Source: Isurus oxyrinchus
Taxonomy: Eukaryota
Direction of reading: 5' to 3'
Length of the DNA: 64,000 nt
Assembly: GCA_026770705.1 (NCBI GenBank)
Contig: JANJGN010000016.1
Span: 87,668,001-87,732,000 of the forward strand
Shown: piece by piece, positions 1 to 64,000 of the stretch
Layout: every line of letters begins with the position of its first letter
Numbering within the stretch: the first letter of the stretch is position 1
Program-made: the position numbers and the translations under genes
Notes under the pieces: generated by a model
The model's database searches: none
Told to the model about the DNA's origin: nothing
Seen by the model: only the letters and a program-made list of their open reading frames with translations

Positions 1-2370
1 ATGCTGGGGATGTAGGGGATGGGTGATGCCGGGTGTGGGGAAATAGGTGAGGCTGGGGGTGAGGGGCCGGGTGATGCCGGGGGTGAGGGGGTGGGTGATG
101 CCGGTGTTGTGGGCATGGGTGATGCTTGGGGTAGGGGGTGGGTGATATCGGGGTTGGGGGAATGGGTGATGCCAGGGGTGGGGTGGGTGGGTGATGCAGG
201 GGTTGAGGGGGTGGGTGATGCCGGGTTTGTGGGCATGGGTGTTGCCGGGGGTAGGGGGTGGGTGATGCCGAGGGTGGAGACGTGGTTGATGCCAAGGGTG
301 GGGGTGTTGGTGATGCCGGGGGTGGTGGGTGAGTGATCATTGGGTGGGGGGGGTTGTGTGATGCCGGGGGTGATGGAATGGGTAATGCCGGAGATGGGGT
401 GTTGGATGATGCCGGGTGTGAGGGGGTGGATTATGCCGGGGTAGGGGGTGTGGGTGTTGCCTGGGATGAGAAGGTGGGTCATGACGGGTCTGGGGGTGGT
501 GGGTGATGCCAGGTTTAGGGGGATGGTTGATGCCGGGAGTGGGTGATGCCAGGGTTGGTGGGGTTGGTGATGCCGGGAATGGGGGTGGATGTTGTGGGTG
601 ATGCCGGTGGTGGTGGGGTGGGTGATGCCAGGGATGGGATGGTGGGTGATGCCGGGGGTGAGGGAATAGGTGATCCGGGAATGGGGGGTTGGTGATGCCG
701 GTGATGAGGGGGTGAGTGATGCCAGACATGGGGGGCTGGGTGAAGCCAGGAATGGGGGAGTGGGTAATGCCGGTGGTTGGTGCTGGGTGATGCCGTGGGT
801 TGGGGGCCTGGATAATGCCATGGGTGGGGGGCTAGGTGATGCCGGGAGTGGGGAGGGGTGGGTGATGCAGTGTTGGGGATGTGGGTGTTGCTGGGGGTGA
901 GAGGGTGGTGACGCCAGGGGTGGGGGTGTGTGTATTGCTGGGGGGTGAGGGTGTGAGTGATGCCAGGAGTGGGGGTGTGGGTGATGCTGGGGGTGAGGGG
1001 GTGGGTGATGCCGGGGCTTTGGGGGGTGGGTGATGCCAGGGGTGGGGCAATAGGTGATGCCGGGGGTGGGGTGGGTGGGTGATACCAGGGGTGAGCGGGT
1101 GGTTGATGCCGGGTTTGCGAGCGTGGGTGATGCCTGGGGTAGGGAGTGGGTGATGCCGGGGGTGGGAGTGTTGGCGATGCCGGGGATGGTGGGTGAGGGA
1201 CCCGTGGGTGGGGCGGTTGTGTGATGCTGGGGGTGATGGAGTGTGTAATGCCGGAGATGGGGTGTTGGATGATGCTGGGGGTGAGGCTGGGCATGAGGGG
1301 GTGGGTGATGCCAGGAGTGGGGGTGGCTTTGGGTGATGCCGGTGGTGGTGGGGTGGGTGATGCCAGTTTTGGGGGTGTGGGTCTTGCTGGGGGTGAGAGG
1401 GTGGGTGATGCCTGGGTTCAGTGTGGTGTGTGTTGCTGGGGGAGAATGATGCCAGAGGTTGGGGGGGTTGGTGATGCCGGGGGTGGGGCAATGGGTCATG
1501 CCAGGGGTGGGTGATGATGTCGCTGGCGGGGGTTGGTGATGCCGGGGCTGAGATGATGGGTGGTGCCGGGCGTGGGGGTGTGATGCCGGGGGTGAGGGGG
1601 TGGGTGATGCCGGGGATGAGGGTGTGCGTGATGCCAGGTATGGGGTGGTGGGTAATGTCGGGGGTGCGGGTATGGGTGATGCCGGTTGTGAGGGGCTCGG
1701 TGATGCCTGGGGTGAGGGTGTGGGTGGGTGAGGCCGAGGGTGGGGGTTGGGGTGATGCCGGGGGTGGGGGTGTAGGGTGATGCCGGGGGTGAGGGGGTGG
1801 GTGATGCCGGGGTGGGGGTGTGGGTGATGCTGGGGGTAAGGGGTGGGTGATGCCAGAGGTGGGGGCGTGGGTGATTCCGGGGGTGTGGGTGTGGGTGATG
1901 CCAGGGGTGAGGGGGTGGGTGATGCCGGGGGTGGTGGGGTGGGTGATGTTGGGGTGAGAGGGAGGTTAATGCTGGGGGTGAGAGGGTGGTTGATGCCAGG
2001 GGTGAGGGGCTGGGTGATGCCGGGGGTGAAGGGGTGGGAGATGTTGGGGGTGAAGGGGTGGGTGATGCTGGGGGTGAGAGGGTGGGTGATGCCGAGGGTG
2101 AGGGGGGGGTGATGCCGGGGGTTGGGGGTTGGGTGATGCCGGGGGTTGGGGGCTGGGTGATGCCGGGGGTGAGGGGCTGGGTGATGCCGGGGGTGAGGGG
2201 TGGGTGATGCCGGGGGTGAGGGGCTGGGTGATGCCGGGGGTGAGGGGTGGGTGATGCCAGGGGTGAGGGGGTGGGTGATGCTGGAGGTGGGGTTTGGGTG
2301 ATTCCGGTGTTGGGGGGGTGGGTGATGCCGGGGGGTTGGGGGGGGGGTGGGTGGGGTGTGACGCCGGGGG
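1..2370. repeat. G-rich degenerate satellite, ~24-bp unit (GGGTGATGCCGGGGGTGAGGGGCT-like), truncated by window start
   Basis: GGTGATGCC recurs at ~24-bp spacing (tgcc at 2161 and 2185); ORFs read as 8-aa repeats (VMPGVRGW). Confidence 0.9.
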
Positions 2371-4062
2371 TGTTGGAAGCTGGACTCAGGGTAAAACCTG
2401 AGCACCACCATTTCCCAAAGTGACCCAGTGACCCGGGTGAATAATTAGGTCTGAAAACAATGGCCAGGGGAGGGGTCAGAGGGCGTGTGGGAGGAGCCAA
2501 CGACTGCACTTTTGGGCTGATTGACGGGTCTCCCGAATAATGAGCCATTCAGGACATGGAGAGCAAGGCTCTGCTGGGACATGTTAGCTAGATTCAAACG
2601 CCAATTGGAGGATTTGGGCTTGTTCCGGAAATCTCTCATTTGATGGGGAATCTAAAAGGTTAAAATGTGAATTGCTAATTAGCATTAATAGGAAAATATA
2701 ATTGGAAGCAGCAACTTGACATAAAAAATTGAGGAATATGGCTGCAGGATTTGGATTCTAGCCACAGAGCCAGCTAATACAGAAGAGCTTGAGGTAGTTT
2801 ACAGCTGGAAGCGTGTCATACAGCTGGGCTTTCTCTAGACAGGAACAAGTGTTTTCCGAAATAACCTCACATGTGATAAGAAATGTGTTTTCCTGAAGAA
2901 ACAAAGCAGAACGGAAGCTGGATTTTAATTCAGCTGAACTTTCTCCTCAAAAAGACGCATGTCCAGCAGACAAAGGAAGCTTGTTTCACATCTGCAGACA
3001 CTGTCTTTAAAATAACCCCATCAGCGTTAGGTCAGTCGGCCATCTTCGGACATAAAGGGTCAAAGTTCAATTTTGAGAATCCCCCTGGGTTGAGACAGAG
3101 AAACATCAACATTCAATAAAACCATCTGGAATTCATGAGTAAATATCTTTCTTCATTGTTACTGTTTGTTTGAGTTTTCCAACAATATTTGCTGATAAGG
3201 TGGATATATAAATTTCATGTATTTAAGACGACATTATTGACGTGATGCTTAACTTTGGTTATCATTTATAACTTCAAGTATAAGCTATCACCTATAATGG
3301 GCTTCAATAAAATGTATATGTTCTTGAAGCATATAGAACATGTAATCTGAAATATTTCTTACCTCCAGAATCCACATAAATTCACAACTCTAGAAGTCTT
3401 CGTCAGATTTCTAGGAGCTGATATTGGAAAACATTGAAAACGCTGGTTGACTAAGGCAGGCCTCAATATATGTCCCATCCTCAGACTATTTTGTGGGCTT
3501 GGAGACTCCTGGAGGAGAGGACTTGTATTTGAGGCCCAGTCTCAGACTATGTTACTTTAATGCTTAGAATCTCTTTTAGTCGAGATTTTAATCTAACAAT
3601 AAGTTGAAGGAAGTTGGTTTAACTTGCGGAGGGGTAAAGAGAGTGGAACCATGAACAGGCACCTTCACCCATGGTGCACATTCCTATGAGAACCAATGAA
3701 GGATTGACGCCATGATTGGATTGGATTCCAATGACCCTTTGCCCCTCTCGTAGGAAAGTGCAAAGGTCAGAAGGATCGAACTGTAAATGGGCTACGTCCA
3801 AAGTGCATATGCCTCATGCCCCAAAGACCTCCAGGCCTCGCAGCTGATAGGTTCAGGCTTGGCACATCTTCCTGATCCATGTTATTCCAGTAGAGTAAGT
3901 TCGGGCTGTGCTCTAATCCAAAGGATTGTGTTTGACAGGGCCCTGACTCAGGCAGATATCACCTTCCAGCACTCATTCAGATCCAACCCCCTTTATGAAA
4001 GCTCTGTCATGGCTGGGGTTTTAGTGGGGGTGGGGGAAGGGTGGGTGGTCCTACCGGTGACC

Positions 4063-4787
4063 GTTAAGGCAGAGCTAGAGTCCATTATTAAGCAAGAAAT
4101 AGCAGGACATTTAGACAAGCTTAAAGCAATCAAACAGAGACAACATGGTTTTGTGAAGGGAAATCAGGTTTGACAAATTCGCTAGAGCTCTTTGAGGATG
4201 TAACAAGCAGAGTTGATAAAGGGAAACCGGTAGATGTCGTGTATTTGGATTTCCAGGAGGCATTTGATAAGGTGTCACATAAAAGGTCATTGCACATGAT
4301 AGGAGCTCATGGCTTTGGGGGTAATGTATTAGCACGGATTGAGGATTGGTTAACACACAAGAGACAGAGATTCAGGCTCAATGGGTCTTTTGCAGGTTGG
4401 AAAAACATAACTAGTTGAGTGTTACAAGGATCAGTCCCAGGGCCTCAGTTATTTACTATCTAAATTAGTGACTCGGAGGAGGGGCAGAGTGCAGTGTATC
4501 CAGATTTGCTGATGATATAAAAATAGGTGGGAAGGCATTTTGTGATGAGGACATAAGGAATCTGCAAAGGGGTATAGACAGGTTGAGTGAGTGGGCAAGC
4601 TTTTGGGAGATGGAGTTTAATGTCGGAAAGTGTGAGGTCATGTACTTTGGTGGGAAGAAACAGGCAGATTATTATTTAAACAGAGAGAGACTCTAAAAAA
4701 GTGCAGTACCGAGGGACCTGGGTGTTCTTGTGCATGAAACACAAAATGTTAGCATGCTGGTGTAGCAAGTAATTAAGGAGGCAATGG
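4063..4787 (+). mobile_element. CR1-type LINE, decayed RT fragment, cut off at ~4787 by the LTR element
   Basis: QHGFVKG and VDVVYLDFQEAFDKVSH motifs, followed by degenerate PQGS and FADD-like motifs with stops and frameshifts. Confidence 0.85.
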
Positions 4788-7700
4788 TGACGTTTCACAC
4801 TGACTGAGATTGACTGCAATGCGGCTACGACTTATTAAAAAAACCTTCACTGAGAAACCACAGGCAAAACCCCATGTTTCAGCCCAAACATGAATCCCTT
4901 GCTCCTCCCTCCACCATTTGTCCCAACACAATCTCACCTCCACCACCCTCCACCCTTGTCCCGGCAGCCCATCTAAACCATTCGTTTGCCAGTCTTTCCC
5001 AGTCTCTTAGTCCTATCTGTCTTTTGTAACCATCAGCATCATCCCACCGAGATGTTTCCCCAGCACTCCAGGTACTCCCGCCTTCCCTCTTTCACCCGTA
5101 CCTTGCTGGCCGGAATATTTAACCCTGGGCAGGGCACCGATGCCTCATCAAACTGCTAGTCGGGGGAATTGGAGTATTTGGGTGAATTTGACCCTAACCA
5201 GGCCGGCCACTTTCTCTCATGGATACATCTGGTCATCCCGTCTGTGCCCCATGTCTTGCCCACTGTGTTACGATGGGTCTGGCTCCCCCCTTACACCCGG
5301 ATGTAAAGACATCTCGATGTGTCCTCGATCCATCTGTCTGGCTCCAACCAGGATTGTCACCATGCTCAGCCACAGGGCACGACCCATCCTGCATCCTTGG
5401 ATCCAATTTGCTTCACAGAAAGGAGACAAAGTAGGGAAAAGAAGCCCTGCTCTGTGAGGGGTCTTCCCTCCACAGGTCCACCTTGGGTTATGTACAGATT
5501 TACAGGCTGTGTTTCCCCCTTCCTGTCTCCCAGGGTCAGGTCTCTTGCAGCTCAGGGTTGATGTGGGAGGAGGTGCCCAGGGCAGCCTGGGCCAAGGTGT
5601 CTGACTGCCCCTCCTTACCGTCCGGCTGTCTGTGTCCTCATCATCATCCCAGGACACGGGGGAAGGACTCACATTCATCAGGCTCATGTTCCTTCCTCGG
5701 GCTCTGCTTTGTATGAGCTTCCTCTCCTCGGGATGATAGAGTTTGCACTGGTTAATATGGAAGCGTATTGTCCGTTCAGGCAGCCACACTGCGTTTACCA
5801 TCGGGTTTGCCTTGTCCTCCGTACTGTGTGTCTCCATGTAAAGTGGTTTGAATGCTCTGACCCGGGCATCGTTCCTCACCATGACCTGTTCCCTTACCTT
5901 CCACTCCTGCACTTTGTGTGGCTCCAACTGCATTGTGTCCTTCTGATGTTGGCTCCCCCTATTATTCGCTGCCTCCCAGTGTATTGCCCTCAGGGTATCA
6001 TACAGATCCTATTTGACCTCCTGAGTCTGGGGTTCGGTCAGGACTGGCACCAGCACATGAACTGGGGGCTGTATCGTCCTCCCAGTCACCAGCTCATGTG
6101 GAGAGTGCCCTGTTCTTTCAGAGAGGCTGGCCCTCATGCTCATTCAGACTACAGGCAGGACCTCGTCCCACTTCTTTGGCTGCTCCTCCATCTCCTTTCT
6201 TAGCCTTTCCCCTGGGTTCACCCTCTCGACTGTACCCAATGACTGAGGGCTGTGGGCCACATGCCGTTTCCTCTGTATCCCTGTAAGCTTCAGGGTGACT
6301 GACATAACTCTACGTAACTTATCCTGTGAAATGGCTCCCCCTGATCTGACACTGCCATCTGCAGCAGTCCCCAACGGGAGAACACGTGTCTTACCAGGAT
6401 CCTAGTGGTGGTCAGTGTCATGGCTGTTCTACAAGGGAAGGCTTCCACCATTTGGAAAAGACGTCTACCAGCACCAGGGAATATTTGTTGCCTGATACTG
6501 AGGTGGCCAGTGGCCTGATGAAGTCTATTTGTCTGGATGGCCAGAGTCCTTCCACCTGCCAGTGTGTCCCATTTCTGCAGAGATCTGGGTTATGAGGCGT
6601 GCCCACCAAGTAGCCACCGCAGTGTTCCCTTACCTCTTCCCCGAGATAAGGCCACCAGCCCACCTCCTCCACTCTCCCCCAGGTCGGTCTCCAGTTCTCG
6701 GGCCCCCATGGGATAGCTGTATGAGTTCCTCCCAGGAGGGTGTGGGCACAATCCCCTTTTCCACTTTAAACAGCATCCCTTCCCTAACCGCCACATCAGC
6801 CACTCCAAAAGGACCCTCAACTGGCTGCCGCTCTCCCTTTTTCTTGATTCCTGCCTTCTGAACTGTACCTTGCGCATGGTCCTGGGTCAGGTCTGGGGCA
6901 GATTGATCATCTGTGGGCCCTTAAAGCAGCAATCTGTCCCAATGGGTACGGGTCCCAAAGCGTTCATTCCCTGGTCCCCTTCCTCACCAACTGGTCAGCC
7001 TCCAGGCTGCTTACCCGTTGAGCTTCTGTTTTGGAGTGTGCTTTCACCTTCTGGGTATAATATCCCCTCCATTTCCCGTGACACTGTTGTTTTTAGCAGT
7101 GGGGCTGTTACCAATGGTTTCCTGTCTGTGGACTTGAATCCTTGCCTGGGCATATTGCCAACTATTTAGTACAGGAACTACAAGTGAACATCAAATCTGA
7201 GCGCATGGTGTAGGGGGTCGGGAATTCCTCCGGGTGAGTAACCACATAGGCTACAGCTGCCAGCTGCAACTGCTGCACACTCAGTGTGGAGGGGAGTTTT
7301 ATAGATTCTCTATCCCAGTATCCGGGTCATAAATTCCACACCCTGTCCTCCGGTCTCCGTTTGTTACAGAGCTGGACTCATCCACATCTTTGTCTCTCCC
7401 TGTCGGATATTCCCAGGCCCGGATCCCTACATCTACGTCCCTCACCCTTCGAGCGAGCACACACGTGGTCTGTCCCTGGATCGATCATGTTCAGGCCCAG
7501 CTTCAGTTCCACCAATCTCTCCCCCTCAGCTTCATTTGGGAGAGTAACAATGTCCAATGGACAATGTGGTTGCTGCTCACTGACCCGTCCTTTATCCTGT
7601 CACCCAGTAACATCTGTGTCGCAGTGTGACAGGGTCGTAAGGTCACTAAGGATGTCCCTGTAAAAGACTGAAAACCGTTCACTGCCCAGTAGGTCACCAA

Positions 7701-8338
7701 GAGGTGTTGTTTGCAATTTGAGTTGTCCCTCTCTACGTCTGTCAGGACTCGGGAGGGATAAGCCTCTGTCCCCGGCCTGTCGTCTCACTCCCGGAGTTAC
7801 ACCGCGTTCAAACTATCCCCAGTGGCCGCTCCCTCCAAATAACAATCTTCACCCCCAGTTATTGCTCCTAGTGCGGGGGCAGTTTGGAGATTGTCTCTCA
7901 GGTGGGTGAATGCCTCCTGATAACTCCCGTCCCATTCCCAGTCTCCCCCTTTCCTAAGTAGCCTAAGCAGAGGGGCGTCCGTGCTGTGTCACCTTCAATG
8001 AATTCCTGACTGTATCCCGTTATTCCCAGAAAAGAGCTTCTCCCTGATACGTCCTTTGGGCAGGTATTTCCTGTTCTGCTCTCCTTTTCACCTCATCTAT
8101 CGCCCTTTCCCCACTCCAACTCTCACTCCCAGAAACTGCACCTGCCACCCTTCATCTCCGCCTCTCCTTCCCACTGCTTCGATCCTGAGGAACCCCCCCT
8201 CCCCAATCCGGGTTTGCCCCCATTCGGAAACCTACACTCCTTGAGCCAGTGTCCCATTCTTCCACAATTCAAACATGCCCTGTCCACCTTGCCCCCTACA
8301 TCTTTCCATCCTGTTCTGCCACCCTCGCTGCCCTTCAT
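4788..8338 (-). mobile_element. Decayed LTR retroelement / endogenous retrovirus-like element (gag knuckle, RT thumb, tether, RNase H, integrase)
   Basis: CCHC knuckle CLNCGRMGHWLKEC (~8240-8285); VQFLG and SFLGITGY (~8000-8145); RNase H-like DVDESS..GCGIY and KVKAH (~7000-7390); integrase QIDFIRPL..KYSLVLVDVFSKW (6418-6672) and C-terminal FHINQCK (5268-5933). The minus strand ends ...GTCA at 4788. Many frameshifts. Confidence 0.8.
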
Positions 8339-9316
8339 CCCTTGCTGCTTGCGGTGTATATAAACGATTTAGACTTGAATGTAGGAGAGTTGATCAGTAA
8401 GTTCGCGGATGATATGAAAATTGGTGGGGTGGTAAATAGTGAGGATGATAGCCTTAGATTGCAGGAGGATATAGACGGGCTGGTCAGATGGGCTGGTCAG
8501 TGGCAAATGGAATTTAATCCTGATAAGTGTGAGGTGATGCACTTGGGCAGGACAAACAAGGCACAGGAATACATGATGAAGGGTAGGACCCTGGGAAGTA
8601 CCAGGGATCAGAGGGACCTGGGTGTGCATGTCCATCGGTCCATTAAGGTAGCGGGACAGGTAGATAATGTGGGTAAGAAGGAATATGGGATACTTGCCTT
8701 TATTAGCCGAGGCACAGAATATAAGAGCAGGGAGGTTATGCAGGAACTGTATAAAACCCTGGTTAGGCCACAGCTAGAGTATTGCGTGCAGTTCTGGAAC
8801 CTGCATTATAGGAAGGATGTTATCGCACTAGAGAGAGTGCAGAGGAGATTTACCAGGATGTTGCCTGGGCTGGAGAGTTTTAGTTATGAGGAGAGATTGG
8901 ATAGACTGGGGATATTTTCCCTGGAGCAGAGGAGATTGAGGGGGACATGACTGATGTGTATAACATTATGAGGGGCATAGATAGGGTAGACAGGAAGGAA
9001 CTTTTCCCCTTGGTGGAGGGATCAATAACCAGGGGCATAGATTTAAGGTAAGGGCCAGGAGGTTTAGAGGGGATGTGAGGAAGAATTTTTTCACCCAGAG
9101 GGTGGTGGGAATCTGGAACTCACTGCCTGAAAGGGTGTTAGAGGCAGGAACCCTCACAACAGTTAAGAAGTATTTGGATGAATGTTTGCGATGCCTTTGC
9201 AGACAAGGCTATGGGCCTAGTGCTGGAAAATGGGATTAGAATAGTTAGATTCTTGTTTGACTGGTGCTGAAGGATATTTTTCTGAGCTGTATACCTCTGT
9301 GACTCTATGATTCTAT
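8339..9316 (+). mobile_element. 5'-truncated CR1 LINE (RT C-terminus, 3' UTR, CTATGAYT tail)
   Basis: ORF 8249-8950: VYINDLD..KFADD..WQMEFNPDKC..LYKTLVRPQLEYCVQFW..LERVQRRFTR; short 8-bp repeat tail at ~9300-9316. Confidence 0.92.
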
Positions 9317-9325
9317 GAGGCAATA

Positions 9326-12300
9326 TTGGGTAACACACCCACACTCAAAGACATACACCTACAGACAGTACTGGGTAACACACCCACACACAGAGACACA
9401 CACCTACAGACAGTACTGGGTAACACACCCACACTCAGAGACACACACCTACAGATAGTACTGGGTAACACACCCACACACAGAGACACACACCTACAGA
9501 CAGTACTGGGTAACACACCCACACTCAGAGACACACACCTACAGACAGTACTGGGTAACACACCCACACTCAGAGACACACACCTACAGACAGTACTGGG
9601 TAACACACCCACACTTAGAGACACACACCTACAGACAGTACTGGGTAACACACCCACACTCAGAGACACACACCTACAGACAGTACTGGGTAACACACCC
9701 ACACTCAGAGACACACACCTACAGACAGTACTGGGTAACACACCCACACTCAGAGACACACACCTACTGACAGTACTGGGTAACACACCCACACTCAGAG
9801 ACACACACCTACAGACAGTACTGGGTAACACAACCGCACTCAGAGACACACACCTACAGACAGTACTGGGTAACACACCCACACACAGAGACACACACCT
9901 ACAGACAGTACTGGGTCACAGTCACACACACACTCAGAGACACACACCTACAGACAGTACTGGGTAACACACCCACACACAGAGACACACACCTACAGAC
10001 AGTACTGGGTCACAGTCACACGCACACTCAGAGACACACACCTACAGACAGTGCTGGTTAACACACCCACACACAGAGACACATACCTACAGACAGTACT
10101 GGGTCACAGTCACACCCACACTCAGAGACACACACCTACAGACAGTACTGGGTAACACACCCACACACAGAGACACACACCTATAGACAGTACTGGGTAA
10201 CACACCCACACACAGAGACACACACCAACAGACAGTACTGGGTAACACACCCACACACAGAGACACACACCTACAGACAGTACTGGATAACACACCCACA
10301 CACAGAGACACACACCTACAGACAGTACTGGGTAACACACCCACACTCAGAGACACACACCTATAGACAGTACTGGGTAACACACCCACACTCAGAGACA
10401 CACACCTACAGACAGTACTGGATAACACACCCACACACAGAGACACACACCTACAGACAGTACTGGATAACACACCCACACACAGAGACACACACCTACA
10501 TACAGTACTGGGTAACACACCCACACTCAGAGACACACACCTACAGACATTACTGGGTAACACTCCCACACTCAGAGACACACACGTATAGAATGAACAG
10601 GGTAACACACCCACACACAGAGACACACACCTATAGACAGTACAGGGTAACACACCCACACACAGAGACACACAGCTACAGATAGTACTGGGTAACACAC
10701 CCACACACAGAGACACACACCTTCAGACAGTACTGGGTAACACACCCACACTCGGAGACACACACCTACAGACAGTACTGGGTAACACACCCACACTCAG
10801 AGACACACACCTACAGACAGTACTGGGTAACACACCCACACTCAGAGACACACACCTACAGACAGTACTGGGTAACACACCCACACTCAGAGACACACAC
10901 CTACAGACAGTACTGGGTAACACACCCACACAAAGAGACATACACCTACAGACAGTACTGGGTAACACACCCACACTCAGAGACACACACCTACAGACAG
11001 TATTGGGTAACACACCCACACTCAGAGACACACACCTACTGACAGTACTGGGTAACACACCCACACTCAGAGACACACACCTACAGACAGTACTGGGTAA
11101 CACAACCACACTCAGAGACACACACCTACAGACAGTACTGGGTAACACTCCCACACTCAGAGACACACACCTACAGACCGTACTGGGTAACACAACCACA
11201 ATCAGAGACACACACCTACAGACAGTACTGGGTAACACACCCACACTCAGAGACACACACCTACAGACAGTACTGGGTCACAGTCACACACACACTCAGA
11301 GACACACACCTACAGACAGTACTGGGTTACACACCCACACACAGAGACACACACCTACAGACAGTACTGGGTCACAGTCACACGCACACTCAGAGACACA
11401 CACCTACAGACAGTGCTGGTTAACACACCCACACACAGAGACACACACCTACAGACAGTACTGGGTCACAGTCACACCCACACTCAGAGACACACACCTA
11501 CAGACAGTACTGGGTAACACACCCACACACAGAGACACACACCTATAGACAGTACTGGGTAACACACCCACACACAGAGACACACACCTACAGACAGTAC
11601 TAGGTAACACACCCACACACAGAGACACACACCTACAGACAGTACTGGATAACACACCCACACACAGAGACACACACCTACAGACAGTACTGGGTAACAC
11701 ACCCACACTCAGAGACACACACCTATAGACAGTACTGGGTAACACACCCACACTCAGAGACACACACCTACAGACAGTACTGGATAACACACCCACACAC
11801 AGGGACACACACCTACAGACAGTACTGGATAACACACCCACACACAGAGACACACACCTACATACAGTACAGGATAACACACCCACACTCAGAGACACAC
11901 ACCTACAGACATTACTGGGTAACACTCCCACACTCAGAGACACACACGTATAGAATGAACAGGGTAACACACCCACACACAGAGACACACACCTACAGAC
12001 AGTACTGGGTAACACACCCACACACAGAGACACACAGCTACAGATAGTACTGGGTAACACACCCACACTCAGAGACACACACCTACAGACAGTACTGGGT
12101 AACACACCCACACTCAGAGACACACACCTACAGACAGTACTGGGTAACACACCCACACTCAGAGACACACACCTACAGACAGTACTGGGTAACACACCCA
12201 CACTCAGAGACACACACCTACAGACAGTACTGGGTAACACACCCACACTCAGAGACACACACCTACAGACAGTACTGGGTAACACACCCACACAAAGAGA

Positions 12301-15300
12301 CATACACCTACAGACAGTACTGGGTAACACACCCACTCACAGAGACACACAGCTACAGATAGTACTGGGTAACACACCCACACTCAGAGACACACACCTA
12401 CAGACAGTACTGGGTAACACACCCACACTCAGAGACACACACCTACAGACAGTACTGGGTAACACACCCACACTCAGAGACACACACCTACAGACAATAC
12501 TGGGTAACACACCCACACTCAGAGACACACACCTACAGACAGTACTGGGTAACACACCCACACTCAGAGACACACACCTACAGACAGTACTGGGTAACAC
12601 TCCCACACAAAGAGACATACACCTACAGGCAGTACTGGGTAACACACCCACACAAAGAGACACACACCTACAGACAGTACTGGGTAACACACCCACACAA
12701 AGAGACATACACCTACAGGCAGTACTGGGTAACACACCCACACAAAGAGACACACACCTACAGACAGTACTGGGTAACACACCCACACAAAGAGACACAC
12801 ACCTATAGACAGTACTGGGTAACACACCCACACACAGAGACACACACCTACAGACAGTACTGGATAACACACCCACACTCAGAGACACACACCTACAGAC
12901 AGTACTGGGTAACACACCCACACACAGAGACACACACCTACAGACAGTACTGGATAACACACCCACACACAGAGACACACACCTACAGACAGTACTGGGT
13001 AACACACCCACACTCAGAGACACACACCTACAGACAATACTGGGTAACACACCCACACTCAGAGACACACACCTACTGACAGTACTGGGTAACACACCCA
13101 CACTCAGAGACACACACCTACAGACAGTACTGGGTAACACAACCACACTCAGAGACACACACCTACAGACAGTACTGGGTAACACACCCACACACAGAGA
13201 CACACACCTACAGACAGTACTGGGTCACAGTCACACACACACTCAGAGACACACACCTACAGACAGTACTGGGTAACACACCCACACACAGAGACACACA
13301 CCTACAGACAGTACTGGGTCACAGTCACACGCACACTCAGAGACACACACCTACAGACAGTGCTGGTTAACACACCCACACACAGAGACACATACCTACA
13401 GACAGTACTGGGTCACAGTCACACCCACACTCAGAGACACACACCTACAGACAGTACTGGGTAACACACCCACACACAGAGAAACACACCTATAGACAGT
13501 ACTGGGTAACACACCCACACACAGAGACACACACCTACAGACAGTACTGGGTAACACACCCACACACAGAGACACACACCTACAGACAGTACTGGATAAC
13601 ACACCCACACACAGAGACACACACCTACAGGCAGTACTGGGTAACACACCCACACTCAGAGACACACACCTATAGACAGTACTGGGTAACACACCCAAAC
13701 TCAGAGACACACACCTACAGACAGTACTGGATAACACACCCACACACAGAGACACACACCTACAGACAGTACTGGATAACACACCCACACACAGAGACAC
13801 ACACCTACATACAGTACTGGGTAACACACCCACACTCAGAGACACACACCTACAGACATTACTGGGTAACACTCCCACACTCAGAGACACACACGTATAG
13901 AATGAACAGGGTAACACACCCACACACAGAGACACACACCTATAGACAGTACTGGGTAACACACCCACACACAGAGACACACAGCTACAGATAGTACTGG
14001 GTAACACACCCACACACAGAGACACACACCTACAGACAGTACTGGGTAACACACCCACACTCAGAGACACACACCTACAGACAGTACTGGGTAACACACC
14101 CACACTCAGAGACACACACCTACAGACAGTACTGGGTAACACTCCCACACAAAGAGACATACACCTACAGGCAGTACTGGGTAACACACCCACACAAAGA
14201 GACACACACCTACAGACAGTACTGGGTAACACACCCACACAAAGAGACATACACCTACAGGCAGTACTGGGTAACACACCCACACAAAGAGACACACACC
14301 TACAGACAGTACTGGGTAACACACCCACACAAAGAGACACACACCTATAGACAGTACTGGGTAACACACCCACACACAGAGACACACACCTACAGACAGT
14401 ACTGGATAACACACCCACACTCAGAGACACACACCTACAGACAGTACTGGGTAACACACCCACACACAGAGACACACACCTACAGACAGTACTGGATAAC
14501 ACACCCACACACAGAGACACACACCTACAGACAGTACTGGGTAACACACCCACACTCAGAGACACACACCTACAGACAATACTGGGTAACACACCCACAC
14601 TCAGAGACACACACCTACTGACAGTACTGGGTAACACACCCACACTCAGAGACACACACCTACAGACAGTACTGGGTAACACAACCACACTCAGAGACAC
14701 ACACCTACAGACAGTACTGGGTAACACACCCACACACAGAGACACACACCTACAGACAGTACTGGGTCACAGTCACACACACACTCAGAGACACACACCT
14801 ACAGACAGTACTGGGTAACACACCCACACACAGAGACACACACCTACAGACAGTACTGGGTCACAGTCACACGCACACTCAGAGACACACACCTACAGAC
14901 AGTGCTGGTTAACACACCCACACACAGAGACACATACCTACAGACAGTACTGGGTCACAGTCACACCCACACTCAGAGACACACACCTACAGACAGTACT
15001 GGGTAACACACCCACACACAGAGAAACACACCTATAGACAGTACTGGGTAACACACCCACACACAGAGACACACACCTACAGACAGTACTGGGTAACACA
15101 CCCACACACAGAGACACACACCTACAGACAGTACTGGATAACACACCCACACACAGAGACACACACCTACAGGCAGTACTGGGTAACACACCCACACTCA
15201 GAGACACACACCTATAGACAGTACTGGGTAACACACCCAAACTCAGAGACACACACCTACAGACAGTACTGGATAACACACCCACACACAGAGACACACA

Positions 15301-17957
15301 CCTACAGACAGTACTGGATAACACACCCACACACAGAGACACACACCTACATACAGTACTGGGTAACACACCCACACTCAGAGACACACACCTACAGACA
15401 TTACTGGGTAACACTCCCACACTCAGAGACACACACGTATAGAATGAACAGGGTAACACACCCACACACAGAGACACACACCTATAGACAGTACTGGGTA
15501 ACACACCCACACACAGAGACACACAGCTACAGATAGTACTGGGTAACACACCCACACACAGAGACACACACCTACAGACAGTACTGGGTAACACACCCAC
15601 ACTCAGAGACACACACCTACAGACAGTACTGGGTAACACACCCACACTCAGAGACACACACCTACAGACAGTACTGGGTAACACACCCACACTCAGAGAC
15701 ACACACCTACAGACAGTACTGGGTAACACACCCACACAAAGAGACATACACCTACAGACAGTACTGGGTAACACACCCACACTCAGAGACACACACCTAC
15801 AGAAAGTATTGGGTAACACACCCACACTCAGAGACACACACCTACTGACAGTACTGGGTAACACACCCACACTCAGAGACACACACCTACAGACAGTACT
15901 GGGTAACACAACCACACTCAGAGACACACACCTACAGACAGTACTGGGTAACACTCCCACACTCAGAGACACACACCTACAGACCGTACTGGGTAACACA
16001 ACCACAATCAGAGACACACACCTACAGACAGTACTGGGTAACACACCCACACTCAGAGACACACACCTACAGACAGTACTGGGTCACAGTCACACACACA
16101 CTCAGAGACACACACCTACAGACAGTACTGGGTTACACACCCACACACAGAGACACACACCTACAGACAGTACTGGGTCACAGTCACACGCACACTCAGA
16201 GACACACACCTACAGACAGTGCTGGTTAACACACCCACACACAGAGACACACACCTACAGACAGTACTGGGTCACAGTCACACCCACACTCAGAGACACA
16301 CACCTACAGACAGTACTGGGTAACACACCCACACACAGAGACACACACCTATAGACAGTACTGGGTAACACACCCACACACAGAGACACACACCTACAGA
16401 CAGTACTAGGTAACACACCCACACACAGAGACACACACCTACAGACAGTACTGGATAACACACCCACACACAGAGACACACACCTACAGACAGTACTGGG
16501 TAACACACCCACACTCAGAGACACACACCTATAGACAGTACTGGGTAACACACCCACACTCAGAGACACACACCTACAGACAGTACTGGATAACACACCC
16601 ACACACAGGGACACACACCTACAGACAGTACTGGATAACACACCCACACACAGAGACACACACCTACATACAGTACTGGGTAACACACCCACACTCAGAG
16701 ACACACACCTACAGACATTACTGGGTAACACTCCCACACTCAGAGACACACACGTATAGAATGAACAGGGTAACACACCCACACACAGAGACACACACCT
16801 ACAGACAGTACTGGGTAACACACCCACACACAGAGACACACAGCTACAGATAGTACTGGGTAACACACCCACACTCAGAGACACACACCTACAGACAGTA
16901 CTGGGTAACACACCCACACTCAGAGACACACACCTACAGACAGTACTGGGTAACACACCCACACTCAGAGACACACACCTACAGACAGTACTGGGTAACA
17001 CACCCACACTCAGAGACACACACCTACAGACAGTACTGGGTAACACACCCACACTCAGAGACACACACCTACAGACAGTACTGGGTAACACACCCACACA
17101 AAGAGACATACACCTACAGACAGTACTGGGTAACACACCCACTCACAGAGACACACAGCTACAGATAGTACTGGGTAACACACCCACACTCAGAGACACA
17201 CACCTACAGACAGTACTGGGTAACACACCCACACTCAGAGACACACACCTACAGACAGTACTGGGTAACACACCCACACTCAGAGACACACACCTACAGA
17301 CAATACTGGGTAACACACCCACACTCAGAGACACACACCTACAGACAGTACTGGGTAACACACCCACACTCAGAGACACACACCTACAGACAGTACTGGG
17401 TAACACTCCCACACAAAGAGACATACACCTACAGGCAGTACTGGGTAACACACCCACTCACAGAGACACACACCTACAGACAGTACTGGGTAACACACCC
17501 ACTCACAGAGACACACACCTACAGACAGTACTGGGTAACACACCCACTCACAGAGACACACACCTACAGACAGTACTGGGTAACACACCCACTCACAGAG
17601 ACTCACACCTACAGACAGTACTGGGTAACACACCCACTCACAGAGACACACACCTACAGACAGTACTGGGTAACACACCCACACAAAGAGACACACACCT
17701 ACAGACAGTACTGGGTAACACACCCACACAAAGAGACACACACCTATAGACAGTACTGGGTAACACACCCACACAGAGAGACACACACCTACAGACAGTA
17801 CTGGGTAACACACCCACACACAGAGACACACACCTACAGGCAGTACTGGGTAACACACCCACACACAGAGACACACACCTACAGGCAGTACTGGGTAACA
17901 CACCTACACACAGAGACACACACCTACAGGCAGTACTGGGTAATACACCCACACTCA
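9326..17957. repeat. 45-bp minisatellite (CTGGGTAACACACCCACACTCAGAGACACACACCTACAGACAGTA), ~190 copies with higher-order structure
   Basis: Direct reading; 15-aa repeat ORFs (LGNTPTLRDTHLQTV). Confidence 0.97.
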
Positions 17958-19106
17958 CGCCTTCCTCTACCTCCCAGAACCATGATAAGGTCCCCCTTGT
18001 CCACACTTATCACCTCACCAGCCTCCACATTCAAAGGATCATCCTTCGCCATTTCCGTCAACTCCAGCATGATGCCACCACCTAACACGTCTTTCCTTCA
18101 CCCCCCCACCCCGGCGGCATTCCGTAGGGATCATTCCCTCTGGGACACCCTGGTCCACTTTTCCATCACCCCCAACACCTCAATCCCCCCACACGGCACC
18201 GTCCCATGTAACCACAGAAGGTGTATCACCTGCCCCTTTACTTCCCCCCTCCTCCCTGTCCAAGGGCCCAAACATTCCTTTCAAGTGAAGCACATTTCAC
18301 TTGCACTTCCCTCAATTTGGTCTCCTGCATTCGCTGCTCCCAATGCGGTCTCCTCTACATTGGAGAGACCAAATGCAGACTGGGTGACCGCTTTGCAGAA
18401 AACCTTCAGTCTGACCCAGACATGACCCAGACCTCCCTATCGCTTGCCATTTCAACACACCACCCTGCTCTCATGTCCACATGTCTGTCCTTGGCTTGCT
18501 GCAATGTTCCAGTGAAGCCCAACGCAAACTGGAGGAACAGCACCTCATCTTCCGACCAGGCACTTTACAGCCTTCCGGACTGAATATTGAGTTCAACAAT
18601 TTCAGATCATGAACTCTCTCCTCCATCCCCACCCCCTTTCCTATCCCCCTTTTTCCAATAATTTATAATTTAAAAAAGTTTATATTTTTCTTTTCCCACC
18701 TATTTTTAAATTTATTTCGATCTATTGTTTTATCTCCACCTTTGAGCCCATTTCCATCCCCTCCCCACACCCCACCCCCACTAGGGCCATCTGCCACTAG
18801 CTTGTCCTGCTTGCTACTCTTAATGTCCCCATTAGCACATTCCTTAGGTAATAACACCAACATCAACCCCCCTTTGTCCTTTTGTCTATGACATCTTTGG
18901 CAATCTCTTCTTTGCCTCCGCCTATCACTGGCCCCCTATCCAGCTCTACCTGTGCCCCCCACCCCCCTCTACCAGCTTATATTTCACCTCATTTCTCTAT
19001 TTCGTTAGCTCTGATGTAGAGTCATGTGGACTTGAAACGTTAACTGTATTCCTCTCTGCAGATGCTGTCAGACCTGCTGAGTTTTTCCAGGTATTTATGT
19101 TTTTGT
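17958..19106 (+). mobile_element. Penelope-like retroelement, 3' part (GIY-YIG endonuclease and 3' end)
   Basis: ORF 18221-18583: FTCTSLNLVSCIRCSQCGLLYIGETKCRLGDRFAE; 3' end GAAACGTTAACT..GATGCTGTCAGACCTGCTGAGTTTTTCCAG. Confidence 0.85.
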
Positions 19107-19184
19107 CCCTTGTATCTTAACTGGCCTATAATTTCTATGCTTTCGTGACTCACTTGCTCTCTCTTCGAAATTTGGCTGTGCACC

Positions 19185-19440
19185 TCCCCCTGCTGAATCT
19201 AATCTCAGGATCCCATCCCTCTGCCAAGTTATTTTAAACCCTCCCCAACAGCACTAGCAAAACTCCCGCAAGGATGTTGGTCCCATTTCGGTTCAGGTGC
19301 AACCCATCCACCTTGTTACAGGTCCCATCGCCCCCAGAAACCATCCCAATGTCCCATAAATCTAAAACCCTCCCTCCTGCTCCACCTCTCCATCCACACG
19401 TTCATCTGGACTAACCTCCTATTTGTATACTCACCTGCGC
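19185..19440 (-). mobile_element. CR1 ORF1 (esterase-like) fragment
   Basis: Minus strand reads GHWD..W..W and GLHLN..GTNIL; reverse-complement similar to 53450-53670. Confidence 0.6.
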
Positions 19441-22400
19441 TGTAGAGTGTCAAGTAAGTGTGCGAGGGTGTAGAGTGTCAAGTAAGTGGGTGAGTGGATA
19501 GAGTGTCAGGTAAATGGGTGAGGGGGTGAAGTGTCAGGCAAATGGGTGAAGGGGCAGAGTGTCAGGTAAGTGGGTGAGGGGGTAGAATGTCAGTTAGTCA
19601 GTGAGGGGGTAAAGTGTCAGGTAAGTGGGTGAGGGGGTAGAATGTCAGGTAAGTGGGTGAGGGGGTAGATTGTCGGGTAAGTGGGTGAGGGGGTAGATTG
19701 TCAGGTAAGTGGGTGAGGGGGTAGAATGTCAGGTAAGTGGGTGAGGGGGTAGAATGTCAGGTAAGTGGGTGAGGGGGTAGAGTGTCAGGTAATTGGGTGA
19801 GGGGGTAGAGTGTCACGTAAGTGGGTGAGGGGGTAGAGTGTCAGGTAATTGGGTGAGGGGGTAGAGTGTCAGGTAATTGGGTGAGGGGGTAGAGTGTCAA
19901 GTAAGTGGTGAGGGATTAGAGTGTCAGGCAAGTGAGCAAGTGGGTAGAGAGTCAGGCAAGTGGGAGAGAGGGAAGAGTGTCAGGTAAGTGGGCAATGGGG
20001 TAGAGTTTCAGGTAAGTGGGTGAGGGGGTAATGTGTCAGGGAAGTGGGTGAGGCGATAAGATGGCAGGCAAGTGGGTGAGGGTGTAGGGTGGGTGACAAG
20101 TGGTTGAGTGGGTAGGGTGTCAGGCAAGAGGGGGAGGGGGTAGAGTGTCAGGTAAGTGGGCGAGAGCGTAGTGAGTTAGGTAAGTGGATGAGGGGCGAGG
20201 GTGTCAGGTAATTGGGTGAGTGGGTAGTGTGTCAGGAAATTGGGTGAGTGGGTAAGGTGTCAGGTGAGTTAGCCAGGGGGTGGGGTGGCAGGCAAGTGGC
20301 TGAGTAGGTAGAGTGTTAGGCAAGTGGGCGAGGGGGTAGATTGTCAGGCAAGTGGGTGAGGAGGTAAAGTGTAAGTTTAATGAGTGAGTTGTTAGTGTGT
20401 CAGGTAAGTGGTTGAAGTGGTAGAGTGTCAGGTAAGAGGATGAGGGGGTAGAGTATCAGGTATGTGGGTGAGGGGATAGAGTGTCAGGTAGGAGGGTGAG
20501 GGGTAGGGTGACAGGCCATTGGGTGACGGGGTAGATTGTCAGGCAAGTGAATGAGGCAATAGGGTAGCAGGAAAGTGGATGAGGGTGGTAGAGTGTCAGG
20601 TAAGTGGGTGAGGGTGTAGGGTGTCAGGTAAGTGGATGAGGGGGTAGGGTGTCAGGTAAGTGGGTGAGGGGGTATTGTGTCAGGTAAGTGGGTGAGGGGG
20701 TAGAGAGACAGGTATTTGGGTGAGAGGGCAGAGTGGCAGTTAAGTTGGTGAGGGGGTAGATGTCAATTTAGTCTGTGAGGAAGCAGGTTGTCAAGCAAGT
20801 GGGTGAGGGGGTAGGGTGGCAGGCAAGAGGGAGAGGTGTTATATTGTCTGGTAATTGGGTGAGGTGTTAGGGTGGCAGGCCAATGCGCAAGAGGGTAGAG
20901 TGCCAGGTAATTGGGTGAGGGGAAAGTGTGGCAGGCAAGTGGGTGAGGGTTTAGGGTTGTAGGAAATTGGGTGAGGGGGTAGAGTGTCAGGAAAGTGGGT
21001 GAGGTTGTAGCGTGGCTGGCAAGTGTTTGAGGGGGTAGAGTGTGAGGAAAGTGGGTGAGGGGGTAGAATGTCAGGTAAGTGTGTGAGGGGGCAGAGTGTC
21101 AGGTAAGTGGGTGAGGGGCCGGAGTGTCAGGTAAGTGGGTGAGGGGGTAGAGTGTCAGGTAAGTGGGTGAGGGGGCAGAGTGTCAGGTAAATGGGTGAGG
21201 GGGTAGGGTGGCAGGCAAGTGGGTGAGGGGGTAGGGTGGCAGGCAAGTAAGTTGGGGGTATTGTGGCAAGCAAGTGGGGGCGGGGGTAGAGTGTCTCAAT
21301 AAGTAGGCGAGGGTTTAGGGTGGCATGAATGTGGGTGAGGGAGTAGAGACTCAGGTAAGTGGTTGAGGGGTTAAGTGTCAGGCAATTGGGCGAGTGGGTA
21401 GATTGTCGGGTGGGTAGTTGAGGGGTAGAGTGTCAGGTAGGTGGGTGAGGGCGTAGGGCAACAGGAAAATGGGTGAGGGATTAGAGTGTCAGGCAAGTGG
21501 GTGTGGGGCCCGGTGTCAGGTAAGTGCGTGAGCGGATTCAGTGTAAGGTAAATGGGATAGGGGATACAGTGTCAGGCAAGTGGGTGAGGGGGTAGCGTGT
21601 TAGGTAAGTGGTTAAGGTGGTAGAGTGTCCGGTAGGTGAGTGATGGGGTAGAGTGTCAGGTAGGTGGGTGATGGGGTAGAATGTCAGTCAAATGGGTGTG
21701 GTTCTAAAGTGTCAGGTAGGTGGGTGAGGGGGTCCGGCGTCAGGCAAGGCAGTGAGGGGGGAGGGTGTCAGGCAAGTGAGTGAGGGGGGTAGCGTGTCAG
21801 ATAAGTGGTTAAGGTGGTAGAGTGTCAGGTAGGTGGGTGAAGGGGTAGAGTGTCAGGTAGGTGGGTGAAGGGGTAGAGTGTCAGGTAGGTGGGTGATGGG
21901 GTAGAGTGTCAGGTAGGTGGGTGAAGGGGTAGAGTGTCAGGTAGGTGGGTGATGGGGTAGAGTGTCAGGTAGGTGGGTGAAGGGGTAGAGTGTCAGGTAG
22001 GTGGGTGAAGGAGTAGAGTGTCAGGCAATTGGGCGAGGGGGCAGAGTGTCTGGCAAGTGGTAGATTGGGTAGAGTATCAGGTAAGTTGGTGAGGGGTTAG
22101 AGTTTCATTGTAAGTGGGTGACGAGGTAGAGTGTCAGGTATGTGGGTGAGCTGGTGCAGTGTCAAGTAAGTGGATGACGGGTTAGTTGGTCAGGTATGTG
22201 GATGAGATGGTAAAGTAAAAACAGAATTACCTGGAAAAACTCAGCAGGTCTGGCAGCATCGGCGGAGAAGAAAAGAGTTGACGTTTCGAGTCCTCATGAC
22301 CCGTCAACAGAACTGAGTGAATATTAGGAGAGGGGTGAAATATAAGCTGGTTTAAGCTGGTGGGGTGTGGCGGTGGGGGGAGAGAAGTGGGGGCATTGTG

Positions 22401-25400
22401 GTTGTAGGGACAAGCAAGCAGTGATAGGAGCAGATAATTAAAAGATGTCACAGACAAAAGAACAAAGAGGTGTTGAAGGTGGTGATATTATCTAAATGAA
22501 TGTGCTAATTAAGAATGGATGGCAGGACTCACAAGGTACAGCTCTAGTGGGGGTGGGGTGGAAAGGCTAACAGGGCATAAAAGATATAGATATAGAAGAT
22601 ATAAAAGTTGGTAAAGTGTCAGGGAAGTGGGTGAGGGCGTAGAGTGTAAGGCAAGTGGTTGAGGGGTTAGAGTGTCTCAATAAGTAGTTGAGGGGTTATG
22701 AATGTGGGTGAGGGGGTAGAGTGTCAAGTAAGTGGGTGAGGGGGTTGAGTGTCAGGTAAGTGGTTGAGGGGTTAAGTGTCAGGCAATTGGGCGAGTGGGT
22801 AGAGTGCCAGGTGGGTGGTTGAGGTGTAGAGTGTCAGGTAGGTGGGTGAGGGCGTAGGGCGACAGGAAAATGGGTGAGGGGGTAGAGTGTCAGGCAAGTG
22901 GGTGAGGGGATAGAGTGTTAGGTAAGTGGGTGTGGCAATAGGGTGGCAGGCAAGTGGATAAGGGAGTAGGGTGTCACGTAAGTGGGTGAGGGGCACGGTG
23001 TCAGGTAAGTGCATGAAGGGGTGGGGGGGCAGGCAAATGGGTGAGGGGGTAACTTGGCAGGCAAATGAGTTAGGGGGTAGGGTGGGAAGTCAAGTGGGTA
23101 AGGGGGTAGAGTGGCAGGCATGTGGGTGGGGGGGGTAGAGTGTCAGGAAAGTTGGTGAGGGTGTAGGGTGTCTGGTAAGTGGTTGATGGGGTGAGGGAGT
23201 AGAGTGTCAGTTAAATGGGTCAGGATAGGGGGGTAGTGTGTCAGGGAAGTGCTTGAGGGGGTACGGTGTCAGGGAAGTGGGTGAGGGGATAGAGTGTTAA
23301 GGATGTGTGTGAGGGAGTAGATTGTCTGGCAAGTGGTTGAGGGGGTAGGGGGCAGCCAAGTGGGTGATGGGGTAGAGTGTCAGGAAAGTGGGTGAGGGGG
23401 TAGAGTGTCAGTTAAATGGGTGAGGGGGGTAGAGTTTCAGGTAAGTGGTTGAGGTGGTAGAGTGTCAGGTAAATAGTGGAGGTGGTAGAGTGTCAAGCAA
23501 GTGAGTGAGGGGTAGGGTAGAAGGCATGTGGGTGAGGGGGGTAGGGCAGCAGGGAAATGTCTGAGCGGGTAGGGTGTCAGGCAAGTGAGTGAGGAGGTAG
23601 GGTAGAAAGCATGTGGGTGAGGAGGTAGTGTGGCATGCATTTGGGTAAGGGGTAGAGGGTCAGTCAAGTGTGCAAGGGGATAGAGTGGCGGGTAAGGGGG
23701 TGAGGGGCCTTTGTGTCAGGTAAGTGGGTGAGGGGGTGGGGTGTCAGGCAAGTGGGTGAGGGTGTAGGGTGTCAGGTAAGTGGGTGAGGGGGTATGGTGG
23801 CAGGTAAGGTGAAGATGGGGTAGGGTGGTAGGCAAGTGGGTGAATGGGTAGAGTGTCAGGTAAGTTGGTGAGGGGGGTGGGGTGTCAGGCAAGTGGGTGA
23901 GGGTGTAGGGTGTCAGGTAAGTGGGTGAGGGGGTAGAGAGGCAGGTATTTGGGTGAGAGGGCAGAGTGGCAGTTAAGTTGGTGAGGGGGTAGATGTCAAT
24001 TAAGTTTGTGAGGAAGCAGGTTGTCAAGCAAGTGGGTGAGGGTGTAGGGTGGCAGGCAAGAGGGAGAGGTGTTAATTGTCCGGTAATTGGGTGAGGTGTT
24101 AGGGTGGCAGGCCAATGCGCAAGAGGGTAGAGTGCCAGGTAATTGGGTGAGGGGAAAGTGTGGCAGGCAAGTGGGTGAGGGTTTAGGGTTGCAGGAAATT
24201 AGGTGAGGGGGTAGAGTGTCAGGAAAGTGGGTGAGGTTGTAGGGTGGCTGGCAAGTGTTTGAGGGGTGTCTTGTGTCAGGTAAGTGTGTGAGAACGTTAG
24301 AGTGTCAGTCAAGTGGGTGAGGGGGCAGAGTGTCAGGTAAGTGGGTGAGGGGGGAGAGTGTCAGGTAGGCGGGTGAGGGGCATGGTGTCAGGTATGTGTA
24401 AGTGGGATAAGGTATAAAGTGTCAGGTAAGTGGGCGAGGGGGGAGAGTGTCAGGTAGGCAGCTGAGGGGCATGGTGTCAGGTATGTGTGTGAGGGGATTC
24501 AGTGTAAGGCAAGTGGGATAGGGTATAAAGTGTCAGGTAAGTGGGTGAGGGAGTAGGGTGGCAAGCAATTGGGTGAGGGGGAGCTTGGCAGGCAATTGAG
24601 TGAGGGGGTAGGGTGGCAGTCAAGTGGGTGAGGGGGTAGGGTGGCAGGCATGTGGGTGAGGATGTAGGGTGTCAGGAAAGTGGGTGAGGATGTAGGGTGG
24701 GTGGCAAGTGGTTGATGAGGTAGTGTGTCAGGTAAGTGGGTGGAGTGGAGGGTGTCAGGTAATTGTATGAGGGGATAGAGTGTCAGGTAAGTGGGTGAGG
24801 GGGTTGAGTGTCAGGTCAGTGGGTGAGGAGGGTAGGGCAGCAGGCAAATGTGTGAGCAGGTACGGTGTCAGGCAAGTGGGTGAGGAGGTAGGGTGTCGGA
24901 CACTTAGGTGAAGGCGTAGCATGGCAGACAAATGGGTGATGGGGTAGGGAGGCAGGCAAGTGGGTGGGGGGTAGAATGGCAGGAAAGTGGGTGAGGGTAT
25001 AAGTTGGTAGGCAATTGGGTGAATGGATTGGATGGCAGGAAAGTGGGTGAGTGGTTAGAGTGTCAGGAAAGTGGGTGAGGTTGTAGGGTCACTGGCAAGG
25101 GGTTGAGGGGGTCGTGTGTCAGGTAAGTGTGTGAGAGGGTAGAGTGTCGGTAAGTGGGTGTTGGGTTAGGTTGGCTGGCAAGTGGGCGGGGGTGTAGGGT
25201 TGCAGAAAAGTGGGTATTGGGTTAGAGTGTCAGTCAAATGGGTGAGGGGGCAGAGTGTCAGGTAAGTGGGCATAAGGGTAGAGTGTCAGATAAGTGGGCG
25301 AAGGGATAGAGTGTCAGGCAATTGGGTGAGGGGTTAGAGTGTCAGGTAGATGGGTGAGGGTCTAGGACAGCAGGCAAGTGGGTGAAGGAGTAGGGTGGAT

Positions 25401-28400
25401 GGCAAGTTGGTGAGGAGGTGGGATGGCAGACAAGTATGTGAGGAGATAGAATATCAGGTAAGTGGGTGAGGCAAAAGGGTGGCAGGCAAGTGGGCAAGGG
25501 GTAGGGTGCCAGGTACTTGGGTGAGGGGCATTGTGCCAGGTAAGTGGGTGAGGGGGTAGGGTGCCAGGTACTTGGGTGAGGGGCATTGTGTCAGGTAAGT
25601 GGGTGAGGGGGTAGGGTGCCAGGTACTTGGGTGAGGGGCATGGTGTCAGGTAAGTGGATGAGAGGGTTCAGTGTAAGGCAAGTGGAATAGGGGATAGAGT
25701 GTCAGGTAAGTGGGTGAGGGGTTAGGGTGGCAGGCAAGTGGGTCAGGGGGAATTATGGCAGGCAAGTGTGGGAGGGGCTAGTGTCAGGTAGGTGGATGAG
25801 AGAGGAGGGTGACAGGCAAGTTGGTGAGTGGGTAGTGTGTCAGGTAATTGGGTGAGTGTGGAGAGTGTCAGGTAAATGGGTCAGGATTAGGTTGGTAAGC
25901 AGGTTGGTTAGGGGGTGGGGTGGCAGGCAAGTGGGTGAGGGGGTAGATTAGAGTATCAGATAGGAGGGTGAGGGTGTAGCATGACAGGCAAATGGGTGAG
26001 GGTGTAGCAAGACAGGCAAGTGGGTGAGGGGGTAGTGTGACAGGTAATTGGGTGAGGTGATAGGGTGGCAGTCAAGTGGGTGAAGGGTTAAAATGGCTGG
26101 CAAATGATTGAGGGATTAGTGTAGCAGGCAAGTGAGTGAGGGGGTAGGGTGGCAGTCAAGTGGGTAAGGGGGTAGGTTGGCAGGCAAGCAGATGAGGGGG
26201 TAGAGTGTCAGGAAATTATATGAGGGTATAGAGTGGGTGGCAAGTGGTTGAGAGGGTAGGGAGTCAGGCAATTGGTTTACTGGGTAGTGTGTCAGGTAAT
26301 GGGTGAGGGGCAGAGTAACAGGTAAGTCTGTGAGGGGATAGATTGTCAGGTAAGTGGATGAGGGGTTAAGGTGGCACACAAGTGGGTGAGGGGTTAAGAG
26401 TCAGGTAACTGGGCGAGTGGGTAGAGTGCCAGGTGGGTGGTTGAGTGGGTAGAGTGTCAGGTAGGTGGATGCGGGGGTAGGGCGACAGGAAAATGGGTGA
26501 GGGGCTAGAGTGTCAGGTAAGTGGGTGAGGGGTTAGGGTGGCAGGCAAGTGGGAGAGGGGGTAGTGTGTCAGGTAAGTGGGTGAGTTGGTATAGTGTCAG
26601 GTAAGTGCATGAGGGGTTAGTGGGTTAGGTAAGTGGATGAGAGGGGAGGGTGACAGACAACTTGGTGAGGGGATAGAATGTCAGGTAATTGGGTGAGGGG
26701 GTAGAGTGTTAGGTAAATGGGTCAGGGTTAGGTTGGCAGGCAGGTTGGTAAGGGGTTAGGGTGGCTCGCAAGTGGGTGAGGGGTAGAGCGTCAGATAGGT
26801 AGGTGAGGGTGTAGCATGACAGGCAATGGGTGAGGGGGTAGGGCAGCAGGCAAGTGGGAGAGGGTGTAGGGTGGCAGTCATGTGGGTGAGGTGGTTGAGT
26901 GCCAGGTAAGTGGTTGAGGGGTTAAGAGTCAGGCAGTTGGGCAAGTGGGTAGAATGCCAGGTGGGTGGTTGAGGGGGTAGTGTTAGGTAGGTGGGTGATG
27001 GCGTAGCATGACAGGCAAGTGGGTGAGGGGGTGGGGCGACAGGAAATTGGGTGAGGGACTAGAGTGTCAGGCAATTATGTGAGGGGGTAGAGTGTCAAGT
27101 AACTGAGTGAGAGGATAGAGTGTCAGGCAATTGCGTGAGGGGGTAGGGTGTCAGGCACTTGGGTGAGGGCGTAGCATGGCAGGCAAGTTGGTGAGAGGGT
27201 AGAGTGGCAGGTAAGTGGATGAGGGGTCAGAGTGGCAGTTAGGTGGGTGAGGGACTAATGTGATAGTCAAGTGGGCAAGGGGATAGAATGGCGGGTAAGT
27301 GGGTGAGGGGGTAGGGTGCCAGGTAAGTGTGTGAGAGGGTAGGGTGGTTGGTAAGTTGTCCAGGGGGTAGGCTGGCAGGCAAGTCGCTGAGTGGGTAGAG
27401 TGGCAGGTAAGTGGATGAGGGGTCAGAGTGGCATCAAGCGGGTGAGGGGATAGATTGTCAGATAGGTGGGTTAGTGGGTAGAGTGTCATGCATTTAGGTG
27501 AGGGGGTAGAGTGTCAGGTAAATGAAGGAGGCAGTAGGGTGGCAGGCACATGGGTGAGGGGTTAGATTTTCAGGGAAGTGGGTGAGGGGGTAGGGTGGCA
27601 GGTGAGTGGGCGAGAGGGTAGAGTGTCAGGTAAGTGGTAAAGAGAATAGAGTATCTGGTAAGTGGGTGAGGGAACGGGGCATCAAGTGGGTGAGGGGATA
27701 GAGTGTCAGGTTTGTCTGCGAGGGAGTAGAGTGTCAGGTAAGTGGTAGAGAGAGTAGAGTATCTGGTATGTGGGTGAGGGGTTCAGAGTGCCAGTCAAGT
27801 GGGTGAGGGGAGAGTGTGTCAGGTTAGTGGGCGAGGGTGTAGAGTGTGTGGTAAATGAGTGAGGGAGTAGTGTGTAAAGGAAGTAGGTGAGGGGGTAGAA
27901 TGTCAGGTAGGTGGATGAGGGTGTGGGGCAGCAGGCAAGGGGGTGAGCGGGTAGGGTGTCAGGCAATTGGTTGAGGGGGTATTGTGGTAGGCAAGTGGGT
28001 GAGGGGGTAAAGTGTCAGGCAAGTGGACAAGGTGATAGGATGATGGGTAAGTGGGTGAGGGGGTAGAGTGCCAGGTAAATGGTGAGGGGTTAGGGTGGCA
28101 GGTAAGTTGGCCAGAGGGTAGGATGGCAGGCATGTGGGTTCATGGGTAGAGTGGCAGGTAATTGGGTGAGGGGTTAGAGTATCAGTTTAGTGGGTGAGGG
28201 GTTAGAGTGTCAGTTTAGTGGGTGAGGGGGTAGTGAGTCAGCTAAATGAGTGAGGGAATAGAATGGCAGTTAAGTGGGTGAGGGGGTGGAGTGTCACGAA
28301 AGTGGGTGAGGGTGTAGAATGGCTGGCAAGTGTTTGAGGGGTAGGGTGGAAGGTAAGTGGGTGAGGGGGTATTGTGTCAGGTAAGTGGGTGAGGGGGGTA

Positions 28401-31400
28401 GAGTGTCAGTTAAGTGGGTGAGGGGGTAGGGTGTAAGGTAGGTGGGTGAGCGGTAGGGTGGCAGGCCATTGGGGGAGGGGGTAGAATGTCAGGCAAGTGG
28501 ATGGGGGGCGTAGGGTGGCAGGCAAGCAGGAAATTGTGTTAGGTTGTAGGGTGGCTGGCAAGTGGTTGAGGTGGTAGTGTGGCAGCCAAGTGGGTGAGGA
28601 GGTTGTATGTCAGGAATGTGTGTGAGGGGGTATATTGGCAGGTAGGTTGGCGAGGAGGTAGGGTAGCAAGCAAGTGGGTGAAAGGATAGAGTGTCAGGTA
28701 ATTGGGTGAGGGGCTAGGGTGGCATGTAAGTGGGTGAGTGGGTAGAGTATGAGGCAATTGTGTGAGGCGTTAGTGTAGCAGGTAAGTTGGTGAGTGGGTA
28801 GATGTCAAGGAGGTGTGTGAGGAAGTAGGGTATCAGGCACATGGGTGAGGGGATAGATTGTCAGGCAAGTGGCTGAGGGGATAGAGTGTCAGGCAAGTGG
28901 GTGAGGGGATAGAGTGTCTTGATAAGTAGGCGAGGGGTTAGGGTGGTATGAATGTGGGTGAGGGGGTAGATTGTCAGGTAAGTGGGGGAGGGGTTAGGGT
29001 GTATCGATAAGTAGGCGAGGGGATAGGGTGGCATGAATGTGGGTGATGGGGTAGAGTGTCAAGTAAGTGGTTGAGGGGTTAAGTTTCAGGCAATTGGGCA
29101 AGTGGGTAGAGTGCCAGGTGGGTGGTTGAGGGGGTAGATTGTCAGGTAGGTGGGTGAGTGGGTATGGTGACAGGAAAATGGGGAAGGGGGTAGTGTGTCA
29201 GGTAATTGGGTGAGGGGCAGGGTGTCAGATAAGTGCGTGAGGGGGTAGGGTGTAATGCAAGTGGGATGGGGATTGAGTGTCAGGTAAGTGGGGGAGGGGG
29301 TAGTGTGTCAGGTAATTGGGTGAGTGGGTAGAGTGTCAGTAAATGGGTCAGGATTAGGTTGGCTAGCAGGTTGGTGAGGGGGTGGGGTGGCAGGCAAGTG
29401 GGTGAAGGGGTAGAGTAGAGTGTCAGATAGGTGGGTGAGGCCGCAGCATGACAGGCAAGTGGGTGAGGGTGTAGGGTGGCAGGAAAATGGGTGAGCGGGT
29501 AGAGTGTCTGGCAAGTGGGTGATGGCGTAACATGACAGGCAAGTGGGTGAGAGGGTAGGATGGCAGACAAGTGGGTGAGGGGGTAGAATGGCAGGAATGT
29601 GTGTGAGAGTGTAGATTGGTAGGCTAGTGGGTGAGGGTGTAGGGTGGCAGGCAAGTGGTTTAGGGGGATAGGGTGGCAGGCAAGTGGGTGAGGGGATAGA
29701 GTGTAAAGAAAGTGGTGAGTGTGTAGATTGTCTGGCTAGTGGTTGAGGGGGTAGGGGGCAGCCAATTGGGTGAGAGGGTAGTGTGTCAGGTAAGTGTGTG
29801 AGGGGGAGAATATCAGTCAAGTGGGTGTGGGGCTCAAGTGTCAGGTAGGTGGGTGAGGGGGTTGGGCATCAGGCAAGTGAGTGAGGGGGTAGAGTGTCAG
29901 GTAAGTGGTTGAGGGGGTAGAGTGTCTGGCAAGTGGACAAGGTCATAGAATGGCGGGTAAGTGGGTGAGGGTGTAGAGTGCCATGTAAGTGGTGAGGGTT
30001 TAGGGTGGCAGCTAAGTTGACCAGAAGGTAGGATGGCAGGCATGTGGGTTCATGGGTAGAGTGGCAGGTAATTGGGTGAGGGGTTAGAGTATCAGTTTAG
30101 TGGGTGAGGGGTTAGAGTGTCAGTTTAGTGGGTGAAGGGGTAGTGAGTCAGCTAAATGAGTGAGGGAATAGAATGGCAGTTAAGTGGGTGAGGGGGTGGA
30201 ATGTCAGGTAAGTGAGTGAGGGTGTAAAGTGTCAGGTAAGTGGGTGAGGAGGTGGAGTGTCAGGTAAGTGGGTGAGGAGGTAGAGTGTCAGGTAAGTGAG
30301 TGAGGGTGTAAAGTGTCAGGTAAGTGGGTGAGGAGGTGGAGTGTCAGGTAAGTGGGTGAGGAGGTAGAGTGTCAGGTAAGTGAGTGAGGGTGTAGAGTGT
30401 CAGGTAAGTGAGTGAGGGTGTAGAGTGTCAGATAAGTGGGTGAGGAGGTGGAGTGTCAGGTAAGTGAGTGAGGGTGTAGAGTGTCAGATAAGTGGGTGAG
30501 GAGGTGGAGTGTCAGGTAAGTGGGTGCGGAGGTGGAGTGTCAGGTAAGTGAGTGAGGGTGTAGAGTGTCAGGTAAGTGGGTGAGGAGGTGGAGTGTCAGG
30601 TAAGTGGGTGAGGAGGTAGAGTGTCAGGTAAGTGAGTGAGGGTGTAAAGTGTCAGGTAAGTGGGTGAGGAGGTGGAGTGTCAGGTAAGTGGGTGAGGAGG
30701 TAGAGTGTCAGGTAAGTGAGTGAGGGTGTAGAGTGTCAGGTAAGTGAGTGAGGGTGTAGAGTGTCAGATAAGTGGGTGAGGAGGTGGAGTGTCAGGTAAG
30801 TGAGTGAGGGTGTAGAGTGTCAGATAAGTGGGTGAGGAGGTGGAGTGTCAGGTAAGTGGGTGCGGAGGTGGAGTGTCAGGTAAGTGAGTGAGGGTGTAGA
30901 GTGTCAGGTAAGTGGGTGAGGAGGTGGAGTGTCAGGTAAGTGGGTGAGGAGGTGGAGTGTCAGGTAAGTGGGTGAGGAGGTAGAGTGTCTCGATAATTAG
31001 GCAAGGGGGTAGGGCGGCAGGTATGCGGGTGAGGGGTTAGACTGTCAAGTAAGTGGATGAGGGGGTAGAGTGTCTCGTAAGTGAGTGAGCGGTTAGAGTT
31101 AGGAGAATAGGTGAGGGGGTAGATTACCCCCTCAACCACTTAACTGAAAGGCTACCTCCTCACTCACTTGACTGATAATCTACCCCCTCACCTATTCTCC
31201 TAACTCTAACCGCTCACTCACTTACGAGACACTCTACCCCCTCAACCACTTAACTGAAAGGCTACCTCCTCACTCACTTGACTGATAGAGTGTCAGGTAA
31301 GTGTGTGAGGGTGTGGAGTATCAGGCAAGTGGGTGAGCGGTTAGTGTGTCAGGCTATTGGGCGAGGGGGCAGAGTGTCAGTAAGTGGGTGAGGGGGCAGA

Positions 31401-34400
31401 GTGTCAGTAAGTGGGTGAGGGGGCAGAGTGTCAGTAAGTGGGTGAGGGGAAAGGGTGGCAGGCGAGGCGGTGGGGTGGTAGGGTGTCACATAAATGGGTC
31501 AGGATTAGGGTGGCAGGCGAGGGCGTTGAGTGTCAGGCAAGTGGGTGAGGTGGTAGAGTGCCAGTTAAGTGTGTGAGAGGGCAGGGTGGCTGGTAAGATG
31601 GCCAGCATGTAGGGTGGCAGGCAAGTGGGTGAGGGGTAGTGTGAGAGGCAAGTGGGCAAGGTGATAGAATGGCAGGTAATTGGGTAAGGGGGTAGGGTGC
31701 CAAGTAAGTGTGTGAGAGGGTAGGGTGGCTGGTAAGATGGCCAGCGTGTAGGGTGGCAGGCAAGTGGGTGAGTAGGTAGAGTGGCAGGTAAGTGGGTGAG
31801 GGGGTAGGGTGTCAGGTAAGTGGGTGAGGGGGTAGAGTGTCAGGCAAGTGGGTGAGGGGGCAGAGTGTCAGGTAAGTGGGCGAGGAGTTAGAGTGTCAGG
31901 TAAGTGGGTGAAGGTATAGGGTGGCAGGCAATTGGGTGAGGGGTTGGAATGCAGGCAAATGGACGAGGGAGGTAGGGTGGCAAGGAAGTGGGTGAGGTGG
32001 TAGAATGTCAGGATAGTGGGTGAGGGTGTAGGGTGGCTGGCAAGTGGTTGAGGAGTTAGGATGTCATGTAAGTGTGTGAGGGAGTTGGGTGTCAGGCAAG
32101 TGGGTGAGGGCATAGTGTGTCAGGTAATTGGGCGAGGGGGCAGTGTATCAGGTGAGGTGGATGAGGGGGTAGATTAAGGGTGTAGGGCGGCAGGCAAAAG
32201 GAGAGGGGCTAGACTGTCAGGTAAGTTGGTGAATGGGAGATTGTCTCGATAAGTAGGCGAGGGGGTAGGACGGCAGGTAAGTGGGTGAGGGGGCAGAGTG
32301 TCAGGTAAGTGAGTGAGGGGGTAGTGTCTCAGGTAAGTGGGTGAGGGGGTAGTGTGTCAGGTAAGTGAGTGAGGGGGTAGGGTGTCAGGTAAGTGAGTGA
32401 GGGGGTAGGATGTCAGGTAAGTGGGTGAGGGGGTAGTGTGTCAGGTAAGTGGGTGAGGGGGTAGTGTGTCAGGTAAGTGGGTGAGGGGGTAGGGTGTTAG
32501 GTAAGTGGGTGAGGGGGGTACAGTGCCAGACAAGTGGGATAGGGGTTGGACTGTCAGGTAAATGGGTGAGGGGGCAGAGTGTCAGGTAAGTGAGTGGGGG
32601 GTTAGACTGTCAGGTAAGTGAGTGAGGGGGTAAGGTGGCAGGTAAGTGGGTGAGGGGTTATTGTGGCAGGCAAGTGGGGTAGGGAGTCATGTGTCAGGTA
32701 AGTGTGTGAGGTGGTAGAGTGTCAGTTAAGTGAGTGGGGGGTTAGACTGTCAGGTAAGTGTGTGGGGTGGTAGAGTGTCAGGTAAGTAGTTGAGTGAGTA
32801 GGATGGCAGGCAAGTGGTTTAGGGGATCGTGGGTCAGGAAGTGCCTGAGGGGGTAGGTTGTCAGGCAAGTGGGCGAGGGGGTATATTGTCAGGAACTAAG
32901 TTGAGGGGGTAGAGTGTCAGGCATTTGGTTGTGGAGTTAGGGTGTCAGTCGATTGGGTGAGGGGGTAGTGTGTCAGGCATTTGGTTGTGGAGTTAGGGTG
33001 TCAGTCGATTGGGTGAGGGGGTAGAGTGGCAGGCAAGTGTGTGTGTTGGTAGATTGGCAGGCAAGTGAGTGAGTGGGTAGGGTGTCAGGCAATAGGGTGA
33101 GGGGGTATTGTGGCAGGTATGTGGATGTGGGGGTAAGGTGTCAGGCAATAGGGTGAGGTTGTAGAGTGGCATGTAAGTGGGTGAGTGGGTAGGGTGTCAG
33201 GCATTAAGTTGAGGGGGTATTGTGGAAAGCAAGTGGGCAAGGTGATAGAATGTCAGGTAAGTGGGTGAGTGGTTAGAGTGGCAGGTAATTGGGTTAGGAG
33301 ATAGGGCAGCAGGTAAGTTGGCGAGGGGTTAGGGTTGCCGGTAAGTGGGTAATGGGGTTGAGTGGAAGGTAAGTGGGCCGGGGGTTGAGTGGAAGGTAAG
33401 TGGGTGAGTGTGTAGGGTGTCAGGTAAGTTCTTGAGGGTGTAGAGTGTCAGGTAATTGGTGAGGGTGTAGAGTGTCAGGTAAGTGGGTAAGGGATAGGGT
33501 GACAGGCAATTGAGTGAGGGGTTAGAATGGCAGGCAAGTGGGCATTGGGGGTTGGGTGGCAAGGAAGTGGGTGAGGTGGTGGAGTGTCAGGATATTGGGT
33601 GAGGGTGTAGGGTGGCTGGCAAGTGGTTGAGGGGGTAGGGTGTCATGTAAGTGCATGAGGGGGTAGGATGTCAGGTAATTGGGTGTGGTCATAGAGTGGC
33701 GGGTAAGTGGGTGAGGGAGCAGATTTCCAGGTAATTGGATGAGGGGGCAGTGTGTCAGGTGAGGTGGGTGAGGTGGTAGATTTTCAGGCCGGTGAGTGAG
33801 GGTGTAGGGTGGCAGGCCAGTGGGTAAGGGGTTAGGATGGCAGGTAAGTGGGCGAGTGGGATGGGGCAGCAAAGTGGGTGAGGGCTTAGAGTGTCAGATT
33901 AGTCTGCGAGGGGGTAGAGTGGCCTATAAATGGGTGAGGGGGTAGGGTGGCAGACAAGTGGGCGAGGAGCCCGTGTGTCAGGAAAGTGGTAGAGAGGGAA
34001 GGGTATCTGGTAAGTGGGTGAGGGGGTAGAGTGAGGCAAGTGGGTGAGTGTGTAGCGTGTCAGTCTGGTGAGTGAGGGGATAAGGAGGCAGGCAAATGGG
34101 TGAGTGGGTAGTGGGTCAGGTAAGTGGGTGAGGGGATAGGGTGGCAGGCAAGTGGGTGAGGGGGTAGAATGGCAGTCAAGAGGGCAAGGGGGTAGCATGG
34201 CAGGCAAGTGGGGGAGGTGGTAGGGTGTCAGGAAAGTGGGTGAGGGTGTAGGGTGGCTGTCAAGTGGGTGAGGGGTAGGGTGGCAGGCAAGTGGGTGAGG
34301 GGTAGAGTGGCAGGAAAGTGGTTGAGGGTTAGGGAGGCAGGCAAATTTGTGAGGCGGTTAGGGGGTCAGGCAATTGAGTGATGGCGTAGCATGTCAGGCA

Positions 34401-37400
34401 AATGTTTGAAGTGGTAGAGTGGCAGACAAGTGGGTGAGGGGGTAGTGTGTCAGGTAAGTCGGTGAGCGGCTAGCGTGTCATGTTAGTGGGTAAGGGTATA
34501 GTGTGTCAGGTAATTGGGCGAGGGGGCAGTGTATCAGGTGAGGTGGATGAGGGGGTAGATTGTCAGGCTGGTGAGTGAGGGTGTGGGGCGGCAGGCAAGT
34601 GGGTGAGGGGGTAGTGTGGCAGGCAAGTGAGTGATGGTCTAAGGTGGCAGGAATGTGGTTCAGTGGGGTAGGGCGGCAGGCAAGTGGGTGAGGGGGTAGA
34701 ATGGCAGGTAAGTGGGTGAGGGGTTGTGTGTCAGGTAAGTGGGTGAGGGGGTAGAATGGCAGGTAAGTGGGTGAGGGGTTCTGTGTCAGGTAAGTGGGTG
34801 AGGTGTGTCAGGTAAGTGGTTGAGTAAGTAGGATTGCAGGTAAGTGGTTGAGGGGGTAGTGGGTCTGGAATTGCCTGAGGGGGGTAGGGTGTCAGGCAAG
34901 TGGGTGAGGGGATAGAGTGTCAGGTAATTGTGTGAGGGGGCAGAGTGTCAGGCAAGGGGCGAGGGGGTAGGTTGTCAGGAACTAAGTTGAGGGGGTAGTG
35001 TGTCAGGCATTTGGTTGTGGAGTTAGGGTGTCAGTCGATTGGTTGAGGCGTTAGAGTGGCAGGCAAGTGTGTGTGTTGGTAGATTGGCTGGCAAGTGGGT
35101 GAGTGGGTAGGGTGTCAGGCAATAGGGTGAGGGGTTAGTGTGGCAGGTATGTGGGTGTGGGGGTAAGGTGTCAGGCAATAGGTGAGGGGGTACAGTGTCA
35201 TGCAAGTGGGTGAGGTTGTAGAGTGGCATGTAAGTGGGTGAGTGGGTAGGGTGTCAAGCAATAGGGTGAGGGGGTATTGTGGCAGTCTAGTGGGTAAAGG
35301 GGTTGAGTGTTAAGCAAGTGGGCGAGGTGATAGAATGTTAGGTAATTGGGTGAGGGGGGTAGAGTGGCAGGTAATTGGGTGAGGGTGTAGGGTGGCAGAT
35401 AAGTTGGTGAGGGGGTAGGGTGGCAGGTAAGTGGGTGAGGTGTTTGAGTGGACGGTAAGTGGGCGAGGGGGTTGAGTGGAAGGTAAGTGGGTGAGATGAT
35501 AGGGTGGCAGGCAAGTGGAGAGTGTCAGGGTGAGGGTGTAGGGTGCCAGGCAAATGGGTGAGTACTTAGGATGTCATTTGATTGCGTGGGGGGATCGAGT
35601 GGCAGGCAAGTGGGTGTGGGGTTAGAGTGTTAAACAATCAGGTGAAAGGGTAGAGTGTCAGGCTAGTGGGTGAGGTAGTAGAGTGTCAGGCTAGTGAGTG
35701 AGGGGGGTAGAGTGTCAGGTAAGTGGGTGAGGGGGTAGGTGTCAGGCAATAGGATGAGAGGTTATTGTGGCAGGCAAGTGGGTGAGGGGTTAGAGTGCCA
35801 GCTAAGTGTGTGAGGTGGTAAAGTGTCATGTATGTTGGCCAGGGGGTAGTGTGTCAGGTAAGTCAGTGAGGGGGTTTTGGTGGCAGGCAATTGGCGAGGG
35901 GGTTGATTGTCAGGAACTAAGTTGAGGGGGGTACTGTGTCAGATAAGTGGCTGAGGGGGTATGGTGTCAGGCATTTGGTTGTGGAGTTAGGGTGTCAGTT
36001 GATTGGGTGAGGGGAAAGAGTGGCAGGCAAGTGGTTGAAGGGGTTGAGTGTAAAGCAAATTGGCGAGGTGATAGAGTATCAGGTAAGTGGGTGAGGGGGT
36101 AGAGTGGTGGGTAAGTGGGTGAGGGGTTAGTGTGGCAGGTAAGTGGGTGAGAGGGCAGAGTGTCACTTCAGTTGGTGAGGGGGTAGATGTCAAGTATGTT
36201 TGTGAGGAAGTCGGATGTCAGGGATGTGGGCGAGGGGTTAGATTGTCAGGTAATTAGTTGAGGGGGTAGGGTGGCAGGCAAGTGAGTGAGGGGGTAGGGT
36301 GTGAAGCAATTGGGTGAGGAAGCAGCGTGACAGGCAAGTGGGTGAGGGGGTAGGGTGTCAGGCAAGTGGGTGAGGGGGTAGGGTGTGAAGCAATTGGGTG
36401 AGGAAGCAGCGTGACAGGCAAGTGCGTGAGGGGGTAGTGTGTCAAGTGGGTGAGGGGGTAGGGTGTTAGGTAAGTGGGTGAGGGGGTAGTGCGTCAGGTA
36501 AGTGGGTGAGGGGGGGTACAGTGCCAGACAAGTGGAATAGGGGTTGGACTGTCAGGTAAGTGAGTGAGGTGGTAAGGTGGCAGGCAAGTGGGTGAGGAAG
36601 TTGGGTGTCGGGTAAGTGGATGAGGGGGTTTTGGTGGCAGGCAAGTGGGTGAGGGGTTATTGTGGCAGGCAAGTAGGGTAGGGAGTTATGTGCCAGGTAA
36701 GTGTGTGAGGTGGTAGAGTGTCAGGTAAGTAGTTGAGTGAGTAGGATGGCAGGCTAGTGGTTGAGGGGGTAGTGGGTCAGGAAGTGTCTGAGGGGGTAGG
36801 GTTTCAGGCAAGTGGGTGAGGGGATAGAGTGTCAGGTAATTGTGTGAGGAGGCGGAGTGTCAGGCAAATGGGCGAGGGGGTAGATTGTCAGGAACTAAGG
36901 TGTGGGGGTAGAGCATCAGGCATTTTGTTGTGGAGTTAGGGTGTCAGTCGATTGGGTGATGTGATAGAGTGGCAGGCATGTGTGTGTGATGGTAGTTTGG
37001 CAGGCAAGTGGGTGAGTGGGAAGGGTGTCATGCAATAGGTTGAGGGGGTATTGTGGCAGGCAAGTGGGTGAAGGGGTTGAGTGTAAAGCAAATGGGCGAG
37101 GTAATAGAGTGTCAGATAAGTGGGTGAGGGGGTAGAGTGGCAAGTAATTGTTTGAGGGGGTAGGGTGGCAGGTAAGTGGGTGAGGGGTTTGAGTGGAAGG
37201 TAAGTGGGTGAGGGGATAGGGTGTCAAGCAACTGGGTGAGGGTGTAAAGTGTCAGGTAAGTGGGTGAGGGTGTAGAGTGTCAGATAATTTGGTTAGGGGA
37301 TACGGTGGCAGGCATGTGGGTGTGAGTGTAGGGTGGCAAGCAAGTGGGCGAGGGGGTAAGTTGGCAAGCAAGTGGGTGAGGGAGTAGAGTGGCTGTCAAG

Positions 37401-39060
37401 TGGTTCAACGGGTAGTGTGTCAGGTAAGTGGGTGAGAGGGTAGGGTGGCATCCAAGTGGGTGAAGGGGTAGTGTGTCAGGTAAGTGGGTGAGGGGTTAGG
37501 GTATTAGGTAAGTGCGTGATGGGGGTACTGTGCCAGACAATTGGGATAGGGGTTAGACTGTCAGGTAAGTGAGTGAGGGGGTAGGGTGGCAGGCAATTGG
37601 GTGAGGGGATTGGGTGGCAGGTAAGTGGGCAAGGGGGTTTTGGTGGCAGGCAGGTGGGTGAGGGGTTATTGTGGCAGGCAAGTGGGGTAGGTGGTAGTGT
37701 GTCAGGTATTTGTGTGAGGTGGTAGAGGGTCAGGTAAGTGCTTGAGTGGGTAGGATGACAGTCAGTAGTTAAGGGGTTACTGGGTCAGGAAGTGATTGAG
37801 GGATTAGGGTGTCAGGCAAGTGGGTGAGGGGATATAGTGTCAGGTAATTGTGTGAGGGAGCAGAGGGTCAGGTAAATGGGTCAGGGTTAGAGTGGCAGGC
37901 AAGTTGGTGAGTGGGTGGGGTGGCAGGCAAGTTGGTGAGGGGGGTAGTGTGTCAGGTAATTGGATGAGGGGGTAGGGGTCAGGCAATTGGCGAGGGGGTT
38001 GATTGTCAGGAACTAAGTTGAGGGGGGTACTGTGTCAGATCAGTGGGTGAGGGGGTATGGTGTCAGGCATTTGGTTCTTTAGTTAGGGTGTCAATCAATT
38101 GGGTGAGGGGGTAGAGTGGCAGGCAAGTTGTGTGGTGGTAGATTGGCAGGCAAGTGGGTGAGTGGGTAGGGTGTCAGGCAATAGGCTGAGGGGGTAGAGT
38201 GTCAAGCAAGTGGGTGAGGTGATAGAGTGGCTGGTAAGTGGGTGAAGGGCTAGGGTGGCAGGTAATTTGGCCAGGGGGTAGGATGGCAGGCAAGTGGGTG
38301 AGTGGGTGGAATGGCAAATATGTGGGTGAGTGGGCAGGGTGTTAGACAAGTGTGCGAGCGGGTAGATGGTCAGGTGAAGAGGGTAGGATGTCAGGTAAGT
38401 GGGTGAGGGGTTAGGGTGTCAGGTAGGTTGGTGAGTGGGTAGAGTGACAGGGTGAGGGTGTAGGGCGGCAGGCATATGGGTGAGTGGGTAGAGTGGCAGC
38501 CAAGTGGGTGAGATGGTATGGTGTCAGGCAATAGGATGAGAGGAAAGTGTGGCAGGTAAGTGGGTGAGGGGATAGAGTGGCAGGTAAGTGGGTGAGGGGA
38601 TAGAGTGGCAGGTAAGTGGGTGAGGGGGTAGAGTGCCAGGGAATTGGGTGAGGTAGTAGTGTGGGAGGTAAGTGGGGGAGGGGGTATGGTGGCAGGTATG
38701 TTGGCCAGGGGGTAGAGTGGCAGCTAAGTGGGTGAGGGGGCAGAGTGTCACTTCAGTTGGTGAGGGGGTAGATGTCAAGTAAGTTTGTGAGAAAGTCGGG
38801 TATCAGGAAAGTGGGCGAGGGGGTAGGGTGTCAGGCATTTGGGTGAGGGGGTAGGGTGGCAGGCAAGTTAGTGAGGGGGTAGGGTGTCAGGAAACTGGGT
38901 AAGGGGATAGGGTGGTAGGTATGTGGGCGAGAGGATAGGGTGGCAGGTGGGGGGGTGAGTGGATAGGGTGTCAGGCAGGTGGGCTAGGGGGTAGAGCATC
39001 AGGTAATTGGGCAAGTGGTTAGGGTGGCAGGTGGGCGGTGAGTGGATAGGGTGGGTCAGG
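19441..39060. repeat. ~19.6-kb G-rich degenerate satellite, 28-bp unit (GGGTGAGGGGGTAGAGTGTCAGGTAAGT)
   Basis: GTAAGT at 19621 and 19649; 28-bp period in the homogeneous block 30200-30980; internal block duplications (e.g. ~20600-21050 vs ~23850-24260). Confidence 0.93.
22217..22608 (-). mobile_element. Penelope-type 3'-end fragment inserted in the satellite, with a 9-bp TSD
   Basis: CTGGAAAAACTCAGCAGGTCTGGCAGCATC is the reverse complement of the end of the 17958-19106 element; TGGTAAAGT flanks it at 22208-22216 and 22609-22617. Confidence 0.8.
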
Positions 39061-39524
39061 GCTGGGGTGTTGTTCTTGTATTTGGATGGTTCTTGGCTGC
39101 TTGGGGGGCTATTGGGGAGGTAGGGGGTAATCTGGAGGGGCATTCGGGCTGGTGTTCAGGTCGGGTGTCATTGGGATCCAGGGGTGTTCATCGGGGCAGG
39201 TGGGTAGCAGAGGGTGTTATCCCCAGTATATTTGGGTGTTGGGGGTTTTAGTTGTCTAGTTACCCAGGAGTTAGAACTGGTTTTAATCCTCCCAACCTTT
39301 CCCGGGTAACATTTCCAATCAGTAAGTTGGAATGATCGGAAGTCTCCGGGCTTTAAGTCAGAGTTTCAGAGGGATCCAGGCACAGGGTAATTTCCCATCG
39401 GAAGTTCAGACTTCCTGTATAATTCCCTTGTAATCAGTGTGTAGGGAATTCCGAGGGGTTCCCCAGTGCATCTTGGCCTGTGCCTCCGGGCTACCGGAGA
39501 TCGGAATTTCTGGGCCAATGGATC

Positions 39525-40930
39525 AGACGACCAAAAGCTTGGCAAAGATGTTGACTTTAAGGAGTGTCTTACAGGAGGAAAGTGAGGGAGAGACGGGGAG
39601 AGGTGTAGGGAGGGAATTCCAGACATGGGGCCCAGGCAGCTGAAGGCAGGGCCACCAATGGTGGAGCGATTCTGATCAGGAATCCAACAGAGGCCAGGAT
39701 TAGAGGAGTGCAGATCTCTCGGAGGGTTGTAGGGCTGGAGGAGATTCCAGAGATAGGGAGGGGTGAGGCAATGGAGGGAATTGAAAACAAGGATGGGAAT
39801 TGGGAAATCAGGATGTTGCTTGACCAGGAAACAATGTCGGTCAGTGAGCACAGGGGTGACAGGGGAACAGGACTCACTGTGAGTTAGGACACGGGCAGCA
39901 GAGTTTTGGATGACCCCACGATTGCGGAGGGTAGAATGTGGGAGAGCAGCCAGGAGTGTATTGGAATAGTCACATCCAGAGGTAACCAAGGCATGGGTGA
40001 GGGCTTCAGCAGCTGATGAGCTGAGACTGGGGTGAAGTTGAGCGATGTTATGGAGGTGGAAATAGGCGGTCTTAGTGATGACACGAATATGAGGTTGGAA
40101 GCTCATCTCAGGGTCAGATGTGACCCCAAGGTTGTGAACAGACGGGTTTAATCTCAGACTGTAACCGGGGAGAGGGATGGAGTCAGGAGTTAGAGAACAG
40201 AGTTTGGAGTGGGGACTGAAAACAATGGCTTCAGTCTTCCCAATATTTAATTGGAGGAATTCCTGTTCACTCAGTACGGGTTGTGGGATAAGCAGTCTGA
40301 TAATTTAGCAACAGTGGAGGAGTTGAGAGAGGTGGTGGTGAGGTAGAGCTGGGGGTCTTCAGCGTACATGTGAAAACTAACGCTATGCTTTCAGATGATG
40401 TGTCCGAGGGGCAGCATGTAGGTGAGAATTAGGAGGGGCCAAGGATCGATCCTTGGGGGACACCAGAGGGAACGGAGCAGGGACAGTTTTAGCAGATGAG
40501 AGGAGGAGCCGGGAGTGTTTGGAGCGTCCAGCCAGATCTGGCGGTGATGGATAAACCGGTTTCAAGTCTGCCTCCCTTGGATTGAGTGAGTGGAGATGAG
40601 GGTGGTAGCAGGGGGAAGGGCCAGGGTGAGGGAGAGGAATGGTTTTATTGGGGACTAGGATATGAAAGGTGGAGGTGAGGGTGAGGTTGTGTAAATCAGT
40701 AGCTGCAGAAATGTTGTGGTGATCGGAGGGCCAGAGACCAGATCGTTGGGATTGTGAAAGTGCAGTTGGAAGTGAATTGGGGAATAGGTTTTTCCAGGGA
40801 TGGATACAGAAGGGGGTAGGGTTGGGCTGTGGAAGGGGGATGTGGGTGAGGAGTGATACAAGGAAGTGATCAGAAATGGTCTTATCTGTGATTGAAACTA
40901 TGGGAGTAGCGAGACCACGTGAGATGGGAA
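39525..40930 (-). mobile_element. L2-type LINE, decayed ORF2
   Basis: ORF 39366-40106: HIRVITKTAYFHLHNIA..LVTSGCDYSN..IQNSAARVLT, typical of an L2 RT C-terminus. Confidence 0.8.
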
Positions 40931-41322
40931 GGTCACGGGGAGGTCGTGAATATGGTTTGGGGAATTGTGGTTGTGATGATTTAATCCCAGCAACTTCCAG
41001 ATTCTTTTGTGTTTTTAATCTTGTAAATTCAAGAGATTCAGAATAAAACTGATCATTTTAAAATGATTGATACTTGGCTTTGAAACAAATCTGCTGCAGA
41101 TGTGTCATTGATTGACAGGCCAACCAGCCAATCAGGACAATCACTTGCTGAAATGCAGCCAATCAGCTGATGGGGAGGTGGGACATTTCCAAAGCACTCA
41201 CCAGACAGAGACTGAATATTCTTAATGTTTATTACCTTTTACACATTGACATTTACAGAAAAAAGACTTGAATAAACAGCCCAGCCAGAGGGAGCTGGAG
41301 AAATTCACAGGGAGAATGGAGG

Positions 41323-41328
41323 TTTATT
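41323..41328 (-). promoter_or_regulatory. Candidate polyadenylation signal AATAAA of the light-chain mRNA (second copy at 41228-41233)
   Basis: Plus-strand TTTATT ~500 bp downstream of the C stop codon. Confidence 0.6.
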
Positions 41329-41527
41329 AAAACGCTTGTGGAGATTTTCTCCAGAACATGAGAATCCTGTCCCTTTAAACAGTGACTAAACCTTAAATTG
41401 TAACTGCAGGGTGAGCAGGAAGGGGTCTGGTTTACTGAAGCAGACACTTCGGAGGGTCACATTATTTTTGTACAGCTGACAGTCTTCAGCATCTTAGAGA
41501 GGTTTAACTTAGCATCACGAGATTAAA

Positions 41528-41670
41528 CTGTCCCAACAAACACTCCCAGGGCAGGTACAACATGGGGTTAGAAACAGAGTAAAGCTCCCTCTACACTGTC
41601 CCCATTAAACACTCCCAGGACAGGTACAGCACAGGGTTAGATACAGAGTAAAGATCCCTGTACACTGCAC
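41528..41670. repeat. Two copies of a ~69-bp repeat in the C 3' UTR
   Basis: CTGTCCC..AAACACTCCCAGG.CAGGTACA..GGGTTAGA.ACAGAGTAAAG occurs twice in tandem. Confidence 0.75.
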
Positions 41671-41827
41671 CAATAACGTGCCTTAACCCCTGACCCTCAG
41701 AAGTGTCTCAGAGCTGGTCCTGAGAAGGAAGAGAGTTGTAATTTGGTGCTGACAATGACCTTTGCCCTCCCAGCTCACCCCTGTTCTATTTAAAGTTGTA
41801 TCTCCTCTGTGGACTGTCTCTAACACT

Positions 41828-42156
41828 CTACGCACATTCTGATCTCCTGATGCTCTTGCTGAGGGGAGAGGAGAGGCTCTCGTGGGTGACGACACAGGAG
41901 AAGCTGGCGTTGGACTCCCAGCCGGAGCCAGAGAGGGTCAGCAGGCTGCTGACGCTGTAGGTGCTGTCCGAAGCTCGCAGGTAGTTGCTGGTCTGAACCC
42001 CGTCCGAAATGGCTGCACCGTCCTTCTTCCACTCCACCTTCACCTCATCGGGATAGAAGTGATTGGCAAGGCACACCAGGGTGGCAGTGCCCTTGGTCTT
42101 GACCTCCTCTGGGGAGGGGGGCAGCAGGGTCAGTGTGGGTGGTGACTTCTCTCTGC
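41828..42156 (-). CDS. IGKC: Immunoglobulin kappa-type light-chain constant exon
   Basis: Acceptor CTTCCCTTTCAG|GC, phase 1, matches the J donor. Translation (S)REKSPPTLTLLPPSPEEVKTKGTATLVCLANHFYPDEVKVEWKKDG..FSCVVTHESLSSPLSKSIRRSECA*. C1-set Cys/Trp/Cys and CxVxH present, plus the penultimate Cys for the H-L bond. Confidence 0.95.
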
Positions 42157-42339
42157 CTGAAAGGGAAGAGAAGGAAGTTTAATCACTGTCATTATAATGT
42201 ATTTCAACTTCCCGAATATTAACTGGGATCAAATCTGTGTAAATGTTTAGATGATGTAAAATTCTTATAATCCATCCAGGTGAATTCTTTTAGCCCGAAT
42301 GTAACAAACCCAACAGAGAAGGGGCAGTTTTAGACAATT

Positions 42340-42580
42340 TCAGGGAATGAATCTGGGGAGGTAGAAGGTGTATCAGTGGGAGAGTATTTGGCTAATAGTG
42401 CTCATAATTCAGTTAGATTTAGAGCAGTTATGGAAAAGGATAAAGATAGACCAAGTGTAAAAGTTATAAATTAGGGAAAGGCCAATTTATCTAAGCTGCG
42501 ATTTGCCGAAATGGACAGGAAACAGCAACATGAAGGAAAATCAGTGTCAAAGCAGTGGGAGGTTTTCATGGAGAATTGTG
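42340..42580 (+). mobile_element. CR1 ORF2 fragment (endonuclease-RT linker) in the J-C intron
   Basis: Degenerate EGVSVGEYLANSAHNSVRF..KVIN*GKAN. Confidence 0.55.
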
Positions 42581-42689
42581 AAATATTGGATGGGATAAAA
42601 ATAGTGCGGAATTCTCCCAGATTTGCGCAAAATGCAACGGCGGGTGGGAGAAAGATCGTTTTACATCCCCTGTGCCCTTGCCACTCTCA

Positions 42690-43200
42690 GTCTTTCCTCC
42701 AAGCAGTGTTCAACATGGAGGGGCAATGATTCTTCAACTGAGGGAGGGGGTACGTGGTAATCAGGAGGAGGTTTCCTTCCCTGTGTTTGACCTGATGCCA
42801 TGAGACTTCATGGGGTCCGGAGTCAATTTTGAGGACTCCCAGAGCAACTCCCCACTGACTGTATGCCACTGTGTTGCCACCTGTGCTGGGTCTGACCTGC
42901 TGGTGGGACAGGACATACCCGGGGATGGTGATGGTGGAGTCTGGGTCATTATCTGTAAAGTATGATTCTGTGAAGATGACTCTGTCAGGCTGTTGTTTGA
43001 CGGGTCTGTGAGACAGTTCTCCCACGTTTGGCACTAGCCTCCAGATGTTAGTAAGAGGGACTTTGCAGGGTCAACGGGGCTGAGATTGCCGTTGTTGTTT
43101 CCGGTGCCTAGGTAGATACCGGGTGGTCAGTCCAGTTTCATTCCTTTTTTGTGACTTTGTAGAAGTTTCTTACAACTGAATGGCGGCTGGGCCACTTCAG
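42690..43200 (-). mobile_element. Non-LTR retrotransposon APE endonuclease fragment
   Basis: ORF 42687-43034: ELSHRPVKQQPDRVIFTESY..IPGY..GG..LLITTYP. Confidence 0.75.
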
Positions 43201-43234
43201 AGGGCAGTTAAGAGGCAACACATTGCTGTGTGGC

Positions 43235-44220
43235 ACACAGCAACACCTGGAAAATTGCCCAGGTATGTCCTGTACACAAAAAGCAGGACAAATCCAACCT
43301 GGCCAATTACCGCCCCATCAGTCTACTCTCCATCATCAGTAAGTGATGTAAGGGGTCATCAACTGTGCTATCAGGTGGCACTTGCTCAGCAATAACCAGC
43401 TCACTAACGCCCAGTTTGGGTTCTGCCAGGGCCACTCAGCTCCTGACCTCATTACAGCCTCAGTTCAGACATGGACAGTGGAGCTGAACTCCCGAGGTGA
43501 GGAGAGAGTGACTGTCGTAGACATCAAGGCTGCATTTGACTGAGTGTGGTGTCAAGGACCCGAGCAAAACTGGAGTCAGAGGGAATCGGGGGAAAACTCT
43601 TTGTGGGTTGGAGTCATACCTAGCAGAAAGGAAGATGGTTGTGGTTGTTGGAGGTCAGTCATCTCAGCTCCAGGACATCACTGCAGGAGTTCCTCAGGGT
43701 AGTGTCCTCAGCCCAACCATCTACAGCTGTTTCATCAATGACCTTCCTTCCATCATAAGGTCAGAAGTCAGTGTTTTCGCTGAAGATTGCATAATGTTCA
43801 GCACCTCAGATACTGGAGCAGTCCCTGTACAAATGCAGCAAGACCTGGACAATATCCAGGCTTGGGCTGACAAGTATCAAGTAACATACATGCCACACAA
43901 GTGCCAGGCAATGACCATTTCCAACAAGAGGGAACCCAACCATCGCCCCTTGATGTTCAATGGCATTACCATCACTGAATCCTCCACTATCAATGTCCTG
44001 GGGGTTACCATTGAGCAGAAACTGAAGTGGACTAGCCATATAAATACTGTGGCTACAAGAGCAGGTCAGAGGCTAGGAATCATGTGACAAGTAACTCACC
44101 TCCTGACTCTCCAAAGCCTGTCCACCATCTACAAAGCACAAGTCAGGAATGTGTTGGAGTACTCTCCACTTGCCTGGATGAGTGCATCTCCAACAACACT
44201 GAAGAAGCTGGACACTGTAT
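43235..44220 (+). mobile_element. Non-LTR retrotransposon RT fragment
   Basis: WKIAQVCPVHKK..NYRPISLL, QFGF, DIKAAFD, GVPQGSVLSP, CFINDLP, FAED. Confidence 0.85.
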
Positions 44221-44499
44221 TTAAACTGCAGCCGTGCGCACACTTCTCAATGCTTGCAGCCCGGGGCTGCTCCGGTGAAGACTTGGCCCCAAAAACCAAG
44301 CAGAGTGCAGCCCCCGATTCAGTGACACATTCCTGGGATGCCTTCTGGACACTGTGGAGGCCCATCCTGATGTCCTCTAACCCCGCTCTGGCCACAGGAG
44401 GGCCATTAGTTTCAGATTTTTGGCTGTCTCACCATATTATTCCCACTGCTCACCATGACACCTGACACCAATGGGGCCGGAAAATTCTGGCCAAAGTGA

Positions 44500-44805
44500 G
44501 AGAGGAAATATTAATTGTTGGAAAATATTCTGAGGGAAATTTTAAACATCTTTGAGAAAGATACGACCAAGGACAGTCAACATGGACTTGTTAAGGGAAG
44601 GCCGTGTCTGACTAAGTTGCTTGAATTTTTTGAGGAGGTAACAAGGAGGGTTGATGAGGGGACCGAGTTTGATGTGGTCTATTTGGATTTTAGCAAGACT
44701 TCTGACAAGGTTCCACATGACAGACTGGTCAGAAAATTAAAAATTCATGGGATCCCAGGGAAAGGGGCAAGTTGTGTTTCAAATTGGTTGAGTGGCAGGA
44801 GGTAA
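44500..44805 (+). mobile_element. CR1 RT fragment
   Basis: SQHGLVKGRPCLTKLLEFFEEVT..DVVYLDFSKTSDKVPH. Confidence 0.8.
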
Positions 44806-45094
44806 ATGTTTGATGTTAAGCTGGTTAAATCATATTGGGCTGTTACTTAGACATTTGTAAAGAGGGTTACCACAAATTCAGCACTGAAATGGTTAATAGT
44901 AAGAGTGTTTAAAGACTCAGTGTCCCTCTAAGACACTGTTAAGCTGTCAGGAAGCTCTGACTATTGATCAGCCTGTCCGGGGGAAACAGGTTCACATTAA
45001 CAATCCTCAGATCACACACACATCGAGAGAACTTTATCCCAGAATGTTGGAGCACACTTGGATCAACCCACTTCAGAAAGGATTCAGATTGGGT

Positions 45095-46575
45095 GTCATA
45101 GAATAAAATGATAGAAAGTTTCTGGCACAGAAAGAGACCACTCGGCCCATCACGTCTGTGCCACTGAAATACGAGCCGTCCGGCCGAATCCCACTTTCCA
45201 GCATTTGGTCTGTCGTCCTCCAGGTTAAGGCTCTTGAGGTTCGTATCCAGACACCTTTTAAATGGGTTGATGGTTCCTGCCTCTGTGACCCTTTCAGGCC
45301 GTGAGTTCCAGAGCCTCATCTCCCATCTAAACTTTCTCCCAGTCACTATAAATTTAACTAATGATTTATCCAGTTCCAGCATAACCTCCTTGCTCTATAC
45401 CTCGGCTAATGATTGAAAGGATTCCATGTTCCTTCTTAACCACCTTATCGACCTGTTCTGCTACCTTCAGGAGTCTGGACATTCACCCCAAGGTCCCTCA
45501 CTTCCTCTACACCTCTCAGTATCTTCCCATTTATTGTTTATTCCTTTGCTTTGTTTGACCTCCTCAGATGCATCACCTCACACTTCTCTGGGGAGAATTC
45601 CATTTGCCACTTTTCTGTCCACCTGACCAGTCCATTGATATCTTCCTGCAGCCTACAACAATCCTCCTTGTTATCTACCATGCAGCCAATTTTTGTGTCG
45701 CCTGTAAACTCCTTGATCAATCCCCTACATTTATGTCCAAATCGTTAATATACACATAAAAAGCAGGGGACCTAGGCCTGAGCCCTGCAGAAACACACTG
45801 GAAACAGCCTTCCAGTCACAAAAACACCATCAATAATTACCCTTTGTTCCCAGCCACTGAGCTAATTTTGTATCCAACGGGCCCCATTCCCATGGACCCC
45901 ATTGGCTTTTATTTTATTAACCAGTCTGCCATGTGGAACCTTCTCAAAAACCTTGCTAAATTCCATGTAGATAACATCAACTACACTACCCTCATCAATC
46001 CTCCTTGTTACTTCCTCAAAAAAGATCAACAGATTAGTCAGACATGACCTTCCCTTATCAAATCCATGCTGACTGTCCTGGATTAATCTGTGCCTTTCTA
46101 AGTGATAGTTTATCCTGCCCATCAGAATTGATTCCAATTATTTGACCACCAACGAGGACACAATGACTGGCCTGTAATTATTTGGCTTAAACAAAGGTGC
46201 AACATTATCAGACCTCCAATCCTCCGGCACCTCACCTGTATCTAGTGAGGATTGGAAAATAAGGGTCAGACCCTTCGCAATTTCCTCCCTGGTTTCTGAT
46301 AACAGCCTGGGGCACATTTCACTCTCAAGGATGCTAATCCCCCTCCTACTTCCTCTCTCCCTATGTTTATCACATCCAATATTTCACACTCCTCCTCCAT
46401 AACAACAATGTCTAATTGTTCCCTTTCTTTTGTGAAGACAGACGCAAAGTATTCATTCAGAACCATACCCACATCCTCCCCCTCCTCACATAGGTTACCT
46501 TTTTGGTCTTTTATGGGCCCTACTCGCCCTTAGTTATCCTCTTACTCTAAATGTATTGAGAAAACAGCTTTGGGT
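45095..46575 (-). mobile_element. CR1 LINE, internally deleted ORF2 and 3' UTR
   Basis: LNEYFASVFTKE; QHGFDKGRSCLTNL; FTGDTKIG..WQMEF; LWNSRPERV. Confidence 0.85.
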
Positions 46576-46734
46576 GTAGAAGGTTCTAGATTTCATTTCA
46601 AACCTTGCCGGCCAGCACTGGGGTGACGTTAATGGTGAGGCTTCAGTTAGTCTCAGAGTCTGGGGGTCAGACAGGGTCAGTGCGAGGTCAATGGCACCTC
46701 ACAGGGTCAGCATCAGGAATCTCCAACTTCAAAG

Positions 46735-47132
46735 AAAGGCTTGCATTTCAATGGCACCTATAACCACCTTAGGATGTCCCAGATTGTTCCACAGCCAACT
46801 GTGCACAGCAAGATCCCAGATAGCGGATTCACAATGACCAGATAATCAGATGTGTAGTGATGCAGATTGAGGGATAAATATTGTCCAGGAAATCCGGGGG
46901 AACTCTCCTGCTCTTCTTCTCACAGCGCCGTGGGATATTTGACATCCCCCTGAGAGGGCAGACCTCAGTTTGTCTCAGCTGAAAGACGGCTCCTCTGATA
47001 GTGCTGCCCTCCCTCAATACTGCACTGGAGTCTCAGCCTGGATTATGTGCTCAAGTCTCTGGAATGGGATTTGAACCCACAACATTGTGACTCTGAGGGG
47101 AGAGTGCTACCCATTGAGGCACGGCTGACACC
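46735..47132 (-). mobile_element. tRNA-derived SINE (SacSINE1/Deu-like)
   Basis: Minus strand starts TCAGCCGTGCCTCAATGGGTAGCAC (A box-like), then GGGTTCAAATCCC (B box). Family name is from recall, not from a search. Confidence 0.65.
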
Positions 47133-47838
47133 TCATGGTCCAATAGCCTGTCATGTTCACCCTCCCGCCTCACACTTGGAGGAATGAGCCCACTTGGGGA
47201 GGGTGGAGCTGTTCCCCAGTCAGAGACAGTGTCTTCAGGAGAGAGATGGAGAGCAGATTCCGGGAGGCCTGGAGTCTAGAGGGTGACATTTAAACATTCG
47301 GGGGAAACGGAGAGTCTCCCCAATACCCTGGAACACTGAAGCCACTGGATTGTGGGCCCTGCTCTACCTGTTTGTCATCAGAAATTTGCCAAGAGATAAC
47401 CAGGGAGTGGAGAGAGCAGAGTTCAAGCTGGGGGAGGTGGGACCTCGGTGTCTCACTGTGCTGGTGCTGTGATCAGTTATATCAGAGACTGTGAGAGGGA
47501 GCCGGAGCTCATATCAAACTCTGCCCGTGTCTGTCACACTGAGACTGACAGGAGTCTAGTGAGTGATTTCAGTCCATGGTGCAGCAATGTCAGCACAGTC
47601 TGCAAACGTCCAGATCTCCTCTAGACGGTGGGTAAAAGTTGGTTATTTCTATCTTGCTGCTTAAAGGGGGGAATGTAATGAAAGAAATACAGCTGGGCAC
47701 CCTATTATACACAGTGTTGTTCACTGAACCATTTCATTCACTGCAGTTCCTCACTAACACCTTCAACTATTCAGCATTAGTGTTTGAGAAAGTTTCAGTA
47801 TTGAAAAGGTTAATAAGGGAGGATTGGGGTTTACTTAC

Positions 47839-47873
47839 TCAGTCTGAGTTTGGTTCCTTTACCGAACGTAACC
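47839..47873 (-). CDS. IGKJ: Ig kappa-type J segment
   Basis: G GTT ACG TTC GGT AAA GGA ACC AAA CTC AGA CTG A|GTAAGT = VTFGKGTKLRL(S); FGxG motif, consensus donor, adjacent 23-RSS. Confidence 0.95.
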
Positions 47874-47912
47874 CACACTGAGAGCTTCCAGTGCAGGGGC
47901 TGTACAAAAACC
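47874..47912 (+). other. 23-bp-spacer recombination signal sequence of J
   Basis: CACACTG (47874-47880, one mismatch to CACAGTG), 23-bp spacer, ACAAAAACC (47904-47912). Confidence 0.95.
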
Positions 47913-47929
47913 TCAGCTCTCTGCTTCAC

Positions 47930-48300
47930 TCAGTCACTCTCACCCTCTCTCTGTCTCTCACTCACACTCACCTTTAACTCACTCTCACCCTCTCTCTGTC
48001 TCTCACTCACACTCACCTTTAACTCACTCTCACCCTCTCTCTGTCTCTCACTCACACTCACCTTTAACTCACTCTCACCCTCTCTCTGTCTCTCACTCAC
48101 ACTCACCTTTAACTCACTCACACCCTCTCTCTGTCTCTCACTCACACTCACCTTTAACTCACTCTCACCCTCTCTCTGTCTCTCACTCACACTCACCTTT
48201 AACTCACTCTCACCCTCTCTCTGTCTCTCACTCACACTCACCGTTAACTCACTCACACCCTCTCTCTGTCTCTCACTCACACTCACCTTTAACTCTCACT
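47930..48300. repeat. 45-bp CT/CA-rich minisatellite, ~8 copies, V-J interval
   Basis: Unit ACTCACTCTCACCCTCTCTCTGTCTCTCACTCACACTCACCTTTA. Confidence 0.92.
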
Positions 48301-48426
48301 CTTTTCCTCTCTCTTCCTTTCAATGTCTTTTTTTTTGTTCCAAGAGTTGAGAATCCCGATTTTATTTGATAAATCTTTCAGCTGCTCTTCATATGTGGAC
48401 ATGGAGGGTAAGAGGTAAAGTGACCG

Positions 48427-49158
48427 TTATTATATATTATATATAACTGTGGGATGTGTCAGTACAGGAGGTGGGACTGTGTGTCCATTATTATATATTC
48501 TATATAACTGTGGGATGTGTCAGTACAGGAGGTGGGACTGTGTGTCCACTATTATATATTCTATATAACTGTGGGATGTGTCAGTACAGGAGGTGGGACT
48601 GTGTGTCCATTTTTATATATTCTATATAACTGTGGGATGTGTCAGTACAGGTGGTAGGACTGTGTGTCCATTATTATATATTCTATATAACTGTGGGATG
48701 TGTCAGTACAGGAGGTGGGACTGTGTGTCCATTATTATATATTCTATATAACCGTGGGATGTGTCAGTACAGGAGGTGGGACTGTGTGTCCATTATTATA
48801 TATTCTATATAACTGTGGGATGTGTCAGTACAGGAGGTGGGACTGTGTGTCCATTATTATATATTCTATATAACCGTGGGATGTGTCAGTACAGGAGGTG
48901 GTGCTGTGTGTCCATTATTATATATTCTATATAACCGTGGGATGTGTCAGTACAGGAGGTGGGACTGTGTGTCCATTATTATATATTCTATATAACCGTG
49001 GGATGTGTCAGTACAGGAGGTGGGACTGTGTGTCCATTTTTATATATTCTATATAACTGTGGGATGTGTCAGTACAGGAGGTGGGACTGTGTGTCCATCA
49101 TTATTATATATTCTATATAACTGTGGGATGTGTCAGTACAGGAGGTGGTGCTGTGTGT
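48427..49158. repeat. 61-bp minisatellite, ~12 copies, V-J interval
   Basis: Unit TATATAACTGTGGGATGTGTCAGTACAGGAGGTGGGACTGTGTGTCCATTATTATATATTC (starts at 48501 and 48562). Confidence 0.93.
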
Positions 49159-49163
49159 ATTGA

Positions 49164-49191
49164 GGTTTTTGTCAGGCTCTGTATCACTGTG
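49164..49191 (-). other. 12-bp-spacer recombination signal sequence of V (perfect consensus)
   Basis: Minus strand CACAGTG (49191-49185), 12-bp spacer, ACAAAAACC (49172-49164). V-12/J-23 is the kappa arrangement. Confidence 0.97.
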
Positions 49192-49489
49192 TACTGGTAG
49201 CTGTAACCATACTGACAGTAATAATCAGCGACATCCTCATTCTGTACATTGCTGATTGTCAGGGTGTATTGAGTGCCAGATCCACTGCCGGTGAATCGCT
49301 CGGATGTTCCTGTGAATCGAGTTGTTGCCGAATAGATCAGGAGAGTGGGTTTCTGTCCTTCTCGCTGCTGGTACCAACTCACATAGCTGCTGCTAACAGA
49401 CTGACTGGCCGTACAGGTGATGGTGGCGGTCTGGCCCAGGCTCACTGACACCAGGGGAGGCTGTTTCATGGTGATGTCCCCACTGATAC
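49192..49489 (-). CDS. IGKV: Ig kappa-type V exon, germline unrearranged (resembles shark kappa/NS4 type)
   Basis: Acceptor CCCCTCAG|GT; (G)[98 protein letters not shown]; open frame with Cys, WYQQ and YYC. Confidence 0.96.
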
Positions 49490-49675
49490 CTGAGGGGTAA
49501 TAGAGAAACAGAGTGAAGTAAGAACTGTCACACAAAGAGCCTGTAAAATGAGATATTGTTAGAGACAGTGACCGTTCCTCTGCTTTCAGCATTTTCCCTT
49601 CAATCACAAGTCAGTCGAATTGGCTGGAAATGGAGAGCAGGAAAATATTCACGGTGGAAGGAGAGAGATTTGTAC

Positions 49676-49724
49676 CTGCGATGCAGAATGCCAGAGGCCA
49701 GATCAGCTGGATGGCTGAAATCAT
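49676..49724 (-). CDS. IGKV: Leader (signal peptide) exon of the Ig kappa-type gene
   Basis: ACC ATG ATT TCA..: MISAIQLIWPLAFCIA G|GTACAA; phase-1 donor, 186-bp intron, in frame with V. Confidence 0.9.
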
Positions 49725-49784
49725 GGTGTCTGCTCCTGTCCCTGTGCCTGGTCACTGATAAACTCTCCCTTCACTGGGCTCAGC

Positions 49785-49881
49785 TTTATACAGCTGCAGC
49801 CTGTCAGAGTCTCACTGGCTGTTCCTCAGTATGTAAATGGTATCACCCAGAGAGAACCACGTCAGCACCTTTCACTTCCTC
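49785..49881 (-). promoter_or_regulatory. V promoter: TATA box, E-box, variant octamer, ETS-IRF composite element
   Basis: Minus strand TATAAA 49790-49785, CAGCTG 49791-49796, ATTTACAT 49838-49831, GAGGAAGTGAAA 49881-49870. Confidence 0.75.
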
Positions 49882-49889
49882 TCCATCTT

Positions 49890-52234
49890 TCTCTCTCTAT
49901 TTGTCTCTGTTTCGCAGTCTCCCCCCCCCTCTCTCTCTCTCTGTCTTTGTTCATCTTTCTCTTTCTCTCTTTACTTTTCTCTCTCTCCCTCTCTCATTAC
50001 CTGTCCGTCACTTTCTGTCTCTCTCTCTACCTCTCTCTGTCTCTGTCCGTCACTCTCTCTGTCTCTCTACCTCTCTCTGTCTAAGTCCGTCACTCTATCT
50101 GTCTCTCTACCTCTCTCTGTCTCTGTCTGTCACACTCTGTCTCTCTCTCTCTACCTCTCTGTCAGTCACTCTCTGTCTCTCTCTAGCTCTCTCTCTCTCG
50201 GTCCGTTACTCTCTGTCTCTCTCTCTACCTCTCTCTGTCTCTGTNNNNNNNNNNNNNNNNNNNNNNNNNNNNNNNNNNNNNNNNNNNNNNNNNNNNNNNN
50301 NNNNNNNNNNNNNNNNNNNNNNNNNNNNNNNNNNNNNNNNNNNNNNNNNNNNNNNNNNNNNNNNNNNNNNNNNTCTGTCTCTCCTTGCATCTCCCTGCCT
50401 TTGTCCAGCACTCTATGTCTCTCTCTGTGTCTCCCTGTCTCTGTCCATCACTCTCTGCCATCTCTGTCTCTCTCTGTCCATCACTCTCTGGTCTCTTCCT
50501 CTCTGACTCTCTCTTTCTCTGCCTTTGCCAGTCAGTCTCTGTCTCTCTCTATCTCTCTCATTCTCTGTCCACCACTCTCTGTCACTCCCTGCTTCTCTTA
50601 GTCTCTGTTCATCACTGTCTGTCTCTCATTCCCTACCTCTGTCTGTCTCTGCCGGTCACTCTATGTCTCTCACTCCGTACCTCTGTCTGTCTCTGTCCGT
50701 CACTCTCTGTCTCTCGCTCCCTACCTCTGTCTGTCTCTGTCCGTCACTCTGTCTCTCATTCCCTACCTCTGTCTGTCTCTGTCCGTCACTCTGTCTCTCA
50801 TTCCCTACCTCTGTCTGTCTCTGTCCGTCACTCTGTCTCTCATTCCCTACATCTGTCTGTCTCTGTCCGTCACTCTCAGTATCTCAATGCCTACCTCTGT
50901 CTGTATCTGTCCGTCACTCTCTGTCTCTCTCTCCCTACCTCTGTCAGTCTCTGTCCGTCACTCTCTGTCTCTCTCTCCCTACCTCTGTCTGTATCTGTCC
51001 GTCACTCTCTGTCTCTCTCTCCCTACCTCTGTCTGTCTCTGTCCGTCACTCTCTGTCTCTCACTCCCTACCTCTGTCTGTCTCTGTCCGTCACTCTCTGT
51101 CTCTCTCTCCCTACCTCTGTCTGTCTCTGTCCGTCACTCTCTGTCTCTCTCTCCCTACCTCTGTCTGTCTCTGTCCGTCACTCTCTGTCTCTCTCTCCCT
51201 ACCTCTGTCTGTCTCTGTCCGTCACTCTCTGTCTCTCTCTCCTTACCTCTGTCTGTCTCTGTCCGTCACTCTCTGTCTCTCACTCCCTACCTTTGTCTGT
51301 CTCTGTCCGTCACTCTCTGTCTCTCTCCCTACCTCTGTCTGTCTCTGTCCGTCACTCTCTCTCTCTCCCTACCTCTGTCTGTCTCTGTCCGTCACTCTCT
51401 GTCTCTCTCTCCCTACCTCTGTCTGTCTCTGTCCGTCACTCTCTGTCTCTCTCTCCCTACCTCTGTCTGTCTCTGTCCGTCACTCTCTGTCTCTCTCTCC
51501 CTACCTCTGTCTGTCTCTGTCCGTCACTCTCTGTCTCTCTCTCCCTACCTCTGTCTGTCTCTGTCCGTCACTCTCTGTCTCTCTCTCCTTACCTCTGTCT
51601 GTCTCTGTCCGTCACTCTCTGTCTCTCTCTCCCTACCTCTGTCTGTCTCTGTCCATCAATCTCTGTCTCTCACTCCCTACCTCTGTCTGTCTCTGTCCAT
51701 CAATCTCTGTCTCTCTCTCCCTACCTCTGTCTGTCTCTGTCCGTCACTCTCTGTCTCTCACTCCCTACCTCTGTCTGTCTCTGTCCGTCACTCTCTGTCT
51801 CTCTCTCCCTACCTCTGTCTGTCTCTGTCCGTCACTCTGTCTCTCACTCCCTAACTCTGTCTGTCTCTGTCCATCAATCTCTGTCTCTCTCTCCCTACCT
51901 CTGTCTGTCTCTGTCCGTCACTCTCTGTCTCTCTCTCCCTACCTCTGTCTGTCTCTGTCCATCAATCTCTGTCTCTCACTCCCTACNNNNNNNNNNNNNN
52001 NNNNNNNNNNNNNNNNNNNNNNNNNNNNNNNNNNNNNNNNNNNNNNNNNNNNNNNNNNNNNNNNNNNNNNNNNNNNNNNNNNNNNNNNNNNNNNNNNNNN
52101 NNNNNNNNNNNNNNNNNNNNNNNNNNNNNNNNNNNNNNNNNNNNNNNNATCACCCAAAACCCCAACTCTATCTCTGTATTTCTGTTGTTCTCCCTCTCTG
52201 CTTTTTCACGGTCTTGTATCGTTTTCTCTCTCTC
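49890..52234. repeat. CT-rich simple repeat grading into a ~44-bp minisatellite, with assembly gaps
   Basis: Unit CCCTACCTCTGTCTGTCTCTGTCCGTCACTCTCTGTCTCTCTCT; N runs at 50245-50373, 51987-52148 and 52235-52401. Confidence 0.9.
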
Positions 52235-53071
52235 NNNNNNNNNNNNNNNNNNNNNNNNNNNNNNNNNNNNNNNNNNNNNNNNNNNNNNNNNNNNNNNNNN
52301 NNNNNNNNNNNNNNNNNNNNNNNNNNNNNNNNNNNNNNNNNNNNNNNNNNNNNNNNNNNNNNNNNNNNNNNNNNNNNNNNNNNNNNNNNNNNNNNNNNNN
52401 NCCCTCACCACCTTTTCCATCTCTCTCTGCCTCCCCATCTCTCTCTCCCACCCTCCATCGTTCTGGAATTCTCTAACTGACTCTATAACAGGCGTTATTA
52501 CTGGAGGTTGGAACACTTTGAGTCCTGGTGCAGCAGTTAAATGTTCCCTCTCTCTCTCACTCAGTCTCACAGTCTCCACCTCGCTCTCTCTTTCCCACAG
52601 TCTCCCAGGGGGAATGCAGTGAAATGAAGGGTAAAACTCCCTCTGCTCTGCCCCACCAATGGATGTGAACCCTTGACCCCAGAAGCATGTCTTCTCCTGG
52701 AGTAAGGCCCGAATCCCCACACTGACCATGCTTTGGCCTCTCTCAGTCAGACTGACAGATTATTGTCAAATTAAGGGCAGTTCTGTGCTGTTGGCCAATT
52801 CTCACTGGGGACTGGTTTGGACACAAACCTCATTTCATGAAGGCCCAGCAGAGAGAGGAGACCCTCACCCCATCAGTGTGAGCTGGAGGGACAGGGCAGA
52901 TTCTGACCCACTGAGCCATCCTGTCCACTCAGAACATGCTCGAATCCCTTGCCTCTCCCTCCCTACCATGGTCAGGCTCCGGGTCAGTGTGTTTTACTGG
53001 GATGAGGGGTGGACGATCACACATTTACAACAGAAAGGAACTGTCCTCCACATCGACCACGGTGTCCATGT

Positions 53072-53220
53072 CCCACTGGACCCTCCAATAGGGACCAGTA
53101 AACATGGGCCTCCTTCCCACTGGACCCTCCAATAGAGACCAGTAAACATGGGCCTCCTTCCCACTGGACCCTCCAATAGAGACCAGTAAACATGGCCCTC
53201 TTTCCCATTGACCCTCCAAG
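53072..53220. repeat. 44-bp tandem repeat, ~3.3 copies
   Basis: CCCACTGGACCCTCCAATAG recurs at 53072, 53116 and 53160. Confidence 0.85.
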
Positions 53221-53249
53221 TGGCTGAGTTTCAAACACCACATCGTCTC

Positions 53250-54724
53250 CATCACGGCTGCTGGACATTCTTAATGGGAGAGGGTGAATTGCCAGAGTTT
53301 GTGGTTCACATTGTTTCCAATGACATTGTTCGAAAGAGGGATGAGGCACTGAAAGCAAATTTCACAGAGCTAAGTGAGTCATTAAAACGCAAGAGTTCAG
53401 AGGGAGTAATCTCCCGGTTAGTGCCAGTGCCATGAGCTAGTGAGCATAGAGAACGGAGGCTGGAGCTGATGAGTACGTGGCTGGAGAGACAGTGTAGGAG
53501 GGAGGGGTTCAGTTTCCTGGGACATTGGGACTGGTTCTACAGGAGGTGGGACCTGTACAAGCCGGATGGTTTGCACCTCAATGGGCCTGGGTCCAATATC
53601 CTTGGGGGAGGTTTGCTCGTGCTGTTGGGGGGGTTTAAACTCGTTTAGCAGGGGGATGGGAACCTGAGGGTCGACTCAGATGGGGCAACATCAGAGCTGT
53701 AATGGAGGGCAGAAAATCAGAGTGAGTCTGGAAGACAGAGGAAACAAAAGATAGAAAATAACAAAGAGAGTTGGACTTGCGACATACGACATACAGAGGA
53801 GCTGAGGGCACAGATAGCAGTGTGATATTATAGCGATTACAGAAACATGACTGAAAGAGGGACAGGAATAGCAGCTCAACATTCCTGGTTACAGGGTTGT
53901 TAGGTGTTTAAAAAGGGAGCGAGGGATAGACCGAATAATTACAGACCAGTCAGTCCATAGTGACTGTAGTCTTAGGGAATGTAGTGACTGTAGCTTTAAG
54001 ACTTATTGTGCTGTGTAGTATCATGTGACAGTGTGAATGAATCAGTCTAAGCGCGGGGAACCTTAGTGGGACAGGGGGTGGGGAGGTGGTAATTTTTTGT
54101 GTTTAGTTGTGGATGTGATGGAAAAGTGTAACGGCTGCTGAAGCCCTGCAAATAAAGTTCACTCTTTCTTATGAGAAACCTGTCTGGAAAATCAAGTCTG
54201 TAAACAGCCTGAGCTCAGTCGTAGGCAAATAATTGGAATAAATTCTGCAGACAGGATAAACTGGCACTTAGAAAGGCAGTGATTAACCAAGGACATCAGC
54301 ATGGATTTGATGAGGGAAGGTCATGCCTGAATAATCTGTTGAATTTTTTGAGGAAGCAACAAGGAGGATTGATGAGGGTAGAGTAGTCACTGTGGTCTAC
54401 ATGGATTTAAACAAGGTTGTTGAAATATAAGAGCATGGGGCTTATTCTGGAACTGTATAAATCATTAGTTAAATTTATAGTGATTGGGAGAAAGATTAGA
54501 TGGGAGATGAGGCTCTGGAAATCACGGCCTGAAAGGGTCACAGAGGCAGGAACACTCAAACCATTTAAAAGGTGTCTGGATATGAACCTCAAGAGCCTTA
54601 ACCTGGAGGACTACAGACCAAATGCTGGAAAGTGGGATTCGGCCAGACGGCTCGTATTTCAGTGGCACAGACATGATGGGCCGAGTGGTCTCTTTCTGTG
54701 CCAGAAACTTTCTATGATTTTATG
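53250..54724 (+). mobile_element. CR1 LINE with multiple internal deletions (ORF1 esterase, EN/RT pieces, 3' UTR)
   Basis: VVHIVSND..GVISRLVPVP and YKPDGLHLN; NYRPVS; QHGF..GRSCL; LWKSRPERV; 3' tail at ~54720. Confidence 0.8.
53956..54207 (+). mobile_element. ~250-bp insertion, possible solo LTR, splitting the CR1 NYRPVS|LSSVVGK motif
   Basis: CR1 sequence resumes after the insert. The insert contains AATAAA and ends ..AACA; its 5' TG and TSD are ambiguous. Confidence 0.45.
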
Positions 54725-55974
54725 TGGGCATCTCATTTCCATCCCCACAATATTGTCCGTCTCGACACTACATCAGCCCCTAGACCACAGAAACCCTTTT
54801 CCCTGCTTGTCTTGCCTCCTGACTGCATTATTCTAATGTCCTCTCCTGGCTTCTTTCATCCACACTCCATAACCCCCAAATTGCCCAAAGTGCAGAGTTC
54901 CATACACTGTCCCACACCAAGTGTTGTTCCAGCACTAGCACTGACATCACTGACCTGCCTGGCCTCACTGACCTATTACCCATGAACTCACTGACCTGTT
55001 ACCCCTCACCTTATTGACCTGCTCCACTATGGGGACAGAGATGGGGAGTGGGTCTCACTGGGTAACTCACAGACAGGATGGGCTGAATGGCCTCCTTCTG
55101 TGCTGTAAGATTCTAGGTAGTGGACACGGTTCACAGTTTTCTCCCGTGTCAGTAACAAACATCCAGCTGCTCTGAGCTCCTTCTTTCACTTCCTCTCTTG
55201 GTTACGTTTCAGTCTTGCGATCGGACAATCTTTGCAGTTATTTTTTACACTGGGGGTTTCTGCTGTGGTCTGAATCTGTAATAATAACTGTCCAATCAGT
55301 GAAAAGAACAGCAGCTAAGAGCAGTCAGGACTGAGGAGGCAGGCTCACTGGGAAACACATTGGGAAGATCAAAGCCATCGTCTTCAGCTCCCGATACAAA
55401 CTCCATCCCTCTCCCTGAGCACTGTCTGCTGCTGAACCAGACTCTTCACAACCTTGGCCTCATCTTTCACCCCGATCTGACCCCCAAATCCTCCACATCA
55501 CAAAGATCAGCCACTTGCCCCGATAACTGGAATGTGCTGACTACACAGAAGGAGAGGTTTAACAAACAGGGAGGAGAAGAGTCAAAGACTTGGGGAGAGT
55601 AGAGACGGATGAGGGAAGGGACAGATAGGTGACTGACACAATTCAATGCAGAGGAGTTTGAGATGATGGGTTTGAGGGGGAAAAGTAGTGAAAAGATGGT
55701 GAAGGATGTGTAGAAGCAGAGAGAGCTTGGCTCCAATTCCATCATTCCCTGAAAGTGGAAGTGCAGATTGATAAAGCCTTGAATTAAAATGATCAACAGC
55801 GTTAGGAATGGACAAACTACAGAGAGTAGAAATGGGAAATCCAAACAGAGAATTCACTAACCATTCAGCAGCCTGTGGGGAATGAAAGTGTGGGTTGTAG
55901 TTCAAACTGCAGTTAATAAACAGGTGAATCTGTAGAGAATACAGGACGATGGGGAGAGAGCAGGCGAGTGGGAT

Positions 55975-56940
55975 TAGGAATATAGGAACAGGAGGAGGCC
56001 ATTCAACCCCTCGAGCCTGTCCCACCATTCAATTAGATCATGGCTGATCTGTATCTTAACTCCATTTCTCCAGCTTGCCCCATAACCCTCAATCCCCTTG
56101 TGTAAGAAAAACCTAACAAGCTCAGGTTTAACATTTTCATGTGACCGCCCTCTCCCAGCCCCAACAGCATTTTTTCTCAGGGGGAGAGAGTTCCAGATTT
56201 CCACTCCCCTTCCAGTGAAGAATTGCTTCCTGACATCACCCCTGAACGGCCGAGCTCGAATTTGAAGATTCTGCCCCCTCGTTCTCGACTCCCCCACCAG
56301 AGGACATGGTTTCTCTCCGTCTACACTAATCAGATTGAGTTTTTATTCATCTTAAACACCTCAATTAGATCTCAGTTCAAGACAATACAAGCTGAGTTTA
56401 TACAATCTGTCCTGACAACTTAACCCTTTTAACCCCGGGATCATTCAGCTGAATCTGAGCTGTGCCCTCTCCATGGTCAATATATCCTTCCTGAGGTGCG
56501 GTGCCCACAACTGATAAATATTGTGGAAAGCTGAGGCTCCAGCACAGATCCCTGGGGACATCACTATTCACATCTTGCTCATTGGAGCACATACACATTA
56601 TCCCTACTCTCTGTCTCCTGCCTCCTAACCAGTTCCTCATCCATGGCAACAGGTTTCCTCAAATTCCATCTGCTTCCATTTTTATTCACAGTCTCTCATG
56701 GGGAATCTTCCCTAATGTCTCCTGGAAATCAATATCAATAACAATCCATAGATTCTCTCTAATCTACCAGCTTAGTGACCACTTCAAAAATGTAACCAGG
56801 TTAGTTAAAGATGTCTGACCCTTTTTAAATCCATGCTGACTCTCTCTGATCAGTTCATATTTGTCACTCATTCTGTCTCTAATAACAGGTTCCAGTCACT
56901 TCCCCATTACAGACATTAAACTGAGAGGTTAGTTCTGAAT
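55975..56940 (-). mobile_element. CR1 LINE, decayed RT and 3' end
   Basis: GESRTRGQNL..FFTGRGVEIWNSLP; WMRNWLGGRRQRV..VPR. Confidence 0.8.
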
Positions 56941-57164
56941 GATCCGAGTGCACAGCTAGCACAGACACAAGGGGCTGAATGGCCTCCTCCTGTGCTATAG
57001 GCTTATCAGGCTCCTTGACTGAAACATATGGATGGGAACAGGAGGTGGGCTGGAGCTTAAACAATGAGTTAAATGTAGACAGAGTGTCATTAGTGGGTAA
57101 TGTACAGTGTACATTGTGTCCATGAGCCTCTCGAAAAGATGTCTTTCTCTTTTTCCCTTTTCAG

Positions 57165-57255
57165 CTCCAGGCCTCTCATTAAGGAGCTGAAAGAATATTT
57201 AGTGAAGAAGTTTGCGGAGTGTGCGGGCTGTGTGAAGGATTTCGGCAGTGACTGA
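57165..57255 (+). other. Candidate terminal coding exon of an unidentified gene
   Basis: Strong acceptor CTTTCTCTTTTTCCCTTTTCAG| followed by SRPLIKELKEYLVKKFAECAGCVKDFGSD and TGA TGA. Confidence 0.35.
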
Positions 57256-57544
57256 TGATTGCAGCTCCTTGTTCAGTCTGCTCCTCCCTCACCACTGATC
57301 AAGACATGTAACCTCGTGTCACACTGAGTGAGATTACAATCAATATCATAGCGTCAGTCACAGAAAACAACAGCATCACAGTCTGAGACACTGGGACAGA
57401 TATCACTGCGTCACGTCAAAGAACAGAGCCCTGATCCCCTCCCACCATGCTCAGAAACCATAGAGCATCGAAAATATACTGACAAACACCCCCTTATATT
57501 AAACACTCACACCCAGAGAACATCTACAGAGGGACAAGGCAGGA

Positions 57545-57870
57545 TAGAGATTGAGAGAGAGAGAGAGCGAGTGAGAGAGAGACAGACAGATGGAGACAGA
57601 GGCAGAGAGAGGCAGAGAGAGAGAGGGAGGGTGAGATGGAGAGTTAGGTATAGAGGGACAGCGTCATAGAGTGTTTGTGACAGAGAGAGTGAGAGAGTGA
57701 GAGAGAGAGAGAGAGTGAGAGAGAGTGAGAGACAGGGATGGGTTAGTGTGAGAGAGAGAGAGAGTGGGAGAGAGAGAGTGAGAGACAGGGATGGGTGAGT
57801 GTGAGAGAGAGAGAGAGAGAGGGAGAGAGAGAGTGAGAGAGAGGGATGGGTTAGTGTGAGAGAGAAAGAC
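57545..57870. repeat. GA-rich simple repeat
   Basis: (GA)n/(GAGT)n tracts. Confidence 0.85.
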
Positions 57871-58294
57871 TCTGTGTCAGCTCCTGTACCTGCCTGAGTG
57901 AAGAAGTCTTATTATAATTCTATCGGACCTCGGTGAGACCACACCTGGATTGACAGGGTAGACAGTGACAGGGTGAGACTGGCATCTTCCCTCACTGAGT
58001 CCCTTGTGTTTTCTATCAATCCAGCAGGATTTATGGACAATTTCTGCAGCCAGAAAACAAATGATCAGATTTATCCAATTCCATTTCACTAACTCCCATT
58101 CCTGGGATTTGAACTCATTCCCTCTGGGTTTCTGGCTCAATCCCATTCCCGACAGGGAAGAAGTGGTAGTGTGGATTGAGAGAGGCTGCAAGGCAGAGAG
58201 CAAGGGGACTGCATTAACCAGGGATCCACAGAGCAACAGGTTAGTCTGCACCAAACTGCAGCACAGGTGGTGAGAATGGACAGTAATCTCGTTC

Positions 58295-59030
58295 CACCTG
58301 ATCTCCATCCCTCCCTCTGAGTGTCCGACCTTCCCCTCAGATACACACCTCCCTGATCTCCATCCCTCCATGTGAGTGTCCAACCTTCCTCTCAGATACA
58401 CATCTCCCTGATCTCCATCCCTCCCTCTGAGTGTCCCACCTTCCCCTCAGATAGACACCTCCCTGATCTCCATCCCTCCCTCTGAGTGTCCGACCTTCCT
58501 CTCAGTTAGACATCTCCCTGATCTCCATCCCTCCCTCTGAGTGTCCAACCTTCCTCTCAGATACACACCTCCCTGATCTCCATCCCTCCCTCTGAGTGTC
58601 CGATCTTCCTCTCAGTTACAGACCTCCCTGATCTCCATCCCTCCCTCTGAGTGTTTGACCTTCCTCTAAGATACACACCTCTCTGATCTCCATCCCTCCC
58701 TCTGAGTGTCCCACCTTCCTCTCAGTAACACACCTCCATGATCTCCATCCCTCCCTCTGAGTGTTCGACCTTCCTCTCAGATACACACCTCTCTGATCTC
58801 CATCCCTCCCTCTGAGTGTCCCACCTTCCTCTCAGTAACACACCTCCATGATCTCCATCCCTCCCTCTGAGTGTCCGACATTCCTCTCAGATACACACCT
58901 CCCTGATCTCCATTCCTCCCTCTGAGTGTCCCACCTTCCTCTCAGATACACACCTCCCTGATGTCCATCCCTCCTTATGAGTGTCTGAGCTTCCTCTCAG
59001 ATACACAGCCCTCTGATCTCCATCCGTCTC
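58295..59030. repeat. 55-bp minisatellite, ~13 copies
   Basis: CTGATCTC recurs at 58298, 58353, 58408, 58463 and onward. Confidence 0.9.
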
Positions 59031-59674
59031 TCTATCTGACCTCAATCCCTATCTCTATCTGACCTCCATCCCTCTCTCTCTCTGACCTCCATCCCTTCTC
59101 TATTGGACGTCCACCCCTCCCTCTAATTAACCTCCATCCCTCTCTCTATCTATCCTCATTCCCTCTCTCTAGTTTAGCTGCTGACGCTCAGATCTGACTC
59201 AATTACAGTTAATCCCGTTATGAACAGTGTCGGCCTATTTGGAATGTCAGTTTGATGAAGTCAGTTTGAGCCATTACTCCAAGGACATCACAGATGGTTT
59301 GTACATAGGGGAACCCACAAACCAGAGAATTGTGTCAGTAAACACAGAGAGAATGAAAGATACAATTAAAACTTTATTAATATGGTTATTAGAGCTGTGT
59401 CACTACATAGTTAAAATGTTAGTGATGATATATCCTGCTGAGAAATATATAGAGAAGCCTGAGTAATAAAAAATATATATCATTTCATGTTACATTATTT
59501 ATTACAATAATATATTACAATTATATATTGTCTATATACAGTAATATATGCAGATCAGATAATTGTGCCAATGTATAAAGATCTAAAAAATGCAACAATA
59601 AAAGTTTTGGAATATGATGTTCAGCAAAATGTCATTTTTATAGTTTAACAATGGTTACTTATTGGTGAAGATTT

Positions 59675-62600
59675 ACTTCACAATCCAGTCTATGTACTCA
59701 GGTAAAGCACACTTCACAATCCAGTCTGTGTACTCAGGTACATCACACTTCACAATCCAGTCTGTGTACTCAGGTACACCACACTGCACAATCCAATCTG
59801 TGTACTCAGATACATCACTATTCACAATCCAGTCTGTGTACTCAGGTACATCACATTTCACAATCCAGTCTGTGTACTCAGGTACACCACACTTCACAAT
59901 CCAAACTGTGTACTCAGATACATCACTATTCACAATCCAGTCTGTGTACTCAGGTACACCACACTTCACAATCCAATCTGTGTACTCAGATACATCACTA
60001 TTCACAATCCAGTCTGTGTACTCAGATACATCACTATTCACAATCCAGTCTGTGTACTCAGATACATCACACTTCACAATCCAGTCCGAGTACTCAGGTA
60101 CATCACACTTCACAATCCAGACTGTGTACTCAGGTACATCACACTTCACAATCCAGTCTGTGTACTCAGGTACATCACACTACACAATCCAGTCTGTGTA
60201 CTCAGGTACATCACACTTCACAATCCAGACTGTGTACTCAGGTACATCACACTTCACAATCCAGTCTGTGTACTCAGGTACATCACACTACACAATCCAG
60301 TCTGTGTACTCAGGTACATCACACTTCACAATCCAGTCTGTGTACTCAGGAACATCACACTTCACAATGCAGTCTGTGTACTCAGGTACATCACACTTCA
60401 CAATCCAGTCTGTGTTCTCAGGTACATCACACTACACAATCCAGTCTGTGTACTCAGGAACATCACACTTCACAATCCAGTCTGTGTACTGAGGTACACC
60501 ACACATCACAAACCAGTCTGTGTACTCAGGTACATCACACTTCACAATCCACTCTGTGTACTCAGGTACATCACATTTCACAGTCCAGTCTGTGCACTCA
60601 GGTACATCACACTTCACAATCCAATCTGTGTACTCAGATACACCACACTTCACAATCCAGTCTGTGTACTCAGGCACATCACACTTCACAATCCAGTCTG
60701 AGTACTCAGATACACCACACTTCACAATCCAGTCTGTGTACTCAGGCACATCACACTTCACAATCCAGTCTGTATACTCAGGTATATCACACTTCACAAT
60801 CCAGTCTGTGTGCTAAGATACATCACACTTAACAATCCAGTCTGTGTCCTCAGGTACGTCACAATTCACAATCCACTCTGTGTACTCAGATACATGACAC
60901 TTCACAATCCAGTCTGTGTACTCAGATACATGACACTTCACAATCCAGTCTGTGCACTCAGGTACATCACATTTCACAATCCAGTCTGTGTACTCAGGTA
61001 CTCAGCACTTCACAATCCAGTCTGTGTACTCAGGTACACCACACTTCACAATTCAGTCTGTGCACTCAGGTACATCACATTTCACAATCCAGTTTGTGCA
61101 CTCAGGTACATCACATTTCACAATCCAGTTTGTGTACTCAGGTACAACATTCTTCACAATCCAGTCTGTCTAATCAGGCACATCACACTTCACAATCCAG
61201 TCTGTATACTCAGGTATATCACACTTGACAATCCAGTCTGTGTACTCAGTTACATCACACTTCACAATCCAGTCTGTGTACTCAGGTACATCACACTTCA
61301 CAATCCAGTCTGTGTACTCAGGTACATCACACTTCACAATCCAGTCTGAGTACTCAGGTACATCACACTTCACAATCCAGTCTGTGTACTCAGGTACACC
61401 ACACATCACAATCCAATCTGTGTACTCAGGTACACCACATTTCACAATCCAGTCTGTGTCCTCAGGTACATCACACTTCACAATACAGTCTGTGTACTCA
61501 GGTATATTACACTTCACAATCCTGTCTGTGTACTCAGGTATATTACACTTCACAATCCAGTGTGTGTACTCAGGTACATCACACTTCACAATCAGTCTGT
61601 GCACTCAGGTACATCACACTTCACAATCCACACTGTGTACTCAGGTACCTCACACTTCACAATCCAGTCTGTGAACTCAGGTACCTCACACTTCACAATC
61701 CAGTCTGTGAACTCAGGTACATCACACGTCACAATCCAGTCTGTGTACTCAGGTACATCACACAACACAATCCAGTCTGTGTACTCAGGGACATCACACG
61801 TCACAATCCAGTCTGTGTACTCAGGTACATCACACAACACAATCCAGTCTGTGTACTCAGGGACATCACACGTCACAATCCAGTCTGTGTACTCAGGTAC
61901 ATCACACTTCACAATCCAGTCTGTGTACTCAGGTACATCACACTTCACAATCCAGTCTGTGTACTCAGTTACATCGCATTTCAAAGTCCAGACTGTGTAC
62001 TCAGATACACCACACTTCACAATCCAGTCTGTGTACTCAGGCACATCACACTTCACAATCCAGTCTGTATACTCAAGTATATCACACTTCACAATCCAGT
62101 CTGTGTACTCAGGTACATCACATTTCACAATCTAGTCAGACTACTCAGGTACATCACACTTCACAATCCAGTCTGAGTACTCAGGTACATCACAATTAAC
62201 AATCCAGTCTGTGTACTCAGGTACATCACAATTCACAATCCAGTCCGTGTACTCAGGTACACCACACTTCACAATCCAGTCTGTGTACTCAGGTACATCA
62301 CACTTCACAATCCAATCTGTGTATTCAGGTACATCACACTACACAATCCAGTCTGTGTACTCAGGTACATCACACATCACAATGCAGTCTGTGTACTCAG
62401 GTACATCACACTTCACAATCCAGTCTGTGTTCTCAGGTACATCACACTTCACAATGCAGTCTGTGTACTCAGGTACATCACACTTCAAAATCCAGTCTGT
62501 GTACTCAGGAACATCACACTTCACAATCCAGTCTGTGAACTCAGGTACATCACACTTCACAATCCAGTCTGTTTGCTCAGGTACATCACATTTCACTGTC

Positions 62601-64000
62601 CAGTCTGTGTACTCAGGTACATCACACTTCACAATCCAATCTGTGTACTCAGATACACCACACTTCACAATCCACTCTGTGTACTCAGGCACATCACACT
62701 TCACAATCCAGTCTGTATACTCAGGTATATCACACTTCACAATCCAGTCTGTGTGCTCAGATACATCACACTTAACAATCCAGTCTGAGTACTCAGGTAC
62801 ATCACACTTCACAATCCAATCTGTGTATTCAGGTACATCACACTTCAAAATCCAGTCTGTATACTCAGGTATATCACACTTCACAATCCAGTCTGTGTGC
62901 TCAGATACATCACACTTAACAATCCAGTCTGAGTACTCAGGTACATCACACTTCACAAACCAGTCTGAGTACTCAGGTACATCACAATTCACATTCCAGT
63001 CTGTGTACTCAGGTACATCACACTTCACAATCCAGTCTGTGTCCTCAGATACATCACACTTCACAATCCAGTCTGTGTACTCAGGTACATCACACTTCAC
63101 AATCCAGTCGGTGTCCTCAGGTACACCACACTTCACAATCCAGTCTGTGTCCTCAGGTACATCACACTTCACAATCCAGTCTGTGTACTCAGGTACATCA
63201 CATTTCACAATCCAGTCTGTGTACTCAGGTACTCAGCACTTCACAATCCAGTCTGTGTACTCAGGTACACCACACTTCACAATCCAGTCTGTGTACTCAG
63301 GTACATGACACTTCACAACCCAGTCTGTGTACTCAGGTGCAACATTCTTCACAATCCAGTCTGTGTAATCAGGCACATCACACTTCACAATCCAGTCTGT
63401 ATACTGAGGTATATCACACTTGACAATCCAGTCTGTGTACTCAGGTACATCACATTTCACAATCTAGTCAGAGTACTCAGGTACATCACACTTCACAATC
63501 CAGTCTGTGTACTCTGTTCCAAGACACTTCACAATCCAAGCCCTGTACTCACGTCCATCACACTTCACAATCAATTCTGTGTACTCTGATGCAACACACT
63601 TCACAATCCAGTCTGTGTACTCAGGTACATCACACTTCACAATCCAGTCTGTGTACGCAGGTGCATCACACTTCACAATCCAGTCTGAGTACTCAGGTAC
63701 ATCACACTTCACAATCCAGTCTGTGTACTCAGGTACACCACACTTCACAATCCAGTCTGTGTACTCAGGTATATTACACTTCACAATCCTGTCTGTGTAC
63801 TCAGGTATATTACACTTCACAATCCAGTCTGTGTACTCAGGTATATTACACTTCACAATCCTGTCTGTGTACTCAGGTATATTACACTTCACAATCCAGT
63901 CTGTGTACTCAGATACATCACACTTAACAAACCAGTCTGTGTACTCAGGAACATCACACTTCACAATCCAGTCTGTGTACTCAGGTACATCATACTTCAC
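59675..64000. repeat. 36-bp minisatellite (TTCACAATCCAGTCTGTGTACTCAGGTACATCACAC), ~120 copies, runs off window end
   Basis: Direct reading; 12-aa repeat ORFs (SGTSHFTIQSVY). Confidence 0.96.

Follow-up and report, generated by a model that had tools for sequence, protein, structure and literature searches.

Gene organization of the locus

The window, i.e. the whole 64,000-nt stretch of Isurus oxyrinchus DNA that was analysed, contained one immunoglobulin light-chain gene on the minus strand (Table 1). The leader (L), V with its 12-RSS, J with its 23-RSS and C were all present, intact and in phase at the minus-strand positions given by the original prediction. V and J were separate, with a deletion interval of 1318 nt (47874–49191) between the two signals, in line with the claim that the gene is split and not germline-joined. 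It had also been claimed that these were the sole V, J and C within 64 kb, and a six-frame motif scan found no others in the window; the nearest sister genes were located 109 kb and 125 kb off, outside it. These two RSSs were the only ones with ≤2 mismatches in the 64 kb, and 30 base shuffles gave a mean of 0.

The V-J spacer consisted mostly of two tandem arrays, whose copy numbers differed from paralog to paralog. The promoter and both RSSs of this copy had the majority sequence of the 25-copy family described below. No perfect octamer was found in the whole window, and octamer, kappa-B and Ets-IRF motifs were absent from the J-C intron by simple pattern scan. The transcript end at 41213 falls beyond the interval 41828..49881 of the original prediction.

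Table 1. Features of the light-chain gene and its flanking spacers (positions in the window)
Feature	Position	Strand	Remarks
Tail-to-tail spacer satellites	15..39032	.	24-bp (15-2349), 45-bp (9327-17957) and 28-bp (19442-39032) arrays
3' UTR	41213..41827	-	AATAAA at 41233-41228; poly(A) tail at 41213
C kappa exon	41828..42156	-	108 codons, terminal Cys, TAG stop; Pfam C1-set 3e-25
J-C intron, long form	42157..47838	-	5682 nt
Decayed reverse-transcriptase fragment in J-C intron	43521-44084	+	RVT_1 E 2e-15, passes Pfam cut-off
Decayed reverse-transcriptase fragment in J-C intron	44515-44802	+	RVT_1 E 9e-4, below Pfam cut-off
Decayed reverse-transcriptase fragment in J-C intron	45865-46137	-	RVT_1 E 1e-5, below Pfam cut-off
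J segment	47839..47873	-	FGKG motif, phase 1, GTAAGT donor
23-RSS of J	47874..47912	+	Facing V; heptamer CACACTG, 1 mismatch; nonamer perfect
45-bp tandem array, 8 copies	47934..48295	.	Precedes J signal
61-bp tandem array, 12 copies	48420..49158	.	Begins right after V nonamer
12-RSS of V	49164..49191	-	Heptamer and nonamer both perfect
V kappa exon	49192..49489	-	98 open codons; both Cys and FR2 Trp kept; Pfam V-set 2e-17
Leader intron	49490..49675	-	186 nt; same length in 25/25 copies
Leader exon	49676..49724	-	49 nt (16 codons + 1 nt), phase 1, GT donor
TATA box	49785..49790	-	Kept in 25/25 copies
Octamer-like promoter motif	49831..49838	-	ATTTACAT; 1 mismatch to the consensus Ig octamer; in 25/25 V-bearing copies
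Head-to-head spacer	50411..64000	.	44-bp, 55-bp and 36-bp arrays; another head-to-head spacer has the same layout

An array of 25 genes on alternating strands

The cluster had been described as isolated among satellites. This was not the case: it was found to be one of 25 genes in 2.7 Mb (C16:85.78–88.48 Mb), and the flanking satellites recurred, with their order unchanged, in the gaps separating other copies. The array comprised 25 V, 25 J, 25 C, 25 V-RSSs and 25 J-RSSs over 26 positions, with one unit lacking C and one lacking L-V-J. Each cluster had a single V, a single J and a single C, all in the same orientation; 24 of the 25 V sequences were distinct, and the own J of each V was located at 553–6070 nt. 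None of the 25 copies was germline-joined. No extra or fused RSS (a signal-joint scar) was observed in the array; every RSS was at its own segment, indicating that the array holds no germline signal joint.

In the assembly, the strand switched at 21 of 25 neighbour steps (permutation p = 0.0009) and stayed the same at the other 4. The J-C intron was 5.68 kb in 5/5 minus copies and 2.8–3.1 kb in 6/6 plus copies of 11 consecutive units, but over the whole array the long form occurred in 7/12 minus and 2/11 plus copies, so that its tie to the strand was loose. The J-C intron tree, distorted by the alignment of different insertions, served for these long and short classes only.

The 24-bp and 28-bp arrays, together with the unique blocks between them, recurred in two other tail-to-tail spacers. 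Three tail-to-tail and two head-to-head spacers were collinear, with unique blocks 95–99.7% identical and kept in order and direction. Tandem repeats made up 75–88% of four among the five spacers examined, and array lengths varied between units. The satellites are part of a unit of two genes that is itself repeated.

Isotype of the gene

In the C-domain tree, which had been proposed as a check of the kappa assignment, the C domain grouped at 100/100 with 8 named shark and chimaera chains, apart from 7 other light-chain C domains of the same genome; the non-kappa rows of this tree were same-genome genes with isotype labels assigned by us, and the set held no named lambda or sigma reference. The V domain grouped with named shark kappa chains at 90/96, which falls under the star threshold of the tool (95 for bootstrap), and its sister was a V domain from coelacanth (92/93). 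The kappa isotype was thereby upheld. The V-12/J-23 arrangement had been taken as its mark, but three non-kappa light-chain genes of the same genome also carried a V 12-RSS; the arrangement is necessary and not diagnostic, and the isotype therefore rests on the tree.

Three V-12 genes with a long CDR2 (L142–L144) formed a separate branch of the V tree (97/90), and we read them as sigma-type, aided by what PMC5192425 says on CDR2 length. Membership in sigma or sigma-2 was rejected, the sigma-type genes being on that separate branch, and membership in lambda (NS3/type II), a type with germline-joined VJ or V-23/J-12 signals, was rejected as well, the gene being split, V-12/J-23 and outside the lambda-type tree rows. 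The lambda-type gene L137 of the same genome is likewise split. The gene studied here is a kappa V-J-C minicluster of the known NS4/type III kind, intact and split.

Transcripts and V-J joints

Expression was inspected in public assembled contigs guessed to be RNA, which probably came from other individuals and may include DNA (none was recorded as RNA; 14 of the 22 rows were guessed RNA holders, and 2 more were guessed to be RNA). The L-V splice joint, skipping 186 nt, and the J-C splice joint were both observed in 4/4 runs examined. The poly(A) end at 41213 was seen in run X3 as 25 T's loose before that position, and X3 contigs at the 3' end showed 0 differences over 258–265 nt.

Among the joints listed, which left out 83 others, all nine distinct V-J joints kept the reading frame and showed both trimmed ends and added bases. 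Run X1 contained the joints 47871–49194 (depth 38.9) and 47871–49193 (depth 2.8). Two V-J joints ended in the CDR3 of this copy, which the paralog L066 shares, and the contigs carried the CDR3 ends of several different array copies. In run X4, a 49-nt contig over 49362–49410 matched with 0 differences at depth 34 a sequence present in 1/25 copies, the unique CDR1 of this copy, and much of the V-J spacer was at depth 0. No contig linked this CDR1 to a V-J joint. J segments were nearly identical between copies, and the added bases in the listed joints were ambiguous as to cluster.

Spliced, polyadenylated and in-frame rearranged contigs stood for the family; for the single copy the unique CDR1 was seen, with CDR3 joints common to L066. 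The claim of a functional, RAG-dependent cluster that deletes 47874–49191 is most likely correct, given the in-frame joints at the predicted ends. Three points are inferred: RAG carries out the recombination, V and J come from one and the same cluster, and those joints stem from this copy and from neither L066 nor an allele.

A one-codon deletion in FR1

From Gln to Cys, FR1 spanned 17 residues in 25/25 array copies, one codon short of the 18 residues in 42/44 parsed database relatives (14/58 did not parse). Among the paralogs, the motif changed step by step from the ancestral kappa form, less one codon, to the derived form. Contigs of organism D kept the ancestral FR1 motif (one loose end), and those of organism B ended short of the site. 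The short FR1 aligned without gaps to solved chains that we take to be lambda-type, and with a one-residue gap to those that we take to be kappa-type. The loss of one codon likely gives a lambda-style start to the V domain.

V modelled by AlphaFold in the absence of J (pLDDT 87.6, 20 rows) had a normal V fold, and Foldseek matched it to V domains of antibody light chains with a TM near 0.9. Neither result tells whether the first strand is of the kappa or the lambda kind. Lambda V domains and the array genes were alike in the 17-residue stretch and a QPP-type motif but unlike elsewhere: V tree, C tree, V-12 signal and split state were all those of kappa. A lambda donor for the short FR1 was rejected at an identity of 31–38/66 nt to six lambda/sigma-type genes of the same genome. 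The likeness to lambda is convergent, and the family-wide deletion offers a natural experiment on the kappa/lambda framework difference.

CDR blocks and gene conversion

This copy had a CDR1 unique among the 25, a CDR2 common to L065 and a CDR3 common to L066, and CDR3 blocks recurred with different partners among copies. When informative sites outside the CDRs were compared in 325 pairs, 48% were incompatible; 200 clonal simulations gave 9% (sd 6, max 33). Judged from these sequence patterns, CDR codon blocks were likely reshuffled among copies by gene conversion. A PHI-like test of incompatibility between neighbouring sites did not reach significance (p = 0.07), on an alignment with two poorly aligned intron ends. 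For the CDRs, pN was 0.167 and pS 0.151 (ratio 1.11), with a bootstrap interval spanning equality; positive selection on the CDRs was thus not established.

Interpretation and alternatives

The gene is very probably a working split kappa minicluster in an amplified, conversion-homogenised array. Cleavage by RAG at the two signals that face each other (12 and 23) would remove 1.3 kb and bring V to the J of the same cluster, and the V-J exon so formed would then be spliced to leader and C. The array of 26 positions probably expanded as an inverted pair of clusters, together with its satellite spacers, was amplified in tandem, and gene conversion likely homogenises it; conversion would have fixed the FR1 deletion in every copy while CDR codon blocks were reshuffled among copies.

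It is improbable that the copy is intact but silent or little used, with the transcripts coming from paralogs (L066 for CDR3) or alleles. The CDR3 end identical in L066 and the CDR2 identical in L065 would allow for this, as would contigs that may include DNA and do not phase CDR1 with a joint; but the promoter and both signals match the family majority, and the X4 contig covered the unique CDR1 while much of the V-J spacer had no depth. Copy number and alternation could also be artefacts of collapsed or mis-oriented repeats in a satellite-rich region, an idea encouraged by the tandem-repeat content of the spacers and by the two incomplete units. The 24 distinct V sequences, the unequal spacer arrays and the CDR3 ends of several copies in RNA-like contigs make it very improbable. 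The gapless, lambda-length FR1 suggested that the gene is a kappa/lambda chimera whose short FR1 was copied from a lambda gene by conversion, or that it is not kappa; this is largely refuted and extremely unlikely in view of the low identity to the six same-genome genes, the stepwise series of the paralogs, and the placement of both V and C in kappa groups.

We consider it unlikely that the array is partly one locus, in which V joins the J of the opposed neighbour ∼120–127 kb off by inversion. The alternating strands permit the geometry, and such joining was demonstrated in zebrafish (PMC3014032). Against it, every V has its own J about 0.55–6 kb away, all 25 V-RSSs and 25 J-RSSs are at their own segments with the germline signal joint absent, and tandem copying of an inverted pair accounts for the alternation without function; nurse shark IgH was joined within the minilocus in all but possibly 1/97 cases (PMC2435157). 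Rather doubtful, too, is a view of the array as a shared system instead of independent cassettes, which would combine inversion to a neighbour's J (an editing route that sharks are said to lack), germline conversion dealing CDR blocks (a source of the combinatorial diversity that is out of somatic reach for one-V/one-J clusters) and, in this lineage, a conversion sweep giving the whole kappa repertoire a lambda-type first strand.

Comparison with known light-chain loci

Descriptions of split kappa miniclusters from nurse and horn shark go back to the 1990s (PMC2193156, PMC5192425), and this gene is a textbook case of that long-known kind. The comparison below draws on PMC2193156, PMC5192425, PMC4279169 and PMC2435157. 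As in nurse shark NS4 and horn shark type III, there is a single V, a single J and a single C, in the same orientation, in a multi-copy family, with trimmed and extended V-J joints. The leader intron, at 186 nt, has the length of the one in NS4 (PMC2193156), and both PstI sites of NS4 are present, one preceding the leader and one following J. The C domain was 83% identical to nurse shark chain P0011 and 83–88% to horn shark kappa. In contrast, the V-J spacer is 1318 nt (553–6070 nt across copies) versus 502–524 nt in nurse shark, exceeding the typical ∼500 nt and enlarged by the two tandem arrays; germline-joined copies number 0/25 versus about 10%; there are 25 copies versus 50–70; and FR1 is one residue shorter in all 25.

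Cluster order and orientation are known here, unlike in the nurse and horn shark miniclusters, and the linkage of shark clusters is described as poorly known in PMC2435157 and PMC12227049. PMC3014032 attributes the absence of joining by inversion in sharks to a shared polarity. The zebrafish IgL clusters it describes resemble the array in having several V-J-C clusters on one chromosome with V opposed to some J; in zebrafish V is inverted inside the cluster, whereas here the clusters are colinear and only neighbouring clusters are opposed. Literature listings, drawn mostly from outside the subscription journals and without supplements (e.g. the coordinate table of PMC12227049, which may bear on orientation), turned up no paper that describes, for shark kappa, the alternation of the array, shuffled CDRs or the lost FR1 codon. 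The value of the locus is that of a mapped example, a complete 25-gene array with alternating strands, V-J spacers of 0.55 to 6 kb and copy-specific CDRs. It makes three questions open to study with long reads: do V and J ever join across clusters, does the use of a cluster depend on the length of its V-J spacer, and is the V repertoire built by conversion in the germline?

Five Cetorhinus maximus models annotated as 'immunoglobulin kappa light chain-like' (P0003–P0007) had an identical leader and C domains 94–98% identical to this gene. P0005 had the same CDR1, CDR2 start and FR3 Tyr as this copy. All five models had a full-length FR1, unlike the array genes.

Structure and isotype of the cluster

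The minus-strand elements were re-found at the positions of the original prediction, and its deletion interval of 1318 nt was also correct. All reading frames were unbroken and the splice phases were compatible. The V 12-RSS and the J 23-RSS were the only recombination signals with ≤2 mismatches in the whole window, and 30 base shuffles of the window yielded none at this threshold.

Elements of the light-chain cluster (window positions)
Element	Position	Length	Strand	Remark
Octamer-like motif	49838		minus	
TATA box	49790		minus	
Leader exon		49 nt	minus	
Leader intron		186 nt	minus	
V exon	49489-49192	298 nt	minus	V-set domain by Pfam
12-RSS 3' of V			minus	perfect; order V then 12-RSS
V-J spacer		1.3 kb		between 12-RSS and 23-RSS
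23-RSS 5' of J				one heptamer mismatch
J segment		35 nt	minus	
J-C intron		5682 nt	minus	
C exon	ends at 41828	329 nt	minus	C1-set domain by Pfam

The nearest named proteins were shark kappa chains, with C identities of 94–98% to five Cetorhinus models, 83–88% to horn shark and 83% to one nurse shark chain. In trees that included other light-chain genes of the same genome, without named lambda or sigma references, the C domain grouped with named shark kappa chains (support 100/100) and so did the V domain (90/96), which bore out the predicted kappa identity. This copy also shared with nurse shark NS4, as described in PMC2193156, the leader intron of 186 nt and a pair of PstI landmarks; NS4/type III is kappa according to PMC5985310 and PMC5192425. 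The V-12 arrangement had also been taken as a kappa mark. It is not decisive by itself, because three non-kappa genes of this genome (L142–L144, sigma-2-like and sigma-like by our reading) carried a V 12-RSS too; their J signals were below the scan threshold.

With high confidence, the cluster is genuine and is a shark kappa minicluster of the ordinary sort, most likely a functional one. Split kappa miniclusters, their copy numbers and within-cluster joining are already described in PMC2193156, PMC2435157, PMC4279169 and PMC5192425. The value of the locus rests instead on how the array is laid out, on the shuffling of CDRs in the germline and on an FR1 of lambda length throughout the family. 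No paper on an alternating array, CDR shuffling or an FR1 deletion was among those listed by literature searches that covered few subscription journals.

Organization of the kappa array

Rather than being isolated, as originally supposed, the gene was one of 25 V genes in an array. DNA, protein and pattern searches concordantly placed 25 each of the V genes, C exons, V signals and J signals of the kappa family at C16:85.78-88.48 Mb (C16 being a contig of this genome), in 26 positions comprising 24 complete units, L056 (without C) and L058 (C without L, V and J). None of the array copies was germline-joined, whereas ∼10% are in nurse shark. Stop codons were absent from V (25/25) and C (25/25), and one J had lost its FG motif.

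The strand changed at 21 of the 25 steps between neighbours (permutation p = 0.0009). Among the spacers compared (3 of 10 tail-to-tail, 2 head-to-head), those of each kind had collinear unique blocks, 95–99.7% identical, with the same satellites, at very different lengths, between them. In the 11 consecutive units round this gene, the J-C intron was long in every minus copy and short in every plus copy; across the entire array, intron length was loosely associated with strand. The simplest reading is that the array would have grown by tandem amplification of an inverted cluster pair together with its spacers, a unit to which the window satellites belong. PMC3014032 argues from the shared polarity of segments that sharks lack inversional joining; given the strand alternation, that argument no longer applies between neighbouring clusters, which does not in itself demonstrate inversional joins. 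A search of the assembly with V and J signals revealed no signal-joint scar.

The V-J spacer ranged from 553 to 6070 nt, as set by two variable tandem arrays, compared with 502–524 nt in nurse shark. Both tandem arrays were expanded in L076 (C16:88.47 Mb; spacer of 6070 nt), a natural test of the effect of distance on joining. L051 (C16:85.79 Mb), at the array end, had the most diverged V (85–90%), an FG to FT change in J and an altered J heptamer, and is probably non-functional. L056 (C16:86.30 Mb, minus) retained an intact L-V-J; its short J-C intron continued into a 24-bp satellite, and the 17 kb of sequence examined 3' of J contained no C exon. L058 (C16:86.71 Mb, plus), which lacked L, V and J, consisted of the C exon and part of a long J-C intron, linked via 44-bp/14-bp repeats to the upstream flank.

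CDR shuffling among the copies

Divergence between copies was 1–2% in the promoter, intron and FR3, against 18–28% among CDR2 and CDR3 variants, whose differences fell mostly in runs of neighbouring bases. Identical CDR3 codon blocks reappeared with different partners, and this copy was itself a patchwork, with its own CDR1, the CDR2 of L065 and the CDR3 of L066. When the CDRs were set aside, 48% of the pairs of informative sites were incompatible with a single tree, versus 9% (maximum 33%) in 200 clonal simulations; a neighbour-based recombination test did not reach significance (p = 0.07). The patchwork and the site conflicts probably arose by short-tract gene conversion. Selection on the CDRs was unsupported, since synonymous differences were as elevated as replacement ones and no replacement excess was found among array copies.

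Tyr replaced Phe in FR3, at what we take to be Kabat position 71, in this V (window 49192-49489), L057, L066 and L067. All four had a CDR1 of non-modal length, and the Tyr occurred in 0 of 19 modal-length copies; the association could stem from support of the loop or from common descent.

One-codon deletion in FR1

In all 25 V genes, 17 residues separated the FR1 Gln from the first Cys. Among 58 stored proteins, 44 were parsable and 42 of these had 18 residues, leaving only this V and one 299-base fragment, almost the same in sequence as the array family, with 17. The codon loss appears recent, because all five Cetorhinus models and another organism with contig data (organism D) retain 18 residues. 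The lambda-type genes of this genome also had 17, and the array FR1 aligned without gaps to solved chains presumed to be lambda-type and with one gap to those presumed to be kappa-type. A kappa/lambda chimera was nevertheless rejected: the paralogs grade from a motif that differs from the ancestral one by the lost codon to a derived QPP motif, and the FR1 was only about half identical to that of the lambda-type genes at the DNA level. The lambda length is thus convergent. A leader-V contig from presumed RNA crossed the deletion site with 0 differences, and the shortened V is predicted by modelling to fold as a normal V domain.

The database fragment (P0044, 89 residues) came from a contig filed under Salmonella enterica; it was 92% identical to this V and is a shark sequence contaminating a bacterial record.

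Expression and V-J joining

Expression was assessed in contigs from public runs presumed to be RNA, none being recorded as such. The leader and J-C introns were precisely skipped in 4/4 runs, and the 3' region was matched with 0 differences up to a poly(A) tail at 41213. Nine distinct V-J joints, with trimmed ends and added bases, were seen among those listed, beyond which lay 83 more joints of any kind; 9/9 kept the reading frame, which a blunt join would also preserve. RAG would be the cutter at the two signals, as in established V(D)J biology. In run X1, two joints extended to 49194 and 49193, through the CDR3 of this copy, which is also present in one paralog, L066. A 49-nt contig of run X4 matched the CDR1 of this copy, found in 1 of 25 copies. 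Use of exactly this copy is likely rather than proven, because short contigs cannot join CDR1 to a V-J joint.

In L053 and L055, Ser replaced the Tyr right before the second Cys, and the major joint of run X2 carried the CDR3 end of these two copies. A two-copy 69-bp repeat in the 3' UTR (window 41527-41667) showed very high contig depth and is evidently a common genomic repeat.

Other light-chain loci

A split cluster with lambda-type signals (L137; C13:57599500-57606800, minus) was observed on another contig of this genome, with a V 23-spacer and a J 12-spacer ∼260 nt apart. Its V, J and C were all open, and it adjoined germline-joined lambda-type genes, with which its V grouped weakly (80/77); its signals had 2–3 mismatches. 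According to PMC5192425 and PMC4279169, every lambda gene so far studied in cartilaginous fishes is germline-joined, and lambda-2 is not listed for these fishes in PMC5985310. L137 may be a shark lambda gene that rearranges, or an ortholog of lambda-2, and is possibly of more interest than the kappa cluster itself.

A sigma-2-like family at 1.5-3.7 Mb of contig C36 had at least 10 related C exons, which lay in mixed orientation; the two genes examined were split, with a V 12-RSS.
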